Positions 1 to 64,000 of a stretch of 64,000 nt of DNA are shown here, piece after piece. Position 1 is the first letter of the stretch; each line of letters starts with the position of its first letter. Where the stretch lies: positions 12,896,001 to 12,960,000 of the forward strand of contig CM060734.1 in assembly GCA_030704615.1 (NCBI GenBank), given 5' to 3'. The DNA is from Takakia lepidozioides. Its lineage: Eukaryota; Plantae; Bryophyta. The notes under the pieces were generated by a model. It did not search any database, was not told the DNA's origin, and worked only from the letters and a program-made list of their open reading frames with translations. Position numbers and translations under genes: made by a program.

Positions 1-900
1 TTCTGAGGAGCTGCTTCTCAGTCACTCCGCCCCCATTTTTTTTCTTTTTTCTTTTTTCTTTTGTTGCCTCCTCTCTCCCTCTCTCTCTCCCTCTGTCCCT
101 CTCCCTCTATCTCCCACTCTCTCCCTCTCTTTTGTCTATGTCCCTCTCGCTATCTCTTTTTAACTTTTTGCCCCGTCTCTCCCTCTCTGGTTTGTTTTGT
201 TTTGTGAGGAGCACAAAAGAAAGGGAGAGAGAGGGGAGAGAGGGAGAGATCATAAAACAAAAAAAAAGTGGGGGGGAGGGGACTGAGCTGCTGCTCAGTC
301 AGTCCCCCCCCCCCCATTTTTTATTTTTTTTTCTTTGTTGCCCCCTCTCTCCCACTCTCTCCTCCTCTTTTATCTCTGTCCCTCTCCCTCTCCCTCTATT
401 GTTTGTTTTGTTTTTTAAGCAGCACAAAAGATAGGGATAAAGAGGGACAGAGAGGGAGAGATCAGGAAAGGTGGGAGGGAGAGGGAGAGGGAGAGGGAGA
501 GGAAGTGGGTCACTACCCCCCCATATTTTTATTTTTATTTTTTTTCTTGCACCTCTCTCTCTCTCTCTCTCTCTTTCCCTCTCTCTCCCTCTGTCCCTCT
601 CCCTCTCTCTCCATCTCTCTCCTCCTTCTCTCTCTCTCCCCCCTCTCTCTCTTCTCTGATTTTTGTTTTTTTGTGGGGATTGACAAAAGAGAGAGAAAAG
701 GAGGGAGAGGGACAGAGAGGGAGAGAGAGGGCGAGACGAGCAAACAAAAACAAAAAAGGTGGGGGGGGGGGGGGGAGGGACTGAGCAGCAGCAGTTGCTC
801 AGTCACTTCCCCCCACCCCCCCACATTTTTTTATTTTTTTTCCTTGAACCTTTCTGGTGAGGCGGAGCTGAGAGCAGCAGCACTTGCTGCTCTCAGCCCC
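1..900. repeat. CT/GA-rich low-complexity region with repeated CTGAGC...GCTCAG hairpins (internal repeats of the CACTA element)
   Basis: Alternating (CT)n-like and (GA)n-like blocks. The motif CTGAGC(n)GCTCAG(TCA) recurs, with variation, near 3, 283, 781 and 868. The ORFs here are compositional artefacts. Confidence 0.8.
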
Positions 901-977
901 CCACATGCTTTGTTTTTTTTTTTTTTGGATCTGGAATGTAGAGATTGTTTCGTGGTGAGGCCAACTTTTGGGTAAGC

Positions 978-3240
978 ATGACGGGTGCCAGGCTTATGGG
1001 GAAAGAGAAGAAGTCCCATGCCCCAAAGAAAGGGGCGGAGAACCTGTTTGCTCTGCCGGCATGTGTGACGCGGGCTGGCGTCTCACGGTTAACCAGCCCC
1101 GTCGACAGCCGCAGCCGGAGGGCTCCTCTGCCCCCTGAGGCCAGCCCCCCCCCCCCCCCCCCCCCTCTTGTCCCCATCTTGGATTTGCCAGCTCAACCAC
1201 CTCTCCTATTCGGGAGGTTGTTGCTGGGCCGGATGCTTAGTTGAGCATACCCCCGGCCACCAAGACGGGTGAGATGTACCTTGGCAAGCGCATCACCCGT
1301 TCGGGGGCCCGGTTCGGGCAACTTTTGGATGTCACCCCTATACAGACCCCTTCCTCTGCAGTGAAGGCCACATTTGCCAAGGCCCAAGGTCGGGTTGAAG
1401 GGCCTCGGGAACTGGCGGTTCCTAGCCCAATGTTGATCATGAGGGAGGAGTTGACAAGGAGGGCCAATGAGGAGGCCGAGATAGCGAAGCACCTCGAATT
1501 AGTGAAGCCGGGTGAGGGCTTCTACCCTGCTACGCATTTGTGGGGGGGGGGGGGAGGAGGAGCTACGGGCCGGTTTGGAGCGGCCTAGCCGATCAGCGAT
1601 GTCGTCCCCTCAGCCTGAGTGGTCAACAAAGAAGGGCCTGGACTCCGGGGCGCCGCTGCCGACTATAGTCGACATCTGGAACCTACTTCCTGCGGCGCTT
1701 CGGGAGGGGATAACACGGGGACTTCCGGCAGCGGGGACTCCTGCCACATCGGGTGACACCGGGGCCGAGTCGGCCAAGCTTGCAAAGGTACAACCGTCGC
1801 ACCTTGCCCATTCCATGTTTTGTCATTTCTTTTGCATGCATGTATTTCTTTTTTGTTCGTTTCTTTTTTTGAATTTGGGGGTGGGGTATGAGGCAGAGAC
1901 ATTCTTGGCCGGTTGGATGCACTCCCGTGGGGTTATCAATGAGGCAGAGCACATGGTGTTGATGAAGGACCAGAACACCAAAGGCAAGAAGAAGAGGCCT
2001 CGACCTCCCGAGGTCTCTTTTACCATCAATGAAAGGGCTGCCGAGGAGGGAGAGGGAGAAGGAGAGAGAGGAAGTAGCGGGGAAGGGGGAGGAAGTAGTC
2101 GTGGAGAAGGGGAAGGAAAAGAAGAAGAGGAGGAAGTCTCATGGAGACGATGAGGTGGGTGTGCGTGCGGGAGACGGCAGTGGGATAACAAAGGAGGTGG
2201 GGAAGGAGCCTGCAAAAAAGGGAGAGGGTGGGAAGAATAAGAAGAAATCTCGGGGGATATAAAGGTGGCCTTGGCAAAGATCGTTGTGCCATCGGTGGAG
2301 GTCAATAAGCATGGTAACCCCTGCGGTGCGTTTTGGGCGGCTATGAAGGGACCAGCCTTCCAACTCGCAGCGGCATGGTTCTCTTGGCACATCGAGTGGG
2401 ATGATCAACACTATGGCCAGAAGCGCAAGTACGCCCGTGAGTTAGACCGCCGGTTTTTGAGCAATTGGAGTGAGACGAGGGTGATGGAGATGGTGGGGTA
2501 GAACTTGAAGAACAAGAGCTACCGTGCCAGACAAAGGATTAGGCAATGGAAAAGGGGGTCACATCCAAACCACCTTTTGAAATTTCACAGGTTGGCAAAT
2601 CCTTGATTCATTTCACCTTCCATTTGTTGCATGAGCATTAATGAGGTGGATTCGATGCAACGTATGTGTGTAATTCACTAATTGTTGGGGGGGGGGGGGG
2701 GTGCATAGGTATCGTGGGATGCGCTCATTGCGGGAGAGAATGATGCGGCAAACAAGGATAAGTTTCAGAGGGCACGCGAAGCAACAACAATCCGCCTTGA
2801 GAAACACAAATCCACACACAGGTGGGGCCCCGGCGGATCGAGGGGTTTTATCCTCCGATTTGTAAGTCATACTTCTCTATGTATTTTGTTATGTCTTCTT
2901 TCTGGCTCCATCATCGTGAGAAACTGACTTTAATTTGTGACATGTGTAGGAAACCACGTTTGAGAGGTTGTCATCTCCGGTAGAGTACGACTACACCAAG
3001 GAGCATGGTTGGCAATCCCTCATGACCAACATGACCAAGACGGAGGGGATGAATGCACTATAAGGCACTAGTATGGCTGAGGGGGGGGGGGGGGGGGGGG
3101 GGGGTCATGGCCAGGGATTGGATGAGAGCTTTGTAGGAGTTAGGGGAACGCCGCCTGATTTATGTGCTCAGGCAAAGGGCGCGGAGTTATCAGGCTCATC
3201 GGATAGCTATGGCTCCTCCTTTGACGATGAGGATGAATAG
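978..3240 (+). pseudogene. Decayed CACTA ORF2 (TnpA/Ptta-like) gene
   Basis: Spliced, stop-interrupted frames include FSWHIEWDDQHYGQKRKYARELDRRF...VG*NLKNKSYRAR and KFQRAREATTIRLEKHKSTHRWGPGG, matching the HxxGxGG motif of CACTA accessory proteins. It lies inside the CACTA terminus. Confidence 0.55.
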
Positions 3241-5163
3241 TCCTAGTCCGTGTAGCTAGTCCCAGGGTCAGTCTATTGAACCCTTGTGAGCAAAGAATTC
3301 AGCTCATTGCTTGTAAATATATTTCCATTTGTACATATATTTCCATCTTCCATCTTATTCATGTGTCGCACGGCCTCACCCTCGATTCATGCTTGCTTGA
3401 ACCTATGCAATAAACAAAATTGAGTACCTGTTAAATCAGAGCAATGGAAGCTCTAATGTCTTCCAACACCCAAGAAAGAAACCAGGGAAAAACCCTAAAT
3501 CACCCCCAATTCACCCCCCAAAATGACACACCCCCCTCCCCCCACCACCCCCCACAATGCCCAGGGGGTCACTTGGCCAATGCCCTTGCGACGGGTTTTT
3601 TAGGCTTGCCACGGATGGGGGTCGCAACTAGCCACGGCCGGGCGTGGCTAGTGGCAACGCAGTGGCAAAGCCGGACCCCCCCCCCCCCCCCCCCTGCGAC
3701 GGGTTTTTCTTCTGTGCGACATTCCGGGGTGGCTAGCTGCGACGCCTCGGCGTCCCTGAGCCCAACACAAGGCCTCCCCCACCTGTTTGTTTTTTGTAAA
3801 AGAAGGCACCCAGCCACCCTCGGGCGTCGCAAGTAACCACGCCCCAGAGTTGCACTGGGCGACTGCACTGAGGCGACGGGGTCTCCCCATGCGACGCCGT
3901 GGCGTGTCTGGCAACGACGCCACTGGGTGGCTGAGCCTAACCCCCCCTCCGCCACGTGGTGTTTTTTTAGTCCGGGCATGGAAAAAAAAAAATATTGGTT
4001 GCCACGCCGAGCCGTCACCCTAACCAACGTCGTCGCGGGGATGGTAGCGATGGCCGGGCGTGGCTACAAGGAGGCCCCCCCCAGAGCCCTGGATGACCAA
4101 GAAGCGACGGCGGGGCGTCACTGAAGGGGGGTAGCGGCTTGCAACCCCCATTCGTCGCATTTATGCGACGTCCGATTAGTGACGCCCCGGGGACAGTCGT
4201 GCCACACCCGGGCGTGGCAAAAGGGCACATGCGCTCCTGCCTCAAAAGCGGCGTTTATTGACGCCGCAGCCCCTTTTCCTATAGTGAAAATTTCAATAAC
4301 ATGTTCAGGAAATTAGAAACTTAGCTGTTAATTGCTGACATTCTTCAAACTCCTTCATTACCTGCGCCAAAATCGAAAAAAGAGAACCACATATCATCCC
4401 CATAGCTATAAATTTGCCCCAAACTATATAGAATCATGCAGAATGCACTTATGTTGTATGTGTTGTAGACGACTACATACAAACCAGGAACACAGATTAT
4501 CAGGGCATACCATTGGGGAGTCAGCTCTGGAAATGCTGAGGCTGCAATGGCACTGTGACTGTTATTCTCCTCCTACACCATCTGAATGCAACTACAGGTT
4601 CCACATATTTGCAAACAGAATGAAGAAAGTAGAGGCAACCTGCATACCAATGGTGGACATGCACAAGCTTGAATGGACAACACTGAAGGTGGAGCAGCTT
4701 GCAACACTCGTGGAATCTCAGCACTCAGCAACGCATTTCCCACCACTGGCAGCCATGACAACCATACCCCTGCCATGGTGCCCGTACAATCCTTATCAAA
4801 TACTTTTAGTGGCCAGGAGTTAGCACTTATTCCACAACTAGAACTCCCTATCAGCTCACCTCCAAAATCTGTCAAATTTCCATGCACCATACCCTTACAA
4901 AGGAGAACACAAAGTCCTGCGTATTAGATGTGCAACATGACCAATAAGAGTGGATGCCTCGCCTCAGTGTGCTGCAGTCCAGTGCAGAATCAGAATTGCA
5001 ATGTCAGTGTAGACTTCCTCACTGCATAGCAGCAATCCATCTGAGGTCGTAAGATATAGCATAATTGACTAGAGTTAGGTTGACTATTCGCAGCAAGAGA
5101 GCTTACCTTGCAAAGCTGGCTTGGCCAGGGGTCATTTTGCCAGCATCATACAGTTTACAAAGG

Positions 5164-7013
<1,850 letters not shown>

Positions 7014-8005
7014 CTGCAATAGGGTTGCAGAAATACTCAGATACACAGATGACATTATACATGGACACTACTGTACAATGATTATGAAATGTTTGAAGTT
7101 AGTGTATAATGACCAGCAATCAGGATAGTCAATCACCAGTTAGACAGGGAGAGGACATACCGAGTGTGATAGGGATATAGATATGCTCTGGTGGGTGACC
7201 GGGGGAAGGGAGAGACAGAGAGAGGGAAGAGGATTTATTGTGGTACAGACAACTAATGGGTAGTGTTCCTCCAGTACTTCCAGTCCAAAAAACCAATCTA
7301 AAATGTGTGAAACAAGCCAACTAACTACTCACATGCAGTAAGCCTGAGATCTAGAAGTCGGCAAAGCTCAATTTTATAAATGAGAAGCCATTGTCTACAC
7401 CTTCCTTTGAATGGCAAACATGAGAAGCAAGTTCTTATCGGTGACAATATGAGGAGCAACTGTTGTGCTTTATGCTGGGACTGTTGCCAATAAAAGTTGC
7501 ACTTCACAGTCACATAATTCATCAGAGCGACAAAACTTAGTTTCAAATAGAGCAATCTAGCCTACATTGTGCACTAAGGTGAATTGCATAAAGGTGTATA
7601 ACCTACTTATGTACATAATGACACATGCTATGTATACATCAAGGGCATGTCTTTCATACATGTATCACATGAAGGCATTGATGTCAATGCCTCGAGTACA
7701 TTAAACATGAGACACAAACACCTACAAACTTAGCTGCACACATATGCCACGTTGTACATACTTTAACTTGCATGCATCCACCAATGCACACATCTTAAAA
7801 GACCTACTTGCTACACACACACCCTTCCATCCCTAGAAAAACATGCCCCTATCTCACACCCTTGACAACTTCCATCAATGTGTACCTGCTCAATTCTGTA
7901 GAAGGGTGCCAAATGGGTGTCAAAAAACTCCTTCTCACTTCCAGGGCTTAGAAAAAGCTGCGAAAAGGATTTCCCTCAATTGATCAGAAAAAATGCGGGA
8001 GGATA

Positions 8006-9260
8006 GTGCGACGTGCATTATTAACCGCACAGCTAGCTGCAGTATTGGCACCGCCTAACGTACCTCTTATTGCACCTCCTATCATATCTATCGTACCGCC
8101 TATTGTAACAGCACCAATGGTTGCGGTACCGATTGGAGTTAACTTACAATCGATTTTGGTGGTAGTGAACTTGGGAGGCCCCGACAATAGACCACTCAAT
8201 GTATTGCCTATGCCACAATTCACGGGCCTACAAGGATCAGACTCCCGATCGGCATTTGGCCCAGTTTATGACGGCTTGTATCGCCAACAATGCCAGGACA
8301 GAAGACTAGTGGCGGACGATGTTTTTCGCTACGCTGCGTGAGCTGGCTTTTCAGTGGTACGATCGTCAACCTCATGGCGGCTTTACTGATTGGAATGCCC
8401 TAAAGACAGCCTTTCTGACTCAATTCAGGCCCTTGGGTTTTACTGATCGGTTGCGTGAGCAATTGACCAAGCTCCATATGGTAGAAGGAGAATCACTCGG
8501 CTCCTTCGCAGGACGATTGGAAGATATCCTCCGGTGATGGAATAACCATAACATCCCTGACCATATGCAGATGGGCCTTTTTGTGGAAGGATTGATGCCA
8601 CAGGAATTGAAGCGGTTTGTAAAGGAGGGGACACTGACCAATCTCCAAGCAGCCCTCAATCGAGCTAAACTATAGGAAACTATTAATGTCTCCACTTATT
8701 CAGTTGCGCCCACTATGTTTGATACTAATTCTTGGGCTCCGCAAACTTCGGCCACAGTAATGCCATCGGCCATAGTTTTATCCCCTCAAACTACTGTGGG
8801 AATGTATGCCCCCACGTCCTTGCAAAATCAGTTACCAGCTGGTGTAGTAATTGATCCGCAGGAGGGGCAGATTGCTGCATTAACTAAACGGATGGAAGAG
8901 CTCTCCGTGCAATTGGCCTCTAAGCGAGAGGAAAGGCCTAAGCCGAATAATCAGAGAGCCAATATGTGGTGCTCCACTTGTCAAGTCCAGGGCCATCTTG
9001 CCAATGAGTGTCCATTGAACCCAACGACTAATCCTATTAATGGAACTGGTGTCAAATGTGGCTAATGTGGCAAGACAGGGCATGTGATATTACAGTGTTG
9101 GCATTTGCAATTAGCTATGGGTCTGTCACCGGCCAATATAATCGCAAAACAGGATAGGATGTCAATCAGGTTGGGTTATCAGCAGCACCTGCAATGCAGT
9201 CTATGTCTGCACAATGGCCCGAGTCATCCCCCCAAAATCAGCACCAGAGAATGAGGAATT
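8006..9260 (+). pseudogene. Ty3/gypsy LTR-retrotransposon gag relic
   Basis: Capsid-like FATLRELAFQWY...WNALKTAFLTQFRP...MVEGESLGSFAGRL followed by two CCHC knuckles (CSTCQVQGHLANEC; CG*CGKTGHVILQC). Several in-frame stops; no pol or LTR is visible. Confidence 0.88.
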
Positions 9261-9268
9261 ACCTCTAT

Positions 9269-9480
9269 GGGGGTTGCCACTGGCATCCTGTTTTTCATCC
9301 ATACCGGATGAGGAATTTTTGGGATGTTGAATTACCTGTGAGGATGTAAACCGTTGCCGTGGATGTTATTTCCTATTTTTTTATCCCGCTGATGGATTTT
9401 TCCAATGGATGAGCTCATGGATGATTTTTTCTCTGTCATCTACACCGGATGATATGTACAGCTGTTTACGGCCTTGAACT
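9269..9480 (+). mobile_element. Probable terminus of a MULE-like element truncating the gag
   Basis: Starts GGGGGTTGCCAC, similar to the GGGGG(C/A)TGCTA termini at 48805 and 45725, and is followed by clustered CATCC/GGATG inverted motifs. The other end was not found. Confidence 0.4.
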
Positions 9481-11554
9481 GATCTTAACTACCCCTAATT
9501 ATGGTTAATTACGGTGTGAAACCCTAACCCCTACCCTAAAACCTATTTTTTAACCTAGCTACGGATGGAATCCGTCGGGTTTGAGGGATATTATGTTTAT
9601 TGTTCATCCTGCGCGGATAAAAAATCGGGCAAATGCCCTATGTCGTCTCTCCCGCCGTCAGAAGCACAAGCCGTGCTTCTGAGCTCGCAGGGAGATGGCG
9701 TCTCGTTTTTGCTGCTGCCTGTTTGCTGCATCGTACCCGTGCTGGGCGATCTCCTGGGGATGCGCAATGGCGGCATTTGGTCTCTCTTGCATGCGGGAGA
9801 CAATGCTGTGAATGCATTGTCTTGTTCCCTCATCTGGCCTTTAATTTTTGCAGCGGCGCCTGTGTTGGGAAGTCTCTCTCCCTCCCCTTCTTAACCTTGC
9901 AAGCTTGCTTGTTTGCCTCATTGCTTCTTTGCTTTGTTGGAGGCGGCCTGCTGGTGGTAATGGCGCACAAAGCTCTCTTCCCCAATCGCTCAAGGTGCTT
10001 TTGGTGACTAGGGTTCCTTCTATTTTTGTCTTCATCTCTTGCTTTTGAAGTTCTTAGTTGACATCGATGACAAGTGTGGGGATCTGTGATTCACCTGGGG
10101 TTCCACAATCCGAGCACTAACCTGTTGGTTTTTGTGGGGGCTTGTGATGGGACCAGGTGAGGATCCCCACTTGCTTTGAGTTTTCTTGAGCATGCAGATG
10201 TGGATGTGGGCAGAAGAGCCCCTTGTCTTGTTGCGTCTTGATATGGCTGATGACTCTAGCCTCGATTTCGGCTTGTCTGCTCCTGGTCTGGCATGCTGCC
10301 GCTTCTGTAAGGCTTGTGTTTTGCTGCCGTCTATGGGGCATCTCAGTTTCAAAGGCCTGTTTTCTGAAGCCCTGCATCCAACCTTTACCTTGTCTTTGGA
10401 TCCCTGACAGCAGAGCCTGTGGATCAGTAGGCTAGGTTACAAATTTGTGGCTCCAGAGGCTCTATGTTTTATGGGTAAGGCGTTAGTGGCCTTGTGTTTT
10501 ATAGGACGAGGTGGCCTTGAATTTTGTGGCAGCAACCTGGTAAGGCACTGGCCTGCATGTTTCCACTAGGCCTGCATTTGGTATACAGTGGATCATAGTG
10601 AAGTGCTTTTGCAAACCCTAGCATTAGCATCTTGAAAAATGGTGGTGGTAAACTTTAATGGACTCCAGCCAGTGTTTTTGGACTTATCATGGCATCAGAC
10701 CTGTGACCTGCAATTTAAGAACCCAAGATACTTGCTTAACAGTGCATATCTTGATAAAATTATTGGCCAAGAGGGCTAGGTCTCGGGTACCCAAGATGCT
10801 TGCTTGAAGTGCATGACTTGAATCTGTAAAGTAACAGGCTGGTCTCACATACCCAAGATGCCCTCCAAAAATTGGGAGTTTAACCCAATGGATCCCGCTC
10901 AATGGATTCATGTTGACAATGTAGTGTGGACAATGCCACCGAGAAAAAATACGACAAAAGCAAGCACATAAAAGATAACTGCTCGAGAGGCGGACAATGC
11001 TAGAGCAAATTTGGAATCAGCAAATCGTCAAGATAATAAAAACTAAAATGATATGAATGCAGACAACTCTCCAACTTTCTTGTTTCCTTGTAATGTTTTA
11101 AACCTCAATGACTTTGAATGATGGATAAAAAATAGTTGTTCTACTCAATTGTAATGTTGTTCATTCTTCTAGCAAAATTTGGACCACTTTCATTAAATTT
11201 TGTATGAATAAATTTTGTTAGAGTGGTTGGGATTTAAAAAAAAACCTTTTGCTTAGTAATACTTGCAAATTTTTATATAACCTCCTAAACACTTTTCCAT
11301 TTTTTTTTTGGGATTGGTTTGGATTTTTTAATGACATTTTTATAGGTCCTTAATATTATTCTTTCATAATATTTGTTTCTTATCTAATATACTTTAACTT
11401 AGCCTAAGCCGAGTACCACAAAAATATCTTTGTAATGTTTGAAGCTTGACACTCGGAATTAATTGTTTTTCTAACTTTGAGGTTGCATACTACAGTGGTT
11501 GGAATATTTAATTAAAAATTTGTATAGGTCCTAAACACTCTCCCATCACCCCTG

Positions 11555-14500
11555 TCATTCATCCTTTTGTCGGAGACTTAACCCTGTACCATGGCTACCA
11601 TGAACAGCCACATGCGAATATTTTTTGGTATCTATGAATAAGTTTATGTCAGAAGTTTTTGGATTAAAATGTGTTTCATTAAAACATAAAATATGAGCTG
11701 CTTGTAAGTTGTGATTTGCACATACATCTTCTCTATGTAATAACAACGATCTAGTATTTAAATGTTGTATAAGAACATGTGATTGTGTATATATGGTTAA
11801 AACTGGAATGATCAACTCCCATTTTGCTGTTGTTTTCAATCTTTGCATTTCTTCTACCACACCATTATCAACATGAAAATTTGATAATTGTAAATTTGAT
11901 AGGAGATACAAATTTTCTTTTTTACGTATTCGAGACAAAGCTGTATAACTTAAACCATGTTTATGTACTCATGTTGGATCAAACGCCAAATAGTCTAAAG
12001 TTAAACCTTATGAACAATGTATAGTTCGTGCATCTGCTACTTGAATAGGAAATTGTGTTCTTGTAATTATATGTGATGTATTGGATCCTATTTGAATTTC
12101 TTTTGTAATTGGTTGAATTGGAGTCCATAACTTATTTATCGTTGAGCTATATAAATGAATATTTTTTGCACGTGTAGCAACGCCAGATTTTGGATTATTA
12201 AATTGTATCCATATTAAAGGCGTTGAATCTGTTAACACTGAAGTATGTTTAAATATACCGTCTGCTGTGTTTACTAAACCATCATGTGTTGCATAGTTGC
12301 CTGCACATAACTCCACCAACATTTCTTCCTTCACACGAATGATTGTATGTAAGCTAGTTGTATTGGCTACATTATCTGAAAGCTTAAAAGTGGATGGACA
12401 TGTATCATTATGTTTATCAACAGCTTCAAAAATATATATACTTCCTTTAGTTGTTTCAAATGCTTTGTGATTATGAACTAACATAGATTTGTTTGTATAA
12501 TACAAATGTGGAAATGTTGGATTGTTAGGAGCAGGACGACAACATTGTCGATTTATAGTATCAATATCAAATTGAGTTGCGGTTGCAATTCGCAGTCGAT
12601 TCAAGATGGCAATGAATTCATTGTCTGATTGACGCATTACTTGATTAAGTTCGTAACATTTAATACAATCTTGCCAAAAACCAGGTACTATAGCATCAGG
12701 ACTTTCATTTTTCTTTTTGAAAACCCATGAATCTCGTACTGGCGGTGCTTGGTAGAAATCTCCAGTGATAATAACATCAATATTACCAAAGTAAAGAATT
12801 ATGAATTCGTTTTATTGATCTCAATCGTTGATCAGCAAACGCAAGCATCCTACTACCTACAAGAGATACTTCATCTAATACCATAAGTTGTAGTTCATCA
12901 ATTTTTTTTACTAATGTGTCTAATCGTTCAGAACCTAGCGATGACAAATCTTTGCAATTAAGAGGTATGCTTAGTCTTGAATGGATTGTTGTTCCATCTA
13001 TATTGAAAGCAGCCTTTCCAGTATATGCCATGAGAATTGATTTTTGTTTAAGGGGGTCAGATTGTGGATGTCTATTGTAAAATCTCAATAAACCTTGAAT
13101 AATAAGCAACAAAGTAAATGTTTTTCCGGTTCCTGCCCCCCCTGTTAAAAACATTTGCAAAGGTTTATTGGGAAACAAATATTTTCTATACATACAATCA
13201 TCGAAAATTGTGCGTTGTTCTATATTAAGTTTTCGTAGTTGTGCATAAAATTCTATTGTGGAAATAATGTTATCAGACGCAGAAGAAATATTCGCATCAG
13301 GCACTGTCGATAAACCAATTTTAGGGCGCAAATGAAATTCAGTAGCTATGTCATATGGTTCTATCCCAGTACTACTTATTAATGATTGTGGAATGGATTC
13401 TGCATCAACATCAGCATCAAGAAAGTTATTCATCCATATACTAATATCATTGATTTTGGCTAATTCGTGAGCATTTGTCTCTAACATACTCCAAGATGAT
13501 GTATTAGTATTTTCTATAGAAAACTTGTATATGAATTTATTACGTATTAATGAAATAGTTGATTCATGATTCATATACGCATCATGCCAAGTCTTATGGT
13601 TGTCTTTTTGAGATTCTTCATTTTTTATGAATTGATGAAAAAGTAAAAGTTGTTCTCGATAATAATTTTCAGAGTCTCAATGCTCATTGTAATGCACATA
13701 TCTAATGATATGAGATTTTTTACGACGCTTTATATTATTTTTTTCCATTGTATAATCTGCTACATATTCAATGAGACTTAAATGATTTAATGTAGTTGGG
13801 CGATCTATGTATTTATCGATAGCAGATGAACACTTTATATCTGTAGATTCAGGAGAGAGTCGTCGTAAATCTTTATCAGCTTTTAGCACAAATGCCCGTT
13901 CTTGAGACCGGTGATGTGTTTAGAAATTTAAAAGTTCTGGATGCATGATATAGTGGTATAGATAAGACAACGTATGCAACTAATTGAGCGGACATTTGCT
14001 GGGCATTCAAGAACACATTTCCCATCAACTTGTTCTGATTTACATTTTTCTATTATTGTACGAAATTCATTAGTAATAGTTTTATCTATCTTAGTTAAAT
14101 AAGAAGTACAATAACTTGCTGCAGCATAAGGATCGAGAATATATTGTGCATCAGTATTAGCTTGCCACAATGGGCCAGTGTGGATACCAAATGCATTAGT
14201 ACGGATATCTTTACATGCTCTTTTTAAAAATAAAGTAGGTTTTTGCAATCTAATACGCAACGCACATATATATATGTTTTTTTTTTTACCAATATGTAAT
14301 AATGAAAGGAAGTCATCAAATGAAATATCTATACCCATATCCATTTTATTTAACTCAGTAAATATTTGAGTTGATATCAATGTATAATGTTTTAAATCCT
14401 TTCTGTTTAATTCTTCAGTGAAAGGTTCCAAAATAGTAGTACAAATCATTGGGGGCAATGGATAGTGAAAACGACATATAGCTTGATTTTTTTTCCTACA

Positions 14501-16122
14501 TGTCCGTTTGTATCGATAGATTTGAGCTTCACGAAGACTAGGTGGAAGAACATTACTATCAGATGTTATATATTTATCCACAAAATCTTCAATTATCTTA
14601 TTTTGGTCTATTCCATAAATGGGTGCATTAGCTATCCACAACATTCCATGGTCATGTTCACTACCTCTACTTTGAAATTCCGTAACATAGAAAAAATCGC
14701 GTAGGGGTCCAAAAATGGTATGATCTTTTTTGCATAGATATCTAAAAGCACCCATTCGATGATCATAATATCGAGCATATGTAACGGGGTCGGATCGGAC
14801 TAACTCGGCAATGTGTTTAGTTTCTAAGTTTTGTATATTATCCGGAATTTCTAATTTTTCATAGTTGAGAGAATGAAGGGTTTCTAATAGTGGTGTCCAT
14901 TTACTTTCAGCACTTGTGAATGTGACAAAAAAAGTAGGGGGTCCTAATTGTCGAATCATTGCAAAAGCTTCTTTTCGAAGACGAGCCAAGTAATCGGGCG
15001 ATGTTCGTAATCGTTCTAGATCTCTATAGCCTAGATCTGAGCGCAATTGCTTATCCAAATTTGGTTTTTCAAGGAGATCACCTGCCTTTAATTGTCTACC
15101 ATGAAGTTTACCTTTACGAATACAAATCCAAGAAGATGAAGTAACACCATGAATTAATACTTTTATAGCTTTTAAAAAAAAAATCGGAATATGTCGTGCA
15201 AAATCATGGTTGCAATAGTTCCCACTGTGCAATATCTTGATAAGATAAAGCCGAACAATTTGATCGAGGATGTCCAAAAAACAAGCTAGGAAAATTTAAT
15301 TCTTCGCTATGAATATCTTGAAATAGACCTAATGGTTTGAAAATCTTGCCTAGGAGCTACCGTCAAAAGATCATCTTGAAATACTTGGATTTGTTCCGAA
15401 GTGAGAATATTTTCCACCAAAGTATCACTAGTAATATTTTCGGTAACTTCCTCAAAACTATCTCGAGTATTTTTGATAACTTCCTCATAACTATCTTCAT
15501 TAAGACAATGTTTTTGATTATTTTGTTCTGTTTGACAAGACATCGCAAATAAACCATACCATTCTGGACGAATAGTAACATGAGCTTCCATATATAATGG
15601 AGTAGTTAGGAGATCATGTAAAGCTAACATGATAAAATTTGGATGTACAGTTCCTGATAAATATGGATTTTTATATTCTAATCGACGTTTCAAAAGTAAT
15701 CCAATTGTAGCATCATCATGTGGCATGCGAGGTAGAACCGCCTGTGTATCATTAATATTTGCTGGAACATTAATTATGCTACCACGAATACCATATTGAG
15801 CATAACCTTGCAATTGATATATTGTGCAAAAGCCATACGTGGTGCAATTAATCTTTCTTCTAAGTGCATTTAGTTTTTGAACATTATATATAGGATTATT
15901 TAGATGAATATTGTTAGGTACTATATATTTAGGAGATTTTTTTTTATGAAGCATCAATTTACAACTTTGACATAGAAATAATTCTTGATTTTGTACTTTT
16001 GTCATATTAATAGAAATATACTCCTCTAATTTAGTCAACAAGCCTTTCGTGAGTTTAACAATTTGTTTTTTAAAAGATAACCGATGACAACACATACATG
16101 GATGCACATGCGTATCTAACAA
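11555..16122 (-). mobile_element. Helitron2/Helentron-type Rep-helicase-endonuclease ORF (pseudogenised)
   Basis: N-terminal Cys cluster and IRGSIINVPAN segment; Rep motif IRQLGPPTFFVTFT; HUH motif EFQSRGSEHDHGMLW; Y2 motif YAAASYCTSYLTK; PIF1 motifs GGAGTGKT, DEVSLV, GDFYQAPPV, MRQSD, RTQFPIQ...TIHCS*GLT, YTALSR; C-terminal EEP-like HLNTRSL...HILCFNETHF. Multiple stops and frameshifts. Confidence 0.93.
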
Positions 16123-16654
16123 TTTTTCTCTATATTGAGTATGATGAGTAGTAGATTTGGATTTGGATTTGGATTTGGGATATATCTACATAATTTTTTG
16201 TAGTTGTTTTCGCAATAATGACATATTCTAGACTTGAGAAGCCGTCACGAATGATGATTCCCTTCCCAAACGACTTGTATTCAGGGGCTGAGTTCGAAGA
16301 CGCCTCCCTATGCCCCATCCGATTCCAACTTGATTTTCTGCACTAGACGAGAATGATCTATTCTCGGAATGGTCGAATAGATCATCAGAATTGATACTGG
16401 AACGTGTGGTTGACGAAGTTGAAGATCTTGAACCATTCACATCTTGAACCAGTCCGATCTTGAACCATTTTGATTTTGAACCATTCTGACGAATGTTTGC
16501 TTTCTCTTTGAGAACCAGAGTCCTCAACTCATACTCGTAGGTCACTGAAAAATATCGAAGCCCACAAACAAAATAAAAAAAACGACCGGCTAATTGAGAA
16601 ACTAAAATAAAGAACAATACATACCTAAAAAAAGTGCATGTTACCATTCAGTAT

Positions 16655-17428
16655 TTATTTAACTTTGACATGAATGGCGAAGTACATACCAAGATAATCA
16701 GGCTGACTTGTCCACGAATGGAAAACAGAAGAATCCAAATATCGCCCATACCAAGACCATAGTGGGTGATTCCGATCTATCGTTGCGCGAGATGCTTTTG
16801 CAATGCTCTCACTCACATACTCAACAACACTGGATACTCCTATCATGTTTGAGATGAATGGCCACACTGCATCATTTATATTAGACAGCTTATTTTTTTA
16901 CCCATTAAAAATAAGAGGGAAATATCCAGTATTTGCAGGGTTTCCGAGTGATTTTGATGGTTCATCAACCACAAGAAGGATTTTCCCTTCCCTCGCAAAC
17001 GTTTTTCCAGGAAAACTAGCAAGAACGGTTTGAATATCCTTAATGAGATATCTCATCCCAGGCCTAATGTAGCCGGCTGTCGCATTGCAATGCTCATTGG
17101 ACCAAACAAAACAGAAGAGCTTCATCATATCAATGGGCACAAAACATTGTAGCATCTTAAGAACAATGTCTGTTTCAGAGCAAGACCAAATGGCGACATA
17201 AAAGTTTTCAAAAAGACGCCTCAGGAACTCCACCACTCCAGGCTGAGGAATGACAAAAGGAGTATCGGGGACCTTAATGGTCACATTTCTCCCTGAAAAT
17301 CTGTTTTTGAATATCTCTCTTCCGGTCGGAGGTGGTCGATAGCAAATGAGACCATTAACACTCAATATTATGAGCTTCATCCGCCTCTTTGGAGTAGAGG
17401 CATCCCTGTCCGAAGAAGCATAATTCTC
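16655..17428 (-). pseudogene. FCP1/NIF-family HAD phosphatase-like domain, copy 1
   Basis: KLIILSVNGLIC...PQPGVVEFLRRLFENFYVAIWSCS...FVWSNEHC...IKDI...LLVVDEPSKSLGNPANTGYFP. One in-frame stop at 16898-16900; the nucleophile Asp is replaced by Ser. Confidence 0.8.
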
Positions 17429-18989
17429 CTGAAATCAATGTAATTGAGATTAGTGCAGATAAAACACCTATGCAACCTCGACATTTATGTCGAGGTAAAT
17501 GCTTCCTTGAGATTCACTGAAGACAACTTGAATATCTCCACGACACTACAGAGTCTTTATGAGGATATACCTAATGGATAAATGAATCACAATGCTTCAG
17601 ACAAACATTAAAGAAAGATATGCAGTTACTACACCTTCTGAATCCCTCTTGATTGAGATTCTGCAGAACAAATTCTATACACTTACACAACGTGAACATA
17701 AACTAAATCCATGACGATGATGGTGTCATCTGGTCGTGGGAAGAAAATTCAAATATCATAAATTCCTTTTGTCCAACTGAAGAGAATGAATCTACAATCG
17801 TTAATCATCAGCGGACCAAATGAAAGCATCGTCCACATGGTCAATTGAATATACATTGATATGCAGATATATTACAAGAATCAATCGGTTACCTTCTGCA
17901 ACCCTCTTGACTGAAATTTTGTAGAACAAGTGTGGGAGTCGGTTGAGTTCTAAAGGGATAGTAAAACATCTGACGCAATCTTCACGTCTGAGCAAACCAT
18001 AAGCCTCTTACAAGTGGATGGAGATTTCTTCGAACACTCCGAAGTTTTCAGGCCAGGCGCGCGACATAAATCATCCACTTGTTTTTTCCTTTCAAAGATT
18101 TGGAGGTTGAGTGCACGAGGGGATGATATGAGGTCATTTGGAGATACATCCGGACTTGATATCTTCATATCCTGAATTGAACGTCAAATACTGAGATTAC
18201 GTTGGATTATAATGTAGGAGAAGACGTCGTTTCACTCCACCCAATCTTACCTGGGGTAAAACAAGATCATCAGAAAAAAGAAAAGACTGAATGAGGAAGA
18301 CAAAACAAAAAAAGTATAGGCAATAATTCACCTTGTTCCTCCTCAAGTGTCCATGTGTCCATCCATGATGTTGTGGGGTAAACGTTGGGATTTTCCTCCA
18401 GGGCAAGTCGTCCACTTGCTGTACTTTGTCAATACCTGAATGAGTTGTAATTGGACTGACGTTGTGTTCAATTGATTGATGATATCGCCCATCATCAGGC
18501 TTGTTAACCTCTTCAAGACAACGTTCCACCACAGCAAGAGAGATCTCTAATGGTTGACTGTCACTCTGTTGAGTGATAACCTTGTTTTCGCTCAAATCCT
18601 CCAACTGAGATCTAATAGACTCAAGTCTTGTGGAAACTCCATTGTCACATTCAATAACACGGTGTTCTTGCACATTTTGTACAGACTTTGAAACCTGTAA
18701 TAGACAGGACATGATCAAATGAGACTCAACCTCGATACATCCTCGACATTACTGTCGAAGTTAGTAGAAAGTACACTTAGTGGACAACACAGGTTCTATG
18801 ATGAAGCAACGCCATCAAACGATAAAACACTTAAAAGTTTTTAGCTACTTAAGTATCTAAGCATTCATACGGAACAACAACTATGTAAGCCTGCAAAACA
18901 TGCTAGATTGAACGTTTACTCAAAATTTGCATAAAGTGAATATGTACATTTATTTTACATGGGGTTCTAGAACCCCAAATTGTATATCC

Positions 18990-19680
18990 AATCATTCACA
19001 AATAAGATAATCGTTGCGAGAGCTCTTTAGAAAAGATCTAAGACTGTCATATTTAGGGTCAGAAAGGCTCTCGGGTCCAACCCCAATCCGGTTCTTAACA
19101 ACATAGTCTGGGACACATAATGGACTCTCCATCATCCCATCAAGAAACTTTTAAAGCACCAACAAGTAGCTGTTGTCGGTCTCAATTGACTCAAATGTCT
19201 TCAAGAATAAGCATGACCCTACAGGATTGAGTAGACATTTCAGAGGAGTATCATCAATCATCGAACTTTCCTCTCGTCTTCACCCATAGTCTCACAAGTG
19301 GCTTCAGAAACACGTTCGGGGAGTTTTTTAATCTATCGTTATAGTTTGGATGGACTTTGCTAGGACATGAAAGGCAATCTCTCCTGCGACATAATGAAGT
19401 CTAGTTGTGGTAATCCCTCCAACATGATATCAAGGACGGGTTTGAGGTTCCTTAGCTCCATGCAGCTCCAAATAACTAGGTGGAATCGCTCATGTAAATG
19501 CTTCCACACCTCTCGATATTTCTCCCGCCTAAAAATTTGCCTTCTAATGACCACAATAGGAACGTTGAAGTCGTTCTCGGAGTATTTAGGCACATGATTA
19601 TTAGATCATTGAGACCGGATGATTTTGCAGAGAACACCGTTCAGATCAAATATAATCAGACGAGATTTACCACTATCCAT
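18990..19680 (-). pseudogene. FCP1/NIF-family HAD phosphatase-like domain, copy 2
   Basis: ATG at 19680: MDSGKSRLIIFDLNGVLCK...HERFHLVIWSCMELRNL...FIMSQE...IDDTPLKCLLNPVGSCLFLKTF. Contains stops and frameshifts. Confidence 0.82.
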
Positions 19681-20169
19681 AGATAAAGACGTAGGTGGTG
19701 GTCGAATCTGTGGATGAATAGAAGAACAGAGTAAGGGATTGATTCAGCAGAAAATAAGGTGTCAGTCGAACATATAAAACTTCACCTCGACACTAATGTC
19801 GAGGTAATCTACCATCCGCGATAAAACCCGGAGTTGCATCCCAACAGTAAAAACAAAGGATATCACTGAAAAATGTGTTCATACGTGCGTTCGCAATCCT
19901 AGCACTTACTCCCTGTGGCTACATGGCCATACTTACCATGTTAACCACATATTCCATAACATTTGCCTTAACATAACATAACATTTGTCATAATATAAAG
20001 CATTTGCCAGTGTTTCAAATAAAGTCTTGTCGTTCCAATTGTGCACACGCACCCTTTCAATAAATCCTAGAATTCAATGGGTTAAGTTGTAAAAAAAGCT
20101 ATAGAGTGCAACCTGATTAGAAAACTCAAAACAAAGCAAGGAATATTGATTATAAATATAAGAATAAAG

Positions 20170-23100
20170 TCATACCTGCTTGTGAGCCTTTTGTGTTGTT
20201 TGTTGGGGACTCGTCACTTCTCCGATGGAATTGGTCGGTAACCTCGCCATTGAGGTCGATGTTCCCACAAAAGCTGTTGTTAGAGCAGCGTTCTTCACAG
20301 TCACATCTACTAGTCTGTTTGAAGCGTTGTTCTTCGAAGTGAGAAGTCTTAACGTTTTGGATTTTGTCATCTGCATCTCAACTCATGGGATTTGAATTAT
20401 GCTCTATTTAACAACAATTCGAAGACTCAAGTTTCTTGCTATAAAAATGACATGCGAATATCTTAAAACAATGGGAAAATCTCAGAACCATTTACACAAC
20501 CAGCTCTGTATCAGATATCACGTACATTTTTGTGGTCCAATTTGGTTTTCATCCTCCGCTCTCTGCTATGCCCCGCTATTGGGGATACTATGCCGATTGG
20601 AAACTCACCAGCAGCCGGCGTGAATGTGTCAGGCTCAGAATCATCAGCAATAGTGATTGATTCTGTCTCTATAGCTTGCTTATTTTGTACTTCCAGATTA
20701 TTGCTTCCAACACCAACATCTCTGAGACTCTCCACAATCGGACTCTCCAAAAGCACAGTCTCCACAACCCTATCCAAGTCCTCCATATTGGTCTCGTCAT
20801 TGAGCCACGTGCCCTCATTACCCTCATTATTACCCTCATCAGCCTCGTGAACTGCCTGCTCAACATGGTCATCTTTTTTTATTTCCTCACTCGTTGTTGT
20901 CAGGACCACCAGCTGATCCAACTGCTCCAACTGTTTCAAGCTTTTCAGCCCTCTGCTGTTCAACGTCATCATCATCCTCCTCCGGATCCTTGTCCTCAGT
21001 GGACTTGTCCGAGCTCCCACCACTCTCTTGACCATCAATATCATCTTCTGCTTCATCATCAACATGTGGTTCTTCCTCAATCTCCTCTTTGTCCGCAGCA
21101 TCCACTTCGTCCTCAGTGTCCTCACCCTCATCAGAGACCTCCGCAACCTTGTTTGTGTCAGAGGCACCGTCATGTTTTTCGGCATCTCATTCTTCCTGAA
21201 ACTTTATTCCTTTCTCCACTTCGAGGACCTTGAATGTTGTCTCCATCTTATCATTGCAATGTTCAACATGACTCTTCAGGTTTACATCCACAACACGAAC
21301 TCCGTGTGCCTACAAAAAGAACTGATCACTGTTATTTCCAAGTCAACAAAAATTCAAATGACGAAATCAATATAATAGTAGTGGCAGTTGACGTCGACGT
21401 TTGAGTCGTAACAACGAGGAGGTGATTATCCTTAGCTCACCTGAAGATGGTAGTTGAGCATAGGACCACCAAATATATTGAAGGTTGACATCCCCTCCTG
21501 ACAGAACTGACCGACGAGGATTTCATAAACCTAACTCCGTAGCTCGTGCTTGTACACTCTTAGCTCCATTTCTCTGTCACTGAGCTCAATTTATGTGCCA
21601 TGCAGCACGGGTTCCAAGGGCTTCTTGAAAAGAGTTGTCAGGACGTGTGCGTCTGGGGTCTTGAGCTGGTTCTCTATTGCAGGAAAGACATAGTTGAGGC
21701 ATAACGCAGGGTGTGCGGAAGCAGCAGAGGTGGTTGCGTATTTGCGCTCCTCTGATCCAGGGAGGTAGACTCCCTGAATAAGAATGTACTTCGTGGAACC
21801 CCCACCGTACCGCACGTAAGAATAAGATTTGATGATGAAGCTTGGGTTGAGAAGAACACGAATACGTTTGAAAAGACATTGCGCTTCCTAAAGGCAGACA
21901 GTATGGTGATGTAGTCCTTCCTCTCAAACACAAGATCCTCTTTGTCTCCAATTGTGTTCACAAAGACCATACCAATGTTTTGAAATTTATTCCTTCTGAA
22001 AAATGAAAGACGGCTAGCAGCGTTCGAGAACCTCCTCTTTGCACCCAGCATGACATAGTGGTCCTTGAATGACCGTGTCAAGTCGTCGTTGTAGGTCGCA
22101 TCTCCTCAATTTTCTTCTTCCAAGATAGTACATAGCTCCTGAATGGCTCCGGGATCGAGGGTGTCACCTTGTTCATATTGGCCTTGTCTGCCAGATATTC
22201 CGACGTTGTTTTGGACTGCATGGCCTTAAAAACTGTCTTAGTGATTTTGAGGTCATGTTTCACCTTTGTCCATTCCTCCTTCGTGTACGGTTCTGGATTG
22301 CTTTTGGACCGCTCTGCTCCTCCGAGTACCACCATGATGTCATCAACCACAAACCTTCGTGTTTTCATGTAATCAATGTAGTCGTTCATGCTCCTCAAGG
22401 TTTGATCCTTACCCTTATCTGGATTTCTAATGCTCACCCTCAAGTCCAGGATCCTATGTGCCACCTTCTTGATCTGTCGCTGGTTAAGCCCTTGAATCTT
22501 TTGGATAGCCGACTTGGTCAATGGAACCTCCTGAGAGTTGCATACAATCCCCATAGCATCAATGAGCTCCCCCTTGTCCCACTTTCAAAACACAGTCTCC
22601 CACAACTCCCAAACGTCCTCATCAGCATGGACCAATGCCAACGCTTCTTTCGAGGAGTTCTTCTCCAGTATAACCAGTGCCGCTTGCATAAACTCCTGGG
22701 ATGAAGAGCACAATTATTTTCAGACCCAACAAATTATCAGTGAGGGAATTCCAAAACCCCTATCTAGATACTCGTATGTACATAAATGAAGAAAATGACT
22801 ATTAGAATAATGTTTACCTTCCACAAGCCAGTCTCGTTCTTTTTTGCATTATCATTGTATTTCGACGGCTTCCCAATTGATGCATAAAAGCTTCTCAGGT
22901 GACCCAATTTCTCGCTAAAAGTCGTGTCAAACTTTTGTGCTTTGTTCGGATCATTTAGAAGCTTGGAGAGCTTCACCAGTTGCAAGTGCTCTTTTGACCA
23001 CACAATCCTGGCCGGCCATTCTCCAAAGTAGTTTACGAGCTGCTCGTCTGTATCCAAATCCTCAACAAGTTCCTACAGACACAATTCCATGTTGTAAGGA

Positions 23101-24274
23101 TTTAATTCATTCGACGTCGACATTGATGTCGACGTTCAATTGACTCGACGGTATCCTACTCCAATCTAATAGACGTCCATAGCATATAACGTCGACATGA
23201 ATGTCGAGGTTCTAGACCAATTGAAAATCTACTTGTTGAATTCTAGAGTCGAGAGACATAGATCTGGTTAGCGAGTACCTTGGCAGCCACGATCGTGTGT
23301 TGCCCTCCGATAATGAAAATTTCGTCGAAGCATCGTCGATCTCCGCTTATCTCGTTGGTATCTTCTCACATACATTGTCCTCATTCTCTGGATCAATTGG
23401 AGTGAGGTATACCGGATGTTGGGCATCCAGATGTCGGAGCTGCAGGAGTCTGGTTTTAACCTCATCTTTGTGCTTGAGGTTCAAGGGTCGGTAAACCATA
23501 TATTTAGGAGCAAGATTCATTCGCGATATCGGTATTTTGAAAGTTCTACTAAAACCGAATGGAAACATGTCTCCGTAGTATTCTACTAGATTTTTTGCCA
23601 GTTCTATTGACTTATCCTTGTCGTAAATGTCGGTTGTCTTGGGTCTCTTTACGTCGGGAGCAAGGGCTGGATCAATGGATTTCTTTGGTTTCCGCTTCTT
23701 TCAGGATGATCCAACACCTTCCTGATCATGTTCTGTTACTGATGACCCTGCCGTAGACTTACGTCTTCGTCTTGCTGGTGTTTCCGTTCTTTGTTCCATG
23801 TTTTCATTACCGGCTGCGAACAATACATCCTGAAAATGGCCCAAGGAGCGGATAAATGTTTTGGTATCCTGACCGATGTTGCTGTCTTCATTGAACTTGA
23901 ATCTTTTTTTGATTGATTGTTTCATGAGGTTCTTGCGGACAAAATTTCCAGATGCTACGTACCCGAATGTTTTTGGAACCCTTCCATCCTCAGCAACAAA
24001 GATCACCAGCATTGGAGACTGCATGTTCGTCTGGGTTTCCACTTCCTTCACGTATGCGTACTTGTGCTCTGTAACATTGCTTCCCGTCTTGTACTGAAAC
24101 CAGAGCTTGTGATCTGGAGGTTTCCCAGCGACTTCAATGCCTCATTCTTTTATGCTGCTATTCAATTTGTATATAGCTACATGCTCGGTCTTGTATCCCG
24201 GGGATCTGACAGATAAGAAATCCCCACAAATGTCTGCAGACATTCCGGGTTGGCAGTCTTCGGGGGCCTGAGAA
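20170..24274 (-). pseudogene. Multi-exon gene: ParB/Srx-like N-terminal domain + degenerate amino-methyltransferase-like domain + acidic tail
   Basis: FKIPISRMNLAPKYMVYRPLN...VYLTPID...FIIGGQHTIVAAK (ParB-like GxH motif, about 23280-23320); downstream GMVFVNTIG and ELRS*VYEILVGQFCQEGMSTFNIFGG (motif X/I-like, about 21440-21550); D/E-rich tail at 20500-21180; GT-AG introns. Confidence 0.55.
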
Positions 24275-24524
24275 CTGCAAAAGCCAGATGTCCAATATTT
24301 GATTAGGAAAACACCTCGACATTAATGTCGACGTCAGAAAATGTTTACGACGTGACCATGATATTTAATCACACTATCTTTTTCACATATAATGAATGAC
24401 AAACCAAATCCCACAAGGTTTGTAAACTCAAACACATTGAAAAATCTTTGTAAATATCCATTTTTTATTCACATCAGAGAGCAACTGAGATTTACAACAC
24501 ATTCCTCAACAATGAGACAACATT

Positions 24525-25011
24525 ACTCAAATGTCCAGAGACCAGTGTCTTCATCACAATAGATTCCGCCTAACCAAACAGGTTCCAAAAGATGACTCCT
24601 CTTTTGATCTTGACCTTGAGTTCCCGACAGCCCAAGAATCTCGGCACAGACATTGTCCATGGGTAGTTCATATTCTTTGGGGTATGACGTGCGTGGAACA
24701 TAAGTCTCTGGACTGTATGTTTCTGGACTTTATGTTTTTGGAACATAGGTAAGGTAGAATAACATGTATTCATATGGCCGTTGGCTATCTCGTTTAGAGG
24801 AACGAATGTACTATGGTGAGGTTGGCATATATTCAAGGGAGGACGGACAATATCCAGACGAGTCTGCTGCCTCTGAACCGGATGATGAGTAGGCTATTTC
24901 AGGTGGTTCAATGAAGTCCGGAAGCTCGTATTCGGGAGTTCCGGAAATTGGGTAGAAGCTCAATGAGTATTCGGTCGTTTCATCCTTTCTAGAGTAATCA
25001 CTCCTACACAA
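24525..25011 (-). pseudogene. Small Tyr-Ser-Pro-rich ORF of unknown function
   Basis: One reading frame with two stops: ...GYCPSSLEYMPTSP*YIRSSKR...TYVPKT*SPETYSPETYVPRTSYP... Confidence 0.4.
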
Positions 25012-26529
25012 CCACCTACGAACTGCCTCAGTTCACTCAAACACAAAATTAATTTGGTCCTACCTCTCTAAAAACATTGTTCCAAATTCTCGACGTCGAC
25101 ATAAATGTCAACGTCCATTCGGAGGAGACTAAGGAGTACTATTTTTTGGAACATTTCTTCTACTACCTATGTCGAATTCAATATGATCCTAAGCAAGGGA
25201 CAGAAGATTTTACATCAGGTCTAATGAACGTCGCCGCAAATGTCGAGGTTCCAGATAAATATGTCAAGAAATAGTGGGACATTTCGCCACGAAGACGCTA
25301 ATGTAAAAACCTCACCCAACCTAGCCTGCCGCATCTTACCTCAGTACAAGAATCCAAATTGACGTCAGTGAAACTCAATCTCATGAAAACCGAACCTAAC
25401 CCAACCTCTTTGAACCGCATTTCCCAACCTAACCTGACCTCATTAATCTCCACAACGTCGACACTCATGTCGAATGTTCCTGACATTAGCTTTTCATGAT
25501 TACGTGAACCAGGAAGTTGTTTGCTATATTTCTAGACTTTCTAGATATTAATGTCGTTCTACGACTCACTATCGATCGTGTACGCATATGGTCTTATGAT
25601 TTGTTGTCTTATATTTGGGAATTTGGAATGGTTACAAGTAGTGTTTCCATGGTACAAGTAGCGTTCAATTCATTTCCTATGCATTGTTTATGCATGTGCA
25701 GTGCATTACATTAGCAATTGAACTGCAACTGGATGTCATGTCGAAGTGCTTCGGTGTGTCTTCGAGGCTTCCAAATAAATGCTTCAAATGCCCTCTATCC
25801 ACTGATTGACCCTTCCACAAATACATCTATTAGTTTGAAAGGTATAAAAAGAGATCTAATAAGGACAATGGAAAACAAGGTAACCAATATGGTGGTAATG
25901 ACAAGAACTTCTGGTTGGCCCTAGTCTACTGTACCAAAGCCATTAGAAGACCTGAAAATAACTCGGGGCGGGAAGCCCGAACAACAAATAGAAGCTCACA
26001 GGGAAACGAAGATTGCAATTGCCGCAACCTGAAGATAATAAATTCCTTATCTAATTTAATCCCCTTGCCTCTCTCCCCTCTCCCTCCTTCTCTATCTCTT
26101 AGGACGGGAAGCCCGAACAGCAAATAGAAGCTAAGAGGAAAGGAGATGCAATTGTCATTTTGTTGGCAACTTTAAGACAATATTCAGTTTTCAATGCCTT
26201 ACCATCTCTCCCCTCTCTCTCTCCTTCTCTCTCTCTCTTAGGGCAAGAAACCCCAACAGCAAACACAAGGTGAAAGGAAAGTGAGATTGAAAATGAACCT
26301 AAAACATGCTCATTGCTCTCTCTCTCATCTTCCTCATTCTCTCTTAGGCCAGGAAACCTACCTGTGAAGTGATGCCCCACTCCTCCCCTATGCACCAGCC
26401 CGCCACTCCAACACTCCGCAGCTCCACTGCTCCAAGCTTTGTCCCTCTCTCTTGCAACCTCTCGGCTTGCAGCAGCTTCAACGTCCCTGCTCGCAGCAAA
26501 GGTGGTGGTTGAAGAGTTAGGGCAAACCC

Positions 26530-28400
26530 CCTTTGTTGGATCTGGCTAGATCCAACGGCATCAGCTAAATGAAAGACAAAATAAACAATGTCGACTGCTG
26601 GATCCAACAGCTTTCACAAAGCCCTGAAAAAAGAAACCCCCAAAAAAAAAAAAAACACCAGCGCGATGGCACGTGGCCATGTGGCGACGCGCCGAGCATG
26701 GGTCGGCGGGCGCCGCCACCCAATCAAAAAATTAAAATTAAAAAAAGAAAAAAAGAAAAAAGAAAAAACTTTCGCGTCTGGCCACATGCGGTCGCGCCGA
26801 GCGTGCGTCGGCGCCGCCACCAATAAAAATAAAAATAAAAGTAAAAACTGCCGCGCCTGGACACGTGGCGAGCGTGCGTCCCCAGCGCCGTCAAAGGCCA
26901 CCGCCACCCAAAAATAAAAACCAACGTCCATTGGTTTGTCGCACCTAGCCACGTGGCGACGCGCCGGCATGCGGCCTGGTGTGGGTCCACGAGGCCTGGC
27001 AAAGTCAGCGGGATCAGCCACCAAAAAAAAAATTAAAACAAAACAACAAAACCCAACGTCCGTTGGATCTCCCCGATCCAACGGCGGGGGTCTCTAAGAG
27101 ACCTAGCCCGAGCCGCCACCCCTGCGGTGACATTTAGGTGAGATCTCTACACCGTTGGATCTTCGAAATCCGATGGCTTTGGAAAACCCAAGCAGAAATG
27201 TAAAGTATATTAAAATATAAAATAAAACATTATTATAAATTCCAATAATACCTGAACGGACGGACGCTAGATCTTTGCGATCCAACGGCCTCCAGCCCAG
27301 GAGAAAAAAAACCCCAATATAAAACAAAACAAAATATAAAAAATAATAGACATTAGATTTCGATAACAAAAAATAAAAAAACAACTTGGCGCACTTCAAC
27401 ATTTGAATTGCTCCTTATTACTTTGTGTTCAATATATATACTATGAACGATGGATATACTTTAAAATCTCAAGTGTAGTCTGTTTGTATGATTGACAAAT
27501 CTGGGTCAAAAGGTTACAGGTTCGATCCCTGCGCCTTTTGTTTGCTTTGCCTTGTAGGACTAGATTTATAATTACTCTCATGCAGGTAATTTCGCGTTGT
27601 TTTGCACTTTCAAGTATAATAAAAAAATAGAAAGTAAATAATATCTAACTAGAAAATAAAATATAAAAATAGGGTAAAAATTAGCAGTAGGTCCTCCCAT
27701 CCGTTGGATCTCTGTGATCCAATGGTTTCCCAGCCTCCGAAAAAAAAGCCAAAAAAAAAAAAATCAGCTGCTGAGGGTTCCGTCGAACCTCGGTGCACAC
27801 GCCGAGGTCTTAACTATTGAGGTTCGACGTACACGTCGAGGTCTTAATTATTGAGCCCGCCACAAAAAATAACCCCAGCCGCCACTGAGGTGCACATTCA
27901 GGTAAAATAAAAGGTCGATAATAGATGATAACTAAGTGGAAAATAAACAAATAGTACATATGGAATTAAAAAGAAATAAATGGTCCTCCCATCCGTTCGA
28001 TCCAACGGCTCTCTGCTTCCCAAAAAAAAATTTAAAAAACAAAATAATAATTAGTTGCGGATGGTGACGTCGAACTTCGGCGCACACGTCGAGGTCTTTG
28101 CAATCAAATGACTTTCGCCCGACCCAAAAACAAAAGCCCAAAAAGAAAAATAAACGTGTTTGACCTAACCCTCCATGGTTGAGAGTTGGGTCAAATGACG
28201 CTCTCTCACAAAATAAAGGTAGGGTTTATGGCGGCGCCTGGGGGTTAGATCAAACATCACCGCCGTTGGATCGCGATCGAGATCTTGACGATCTTGAGAT
28301 TGAGATCTTGACGAGATCTTGACGATCGAACGGACGGTGTGCGGCTTAACTCCCCGATGCGCCGTATGTTATCCGTTGGATCGTCAAGATCGTTCGACGC
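26530..28400. repeat. Array of CCGTTGGATC-N(3-7)-GATCCAACGG hairpins in the divergent intergenic region
   Basis: Copies, some degenerate, near 26533, 27060, 27152, 27266, 27701, 27993, 28263 and 28374, interspersed with GC-rich blocks and A-tracts. Confidence 0.75.
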
Positions 28401-29547
28401 GTCGCGGGCTGTCTACGTCCGTTAGATTTGTGGTAGTGCTAATCAACAGTTGGAGCGCTTGATCCCTGTGGTGCATTCTCAATCATTTGCATTGGCGCAT
28501 TAACAGCGCCCTAACCACCGCCAGATCTGCTAGGAGTCCATATCCACGGCGGGAAGACTCCATCATTGTGCTCGTTTACGCACCTATGTGAGTGTACCAC
28601 GTACACCACACGCTTGGGGGCAGAGGTACATATATAATCTGTCATTCTGCACTCCTGCGTCTTTTCTTTCTCTCCTGAGTCTGTCCTCCTCAGTCTGTCC
28701 TCCTCAGTCTGTCATGTTTCATGTACCTTTGCATCATCTTTTGTACCTTTGCATCAGCCAATATTCTTATGAATATTTGCCTTAAGCTTTAGGGTTTACC
28801 AAAGCATCTGTTGTGTAGACACGAGTTCATCGTCACGTTATGTTCAAACACATGAGTGTTTGTTTTAGGTTTTAGAGACTTCAAGGTTTGCTTCATTTTT
28901 ATATTTTTTCCACCGTTACATACCTTAGTCTCCCTACCTTTTTACAGTCATCTTTATTTAACTATCATCCATGTCTCATCCAACTGAATGATTATTCATC
29001 TATTTTTTATTCATCTATAGTAACGTCGACATTAGTGTCAACGTCTGGCGGATTGCTGCTTCTTCAATTTTTTAAATACAAACTAAAGTTTCATCACTTG
29101 ATCTTCATTATGTCTCACATCACATCAAATATCTGAGAGTACCTACTAGTGCATCTGCATATGGGAGCATGTCTTCTTCCTCACTTGGTTTTTTTTCTAG
29201 GTCTTCATTAATATATTCATCTTATTTATTCCATGTCTCTTTTTTAGGATATCCAGTTACAACCGTTATTTTTTTCTATCTATCTCTATCCGTCAAGACT
29301 AGAGAACGTCGACATTCATGTTGACGTTTTATTCTTTATATCATTTCTTATTTTTCTTGGTCTTCATCGACATATCCACATGATATACTCTAATTCTCTT
29401 AACATCTCTTCATCCGTCGGAGTCTTCTTTCTCTCTATCTCCTAATTATGATATTTAGCTACAGTCCTTCTACTTTTCCTATTTATCTCTATCTGTAGAG
29501 ACTAAGGAACGTCGAACATTCATTTCGACGTTCTGTCCTTTCTCGAA

Positions 29548-32199
29548 ATGGATTCCTTATCATCTGGTCTCAAAATCTTCCTCTGTCACAAAACGTCGAG
29601 GGTTATAGTTGTAACTGACAACTGCCTGAATGTGACTGGTGAAGGTCAGTGTCATGGACGTTCATTGACCTCATCAACAATTAGTGTGATAATCACTACA
29701 TTTGAGAATGGCTATGGGACGATGCAACTGTCATATCCTCATATAGATGCAGACACATTAACTGAGGCTCTTGGGACACCTGTCATGTGGGATTTGTGTG
29801 ATATCTCTTTGGACTATCCTACCTCTAGTCCAGAATGTCCTTTCTCGTCCGAAGATGGAGATGGATCAGAAGAATCCGTGGATGGAGAAAATCCTCAGAG
29901 CCCTCTTGGAAGGAGTAATTGGAGAAATCGTATGTGTATCCTCTTAACGGAAAACGACGGTGACATCTACGAGGGAAGAATACACGCATGCATTCCGGAT
30001 GAGGTGGTACTTTGTGACAAACTCGGGGAGGACCATGTCGGTGTTCTCATTACCAGGGTGCTAGTAGGAGGATGTGGATCTCTCATGTCCATTGTCAAGT
30101 AGCCTTTTATTAGAACAAAATTCTTGCAAAATGGAAGGTTGCTTTCGGAATATTTACAAAATTTCTACAGCTCCGAGATGGCTAGTGAACCAGAGGATGA
30201 CGAGTGTGGTATAAGGAAGGCTCCTTACAGGCATTTTCGTAGATCCAAAAGAAGTGTTGCTTTGGATGAATCGAGGAAATCAAAAAAATTACTCTCAGAA
30301 AAGTCTGTGAGAGAGGTCAGTAGCAAACCATGTTATCAGCTTCGGTGTTGTCAATTTTTTAATTGGAAGAAGACGCTTGCTCTTCGTACCACATTTTGGG
30401 GATCCACCTTCGACAATAGACGAGAGCTGGGATTTGACATTCCGCGGAGACTACACAGAGTCGAGGGGTCAACTCGTCGAGCATACATTACTATTGAGGG
30501 AGTGGATATTTGCGAGAAGGCGTGGTGGACAATTCATGGAAATGGCAGGTCAACTTATATGGAGTACAAAACTAGACTCAGCAAAGAAGGGGTTATCTCT
30601 TCTCTGCATGGAAATTGTGGAATGAATCGACCCCGCCCAGAGACTGTTCAGGCTGAGGGGAACATATTGTTTATCATTAACGGGAACAATGATTTCATGC
30701 CACATAAGACGAGATGTATTGGTGATGGGCGCCGAGATACACTCCGTGTACTACCTCCAGAGATTAATTGGAAACGAGTTCGAGATGAGTCCAACGAGAT
30801 GAATATTCTTTCTCATCTACTTCTTCTTTTGGACCTCTTGGTTGAGCAAATAATTTTTTTACATCGATCGATCAATAGTTTTTATTTATCTACTACCTGT
30901 ATCAGGCTGATGGACGTACGCTCAATATTGGTTGGATTTTTGGCCAGCAGATCCCAACTTCGTTATAAGATCTTTGGCTAGAATTTTGAGACAATTGGAG
31001 AAAACAACATGTCGTGAATCAAGGGTCATTTTCGACAACCCCATGCAAACTGATTTCTTTGAAGTCATAATAAGAGGAAAATCCAGGTGTTTGGATGTTT
31101 GGAAGTCTTGTTCTGAAAAGGATAAGAAATGAGCGCTTCCATTACCACGAAGATTGTATCTACAAATGGACAATTGTGTCAAAGACAACAGGAACAGGTG
31201 GATGTTGGTGTTCTTATCACTGCTTACTGCAAGAGGGGTGTTCGAAGAAATTCAACTTTGTTTCCTTATGGTCAGCCACACGCATGAGGACATTGATGCT
31301 TATTTTAGTTACCTTTCAAAGAAATTGAAAAAGAACAACACATATGTTTTTTCCGATCTCATGAAAAATTTCATGGTATCTCAAGACCTACAGTTCATTG
31401 CACAAATAATTCAAGTTCCAGACTTCAAGGATTTTGTCGACAACTTTATTTTGGAGGGGAAGGAGGCTTTGGTTGGAGCTACGGAAATGCATATTTTTCG
31501 GTTTTTTGTTGATTTGGATGGCTGGCCTCTAATGCAATACAAAAAATCTGCAACAGATTCGGATTGGCTTCCCAAAAATAACAATGTCAAAATGTAGAAA
31601 GCAAAAGACGATGGTTCTCCAATGCTTCCAGTTGGATAGCCGAAACCGCTCCGTAAGAGACCTATTTGGGGAGATGGTGATGAAGCATTGGAGAAACAAT
31701 CTTGCATCAAGTCCGGTATTAAAAAATACATGGATTTTTGGAAAAAAAATGAACGTTCTTGGATGATCAATATGGAAATATCATGAAACAATATGATCAA
31801 TATTGGGCGGATATTCTTGAAGAACTTGACCTTCCGTTGGAGGAGCCAAATGACGAACTTATCGAAGGATTTTGGCCAGCAACAAAATGGGTCGAGCACC
31901 ACAGGAGAGATGGTGTTCATAGACAGTCTCAAGACGCATTGTCCAATAATGAAGATATTGTGGAACCGTATTGTGGGCCGAGATGTGACCGTCCAAAAAT
32001 ACCGTTAAATCCATTCAAGGATATTGAGAGAGGATTCTTTGTCCTTGTTCGCCTAAATGATACGGAGACTTTTCCTATTTGGATGGGAATGACAATATCG
32101 GATGTTGTACGAGATAGAGAAGATCGCAATTATAAAAAGCTTTTTGTGGAGTGGTGGAGACCGAAGAAAGGGGGCAATCCTACGGATGCAGATAGATAA
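29548..32199 (+). pseudogene. Sola1-like (GHTHEDID-type) DDE transposase with N-terminal Tnp1/En/Spm-like domains; internally deleted
   Basis: Cys-rich CYQLRCCQ...ICEKAWWTIHG...HGNCG, then WPADPNF...LPRRLYLQMDNCVKDNRNRWML...FEEIQLCFLMVSHTHEDIDAYFSYLSKKL. The segment expected to hold the first catalytic Asp appears to be missing around 30800-30900. Several stops. Confidence 0.78.
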
Positions 32200-32478
32200 A
32201 ACCGTCTACTCCCCACAGATCTACAAGAAAGATACGATCTATACTTCCAACCAAACACCATGACGTTTGTTCACAATTACCGCCATATTCTCGACCACTT
32301 CACCCTTTTTTTTCCCCAATCCTCACCCGTCGACAATACACCTACTCAGCACATCAATACTTTTGGACTTCCCCCCCTGTCGTTATCCCGCACTTTCCAA
32401 AGCCCTTCTAAAACTCAAAACCTTCCCTTCCTAGTGAGGTAGTGCATTTCAAACCTCCAGTTGCATCTGTCACTTCAA

Positions 32479-33132
32479 CACTACAGTTGTCGACTCCACT
32501 TGCAAGTCGTGAAGGCAACCAGCAGACAACTCACTGCGCCACGTGCTGTGGCCTCAGGCCTGCATGTGGCGAGACTCGGGAAGCCACGCGTGTCCTTGAA
32601 GGTAACCGCTAGTCCGGTTGCTACTACGAGTCCAGCACTCCGAGACGTAGTTCACAACTTCGCAGTCTGACCGTGCAGTCGTTGAAATGACTTGCTAGTT
32701 ATTTTTGAACTAGTGGTTAGTGCTCGTGTAGTACGAGATCGTAACTATTCAGCAGCGTGAAGCAACGCGGCTACGGCGCGTGTCCTGCCTCCAAGAGAAC
32801 ATGTGGAGTTTTCACACCGAGCCACACGGCTGTATTCCCGGCGGTGCACACGGTGGAGAAGTTGGAACCCCCCGGTCAAAGTCCACTGTGGTCAAGGTCC
32901 AAGATTCAGTCAACGCCGCGCGTGACGACGTCACGTGGCCACACCTTAAAAATTACCCTGCAGTCGGCGTCACGACTGACTGGAACGACTCCGACTACGT
33001 AATGACCGGAACGACTGGGCTGTCCGATAGGTCTTGTCCTTTCGGACTCGTAGTCGCCCAGTCGTTTTTTGACTGAAACGACTGGGTTTTCAGTCATTTT
33101 TTGAGTCGTTATTTCAACGATTTCTTGTAGTG
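32479..33132. mobile_element. CACTA terminal fragment or short non-autonomous element
   Basis: Right end TTTCTTGTAGTG at 33121-33132 (reverse complement CACTACAAGAAA), with CGACTG/CAGTCG subterminal repeats. CACTACA at 32479 is a possible left end, but the 3-bp flanks differ (CAA vs CAC). Confidence 0.6.
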
Positions 33133-34520
33133 CACCATACCAGCCCTTATGTTTGCAGATGACTTCGCAGGCATAGGGGAGACTCCTTCCAATCTCCAGG
33201 AGTTGATTGATTGCGCGAAGAGATACTTTGACCTTTGGGGGCTAGAGGCTAACGTCAGTAAATGTGCAAGGGTGACATTCAACAACTGAGAAGAGGGAGA
33301 AAGTGATCTCAAGTGGTAGTGGGGTAGCCAAGAGATTCCGGTCCTCCCTTCCCACACATACCTAGGCATTGAGTTTTCCTCCAATTGTAATTGGGATGCA
33401 CATATTCAAAAAGTTGTTCAAACTGGCAAGCGCAAAGCGTTGGGTCTCACTAAATTTTCCACTGCAGAAGGATCAACTATGAGGTCAAGAAAACCATGCT
33501 TTGTCGAGTTATTAGACCTGCCTTGGACTACGCATCTGCAATATGGGTTGAAAACTCCAACCAGGCTATGTCTCTAGAATCCATTCAAGTGGGGGTGCTT
33601 AAGGACTGCATGTCAGCATGCTCCATAACAGCTAATGTGGCTGTTTGGGGTGAGTTTGGCATCCCTTCCTTAAGCTCCCGACGAGATGAATTCAAGGTCA
33701 GATGGTGGGGTCAACTGCAACATATGTTCAACACCAGATATCCTAAGTTAATCGACTCTATATCTTGGAAATAGGACCGCCCTATCAAACAGGCTAAGTC
33801 CTGGCAGAAGAGAGTATAAGAGATTCTCAAGGATCTGAATCTGGACCCGCAAATCTTGACCCTGCTGGATAAATCTGAATTAGAGGCTGTAGTGGCCAAA
33901 GCCATGTCTGTTGCCAAGAAATTGTCTGATGAAAATGAAGTTAAAGGCAGAAAACTTCCCTGAATTTGTTTCCACTCTGTGACATGGGGGAGGCCATCAT
34001 GGATGACCTCAAGGGTCTACCCACTATCAGCACTAGACTGAAATTTAAACTCAGAGCTGGAAGCCTATATTTGAATAGCAAACAGAAGCAGAGAGGAAAG
34101 GGAGAGTGCAATTGCCCGTTGTGTGGGCAACCGAAGACAATATTCATTTTTTATTCACTGTCCGGGGTATTCTCACCAAAGAGACGCTCTCCTCAAATCT
34201 ATCAAGGGAATTGTGCCGAAACCTCTGTTTACCAACTTTGAAAGTCTTGAGGCTGAGCCAAAAGCCCAGGTCCTTCTGGGGCCTAGTTATTCGGCAAACC
34301 ATACACAACAAATTGATGATTGTGTGAAGGGATTTCTAGAGGATATCTAGAAAACCCGGATCAATGTTTTATTTCAAGGTAAGTTTTACTACTGATGTCA
34401 ACCCCTGACAGAGGTAGGTTCTGTCCCTTTGCGTTCTGCTCAAACTGGGCGCGGGGTCAATGGCCACAAAGCTACGGCAAACAACGTCTTGTGAGTACAT
34501 TCTCTCTCTTACACACACAT
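33133..34520 (+). mobile_element. 5'-truncated LINE (RTEX/L2-like): RT C-terminus, CCHC finger, 3' UTR and (CA)n tail
   Basis: MFADDFAG...LEANVSKC...HTYLGIEF...IRPALDYASAIW...CPLCGQ...HFL.HC. The 3' end CAATGGCCACAAAGCTACGGC...GAGTAC is followed by a (CT)n(CA)n tail. Confidence 0.9.
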
Positions 34521-34526
34521 ACATTG

Positions 34527-34644
34527 TGGTGCAGTCATACAAATCTACTACACCAGATCCCATCAGTACTCTGGAAATTAAGCGCCTTTGGACCAGAATA
34601 GTACTAGGATGGTTGACCTCTACGGAAGTCTCGGTGCTGTACCC
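34527..34644 (+). rRNA. Full-length, diverged 5S rRNA-derived copy (pseudogene or SINE head)
   Basis: GGTGCAGTCATAC...CTACTACACCAGATCCCATCAGTACTCTG...TTAAGCGCCTTTGGACCAGAATAGTACTAGGATGGTTGACCTC...GGAAGTCTCGGTGCTGTACCC; 118 nt, collinear with bryophyte-type 5S rRNA but with multiple substitutions. Confidence 0.92.
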
Positions 34645-34720
34645 TTCATGGACCCTTTAGCCACAAGGTTGTGGTAAACGTCTTATGAGTACGTTCTGAC
34701 AGACAGACACACATACACAC
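34527..34720 (+). mobile_element. SINE3-like retroposon (5S head + LINE-derived 3' tail + CA tail)
   Basis: The 5S copy is followed by GCCACAAGGTTGTGGTAAACGTCTTATGAGTAC, homologous to the LINE 3' end, and then a CA-rich tail. CATTGTG occurs on both sides. Confidence 0.6.
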
Positions 34721-34726
34721 ATTGTG

Positions 34727-36050
34727 TATATCAAGGTAAGTCCCAGTACCGGAGTGAGCCCCTCACAAAGGTAGTGTCTGTTCACTTCAAACTGGGGTCG
34801 GGCTCTATTGCCACAAGGCTATGGTTAACAACGTCTTATGAGTACATTCTCTCTCTCACACACAAACACATTCTTATCACGGAGCGACCCTCTTTAGGAC
34901 CATCAAGACCATAGTCCATGCACCTTTGTTCATCAACTTTCAAAATTTCGAGGTTGAGCCCAAAGCCTTGCCAATTGCTGGGCAGCACACACAGCAGATT
35001 GATGCGTGAAGGGCTTTCTAGAGGAATTCTGGAAAACCCGAACTAATTGTTTATATCAAGGTAAATCCCACCACTAGAGTGAGCCCTATTTCCACTACCG
35101 TGCTCCGCCTTCGACTCGGTTTGCCTCATCCTTCGGCATTGGGCCTTCAGCAGTGCGTCTATCGTAAGCCCATCAATGACCTTGCCATCCAGCTCCTCCG
35201 CTACCTAAGCGATGGCGAGCGCGCTGCGTCTCATGATGTGGTTCGCGACGCGGTGGCATCTATTGCTCGGGAGGTTGGGTATCATGTATTGCGTGAGCAA
35301 TCTCATCTACAGCCCACGCTCACGTCCCACTTTACACGTCGCCATGTCGACATCGTTCTAGAGATGGTTTGCGTACTCTTGCGGATGTCGTTCTCGCCGA
35401 CCCTACTAGAGCGGATCTGCTACCTCGCGCAGCTACCACACTGGGCACGGCAGCCGTTGTTGCAGCTCAGGCCAAGGAGCGCGACTACAGAGATTCACCC
35501 CACCGACAGATTTCTTCCGCTGGCGGTCAAGATATTTGGCTCCTTGCACAAGCACTTCGACGATTTCCTTCAGACATGTGCACATCATGCGGCGCAGAGC
35601 GGGTCCACTGGCATTTCGCATGCCTCCGTCCTTGTGGGATACTATTGACAACTTGTTTTAGTGGCTCTGCAGAGAGCACAAACCATATCTATTTTGCATC
35701 GGGCTGATGTGGCTAGCTCCGCGTCATCTCATCTTCCGCCTATGCCTAACACTTTGCCTATCCCTTTGCCGATCTCCTCCAGGTTGTTGGTTGGGTGGGT
35801 CGTTCTGGTTGAGTAGCTTACTATAGCTTTTGTTTTCTTCCTCCAACTTCTTTGTTCCTCCCCCTCTTTTGGGAACTTCTCATCCTATGTACGTTTACCC
35901 ATTGTATATGTTGTAAATAAAGTCTTACATGGTTTCATCATCACAAAGGTAGTGTCTGTTCCCTCTTTTTCCGATCAAATGCGGGGTCTATGGGCACAAG
36001 GCTACGGCAAACAACATTTTTGAGTACGTTCTCACGCGCACACACAAACC
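34727..36050 (+). mobile_element. Two further head-to-tail LINE 3'-end copies (34727-34870; 34873-36050, the latter split by an insertion)
   Basis: Both carry TCAAGGTAA...GAGTGAGCCC(C)TCACAAAGGTAGTGTCTGTT...CACAAGGCTA(C/T)GG...GAGTAC plus a CA tail. Confidence 0.85.
35087..35940 (+). mobile_element. 3' end of a CRE/R2-like non-LTR retrotransposon with restriction-like endonuclease
   Basis: LRLRLGLPHP...GERAASHDVVRD...RRHVDIVL / RTLADVVLADPT...AAQAKERDY / FLPLAVKIFG, ending in a CATCA tail. It interrupts the host LINE tail exactly between GAGTGAGCCC and TCACAAAGG. Confidence 0.8.
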
Positions 36051-36971
36051 ATGTAAATTACAGTAAGAAATTTGGGGGGAGTCCTCTAGACAAATTTATA
36101 CGGATGTCGTGAAGAAGAGCTGCCAGCTCCACCTACAAATCCCCAACAAACCTGCCTCATTCAGCGTACTTTTCTTCGCTTCAAACACCCCACATTGACA
36201 AATTCTTTGCTACCGACAAACCCAGTGAGAATATAAGTGCTCTTGTTTAATTCGTATAAAGCAATAGGTACTCACTATTTCCAGGCCCGCGTGACGAAGA
36301 CATTCCTTGTTCGCCAAGGAGAGGGCCAGGTCATGCACACGGAATGCATGGAAGGGATCGTGGGCACTCGCTGCACCAACGCCTCCGCTGCTCCGACCGC
36401 CTCCGCCATCTCATCTTCTCTCTCTCTCTCTCGTTCTGCAAGAGAACTTGGTATAGATGAATGAAGAATATCACCATCCACAAGGAGCCCGCTGTGTAGA
36501 CTCTCAAGAGAAAACCCTAATCCTGCCAAAGTGCTGCTGGAAGCGACGATGAAACACTTGCTCTCAATCCCATTGCTTGTAAAATCTGGAGAGGATTGAG
36601 CCTTCTTTCTATCTGAAATTGAGGTTTTTGTGGGTGTCCTTTCGTGGGTGGGTAGGAGGGTGCCCATGTTCCTGAAATTTGTGTAGACTGCTCAGCGTGG
36701 GCCTTCGAAGCCAAGGCAGTAACATGATGCAAAATGGGGGCGGGCATGGTGTTACCTTCTTTCTTGTGGGGACGTTTTGGGTGTCCCCGTAAGCTCTCAA
36801 ACAGGATACGAGGTGTGGGTCAGAATTGGTGATGGAAGGGGTCATTTATGCTAAACACACATTACAGGGGAGGGTTGTTTCGGAATACATCAGTTGCATC
36901 TTGCAACGCTGCTTCGACAACAGTTCTTCGCTTCGGCAATCTGAGGTGACAAGGATTCCATCCTGCTGAGA

Positions 36972-37013
<42 letters not shown>

Positions 37014-37101
37014 TCATAGGCTTTCGCAATAGGCATATTGTGGACAGCTGTTTCCAGGAAAACCTTTTTTTTTCGTTCTTTTGGGCCCTGTAGAGGATTT
37101 C

Positions 37102-39369
37102 ATGGAGAACCAAGTCGCGTTCGGAGCTCTGGCTGCATCGGCTGCAGCAGTCAATGTGGCCCTACAGTTCGTATCAGGAGTCGTGAGCTTAACGAGGAAC
37201 CCTGCGTCAGATACCAGCATTCACACTCGAATAAGGAAACGGAGACATGAAGAAGACAATTCCTCCTTCATACCTGCAGTAATTGGCGCACAGGCTGATG
37301 AGGAGGCAGTGGCACGCCTGTTGGATTGGATCAACAAGCCACTCAACTGGTGGGATCACTTTGTAGCTTCCAAGGATCCCGATCCCAAGAGATGGACCAC
37401 TAATTTCAGGGTCCCGAAGGCGACATTTGACTACATATGCTCTTTAGTGAAGCCAGATCTGGAGTCAGGAACTCCACTGAATTTCATGGGAATTGAGGGA
37501 CGGTTCATACCTGTCGACAAGCAGGTGGGGATTGCCCTGCGCCGGCTTGCCTCTGGTGATGCACACACTATGGTTGGGGAGCTTTTTGGGGTTGGAACCT
37601 CCACTGTGTGCAAGATCACATGGAAGTTTGTGAGGTCAATGGAGAAGAGAGCTATGCTCCACATGCACTGGCCCAGAGGTGAGGAGATGGAAAGGGTGAA
37701 GGATGGATTCAGAAAGCTGCAGGGGCTGCCCAATTGCTGTGGTGCAATTGATGTGACGCACATTGTTATGGAACTCCAGGTATTGTATGGCCTCTCTGTC
37801 TCTCCTCCCTGGAATGAAAACAGGGTTTGCCCACAAGACTATGCAAAAACTGTAGGCAGCAATTCTCTTTAGCATAATTTTTTGTGGTTTTCAAAAACTT
37901 ACAAAGTGAGAGAGGACATACTAATACTGAACTAAAGCCTATCTATGTTATTCAACCTCTGTAGTGCTATGTCCCACTTGCAAACAATTTTAAACCAGCA
38001 AAGTTTCATGGAAATGGAAGTGGAAAGTCTACATCCTTTGTTAACTAGAATATCCCATAGAGGTACTTGAAAATAAATACGTTATTTGACTCTGAAAAGC
38101 CTGAAGACCCAATGGGCAGTGAGTGTTGTTGTGTCTTACTCCTTAAGTAGCCGGATTTGAGCAAGAGCTAAATTTTCTGTCTCTCCTAAAACTCAATGGT
38201 TTCCAGACTGCTAAATCTGTGCAGGTTGGAGATTCGTCAGTCGATTGGTTTGACCGGGAGGGCAACTACAGTATGGTGGTGCAAGCAATTGTTGACAGTG
38301 AAATGCGGTTTCGGGATGTCTTTACGGGGCTCCCCGGATCGGTAACCGATTCACGCGCTTTGCGGACCTCAGGCTTCCACCGACGCTGTGAGAATGGGGA
38401 GATTCTCAACGGCTCAGTCCAATCAGTGCATGTAAATCCCCTGAAACTGTCATGTACCAAGCTCTCTTTCCCAGTAAACCTTGTCATGCGATCAAATCAG
38501 GTTCCTTGTGTTAGTGCTAAGAGAGTGTCTGGCTATCGGCTACCCAAGTAGTAAACTTGTGAAGAAAGGACAATTCATAAAGGTCAAGGAAAACTATTTC
38601 TTTGCTTCATGATCAGACCATCCAGAGTAATGTAGGTGGTGGTAGAGAGAGGGAGAATATACTCATAAGATGTTGTTAGCCGTCCCTTGGGCGGAACAAG
38701 GGAGAGAATGTGCTCATAAGAGAGAGATCATGAATGCTTGCTTTGGAATGGCTATTATAATTGATTGTGACCTAACTGAATCCTTGCTTTTTTGGATTTG
38801 TGTAGGGTCCACCTTTGAGAGAGTACGTAGTTGGAGATGAGGCATATCCATTACTTCCGTGGCTTATGACTCCCTATGCCCCAGGTGTGTCAGGCCTGCT
38901 GACCGTCCAGGACGCTTTTAACTTCAAACACGTATACACACGTTCAGTCATAGATCGTGCATTTGGGAGGTTGAAGGGAGCTTGGCGGATATTGCACCAC
39001 ACATTGTGGCGCCCGGACCTCAAGAAACTTCCTCACTTGATTCTCTGTTGCTGCCTACTCCATAATATAATGATTGACAGAGGAGACAATCTGGAGGATG
39101 GGGTTGCGCTTATTGGCCATCATGATGAAAGCTACAGGTCTGTTGTTCTCTGGCTTTTGTATTTGAAAAGGATACAAGAATTCTTTCTTGGTCTGAGGGG
39201 ATGTGCCTCACAGCAACTGCCAAGGGGTAGTAAGTTGTTTTGAGGAGCCAGAGCATGCTGTACTGTCTCAAATTCTATTTGTCTGTTATGGTACTCATGA
39301 TGTATGTCACTGGGATCAAACCATCTGGTCAGACAAGAAGCACAGGCAGCTGGCTTAAAGACTAATTAG
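37102..39369 (+). CDS. Harbinger transposase-derived ALP1/HARBI1-like nuclease gene (4 exons)
   Basis: In-phase GT-AG exons 37102-37779, 38225-38431 and 38806-39137, plus a probable last exon from 39333. Motifs: FRVPKATFDYIC, VGIALRRLASG, LPNCCGAIDVTHI, YSMVVQAIVD, GDEAYPLLPWLMTPY, IDRAFGRLKGAWRIL, CCLLHN. No disablement in exons 1-3; the last exon is uncertain. Confidence 0.9.
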
Positions 39370-42300
39370 GGGTTGAGATCATGTGATGCACTAGATCACT
39401 TGAGCAGAGCTAATTCCACTATGGGGATTGGTGCAGGCAACAGAGTGTGCTGTTGTTGGACTCTGATGGAAGCTTTTACAGAGATGCACTGTCCAATCTC
39501 CTGTTTTTTGAGGATCATCAGTAGACTTGCGTACAATACCGCTATCAATTGCCTTTGGCCTGGGCCTCATGCTCATACAGAATCACATGGCCTAAGGGAA
39601 AGACTGGCTCACCCACTGTAGGACCTGAGACTTGAGCTGGAAGATGTTTCAGGCAACATGTAAGGCCAGGAGAAGGTTCAAATGAAGTTCTTAGGCAGAG
39701 TCAGGTGTCAACTGAATGCTGGTTGCTGAAGGGAGAGATTCTAGGCAATGTTCCTGCCAAAGGTGCTCAATCCAATCCATCGCATGAGGGAATGGATGTT
39801 GAAGCCAACTGCCGACCTGGTGAGAGATGAGCCCCGTAGTTCTTGCAGAGTGGTAAGTTGTAGCCAACAGAAACACAGTGGAGGTGTGCTGCAGGTAGTC
39901 CACAATTTTGGAGGTTTACAGGCATATTTGGGGCAATCCTGCAGGGGTCAAGGCTATGGTTGAGTAGGTAGGGAAGCACATAAAGACTCTGATGTATCCT
40001 GTAGGAAAAGGGTGCCCCTGTTTTCTTTGGTGGGCTGCCTGTACAATAGAACTGACATGGCATTTGCAAGAGAATCTGTGAGACGTCTTAAATGAATCTT
40101 GGGACCTCATGAGGTTTTGTACGCATTTCAAAAAACCCTAATGAAAAATATTCAATGTCACAATAAGTATTCCGGCATATCTAGTGTTACATGCATGTAG
40201 TAAGGTGTTGTAGGATCAAACACAAGATGTCAATGACATGTGTAAAGAAACAGGGATCCACAAGTTGGCAAGTGCCTTCTGTGTTCTGAACTTCTGGTAG
40301 GTATTTAATACTTACCTTTGCTCAGAGCTTTCCCCGACCTCCTATTGATTTCTCTGCTGGAACCATCACCTCAAAAAACCAGTAAGATGGGTTAATTCAT
40401 TGGCTGTCCAATGCATCAATTGGTTCTTAGAGCTCTTCCTAGACAGCATGGAGAAGGGAGTGCCCCTTTTGTATAAAAAGTGAAGGATTTGGAGACGCAC
40501 AGTGCACTGGTCACAGACTGGTGATCCAATTACCATGGCTGGGTTAAGGATAGGAGGAGGCTGGGTATGGTCGCTAAAGTCCAGACACCACACGATATCA
40601 TGGATAGAAGAAGACGAGTCAACATATCGGACCCTAATTTTGTGTGTCAAAGAGACAAACGACTCCATCCAAACTTTGTTAGGTAAGGGGGTCTATTCCC
40701 GTGAAAACAGAGGTTAGGATACCAAATATAATAAAATTATATTGTGTATATTTATTATTTACGTTAAGAAACAGGGGATAATTATCAATAAATTTTCCAG
40801 GGCCTCTGTCCCCTGTTCTTTAAAAATAAGAAAATAAAAAAACAGGGGACAGGCCCTAAGAAAAACTTTATTTGGAATTATTAGGGAAAAATAAATAAAG
40901 CTCCCGGGCCAACCATAAGGCACACACACCGTAGTCAGTAGTCAGTGAAGAAAGGAACTAAACCGCTCAGAAGAGGGCCCCTAATGGCGGAACAAACCGA
41001 GCAAAACTCGTGAAGAAACAAGAAGGACCAAGAGGTCATCAAGAGCCAACAGAAATTAGTCTAGAAATGAGGAACAACAATCAAGCAAGATCTAGGACGG
41101 AGGGCCAATAGAAGTGGAGCCTAGATGCGTTCGAAGAGAGCTTGATCTGCTTCCAGTTGATTTCCTTGTCAAACTCGGGGGAGGCGGTGGAGGGTTGTGT
41201 GGGTGTTTCTCCAACGTTAAGGAGGTTGCATGGTCCAGACAATGTTTTGGCGAAGAGCTTTGACATATGATCCCTTTGTCAAGTCATTTTAGTGAAATTA
41301 AATATAATATATCTAGTTATTTATTTATTTTAAACTTGGAATTAGTTCAAGTGTTAAGTGACTTAAGATTGACACTTGAAATGTCTTATCCTCACGTTCA
41401 AGGTCGTGGGGCTCATCTCTCTCAAGTTGAGCCTGCACGACCGAGCTCTCTTTGCGTTGTATGTGATCGTACTTATGTAGGGATGACAGATCATTTGTGG
41501 GGTGGAATCCCCATAGCTTGGGTGATTTCAAAGTGATTTATCTCAAGAGCCACATACATATTAATATCATATGCAACTCAGACCACTACCCGGTCTCCAT
41601 CTCCCTCCCTCCTTCCCTCCTTCCCTCCTTCCCTCATCCCCTTCCGACCCATTCCATCTTTACAAACCCCAACCCCCCAACCTAGGATCCCTCACCATTA
41701 CCCCAGCGCAACATCACTGAATTCCGCAACCACTTTCTTCCCATCGCATCGGTTCTCACGCAAGATCTCTCCCACATCATTTTTTATACTAACCTGACAA
41801 ACTTCCCCGATACTACCTAGCTCACCGCTGAGCTCACCCTTACCTCCATATTACAAAAATTGACAAAAAAACGTTATAGCCACCTGCTCCGCTCCCCCTG
41901 ACATTGCCCAAACCACCCGCTCAAAGCAAAATGGTGGTTACCTCACTCGGTCGCAAAAACGCGCATAACTTCCCACCCTTCACCCACCATACATTTCGTC
42001 GTGCCCTCACTGTCATACCAAACTCTTCCACAACTTTACCATACAATGCATGGAGATCTGACCCCCGCATCACCTGCTTAAACACTCTCACTGTCTACTT
42101 GACTATCATGCCCCCTCGGGACGACCCAACCATTCTCTCTAAATGGATCTCTGCCCTCTCTAAAAATCGGTAGAGAAGCCAAAAAAAACCGCCTACAATA
42201 TTATCAAACAAAAACTAGGGGCAATCACAAGAAAATTATTTCCTCCTTTAACAAGCTACTAAGGGTAGCTACCGTGTGAGCAACTCACGTGCGTACGCTC

Positions 42301-42752
42301 ACGCTTTAAGTGGTAAACGTGAGCAGAATCCCTTAAGCGTGAGCAGATTGCAAGCGTGAGCAGATTAGTGAATGAGAGCCTACAACCGAGGGAAGAAGGG
42401 GGCCTATTGCCGTGGACAAAAACTACACTGCACAGATGCAATCTCCAACCCATCCGATGGAAGAATCCTTGCTGGGTGACGACCATATGGTACGAATGTG
42501 CGATGAAAAGCTGCCGGATGAATGATTTTTAAGATGAATGAAAAAGGGAATGGATGAATGTTGGATGACTTTTGGATGAAAAATGAGCGACATGAATGAA
42601 CCATGGTGTGTGTGCAGGTGCTCGGGATTAAGGTGTCGTCAACGATATCTTAATTCCCAGTACAAGGTGGCACATGACAACTCACGGAAAAACCAAAATC
42701 CCCGAAAAAAATCTCCCAAAAAAATTAACCAAAAAAATTTCAACCCAAAAAA

Positions 42753-42924
42753 AAGTATGACGCCTCCTGAAGGGAGCGTAACTTATGGTGTCGCTACACC
42801 ACAAGGGCTACTGCCTTCCAGCTGAAAGGTGGACACCTTCATGACACACCAGATCGTGGTTTGAACCCACAACCACATCCAACGTGGTATGTGCCCATTA
42901 CCACTGGGCTACATGCTGGTTGTC
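42753..42924 (-). mobile_element. tRNA-derived SINE with T-rich tail
   Basis: A box TAGCCCAGTGG (42911-42901), B box GGTTCAAACC (42867-42858), oligo-T 3' end, and a 12-bp direct repeat CAACCCAAAAAA at 42741-42752 and 42925-42936. The equivalent site is empty in the other repeat units. Confidence 0.85.
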
Positions 42925-43173
42925 CAACCCAAAAAACTTTCAAGGCGAAGAAGCCTTGGCGGTAAGGCGGTGTGTGTGCAGGTGGTGGGGATTAAGGTGT
43001 CATCAACGACATCTTAATTCCCCGTACGTGTTGCCACATGACGATTCATGGAAAAACCAACAACCCCAAAACAATTCAACCGAAAAAAATTTCACCCAAA
43101 AGATAAATGGATGTATTCAGTACATTGAACAAAGTGGAGTCATTGGCAAAGAATTGAACTCCTTCATAATACC

Positions 43174-43873
43174 TCACATTTCAGTAATCTTATCTCGCTG
43201 CAGAAATGTATAAACGTCAGTGGGACCCATTGTACATTGGTGAATGCACGTGTCTCGGTGAGGATCACAAAACATCCTGTGAATGTAGATATAGTATAGG
43301 TGTTTGCACGGGACAAATTTGGGTCTCTTTCCAATAGAGCTTGATAACGTGTTCTGGAAGTCCGGGCACGTGCAATTTGGAAAATTCCCAACAGTTACCT
43401 CATAAGTCATGTCGTGAACAATAGAACCCGATGTCACCATACTATACACCTGCCCATAGCCTAGAGGGGAGACATTGACAACTTGGGTCACCCGACACTG
43501 CAGGGTTCTTGCTGACTCAATTTTGCATTGGTTTTCGGGACGTGCCTCAACACGACAGACCACTTTTCCATTTCGTTTCGTAGGCCAGTCGTTCTCATGT
43601 GGTGGACGTGGGGAATGCGGATTGCGAACCCCGACATGAAACTGGTGTTATGACAGTTGGGCCTCTTGGAAGACGAAACCCGACATCCTCCAGCATCTCA
43701 ATTACTTGATTCGACAGACATGTTCCCACCTTCACTGGCCACACGGCTGGAATTTTAGTGATGTTTGAATCCCGACAAGTCCCCATCACACAACGTTGAA
43801 TGTCATCAGGGCAAAACCAGAAGTTGTGAGGTCTGGACTCCCGGGATGAAAATTGGTCTGGTGAATGAACCAT
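43174..43873 (-). pseudogene. C-terminal SWIM zinc-finger part of a MULE-like transposase
   Basis: YEVTVGNFPNCTCPDF...FVPCKHLYYI (CxC...CxH), preceded by NFWFCPDDIQRCV...PAVWPVKVGT. Confidence 0.85.
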
Positions 43874-43899
43874 GGATGACTGCTACAACATTTATCCTT

Positions 43900-45240
43900 A
43901 CTGATCAGCATGTACGCAGAGAAACAGGCATTAAGTTGTCCTCAACGCCAGCTTAATTCGCAGCCCCTGTTAGCACATGACAATTCAACCCATGAAAGAA
44001 ATAAATGATTCCAAAAAACCTTACCGATAAGCATTTCTGTGCAGGGAAACAGGCATTAAGGTGGCGTCAACGCCAGCTTAATTCCGAGCCCCTGTTGGCA
44101 CATGACAATTCAACCTAGGGAAAAAATCTTAGCGGTAAGCATGTGTGTGCAGGGGCTTGGGATTAAGGTGTCGTCAACGTCATCTTAATTCCCAGCAAGT
44201 TTTCAAAAAAAACAAAAAACAAAAAAAACCGTTTATTTTTTTTATTTTATTTTTTCCCCCTTCCTCGAATGTGCTAGATTAAGGTGTCGTCAATGACATC
44301 TTAATTCCCAGTACGAGTTGGCACATGACAATTCATGGAAAAACCAAAAACCCAAAAAACAATTCACCCAAAAAATTTCAATCCAAAAAAATCTGATGGC
44401 GAACAGCCTTGGCGGTAAGGTGGTGTGTGTGCAGGTGCTGGGGATTAAGGTGTCGTCAACGACATCTTAATTCCCAGCAAGTTTTCCAATATATATATAT
44501 ATATATCCGTTTGTTTGTTTTTTGTTTTTTTTCCTTCCCCGAATGTGCCAGATTAAGGTGTCGTCAATGACATCTTAATTCCCAGTACGAGTGGGCATGG
44601 AAAAACCAAAAACCCCAAAAAAACTCACCCAAAAAATTTCAACCCAAAAAAATCTGATGGCGAACAGCCTTGGCGGTAAGGCCGTGTGTGTGCAGGTGCT
44701 GGGGATTAAGGTGTCGTCAACGACATCTTAATTCCCAGCAAGTTTTCAAAAAAAAAAAAAAAAAATCCGTTTGTTTTTTTTTTCCTTCCCCGAATGTGCC
44801 AGATTAAGGTGTCGTCAACGACATCTTAATTCCCAGTACGAGTGGGCACATGACAATTCATGGAAAAACCAAAAATCCCAAAAAAATTCACCCAAAAAAT
44901 TTCAACCCAAAAAAATCTGATGGCGAACAGCCTTGGCGGTAAGGTGGTGTGTGTGCAGGTGCTGAGGATTAAGGTGTCGTCAACGACATCTTAATTCCCA
45001 GTACGAGTTGGCACATGACAATTCATGAAAAAAACCAAAAACCCCAAAAAAATTCACCCAAAAAATTTTAACCCAAAAAAATCTGATGGCGAACAGCCTT
45101 GGCGGTAAGGTGGTGTGTGTGTGCAGGTGTTGGGGACTAAGGTGTACACAACAAACGCGGTCCCCCTAGTGTCCTTGTTGGTACCAATTCGAATCTGACG
45201 AATCGCACCATATTTACCAAACGACATCTTAATTCCCAGT
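43900..45240. repeat. Tandem array of a ~35-bp hairpin GGGATTAAGGTGTCGTCAACGACATCTTAATTCCC (dimeric unit of about 260-280 bp)
   Basis: Hairpins near 43928, 44052, 44159, 44277, 44442, 44551, 44702, 44802 and 44966, a split copy at 45133/45220, and two more at 42624 and 42988. Confidence 0.92.
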
Positions 45241-46524
45241 ACGTGTTTTGAATCGTTTATTTATAAAGCACGAGTTCACCTCTCTGCCTTCTTTAGATTT
45301 GGGTGTGAGCCTCTCTCTCAACCTTGGATACTTGGAAAAATGACAAGTAACCCCTCCTCAATCAACAAAGCAATGTGGATTCATTGTTGGCAATATACAC
45401 TGCACTTTCACAATTGATTTGCAAGCAAGACTAGCATGGTTTAAAGGATTTCAGAGCTCGGGGGATTTGGGAGCTACTACTACAAAACAACTTTGTATTA
45501 TTTCATTTATTTCATTCATCCATGTCTCATTCATCATACATACATTCATCCGCCATTCATCCCTCATTCATCCCAACAGCATCTATAACCGAGCTTGTAA
45601 TACTGGCCACTCTACGTAGTAATAGGTCTTCTAAGTGGAGTAGGCGTCCGCGGTTATAGGTGGGCAGATCCTGAAGCGTGAGCTTTCTGCTCACGGAATT
45701 TTCTGCTCACAGAATAGCATCCCCCCAAGCTATTACATGATCATCCCAAAAAAGCACACAAAGCCATCTTCAATCCCGCGCTTAACCCGCCCATCGACTG
45801 CCTCAAACATCGGTCTGGCCACTTACTAACCAACCTTGAAGACATAAAGAATGAAATATGGACCCTAGCGTACTCCTCCTATGCACCTCCTCTCACAAAC
45901 TGCCTACACCCTAGCCAACATACTCCCGACTGTATGTGTAAAATTAAACACTATCATTGGCATCACCTTGACGGTTTTACACTGGACAAACGAGGCGCTC
46001 CAACATATCGTATCTATGATTTTTTCACAATTGACCTCTACGAATCCTGCCTAAAATCTCTCTCCAAAGCAAAAGCCCAAGGCCCAGATATGATACCCAA
46101 TGCCATACTCCAAGCTCTCGACCCCCAACTCCATCTCTTTCCCTTCAAATTCTTGAAATTCTATTACCAGCTACATCGCCATGGGACTATCATCTTATCT
46201 GTGGTAAAGACATTGGCTGGTGACTGAAGCTTATTGAAATTAGTAGCGAATTTTGTTTGGAAGCAAATTTTTACTAGCTGCACCTAAGGCAGAGCGCAGC
46301 AGGGAAGTGCCAACTTGTGGTTGGCTTGGACATGGCAGGAGATGAGCACTGTGAGGCTAAGTGGGCATCAGGCAAAGCTGTTGCTCTCAACGTTGTGGCT
46401 GCAAGCCAGCATGCCCGACAATGTGCCTTTAAGCTATGAGGCCATATCTCGCTCGACAATCGTACCCTCCTCTTCTCTAGAATTCAGGTGAGGTCCCAAT
46501 TCTTGCTTCTTATGGTTAACTTAC

Positions 46525-46835
46525 AGGGATATCCTCTCTCTCTCACACATAAAATTGACGCACTCCTCAAATCTATCAAGGGAATTGTGCCTGTACCTCT
46601 GTTTACCAACTTTGAAAGTCTCGAGGCTGAGCCAAAAGCCCAGGCCCTTCTGGGGCCTAGTTATTGGCCAAACCACACACAATAGATTGATGCTTGTGAA
46701 GGGATTTCTAGAGGATATCCGGATAACCCGGATCTATCAATGTTCTTTACCTGACTTCAGCCCCTGACAGAGGTGGGTTCTGTCCTTTTGTGTTCCACTC
46801 AAACTGGTTGTGGGGTCAATGGCCACAAGGCCAAC
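46525..46835 (+). mobile_element. LINE 3'-end copy (family of 33133-34520)
   Basis: [36 protein letters not shown] and the 3' UTR motif GGGGTCAATGGCCACAAGG, nearly identical to 34185-34470. Confidence 0.9.
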
Positions 46836-46857
46836 AGGGAAACATATTGAAAAGTAC

Positions 46858-47225
46858 TGGGGCTCACTGACTTACAAACTAAATTAAGCATTATTCCATA
46901 GGATCCCACTTTGTTTGAGGGAACAATCAGAAGCAACATGGACCCAACAGACCAATATACTGATGAAGAGATTTGGGAGGTAAGCCTCCCACCTTTAAAT
47001 GTGTCAATTTGAAGCGCAATGAACTTACGGACAATCACACAACTGAAGAAAATTTAAAAGACCATCCTCCCTTGAAGCCTGGTAATTGGGATTTGTCAAG
47101 TTGTCAGGGCAGGAATGTAGTAAGGCCAATCCATGGAGACTGACTGGTACTGGTAATTGTTTGCAGGCTTTGCAGAAATGCCAACTTGCTGCATTGTTCA
47201 GCGATTGGAAGAGAAGCTTGATCAG
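46858..47225 (+). pseudogene. ABCC/MRP transporter NBD2 exon relics
   Basis: [41 protein letters not shown] donor at 46980, then exon ALQKCQLA...EEKLD with a frameshift. Confidence 0.88.
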
Positions 47226-47429
47226 TTACAATCACAAGAACTCATTTGAGGTTCTACTACCGACAATAAGAACCTCTCTATAGCTACAATACTTGGAACT
47301 TATAGAAGCACGTCCAAGAGACCACTGTAATCACTAACAATCCACCACTAATTTTTCGTTACAAAAGGCATAAGGTAAGATCTCGATCATCTTCCAAGTG
47401 AGAATCATCATGACAAATCAGCCCAGTAG

Positions 47430-48804
47430 ATGCGGGTGAGAGCAGCAGCAGCAGCGGCACAATTGATAAAATCAGGCACTGGTAATCAAGGCACCTTCAA
47501 CACAATTCACCCTGTTTTTCCCTCTTATCAGAATCGGCCCTAAATTTTCATGTTGAATTCTGCAAATTAGCTGGTTGAGTGAGCCTTTGATAGTTTGGAG
47601 TGACTTTGACATGTTACTACCAATGTGACAACAGGAAAGTGTCCAAAAACACGTAACAGAGACGAGGAGAAGCTGTGGAATGAATAATTTCTGACCCCAA
47701 TCAATGGTGGGACAATCCAAGGCAAAAAGGTGATTGCCTGCTGGATTACAGAAAGTAGCAGATGCCATTGAGCATAGGAACTAGTGTGATAAGTTGAGTT
47801 GGGTGTTTCCTAGAAAAAATCTAGGCTGTCATTGTCAGCTGCTAACCGCAAGGCAAGGATGTATGCATGATTTGTGCAGAAGCATGGATAGCTGAAGGAG
47901 CAGGGATAGAGTGTGGGTCCAGATTCAGCAAAGAGGGCCGGATTTCAAGCTCAAGATTACCAATGATTCCCTATGGATGGATAGCTACAAGAAACTTGCA
48001 TGGGTAGATGGTCAACTGGAAGCCGCAGCAGCAACAGCACAATTGATAAAATCAGGCATTGCTAAGGAAGGCACCTTCTTCAATACATTTCACCCTGTTT
48101 TTCCCACTTATCATAATTGCCCTAAATTTCGAGGTTGAATTCTGCAAGTTAGCTGGTTGAGTGAATCTCTGATAGATTGGAGTGACTTTGACATGGTACT
48201 GCCAATGTGACAATATGAAAGTAATCCAGAAACAAGTAACAGAGATGAGGAGAAGTTGTGGAAGGAATATTTTTCTGACCCCAATCAATGTTGGGACAAC
48301 CGAGGCAAAAAGGTGAATGCCTATTGGATTACAGAGAGTAGCAGATGCAATTGAGCATAGGAACTAGTGTGAGAAGTAGAGTTGGGTAGTTCCTAGAACA
48401 AATGTAGGCTATCATTGTCAGCTGTTAGTAGCAAGGCAAGGATGTATGCATGATTTGTGCAAAGGCATGGATAGCTGAAGGAGCACGGATAGAGTGTGGG
48501 TCCAGATTCATCTAAGAGGGCGAGATTTTGCACAAGATTACCTATGATTCCCTGTGGATCAATAGCTAGATGGTCAACTAGTAGCAGCGGCACAATTGAT
48601 AAAATCTGGCACTGCTAATGAAAGCATCTTCTTCAACCCATTTCACCCTATTTTTCCCTCTTATCAGAATCGGCCCTAAATTTCGTGTTGAATTCTGCAA
48701 GTTAGCTGGTTGAGTGAATCTAGTTTGGAGTGACTTTGACATGATATGGTCAATGTAACAGGTAATAGAGATGAGGAGAAGCTGTGGAATGACTACTTTT
48801 CTGA
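47430..48804. repeat. Tandem duplication, unit about 550-580 bp, about 2.4 copies
   Basis: Anchor CACAATTGATAAAATC with AATTG at 47461, 48041 and 48594. The third copy stops at TTTTCTGA where the MULE begins. Confidence 0.9.
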
Positions 48805-49036
48805 GGGGGCTGCTATTTCATGAGCGGCATGAGCATGAGCGGAAAAAAAAAAAGCATGAGCGGACCATTGTGTGTCCACGGAAATAGGGTTAGGAGGCAC
48901 GGAAATAGGGTCATGTGAAGTTGGAATGTGGCACCAGTGGACTCGTCATAGCAATGAAATGCAACATTTTATTGCAAAATTTGTGGCAAGCCACATCTAT
49001 ACAAGTGTGTCCTAACTGTCATAGCCGGAATGGGCA

Positions 49037-52000
49037 CTACTCTCTTACACCCTCCAAGGAACTTGCCCCACCTTCCTCCTCATCCCCCCCATCCCCCCCA
49101 TCCTCCGAGCTCTGTGATGCATCAGTTCCACTATGCCTCTCAAAAAATTCATCCTCTCCTTGGGGGACTGTCCACCTCACCTCCTGGGAACCTTCTGCCT
49201 CTTCTCCCCCACTTTCCTTAGCAAAATCCAAGACAAATCTACAAGCCTGACGGGCTCTAATAGCTGTTGCCTCCTCCATCATCTTCATTTTCTTGAGGCT
49301 TGCCTCGTCTAAAATCTGTTGTACATGACTAGGTTCGGAAGACCTCTTAATGGACACCGAAGCAAGCCGGGCAACATAAGTAGGAAGGATGTAGTCCCTT
49401 TCTGGACTCGACATGAAATCCCCCCTGGCAAAAAAAGACATGTTCCTCCTGCCCATGAACTGCGGTGTAGACATCCCTCCTGCAGTACTTGGCATCCTGC
49501 AGTAAGAACAAATCCACTTTAAGAATGTCAATACCAGCAGAAGCCAAAAAGGGTCTTTCAATGAAATAAGAGAGCGAAGGGAGATGCCTCACAAAATCAA
49601 GAGGCAACTTACAATGCGACCACTCACTCGTAAACCGGGGGCTCATCGGCCTCGATCCCAACTTGTACCTCCCCCACCTCCTTCTGGGATTCTTCCTCAT
49701 CCTCCGAGGATGCCTCTTCCTCTTTCGACAGACGTTCAGCCGCAGCAAGTTCAGAGTTGTGGAGGGCAGTATCTGGCTCGAAGGTGAAGACATGCCTGTC
49801 GGACAACGTCCCTGCCCACATTGAAGCACTTGAGGGACAAAGCGGGTGGTTAGTAGCATGCGGCATGCAATTGCAATCAGGCCAGGGGACAAAATGTGCA
49901 CGTGAAGGCTTACCCGTGCCGCAAGTGAGGTCAAGAATCCGCCCTTGGACATCCGAGCACGTCTCCATGAGGGTTTGGATGAAAGCAGGGCTCCGGGTCC
50001 GGCTGTACCGCCACGGTTTGCCTGTCTTTGTGTCCTTCGGCATACTGGATTGGGGCACATAGTTGTAGAGGACATTGTAGGTAACAAGGTCCACAGTGGC
50101 ATCAACAAGACGACCGTCATTGTGGAATTTGAACGTAGACCCTCTCTTCACAAAACAATATGCCTCAAACACCAATGTCTACACATCCAACAAAAGAGGG
50201 ATCCACTCCAGGGTCTAGTTTAGATACACCACAATATGAAGTGAATGCAATAGATTGATAACTTACACTCTGGCCCTCTGTTCGCAACCCCTGCATATTG
50301 ATGCAGAACCATTTTTTCAGGAGGACCGGGGTGACACTTTTTGGTGTCCACCTTGCCACAACATTCTCTATGGTCTTCCCTCTTGTGGCAAGGACCACCA
50401 TACATCCACCGTCATCCAGGAGCATCCCCGCCAGCCCAAACCCGGCTCTCCAGGAGTCCTCCGTAAACATGTTCCAGGTGGGCACACCATCCAGGCCCTC
50501 CAGCAGCTCCTCATCTGGAATATCGAGGAGAATCATATTGCAGGCTCTCTCCACCTCAAACGCCCCCCCCGAGTGCTCTTGCAATCCGTGTTCACAGCCG
50601 TGAAGAATTCCATCATGGCTTCCAAACCAGGGGTGTCTTTAGGCTCTGTAGCAGCAGCCCTCTTCTTGGCTTGCCCCTTCAGCTCCTCCAGAGACTTGTT
50701 GTGTGCCACCTTCTTTGCCCTGGCAGCCAGAGCGTCAAGAAAGCTCTCATTGACGCATTGGATGATAGTTGGGGATTCTAGCTTTGGCCTTTGTGGAAAC
50801 ATCACCGCCAAATACCGCCGTGTAGGCTCGCCCTCAAATGCCAACTTCTTGGCAGAGCCAGTCCCAGTCCGAACTGACTTGGGAACCCGGACAACCGGTG
50901 ACTTGGTAGCAGCACCAGCAGTCCCAGGACCTTGCACAAAGTCATCGTTGGAGTCACTCCCTTGGGGCCCCTCCTGCGCCTTCTCTGGTGCCCCGGTGGT
51001 TTTCTGTTTTTTGGGGGTTACTTTACTCCCCTGTTTCCGTGTCCTTTTCATTTGTCCTTTATTCTTCTCATTCAATTTCTCGTGAATACCTGCTTGAGCA
51101 AGCTCTGCCGCTTTCCTGGACTTGGCAAGCGCTTTCGCCTCCTTTGGACCCAGCGGAGGCAGCGGAGCCCGGTTTCGTTGGGCCTCCACATCCATCTTCA
51201 ATTGGAACTCGGATGAGTCGAGCGAGCCGGGCGGAAGGTCCACATACCAAGGGCAGTCGCACAAATGCTCCAGATGCAACTCCTTCACGATAACGTCAGT
51301 GTACATGGAGTCAGCTCCAGGGTTCCTCCATGCGAGGAAGAATGGCGGCTCGAAGGACAGATGACCTTTCTCCAACAGGGAGAACTTACAGTACCTGCAT
51401 TCAAAAAACACAGACAGAATCACATCCATTTTTCCAGGCTGGGTCCAAAAATGGCTAAGTCCCAGATCTGACTGGGCCCGGAACTGGAAAAATGGCGCCG
51501 AATTTCCAGAATATGTGCCATCCGCCCTAGGGACTTAGCCATTTTCGGACCCTGTACTGGAAAAATGGCGCCATTTTTCCAGTACAGGGTCCGAAAATGG
51601 CTAAGTCCCAGAAATGACTGGGCCCGGAACTGGAAAAATGGCGCCATTTTTCCAGTACAGGGTCCGAAAATGGCTAAGTCCCAGATCTGACTGGGCCCGG
51701 AACTGGAAAAATGGCGCCGAATTTCCAGACTGTGCCAGCCACCCCCGGGGCTTAGCCATCCGCCCCATGGCCAGAAACAGGAAATTCGGCGCCATTTTTC
51801 TAGGGGCTTCACAACTAATTTTCATGCACCACATAAGGCAACTTACATCCTAGAAATGTAGGGACTACAATGGCCACAGATCAAAGAAAGGCAACGCGTA
51901 TGTACCTGGATCAAAGAAGGCGCATTGCCGCTTTGTCGCCGTTCGGCTGGTCGGCATTGCCGCATTGCCGCCCGTAGTACAAAGGCTTCAGTTTGCGACG

Positions 52001-52201
52001 CGGTCTGGATGTGGGGTTTCTCTCAGGAGAGTCTCCACGCGGCATAAGTCCGAGTAAAAGAAAAAATCTCCCGCAGAATGCGTGCGTACATGCCTCGAAT
52101 GGAACTTCATCCACCCGTCACATCAGGTGTCGAAGGCGTATCCGGGAAGCAAGCGCGGTATCCGTGTGGAACGTCCGGTTCAAAAAGACGGCGGAGGACA
52201 T
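49037..52201 (-). pseudogene. Multi-exon gene with beta-class N4C/N6A DNA methyltransferase-like domain
   Basis: Exons about 52201-51905, 51394-50267, 50178-49914, 49829-49627 and 49497-49037. Beta motif order: VNTDC (III), NMILLDIPD (IV position), MLLDDGGCMVVL (VI), RSPAFIQTLMETCSDVQGRILDLTCGTG|ASMWAG...RHVFTFEPD (X-I-II). Frameshift in a G8 run at 50563-50570; one acceptor reads CAA. Confidence 0.8.
51420..51800. repeat. Intronic array of TGGAAAAATGGCGCC(G/A)..TTTCCAG palindromes
   Basis: About five copies in ~70-bp units together with GGGTCCGAAAATGGCTAAGTCCCAGA; lies in intron 1 of the MTase-like gene. Confidence 0.88.
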
Positions 52202-52289
52202 TTAATGCGCAACTGCGCCCTTAAATGTAGGTATGGAGGTCGCCCACAGGCGCCACCTGGCCCACCCTCCCCCTGAGACTTCATCAACA

Positions 52290-53740
52290 GCCCGCTGCAT
52301 GGAAAAAACGGCGCCGAATTTCCATTCAGCGGACGCACCGTGGCCCTCCCCCCGCCCGAATTTCCATCCTGCAAGCAAGCGGGAGCGCGGCCGGATGGAA
52401 AACCGGCGCCGAATTTCCATCCTGCAGGTAAACCGGAGCGCTAAAGGATGGAAGACCGGCGCCGAATTTCCATCCTGCAAGTAAGTCGGTCCACCTCATG
52501 GATGGAAATCCGGCACCGAATTGGTGGGCATAACGTGCCAAAAAGTGGACCGCAGGCGAAAAACTCTAAGTTGAGTGACTGCTTAGACAAAAAAATACGA
52601 AAAATGAATGAAAATTGTTGATGAAGGGTCGATACGGGCGTCTGTTGATGGATATTCGGCGCCATTTTTCCATCCTGCAGATGATCTCTTTCGGCCACTC
52701 CCCCCGAGACGACTCCATCCGTGTGGCCTTGGATGGAAATACGGCGCCGTTTTTCCATCCTGCAGATGATCTCTTTCGGCCACTCCCCCCGAGACGACTC
52801 CATCTGTGCGACCTTGGATGGAAATACGGCGTCATTTTTCCATCCGAGGGATGTTCTCTGTCGGCCAGATGTCGGCCTCTCCCCCAGAGACGACCTCATC
52901 CGATGGGCCTCGTATGGAAATTCGGTGCCGTTTTTCCATCCGGGGGATGTTCTCTGTCGGCCAGGTGTCGGCCTCTCCCCCCGAGACTACTTCATCCGAA
53001 CGGCCTTGGATGGAAATTCGGCGCCATTTTTCCATCCGAGGGATACTCTCTGTCGGGCAGGTGTCGGCCTCTCCCCACGAGACGACTTCACCCGAACGGC
53101 CTCGGATGGAAATTCGGCGCCGTTTTTCCATCCCAGGGATGTTCTTTGTCGGGCAGGTGTCGGCCTCTCCCCCCGAGATGACTTCATCCGACGGCCCTCG
53201 TATGGAAATTCAGCGTCGTTTTTCCATCCGGGGGATGTTCTCTATCGGCCAGGTGTCGGCCTCTCCCCCCGAGACGACTTCATCTGAACGGCCTCGGATG
53301 GAAATTCGGCGCCATTTTTCCATCCGAGGGATATTCTCTGTCGGGCACGTGGCGGCCTCTCCCCACGAGACGACTTCATCCGACGTGCCTCGTATGGAAA
53401 TTCGGCGCCGTTTTTCCATCCGGGGGATATTCTCTGTCGGCCAGGTGTCGGCCTCTCCCCCCGAGACGACTTCATCCGACGGGCCTCGTATGGAAATACG
53501 GCGCTGTTTTGCCATCCGGGGGATATTCTCTGTAGGCCAGGTGTCGGCCTCTCCCCCCGAGACGACTTCATCCGAACGGCCTCGGATGGAGATTCGGCGC
53601 CGTTCTTCCATCCAAGGGATGTTCTCTGTCGGCCAAGTGTCGGCCTCTCCCCACGAGACGACTTCATCCGACGGGCCTCGTATGGAAATTCGGCGCCATT
53701 TTTCCATCCGTGGGATATTCTCTGTCGGCCAAGTCTCGTC
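52290..53740. repeat. Palindrome array between the divergent genes; 10 x 96-bp tandem units at about 52806-53740
   Basis: GGATGGAAATTCGGCGCCATTTTTCCATCC-type core near 52816, 52912, 53008, 53105, 53200, 53296, 53392, 53488, 53584 and 53680, plus looser copies at 52290-52760. Confidence 0.95.
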
Positions 53741-53977
53741 ACCCTCTGATTTGACGCCATGTTGAATTAAATTCTGCCCCTCATTCCTGGGTACGGCTAT
53801 ATTAAATGTTGCTCTTTTTCTTTGCCACTTGCCCGACCTTCGTTCGTGACCCACGCGTTTCAAACCGAGACAACAACAACACTTGCTCGCTCCGAGCTCC
53901 TCTCACTTCAGCTTCCCCACACTCCCCCTTCCCTGCGCACCCTCTCTGCTTCCTGGTAGCCCTTTCAATAGTCGGCG

Positions 53978-54544
53978 ATGGCGTGCCGGGATCCCAGCAA
54001 CTGCCCAAACAAGCATCTCACCCCGTGGGACTTCTCGCCCAAGTCAGGGGATATTTTCATATACGTGCAGGATTGGATAGACCACTCTCAGCAGAGGAGG
54101 GTGCACCTATCCGCTCTTGAGTACCTTCCTGGTCTCCACAATCAGCCTCGCCGGGACGGGCTTGCGCGGCTTTGGTGCCCGCGAATCGTTGATCTACAGT
54201 TTCCGCCAGCATGGAACATCCCCAAAAGCCGCACGGCCTTCCTACATCATTGGAGGTGCTGCCAGTGGGCCTACAAGGATTGCATCGGGTGTATGTACAT
54301 GTCAGAGAGGATTCCATCGCAAACAGTGTATGGGGACATTCTCATAAGCTACGAGGATGAGTCCTATGGACACAGAGTCTCCACAGCAAAGATCTTGATT
54401 TACGATGGTGCATATATCGGAGGACATGACACCGTTGTCCACTACACCAAAGGCGAACAGGCTGCATCCATTGTCTTCACCTACCGACACCCTATCAGTC
54501 ATGAACTTGGTGAGAGGCCAATCGAGGTTCCAGCTTCTTGGTGA
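53978..54544 (+). CDS. Uninterrupted 188-aa ORF of unknown function upstream of the MULE transposase
   Basis: ATG-initiated, complex composition, no stops, located between the array and the transposase. It could be a separate cargo gene or a first exon. Confidence 0.45.
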   Translation: MACRDPSNCPNKHLTPWDFSPKSGDIFIYVQDWIDHSQQRRVHLSALEYLPGLHNQPRRDGLARLWCPRIVDLQFPPAWNIPKSRTAFLHHWRCCQWAYKDCIGCMYMSERIPSQTVYGDILISYEDESYGHRVSTAKILIYDGAYIGGHDTVVHYTKGEQAASIVFTYRHPISHELGERPIEVPASW

Positions 54545-54759
54545 GAACAGTGCAACACGGGAGCAAATTCCCAACTTACCGGAGCATGGATTGCATGCAT
54601 ACTTTTGGCTTCCCTCAGTTTGTGAGGGCATGCATACTTGTCACAAATTCATTATTAATAAAAATGTCTCCTTTGAACCAAAGTTCCACTTTTTGTGCAA
54701 AGTTGCATTTTGTTGAATGTTGACTTTTGGCAGCGAGGGTCTGGCACTCAATCTTGCAA

Positions 54760-56980
54760 TCAGACCCGCTGGAATGCCACCTCTGCTAGTTCCCTCTGTC
54801 CATGGGGAAGGTGCTTGCACGCTCGCCCCCCCACGCTTCTTGTCAGACGCCACAATTGTTGGTTTGTGCAGCGCATCTGCACTGGTCATATACCTTCTGA
54901 CTGCATACCGTTGGCAGTTATTGCGCAAAGGCCAAGGGCCACATTCCTGGACTACAACAAGTTCGCAATTAAATCCGTTACATGCCTTCCCACAGACGTC
55001 GACGGTAATATCTTCTTTGAGTTCCCTCCTCGAACGGACTATTCGAGGGCGTCCGGAATGTTGATAGATATGGATAGGAAACATGACGGTCATCCTTGGT
55101 GCGTCACCAAAACCACCAGCATGAAGATGCTCGATGGTGTGCGGGTGCGCTATGTTGTTTGTGCGGGCGCCTTGCGGTGTTTCTCTCCAACTTGCTTCCA
55201 CTTTAAATCCAGATGTCACAAGAACGAGACGGATTGGACAGGCACAGCTCATCAACCATTTTGAGCTCAGGAGAAGGTTCCAAACTCCACATTTCAGTGT
55301 GCGCATTGCAAAGAACCACCACATTGCATGTCTGTTTGTAATGCCAAGCAGTTCTCTGTGTTGCACTGTTTCCCTGACCTCACACGAGCTTGCATACACG
55401 TTGGTTCCCATTGTCACAAATTGGCGAGGGGGAACTCGCGGGAGGCTGCCCACGAGGCAGAGCAGCTCGTGCAGGAGGAGGTTAAGTTGAGACCTAGTGC
55501 CAAACCCAAATAGATACAACTGCAAGCCGCCCATAAGATGGCATTGGCCAGAATTATGTTAGAAGATGGCTCCGACAGAGTTCCTCTCGATGAGAAGGAA
55601 ATGGAGGCATTGTTGGAGTCAGTGTTCCACGTCTGTTCACCGAATGTCCGAAACCACATTGTCTCTTGCAAACAGAGAATTGGGCGTGGCTCGGATGTGC
55701 ACTCCATTCTGGAGGTGAAGCGACGATGTGGATATGACTACATTCATGGAAGTAGGTTTTCAGGACAAGGGACTGAGTCAGATTGTTGTTTCGTATTCAA
55801 AATATCAACGTGTGGGCCTGGCAGCGGCGTCGAACTGGTCCACCGGATGACGAGTGGGGACTTGTCAAACAGTTGGGTCATATTCGACCATATCAAGCGA
55901 ATTACAAATCACCAGTGGGTGACAATGGGTGCACATGTCTACGACACCCACTGTAAGATGCTAATGACAAGTGTTATTTGTGAGATGAAAGGAGAGGACA
56001 CACAATCGGAGATGCTTCTTTGGCAAGGAATAAACGAACAGATGGCCAGGGCAGGATTGCCCCCTCCCAATTTCCGTGGTTTCATGGCGGACAACGCACA
56101 AGCAAATTGGGCTGCCATCCGAAGGGTGTACGGGGAAGACCCCAATGTTCCGATGAAAAGCAAGGAGAGATCTTGTGGGTTCCATTTTCTGCAGAGCTTG
56201 TCGCAGTACACAACCAGGCTCGTGGCGCCAGATTTCAGAGAGGAGCACCGTTCCATGTGTCTTGCGTGGAAGCGTGCTACCACCTTGGATGATGCAGAGA
56301 CACAATTTGCATGTATACGGGCTTGGTGGACAACGTCAGGTGCTGTAAAGAAATCAGACGAGGGAACAATGGTCAGTTGGCTAGCATGGTGGCATTATCG
56401 TTTCCTCCAGTTCGGCAACTATATGCGGGAGGTGAGTTTGACGAATTTGCGTCCCGTTGAATATTATGCTAGCTACTCATTATTTGTAATTTGCTTGTAA
56501 CCTCAACATGTGCATGTGCAGGAAATGTGTCTCGACTCCGACACCGACATGCCGACAACAAACATGGCCGAATCAGTACATTCTTCCTGGCGTGCCTCCT
56601 CTGCGGCGCATCTGGTGGACATCCTCACTGCCACAACGGAGGACATTGTGAGGTCAATTATGCAGCAATGCAAGTACAACGAGTTCTTGAAAGGGAAACA
56701 GTGGGGCTTGGGGCTGGACAGGCAGGAAATGCTGATGCGGACTGCCTCCAGATCGAAGAATCCTCAGAAGTGGGCGGCAACCTTGCGAGAGGGCCTTCGG
56801 GACACGCCATTGCTTCGAAGTTGCCAACACTTGGAAGGAGATGTTCACACCCGTCCAGTGAGACGAAGACTTGACGAGGCACCTAGCGGAGAAGAAGATT
56901 CATGGCGAATTGACAAGAATATTTGCACACTCCTTCGTGGTCCCATGATGTTGCCCGAGGAGGTCTCGTCAAGCACCGCA
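54760..56980 (+). pseudogene. MULE-like DDE transposase with GCM-like N-terminal zinc domain (3' truncated)
   Basis: CAGALRCFSPTC...CAHC...CIHVGSHCH; WVIFDHIKR (D), GFMADNAQAN (D), SCGFHF (CxxH), TTNMAESVH (E). Intron 56432-56521; stops at 55262 and 55511; no SWIM domain before the subterminal repeats. Confidence 0.87.
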
Positions 56981-57477
56981 AGTCCGATGTCTGAAAAAAT
57001 GGCGCCGAATCTCCAGTTATATGGCCCAAGAACTGCCCAACATCTGTACAATCCCCGGCACCATGTACCGAAATTCGGCGCCACATTTCCAAATTTTGGG
57101 CTTACACACCTGCCATGTTGGGACCTATAGCCGCGAAATTCGGCACCATTTTTCGCCGGAGACACCTATTACCGTGAAATACGTCGCAGATTTCTCCGGT
57201 TGCGGAAGCTATTATCGCGAAATTCGGTGCCATTTTTGCAGATGTCGCTCGGAATTCGCATGAGCGGAAGACGAAATATCATGAGCACGGCTCTCAAAAC
57301 TACAATTTTTACTTCAAACAATGAATATTATATTCGTTTTTTCTGACACGTTCCATTAAAATAATATATTTTTAATGTTTTTTTTATTTCCAAAATTTGT
57401 ACTTCTGCTCATGAAAACCGATTTTCTTGCTACTCCGCTCATGCCACTCATGCTCATGAATAGCTAACCTCCTTTTA

Positions 57478-60400
57478 TACTATGCTCGAAAGAGCCGTTT
57501 ACAGCCTGCGGTCGTTAATGACCGTTGCCCTAACTGCCTACGCAACCTAAAGGTTTGCCAAAAAGTGGCCCGTGGTCCATGGTCGTGACTCGTGGTCGTG
57601 TGCCTATTGTGGTACATGGCTCACGGCCTCTCACTAACCCTACTAGTAAAGCCTATGCTACCGTGGCCGTGTGATATCGTGGTTCACGGCCCACGGCTAC
57701 TACACTACCCACTACTGCTCCTCGTGGTAGTATGTCTCGTGCTTCGCTGTTGCTAAGTGCCGGGCACTTAGCCTTTTTTGCCTCGTGGCCGGGTAGTGTG
57801 AAGTAAATCACTACCCGCCATGTACCTTTGTGGCTTCAGCTGCCCTGCCCTCGTGGCACTGTCACTTAGCCGTTTTCATTTATCCCCCCCCCCCTCTTTT
57901 GAAATTGTGTCCGCACAATTTCGTCAATTCCGGTGTTTGTTGTGTCTCTTGGGGATGTAGGGTGGTGGCATGCCCGTCTGCTAGTTGAGGAGTGTCTCCC
58001 ATGATGGTGACGGTCGTGGTGACAGCTTCTTGTTCCTGTTGTCATCACTGTCTGGTTCCTCCTGTGGCTCGTGTGTGGGCCAGCTTTCATCATCCGGGTG
58101 TTCTGATATGAATCTTACATCCAGTAATCGGCATCGCAATATCGCCTTTTTTGTGTCTTTGCAAAGGAGGCAACCCCTGGAGGTCGCAACCCCCTGCATT
58201 TACAGTATCTATGATTGCGGATTTTTCCTACGTAATGATTTTTGTTTTAGCTCTATTTTGTTCTGTGAATGCAAACCCCAGACCACTACAACCATGGAAA
58301 AAATTGGACCAAACAAAAAAAAACAAAAAACAAAGAGTTTCTTTCACTCACTATTGCAGAACTCTCTATGAAGAGTGCATGAAGTTGAAAAGAACTCAAC
58401 TTGGGAGTGCAAATGAGGGAAGAAAATATGGTTTTCAGTCCAAATGATTTTTGTTCACTCCCAAAATTTGCACACGCATTGCAAACGCTGTCATTAAGCA
58501 TATGGCTTGGGAACGGAATAAAACAAAATCATGTGCATGTGCAAAAAATCATCATCCCACCTGAGGGGATGAGGAGGAGGATGTGGCGACGGCCGTCAAG
58601 TTTGTTGGGATCGGCACCAATGGTGGTAGAAAAAACTCTGGCCCTATTATACAGCAAGAGAGAAGGAGCACTATTGAGATTGGAAGAAGGGGATCAATTG
58701 ACCCTGGCCTCTGCCATGACTTTTGCAAATGGCAGAGGCCAAGCTGAATGGATCCATTGTTGCAAATCTTTCTAGTCCTCCTTCTGTGCTACAATATAAC
58801 AGGTCTATCTTGCATGTGGGAGACCGTGATCAACCCGGGCGGCCTTATTGTTAAAGACAAAGGGCAGGAAGAGGGGGTGGGGACACTAGGAAAGGAAAAG
58901 GGAAGGGCCATGGGATTAGAGGGTTGAGGGTAGATTGCTTTGGCAATGGCTTTAGCAACATTGTTGTCTTTCACACCAATTTCGAAGATTCTTTCTGTTG
59001 CATCGAGATCATGGTAACCAAATCGATTGAAGGGTTTCCAGGGGTAAGTCTTGGTCAGCACTTGTAGAACAAGAACCATGTCTTCCAACATTCTTGCCCT
59101 CGTACAAAAACTCAACAATCCTAGAGTCACTTTTCGAGTCACAACTTCACTAGAATCATTCCTAGATCGCCACACCTACAAAGGATTTTTTTCATGGATT
59201 TTTCATTAATCAATCATAGAAATAAGCTACATGCATGTACATGTACAATCAATCGAAGGGATGGGTACAATTATGTGCGAGAATTATTATGTAGCTTTGA
59301 TTACGTGTCTAATTAACTTGAACATCATCATCCGGAGCTTCTTCGTCCTCATCAAGCTGCAAGTCTTCTTGCTCATCAGAGTCATTGTCATAAATGGCCT
59401 GGTCACCAAAAGGCACATCTGAATCATCTTCCACCTCGGTTTCAATGACCATGTCTTCATCTTCTTCTCCAACATCTGCATCTAATGGAGCCTCATCGTA
59501 TAGGGTCTGGGATGCATTGTCCGGGGCGTCATCATTCTCTGGTACCCCCTCTATCCAACCTCGGCCAACATCAGCGTCATCATGACCAGTCTCTTCCTCC
59601 TCCGCATCTGCCTCGCCCCATGCAGATCCCCGACCATAATAGGTACGTCTTCCTCTTGGCCGAGCATGCACAACCACCTTCCAATTTCTTGATCCGGAGA
59701 AGAAAACTTGCTCCATGTCTGAAGGCCATGAAAAAGGCTCATCGGAGGGACGATGAGTAGACTCGAGCCTATCTATATTGACGCGCATGAAACCACACTC
59801 GTCTTCCACTATTGTTGCGGATGGCCCCACAAGATGTGGCTGGAACCACCTTGCCTTGAAGATAAGAGGCTGGTGCCTTGTATACTGAAGTTGGAGTATG
59901 CTCTCAAGCTCTCCAAAGTAGTTGAGTGTGCTCATGGTAGGTCGTGTATCTCGCCTGCCCCACACGGAGTCTTGCCAATATGAGGTACACAAGCCAGAAT
60001 CAAACGTTGTTTTGCGCTTCATGTCAAGAGCACAAATGCGGAAATGACGACCATGAACCCAAACCGCCGTGTATGAGGTCGCAAATTGAGAGGGGTCACT
60101 TGCAATGTCTTGCACCAAATCTGAAACCACCTCACCTTTTGGAATGCTATCCTCTACTTCAGTCCGAAGCCAATGGCGGAATGAACTTAGAGGTTCAATT
60201 CCATGGGCAATTCTTGTGAAGGCACATTCCTACGTCGAGCCTTTGCTCGCGGAGCGCGTGTAGTCGCCCTTGCATGGTTCCGCCTCCACGCAACCGTCTC
60301 CTCCTGTCGTTGCTGAGCAAGGTTATTGTATCTTGTCTCCTACTCATGTATGGATGGGGTGTTCTTCAGTATGAACTCATGCGCTTGGTTAATCACCATG

Positions 60401-63199
60401 ATGGGTAATTTTACCCTCTTTGAATTTTTGGACAAAACGATGTTCTTGGTTCGTACATCCTCATCTTCCTTCCACATCGGAGGGGCTTCCTTATCCACCC
60501 TTGCCAAGTACTCCATGCAGTAGAACATAGCCTCTTGCAATGTATACCCCTCCGCCATGCTACCCTCCGGGTGTGCCATTTGTCTTCCTCTAAGTGCACT
60601 ACCAAGTGCAATTGGATGTCAAAGAAGGAGGGAGGAAGGTGCATCTCCAACATACACATGAGCACCGCCGCCTCCTTCTTCATGCGTGGAAAGTCCGCTT
60701 CCTCTAGCTCTTTGGAGCAAATCCACCGGAACAATGCTCCCAATCTATAGACTGTCTCGCGAACCTCGGGAGTCAATGTCCCACGTACTGTAATGGGCAA
60801 GATGTCTTGCAATAGATTGTGGTAGTCATGAGACTTCAAACCATGGACCCCGTCTTCGTTGAACTTCATACGGAGGGATGACCCATAACCAGTTGGTGTT
60901 CGGACAGCTCCTATGGTGGCTATCACTTTCTTGTATTCCTCCTTTGTCCATTGCCAAGGTGCGCGCCTATACTTCCACCGTACAACACCCTTTGGGTCCA
61001 CACCATTTTCTTCGGCCCATAGATGGGGCATGCAACCCTACTCCTCAAGTTCCTTTCTAACACCGAGAGAATATCTTTTCACAGCCACTCCCTTCTTTAC
61101 TGGCGTGCCATGAAGAACACGAAAAAAGGACGAGCAAACATCCTTCTAAATATGCATGGGATCTAGAAGATGACGAGTCTTTAGGTCCTACACATATCCC
61201 CACCCACAAATTCTTACATGTCTATTTTGTCGTGAAAGTGACAATGGAAATCATACAAAACATGCAATATCACATGCATGCATAGCAATATTGATGGTGT
61301 TTTGGTGGAATATGTACCGCCCAATATGGCAACTCGTAGAAGATTGAAAGCCGCTTCATGCCGGGCACCTCCACTTCACCGGACCCCTCCGGATGGGCCT
61401 CCTTCCATCAGTCTTCCCAAAAGTGCCCGGATGGTGTCATAGGTGGGGGATGTAACTCCACTTTGCCATCAAACAAGTGTTTGTCTCTTCTTCTCCAATG
61501 ATGGCTCATAGGAAGAAACTTGCGGTAGTTGGGATACACCATCTTACGAAGACTGCTGGAGCTTTGTGCATCAAGTTCATCGCCACAATGCAGGCGTGCG
61601 TGGTACCCTTTAGTGCTCAACCCCGAGCAAACAGTAAGTCCTGTAGACATTCCGCCACATTAGGAAAGACAAAAAGTTTTCATGTGCATCTACCCCACTA
61701 CGGTGCAGAAGACTGTCGCCGCTACTTCAATCAATCCCAATCCTCATCGATATCCCTTGACAGGTAAATGTACGCGGGTTTCTCATGGGGAACATAATAT
61801 ACCTGGATAATCATGCATTGTCCAAACAAGATGCCTCTCATCTGAAAAGATTGTCCGGCCATAGGGTCAAGTAAAGCATCCAATGTCGGGACCCCCCTCC
61901 ATAGCTCCTTCAGTTCATCAACTAGAGGTCGCAAGTACATGTCCATGTCTTTCACTTGTTTTTTTCCCTATGAGACATTCACATCATTAATTGTTTCAAT
62001 GCTCCACCATGCTAATTATACTTCATAATGAATGACATATCTTACTACATGATTACGTCACTCATCAATCTTCCATCGGAATTGTGCCAAAGAAAAGAAG
62101 ATTAATGTAAAATCCAAAGAAATAATAAGCATGAAATGGGAACACTCACCCGGTACAATGGCAGCCAACATGATATGGCCTTTTTTTTATTGAAAGATAC
62201 GGAGGGATGTTGTAATTCACCATGGTCACCGGCCAAATGGAATGACTACATGACTGGACAGAGCATGGGTTGACCCCATCCGAGGAGAAGCTGAGGCGGA
62301 CATGTCGTGGGTCCTCCAAGAGAAAAGGCCACATCTCTTCAGTATGCCTCCATGCTTGTGAATCTTGTGGCCCGCACACCTTTCCCGGGGGGGCTTCGAT
62401 GCGAGGCGTGCCATCTCATCAGTTGTGCCAATGAGGGGCTTCGGTAGTGTGCCTGCAGTCGCGGGATGATTGGAAAGTAATGCATTTTCTGGCACCATCC
62501 CCATGTCGGCCTTATATCATAATCAGTGTCATTCATATCTGTAAGTAAAACCTTACGTCTTGTAGCGGTTGTAAAAATATAGAATGCAATATACAAGTGT
62601 ATTGTGGCACGGGTATGCCTTGCTCGGGGTTTTCTTCCCTTGAACATCATCCCGATATCGGTCTTTGTTGCACTTTGGACACTTGATGAGTTTTGCATTC
62701 TCTCCGTAGTACAGGGTTTTATCACATGGACATGCATGAAAAATCTTATAGCCCATCCCCACAGCATCCAAGGCTGTTCTTGCCTCTTTTCTTGATCGTG
62801 GCATTCTCGGCTTCAAATGTGGGGCAAGGATGTAGTCCGCAATAGTCCGCATTATGGCAGACATACCCACATTGTCTATGCTAAACCGGATTTGCAAATT
62901 CAGCAACAACAAGATGGTTGAAAGTCTACTCACTTTGGTCCCTTCGTATAAGGGAGTTTTGGCTTCTTTTTCCATGTCATTCAAAGAGTCTGCGTCCTCA
63001 TCTACCATCTGATGCATTAAGAGGTCCTCCATTGCTGCCACATCCTCATGCATAATTTCATTGTCATTGTTGTCCTTATCATCGGAGACCGCCATTTCAG
63101 ACGGGGTCGGGTCCCTTTGATACGCACCCCCCTCCGAAGGAACAAAATCCCGGTTTATGACAAGATCATGAACTTCATGAATTAACGTCGTGGGGTTGT
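57478..63199 (-). mobile_element. CACTA/EnSpm element, interrupted at 63200 by a MULE copy
   Basis: Degenerate terminus TACTATGCTCG at 57478, GCCGTG/CACGGC subterminal repeats to about 57870, ORF2 relics at 57866-59175, and the transposase upstream. Confidence 0.85.
59309..63199 (-). pseudogene. CACTA TnpD-like transposase (Transposase_21 / DUF4218 / DUF4216 architecture)
   Basis: EAKTPLYEG, FHACPCDKTLY...KCPKCNKDRY, YFPIIPRLQ, RLSFSSDGVNP...SIWPV...YNIPP, DMYLRPLVDELKELW, HLLDPMHI, GLKSHDYHNLLQ, PPSFFDIQLHLVVHL, PEGSMAEGY, YFGELESI...FKARWF...DEPF...EQVFF. Frameshifts and stops are present. Confidence 0.95.
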
Positions 63200-64000
63200 G
63201 GAGGTTAGCTATTTCATGAGCATGAGCGGCATGAGCGGAGTAGCAATACAATCGGTTTTCATGAGCAGAAGTACAAATTTCGAAAATAAAAAACATTATA
63301 AAACATTAATTTAATGGAATGTGTCAGAAAAAACAAATATATTATTCGGCACCTTGAAGGGGAAATTGTAGTTTTGAGAGTTGTGCTCATGATATTTCGT
63401 CTTCCGCTCATGCCAATTCCCAGCGACATGTGCAAAAATGGCGCCGAATTTCGCGGTAATAGGGTCCGTAACCGGAAAGAATCGCGACGTATTTCGCGGT
63501 AATAGGTCTCTCTGGCGAAAAATGGTGCCGAATTCCGCGGCTATAGGTCCCCTCATGACAGGTGTGTAAGCCCAAAATTTGGAAATGTGGCGCCGAATTT
63601 CGGTACATGGTGCCGGGGATTGCACAGATGTTGGGCAGTTCTAGGCCATGTAACTGGAAATTCGGCGCCATTTTTCCAGACATCGTTCCCGAGCATGTTC
63701 GGACTTAGCCAGTTTTCGGCCCAAAATAGGTAAATTCGGCGCCATTTTTCCAGACACAGGGGTACCAGTGCATGTTGGGACTTAGCCAGTTTTCGGCCCA
63801 AAATAGAGAAATTCGGCCGCCATTTTTCCAGAAATGGCCCCACAACTGCTTCTGTTGGATCTCAGTTTGAATGGAATATTGCCTCATTCCAAGAGTTTTG
63901 GGGTGCATTTCATTACACTGCAAAAAAAAATCTGATACATGAAAATGCAATTGAAAATATCCATATGGAGGATTCCCTTTGCCTCATCAATGATTTCTGG
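63200..64000 (-). mobile_element. Second copy (inverted, runs off the window) of the 48805-57472 MULE family
   Basis: Begins GGAGGTTAGCTATTTCATGAGCATGAGCGG; 63200-63670 is the reverse complement of about 56990-57472 at high identity. Inserted into the CACTA transposase ORF. Confidence 0.93.

Follow-up and report, generated by a model that had tools for sequence, protein, structure and literature searches.

Does the bacterial-looking gene lying between a transposase and two phosphatase-like genes in the moss Takakia lepidozioides belong to a transposon, and what could such a passenger do for its carrier? In the window analyzed (64,000 nucleotides of contig CM060734.1, in whose positions all coordinates are given), we found one decayed remnant of a Sola1-type TIR transposon, with a dead DUF7869 transposase on the plus strand and, on the minus strand, a spliced ParB-like/MTase-like gene followed by two FCP1-like genes (Table 1). 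This copy, dead and truncated at both ends, belongs to a multi-copy family of plant cut-and-paste transposons, presumably of the Sola1 type. Judging by their motifs, its bacterial-style DNA-binding and methylase-like cargo genes are probably disabled. A palindrome dispersed along the element probably serves the passenger proteins as a tag by which they recognise the element and sustain its expression.

Table 1. Features of the transposon remnant, with their basis.
Feature	Position	Strand	Basis
Sola1-type large TIR DNA transposon remnant, both true ends missing	16218..32196		palindrome range; other copies diverging at 16218; transposase cut at ~32196; termini common to relatives
Dispersed 22-bp palindrome ACSTCGACATNNATGTCGASGT	16662..29530		palindrome search and shuffles
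FCP1/NIF-like gene B with SVNGLI motif lacking the first Asp	16898..17431	-	Pfam NIF
FCP1/NIF-like gene A with DLNGVL motif, interrupted by stops	19050..19743	-	Pfam NIF, relatives
Acidic low-complexity tail exon(s) of cargo gene	20170..21310	-	frame reading
Large cargo exon with stops and frameshifts; helical region followed by an amino-methyltransferase-like domain (~22100-21438)	21438..22695	-	relatives, motif order, model
Cargo exon 2, conserved in relatives	22818..23074	-	comparison with relatives
Cargo exon: N-terminal region and ParB/DndB-like domain (~23625-23276)	23276..24277	-	frame reading, feature neighbours, profile alignment
Y/S/P-rich coding-like upstream exon, by sequence loosely RNA polymerase II CTD-like	24490..25010	-	coding-like exon
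Hairpin-rich spacer between divergent genes, CCGTTGGATC..GATCCAACGG family and others; probable promoter region	26535..28420		hairpin search
Dead DUF7869/Sola1-type DDD transposase; SHTHEDID; stops; C-terminus missing	29548..32196	+	profile search, comparison with relatives

The transposase was recognized by a Pfam DUF7869 match (E 1.8e-33) to the piece 31154-31594, and we infer that the piece 29548-30099 belongs to the same gene. Transposases of this DUF7869/GHTH type are presumably those of Sola1. The first-pass annotation had reported a GHTHEDID transposase on the plus strand; the transposase is present, but its motif reads SHTHEDID here, the G occurring in the moss-associated relatives. 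The window copy retains the DNC and (S/G)HTHEDID blocks. The first Asp block is seen in relatives only, about 420 nt that include this catalytic block being deleted near 30810-30900, and the C-terminus is cut at ~32196. The missing blocks were sought elsewhere in the window and were absent.

Relatives were found in 49 independent moss-associated loci, with identical gene order in a collinear cassette; all relatives seen are decayed copies. Among the independent loci, 28 have a flank of 4.5 kb or more, and 21 of these carry FCP1-like genes downstream on the same strand. The divergent transposase is visible in only 2 of the 21 relatives having long upstream flank, which tells against the reading favored below. 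In seven loci, one terminus of at least 19 bp follows the FCP1-like genes; in L024 an inverted copy of it lies downstream of the transposase, and L051 also has it behind the transposase. The two sides never occur in one contig. Because one and the same terminus bounds both sides, in inverted orientation on that of the transposase, cargo and transposase lie in one element, and the unit of the relatives runs from terminus to divergent transposase, ParB-like/MTase-like gene, FCP1-like genes and terminus. The flanks of these termini are A/T-rich, mostly AWW, and Sola1 elements are characterized by a 4-bp target site duplication with a preference for AWWT (PMC3845634).

Between the ends of the window copy, which lacks its true ends, no TIR pair was found. 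At ~16.2 kb the GC content steps from 0.30-0.33 to 0.38-0.45, and similarity to other copies breaks off at 16218, where loose ends were seen in three runs. Both here and in one relative (L063), the cassette is followed directly by a Helitron on the same strand, which might own it, or the cassette might be an independent neighbour of the transposase. Such a reading is highly improbable: the Helitron contains no palindromes and is set off by the GC step, other copies part from the window sequence at 16218, in L063 the Helitron is situated outside the stretch of family homology, and the transposase side shares its terminus with the cargo side. Helitron ownership, largely refuted by these observations, was rejected. 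The palindrome range, the GC step, the loose ends and the common termini instead bear out the alternative weighed earlier, that the cargo travels with the Sola-type transposase. We are thus highly confident that element and cargo form one unit.

The cargo gene had been described as a minus-strand multi-exon gene separated from the transposase by a hairpin array. The array is there, made of short CCGTTGGATC-family hairpins, and so is the gene, but positions 24274-24277 are a splice acceptor and not a gene start. The CTD-like exon further upstream would be either its 5' exon or a separate small gene. FIIGGQHT was located on the minus strand at 23323-23300, past a frameshift (near 23340) out of the upstream ParB-like frame (23700-23350), and the expected ELR-type segment at ~21555-21460 as YKHELRS, a stop and VYEILVGQFCQEGMSTFNIFGG. 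Cargo searches used single stop-free pieces, and local readings took one frame of one exon at a time, stops being entered as X. None of the RNA runs contained the cargo.

That the N-terminal part of the cargo is ParB-like, as proposed earlier, is weakly supported. A profile alignment with seven phage ParB domains falls at the GxHxR motif, with a score (P 0.027) exceeding those of all 40 column shuffles, and the Atlas feature neighbours of the domain were DndB and DUF6551 (0.82-0.88, DndB 0.88), which we treat as a lead only. By eye, the motif order of the ParB/Srx/DndB group (strand, P, R, helix, PI/PV strand, GxxR helix) fits as well. Against this, searches of HMM libraries (Pfam, PHROG, NCBIfam) and PDB sequences with the cargo pieces and their relatives gave no match for the ParB-like or the MTase-like domain. 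The nucleotide-binding arginine of the ParB CTPase motif GxxR is absent from the window and all relatives, which have GGQHT, GGQHI or SGQHS at this site.

For the MTase-like C-terminal domain, also proposed earlier, the evidence is suggestive only and consists of motif order and a low-confidence fold. The predicted order of strands and helices fits a Rossmann MTase half. A model of a relative (pLDDT 46) gave mainly SAM-dependent MTases among the top Foldseek rows (best E 0.05), N6_N4_Mtase as the top Atlas row (TM 0.36 over residues 68-237) and a designed protein as the best structural match (Z 5.1); a first fold prediction (A4, pLDDT 40) was left unused. All sequence-profile tests for an MTase were negative, the profile comparison scoring no better than shuffles. 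An Atlas feature search with the MTase-like half gave no usable match, a homologue search with the helical piece returned nothing, and tblastn against phages and plasmids yielded nothing meaningful. The homologue search with the MTase-like domain of L014 retrieved only fragments of the same family, without Pfam labels, and a cluster look-up gave fragments only.

The catalytic (D/N/S)PP(Y/F) and SAM-binding FxGxG motifs are absent from the window and ~28 relatives. The motif IV position reads VFVNTI in the window and FSTTN in relatives, and the motif I position NIFGG or IFGGG. Degenerate motifs common to all relatives are GGQH[T/I], STTN/VNTI (motif IV), IFGGG (motif I) and DLNG/DLKG/SVNG. Part of this degeneracy could have arisen after insertion, but the substitutions common to relatives argue otherwise. 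An active cargo methyltransferase (N4-cytosine or N6-adenine) labelling the DNA of its own element, the role suggested for the algal proteins, would agree with the Foldseek and Atlas hints and with the activity predicted for Sola1-1_Ec32 of Ectocarpus (PMC12477816). Given the missing motifs, we regard it as very unlikely. Intact catalytic activity of the window copy was rejected, and the 'chromatin-modifying' role suggested at first is doubtful because no relative seen has intact catalytic motifs.

Two FCP1-like open reading frames had been noted after the cargo gene, and both carry the NIF domain of FCP1/SCP phosphatases (E 1.1e-5 for 16901-17380; E 0.027 for the piece 19363-19605). Their catalytic DxDx(T/V) is absent, being replaced in the window by DLNGVL and SVNGLI and in relatives by DLKGVL, NLKVVF and DLNASL.

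The 22-bp palindrome ACSTCGACATNNATGTCGASGT, which the first-pass annotation does not mention, spans the cargo and transposase sides. Its 13 copies (at most 4 mismatches, 4 of them exact; these copies also supplied the consensus) all fall within 16230-32200, compared with none in the other 48 kb of the window and a shuffle mean of 0.06. They lie at 16662, 17475, 18740, 19784, 20241, 23114, 23189, 24313, 25093, 25228, 25455, 29023 and 29306; a gapped copy lies near 29510 and weaker ones at 27787-28095. Nearly all are in predicted introns or intergenic DNA, so that, as for VANC, an element-specific motif is enriched in the element's non-coding DNA. Viral contigs gave five single matches, probably by chance. 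The moss-associated family carries a different, 18-bp palindrome (ATYTRGTGGCCACYARAT), concentrated on either side of the ParB exon, at 0.5-2 kb upstream and at 2.5-3.5 kb downstream, away from the termini; each of the two element families compared thus carries a palindrome of its own outside coding DNA. ParB proteins bridge and condense DNA, and with sites spread along a large element the ParB-like protein, or the transposase, might bind the internal palindromes, compact the 16-18 kb element and pair its ends as a transposition helper. We consider this unlikely, since the moss-associated sites gather at the cargo gene and its promoter and not at the termini, and the retained FCP1-like genes would be left unexplained.

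The reading we favor, tentatively and as somewhat less than probable in its entirety, is that the cargo is a self-recognition and anti-silencing kit of pseudo-enzymes. The ParB-like protein would bind the family's palindrome, probably as a dimer, like ParB on parS. The MTase-fold domain, its catalytic motif lost, would work by binding DNA or protein, shielding or remodelling the sites without methylating them. FCP1-like proteins would be recruited, or act as phospho-CTD binders, and favor RNA polymerase II transcription at the divergent promoter. Copies of the family would then remain expressed and mobile, as VANC achieves for VANDAL. The cargo genes could also be old passengers with another function or none, their C-terminal domain not derived from an MTase and the palindromes produced by internal duplication; the negative MTase profile tests and the marginal ParB support speak for this. 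Between two distant plant element families, the DNA has diverged and the palindromes differ, but gene order and exon structure are kept at 25-35% protein identity. That points to selection acting on the element as a whole, and we find the passenger explanation quite unlikely. A bolder form of the anti-silencing kit is speculative and more doubtful: a ParB-derived clamp on a parS-like family palindrome, a dead MTase shield, and FCP1-like and CTD-like proteins acting on RNA polymerase II phosphorylation, with protein and palindrome changing together, would make up a second, independently evolved VANC-like system of bacterial origin in land-plant Sola1 elements. With two families compared, any co-evolution of palindrome and cargo is conjectural.

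Accessory genes are mobile among transposon superfamilies in red algae (10.1101/2025.02.11.637652). An exchange of one module between superfamilies had been proposed for this locus and the gene at 49-52 kb of the window, and our comparisons did not support it: in the window the 49-52 kb gene lacks a ParB-like part, and no similarity between it and the cargo could be detected, only the layout being alike. Identity of the two modules was rejected.

To our knowledge, VANDAL/VANC is the one system in which binding and de-silencing of the system's own transposon are established. For ParB-based accessory genes, the same role was put forward in 2025 as an untested proposal in algae. From the present locus and its moss-associated relatives come candidate sites, one named for each of the two families, together with a conserved gene order and, in one family, mapped termini, so that a cross-binding experiment is straightforward. 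Since the catalytic motifs are lost family-wide, the sequences suggest that the published 'self-methylation' idea may fail in plants.

Several known systems resemble this arrangement. Phage ParB-MTase fusions (ParB-terminase loci, PMC4738411; Javan369_0028; PhiCh1 M.PhiCh1-I) have the domain order that the cargo appears to show, ParB-like domain, helical linker and beta-class amino-MTase, but with intact GxxR, DPPY and FxGxG motifs, ~420 aa and no introns; similarity of the plant cargo to them is at the detection limit. VANDAL/VANC (PMC5735166) likewise combines a transposon-encoded protein with a family-specific motif built up in non-coding regions, including introns. It belongs to the MULE superfamily, however, VANC is unrelated to ParB, its short non-palindromic motif forms tandem arrays, and its function was shown experimentally, whereas function here is predicted from sequence. 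The red-algal Plavaka genes PAG2/PAG3 (Bostrychia, 10.1101/2025.02.11.637652) include a ParB-like accessory protein beside inverted-repeat arrays, with binding of its own element proposed, but have an EnSpm/Plavaka transposase, a fusion of ParB with a 2OG oxygenase, and a methylase-SET fusion in a separate gene. Closest in described layout is Sola1-1_Ec32, a giant Sola1 element of Ectocarpus (21.5 kb; Genome Biol 2025, PMC12477816). Its accessory gene, on the strand opposite the transposase, fuses ParB-like and N4C/N6A methyltransferase domains, for which self-binding and self-modification were proposed (PMC12477816), and our cargo likewise lies opposite the transposase as a putative fusion of ParB-like and MTase-like domains. 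In contrast, the present element is from a land plant, has two FCP1-like genes and a CTD-like exon, shows degenerate MTase motifs and carries dispersed family-specific palindromes, the word 'palindrome' being absent from PMC12477816. The locus is a land-plant variant of the layout already published for Sola1-1_Ec32.

When the ParB-like piece of the cargo, the spliced minus-strand gene of the decayed Sola1-type remnant, was used as query, 5 and then 43 homologous fragments were retrieved (22-50% identity). Scanning JGI metagenomes yielded 67 loci; merged with the earlier ones, these came to 49 independent loci, most of which we take, from the sample series, to be peat-moss DNA. The gene order of the window (ParB-like exon, then exon 2, the helical region, the C-terminal domain, and the FCP1-like genes) is kept in these loci. 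A profile of the relatives' C-terminal domain, run against all window segments, gave its top two ranks to the two pieces from the window, in the correct order; this domain is therefore a conserved part of the family. Of the 28 loci whose downstream sequence reaches 4.5 kb or more, 21 have FCP1-like genes following on the same strand, and both such genes claimed for the window by the first-pass annotation are real. A transposase with 52-62% identity to the window piece occurs in four independent loci: it is divergent and 6.5-8 kb upstream in L024 and L052, matching the window arrangement, on the same strand in L051, and convergent in L018. Most long loci contained no transposase within 10 kb.

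The motifs named in that annotation (FIIGGQHT and the NIFGG segment) were found in the window. The minus-strand frame at 23700-23350 shifts into FIIGGQHT, and this is a frameshift of the window copy because the homologous proteins P0003, P0007, and P0016 read through there in one frame. The proposed gene start at 24274 (of a 24274-20170 protein) had to be abandoned, as 24274-24277 is a splice acceptor; a Y/S/P-rich coding-like exon lies upstream. Introns were called from GT-AG sites and collinearity with relatives rather than from transcripts, and the cargo was searched as separate pieces. It was absent from the RNA runs examined, from which silence does not follow. The plus-strand transposase had been described as GHTHEDID-type; its DUF7869 piece is present, but the motif reads SHTHEDID. 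Relative to moss-associated homologues it lacks ~420 nt covering the first catalytic Asp block, carries stops, and breaks off at ~32196, ahead of the conserved C-terminal block. The missing parts were found nowhere else in the 64-kb window, and this transposase is dead. The surrounding DNA consists of land-plant-like repeats with GT-AG introns (table).

Features of the remnant and its neighboring repeats
Feature	Position	Strand	Remarks
LINE 3' end or SINE-like repeat copies	34183-34870, 6024-6138, 46557-46831		Scattered; CT/CA microsatellite at end
MCM-type helicase gene exon	6324-6665	-	Amid repeats; captured fragment or host gene
Helitron	~11.5-16.2 kb		Helitron_like_N, PIF1, DUF6570
Additional spliced ORF pieces	17890-18718	-	Between FCP1-like genes; neither Pfam match nor counterpart in relatives
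NIFGG-ending segment	~21555-21460	-	Interrupted by stop
FIIGGQHT	23323-23300	-	
Coding-like exon	~24490-25010	-	Y/S/P-rich, short repeats, e.g., SPETYSPETYVP; loosely RNA polymerase II CTD-like, in an element also carrying two FCP1-like (CTD phosphatase-like) genes
DUF7869 transposase piece	31154-31594	+	
LINE-like remnants	Beyond 32.2 kb		
Harbinger-, MULE- and CACTA-like pieces	Farther along, past LINE-like remnants		Names by eye
Tandem array	42600-45150		Periods 166-275, palindromic core GTGTCGTCAACGACATC; adjoins SWIM-like ORF (43174-43563)
Direct duplication	47441-48804		~580-bp units, ~80% identity
MULE-like element	49037-57130		MTase-like gene on -
GAAATTCGGCGCC-unit arrays	51426-53738, 57070-57230		In or at MULE-like element
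GAAATTCGGCGCC unit	63650-63830 (~63.7 kb)		Beside CACTA-like ORFs

In seven loci, shared homology ends abruptly at one terminus, AATTAATTAAATATGTGTT, which lies ~8 kb past the ParB exon on its downstream side. This terminus recurs in inverted orientation on the far side of the transposase in L024 and lies behind that of L051 as well. The moss-associated transposase and cargo thus lie between the same inverted ends, which come from different contigs, no single contig having both; the window itself yielded no TIR pair. The common terminus and its presence on both flanks in this family bear out that the cargo travels with the Sola transposase. Ownership of the cassette by the Helitron adjoining at ~16.2 kb is highly improbable. 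Contigs from four runs provided many divergent copies of 14400-20300, and one contig in each of three runs (two studies) departs from the window at 16218 into nearly identical other sequence, absent from the window. This sequence may represent one locus or the family's continuation; under either reading, the Helitron junction is not general. Furthermore, GC steps from ~0.32 to 0.40 at the junction, and in the one relative with a Helitron (L063) that element lies outside the end of family homology. The most extensive matches that the RNA-labelled run X6 gave fall at 16224-16515, with a small duplication and a different continuation past 16515; this segment is perhaps a separate small repeat or subterminal piece.

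The palindromes are family-specific. Within 16662-29327, the 22-bp ACSTCGACATNNATGTCGASGT occurs in 13 copies with at most 4 mismatches (4 exact; the consensus was built from these same copies), against none in the other 48 kb and 0.06 in shuffles. They fall within the predicted introns of both the cargo and the FCP1-like genes, and also 5' of the transposase; the one at 20241 may be exonic. Moss-associated loci contained no ACSTCGACATNNATGTCGASGT; arrays of ATYTRGTGGCCACYARAT flank their cargo gene closely on both sides. This family (L009 2738-3933, 7392-7640; L024 102; L038 17768) has arrays of an 18-bp palindrome of its own, a terminus that could be mapped, and as many as three FCP1-like genes, and is a candidate giant Sola1 family for curation. 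We tentatively favor reading the cargo as a self-recognition, anti-silencing kit of pseudo-enzymes: the ParB-like protein would bind the family palindrome, the MTase fold would act non-catalytically, and FCP1-like partners would help transcription. A transposition helper is an unlikely alternative, as are passengers with some other function.

The ParB-like call is weakly supported: the domain's profile aligned with seven phage ParB domains on the GxHxR motif (P 0.027, above 40/40 column shuffles), but library HMMs gave no match and the Arg of this motif is missing across the whole family. Its Atlas feature neighbors, DndB-type proteins, are a lead only. For the MTase-like domain every sequence test was negative, including profile comparison with 11 beta-class MTases. 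For the model of the domain from L014, a relative (pLDDT 46), SAM-dependent methyltransferases headed the Foldseek list (best E 0.05), the best Atlas row was N6_N4_Mtase (TM 0.36), and a wide structural search returned nothing above Z 5.1. Taken together, the structural matches, motif order, and algal precedent make an MTase origin likely. An active methylase is quite improbable, since the motif IV and motif I positions are degenerate in every copy seen. The phosphatase motifs are likewise degenerate.

The 49-52 kb gene has better MTase motifs by eye (LLDIPD, ILDLTCGTG) than the cargo, and weak NCBIfam methyltransferase matches. Within the window it has no ParB-like part, and a different repeat array accompanies it. 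The proposed exchange of one MTase module between superfamilies is unsupported: the layout is common to both, but the genes do not align and no similarity between them was detectable. Because the GAAATTCGGCGCC unit lies beside both MULE-like and CACTA-like sequence, these two superfamilies may share that repeat.

Our literature search, with poor coverage of subscription papers, found no land-plant description of such an element. Sola1-1_Ec32 of Ectocarpus shares its layout and proposed function with the remnant (PMC12477816). Bostrychia PAG3 is accompanied by arrays of inverted repeats and is mobile between TE families (10.1101/2025.02.11.637652), and VANC provides an experimentally tested analogue of the proposed self-recognition (PMC5735166).
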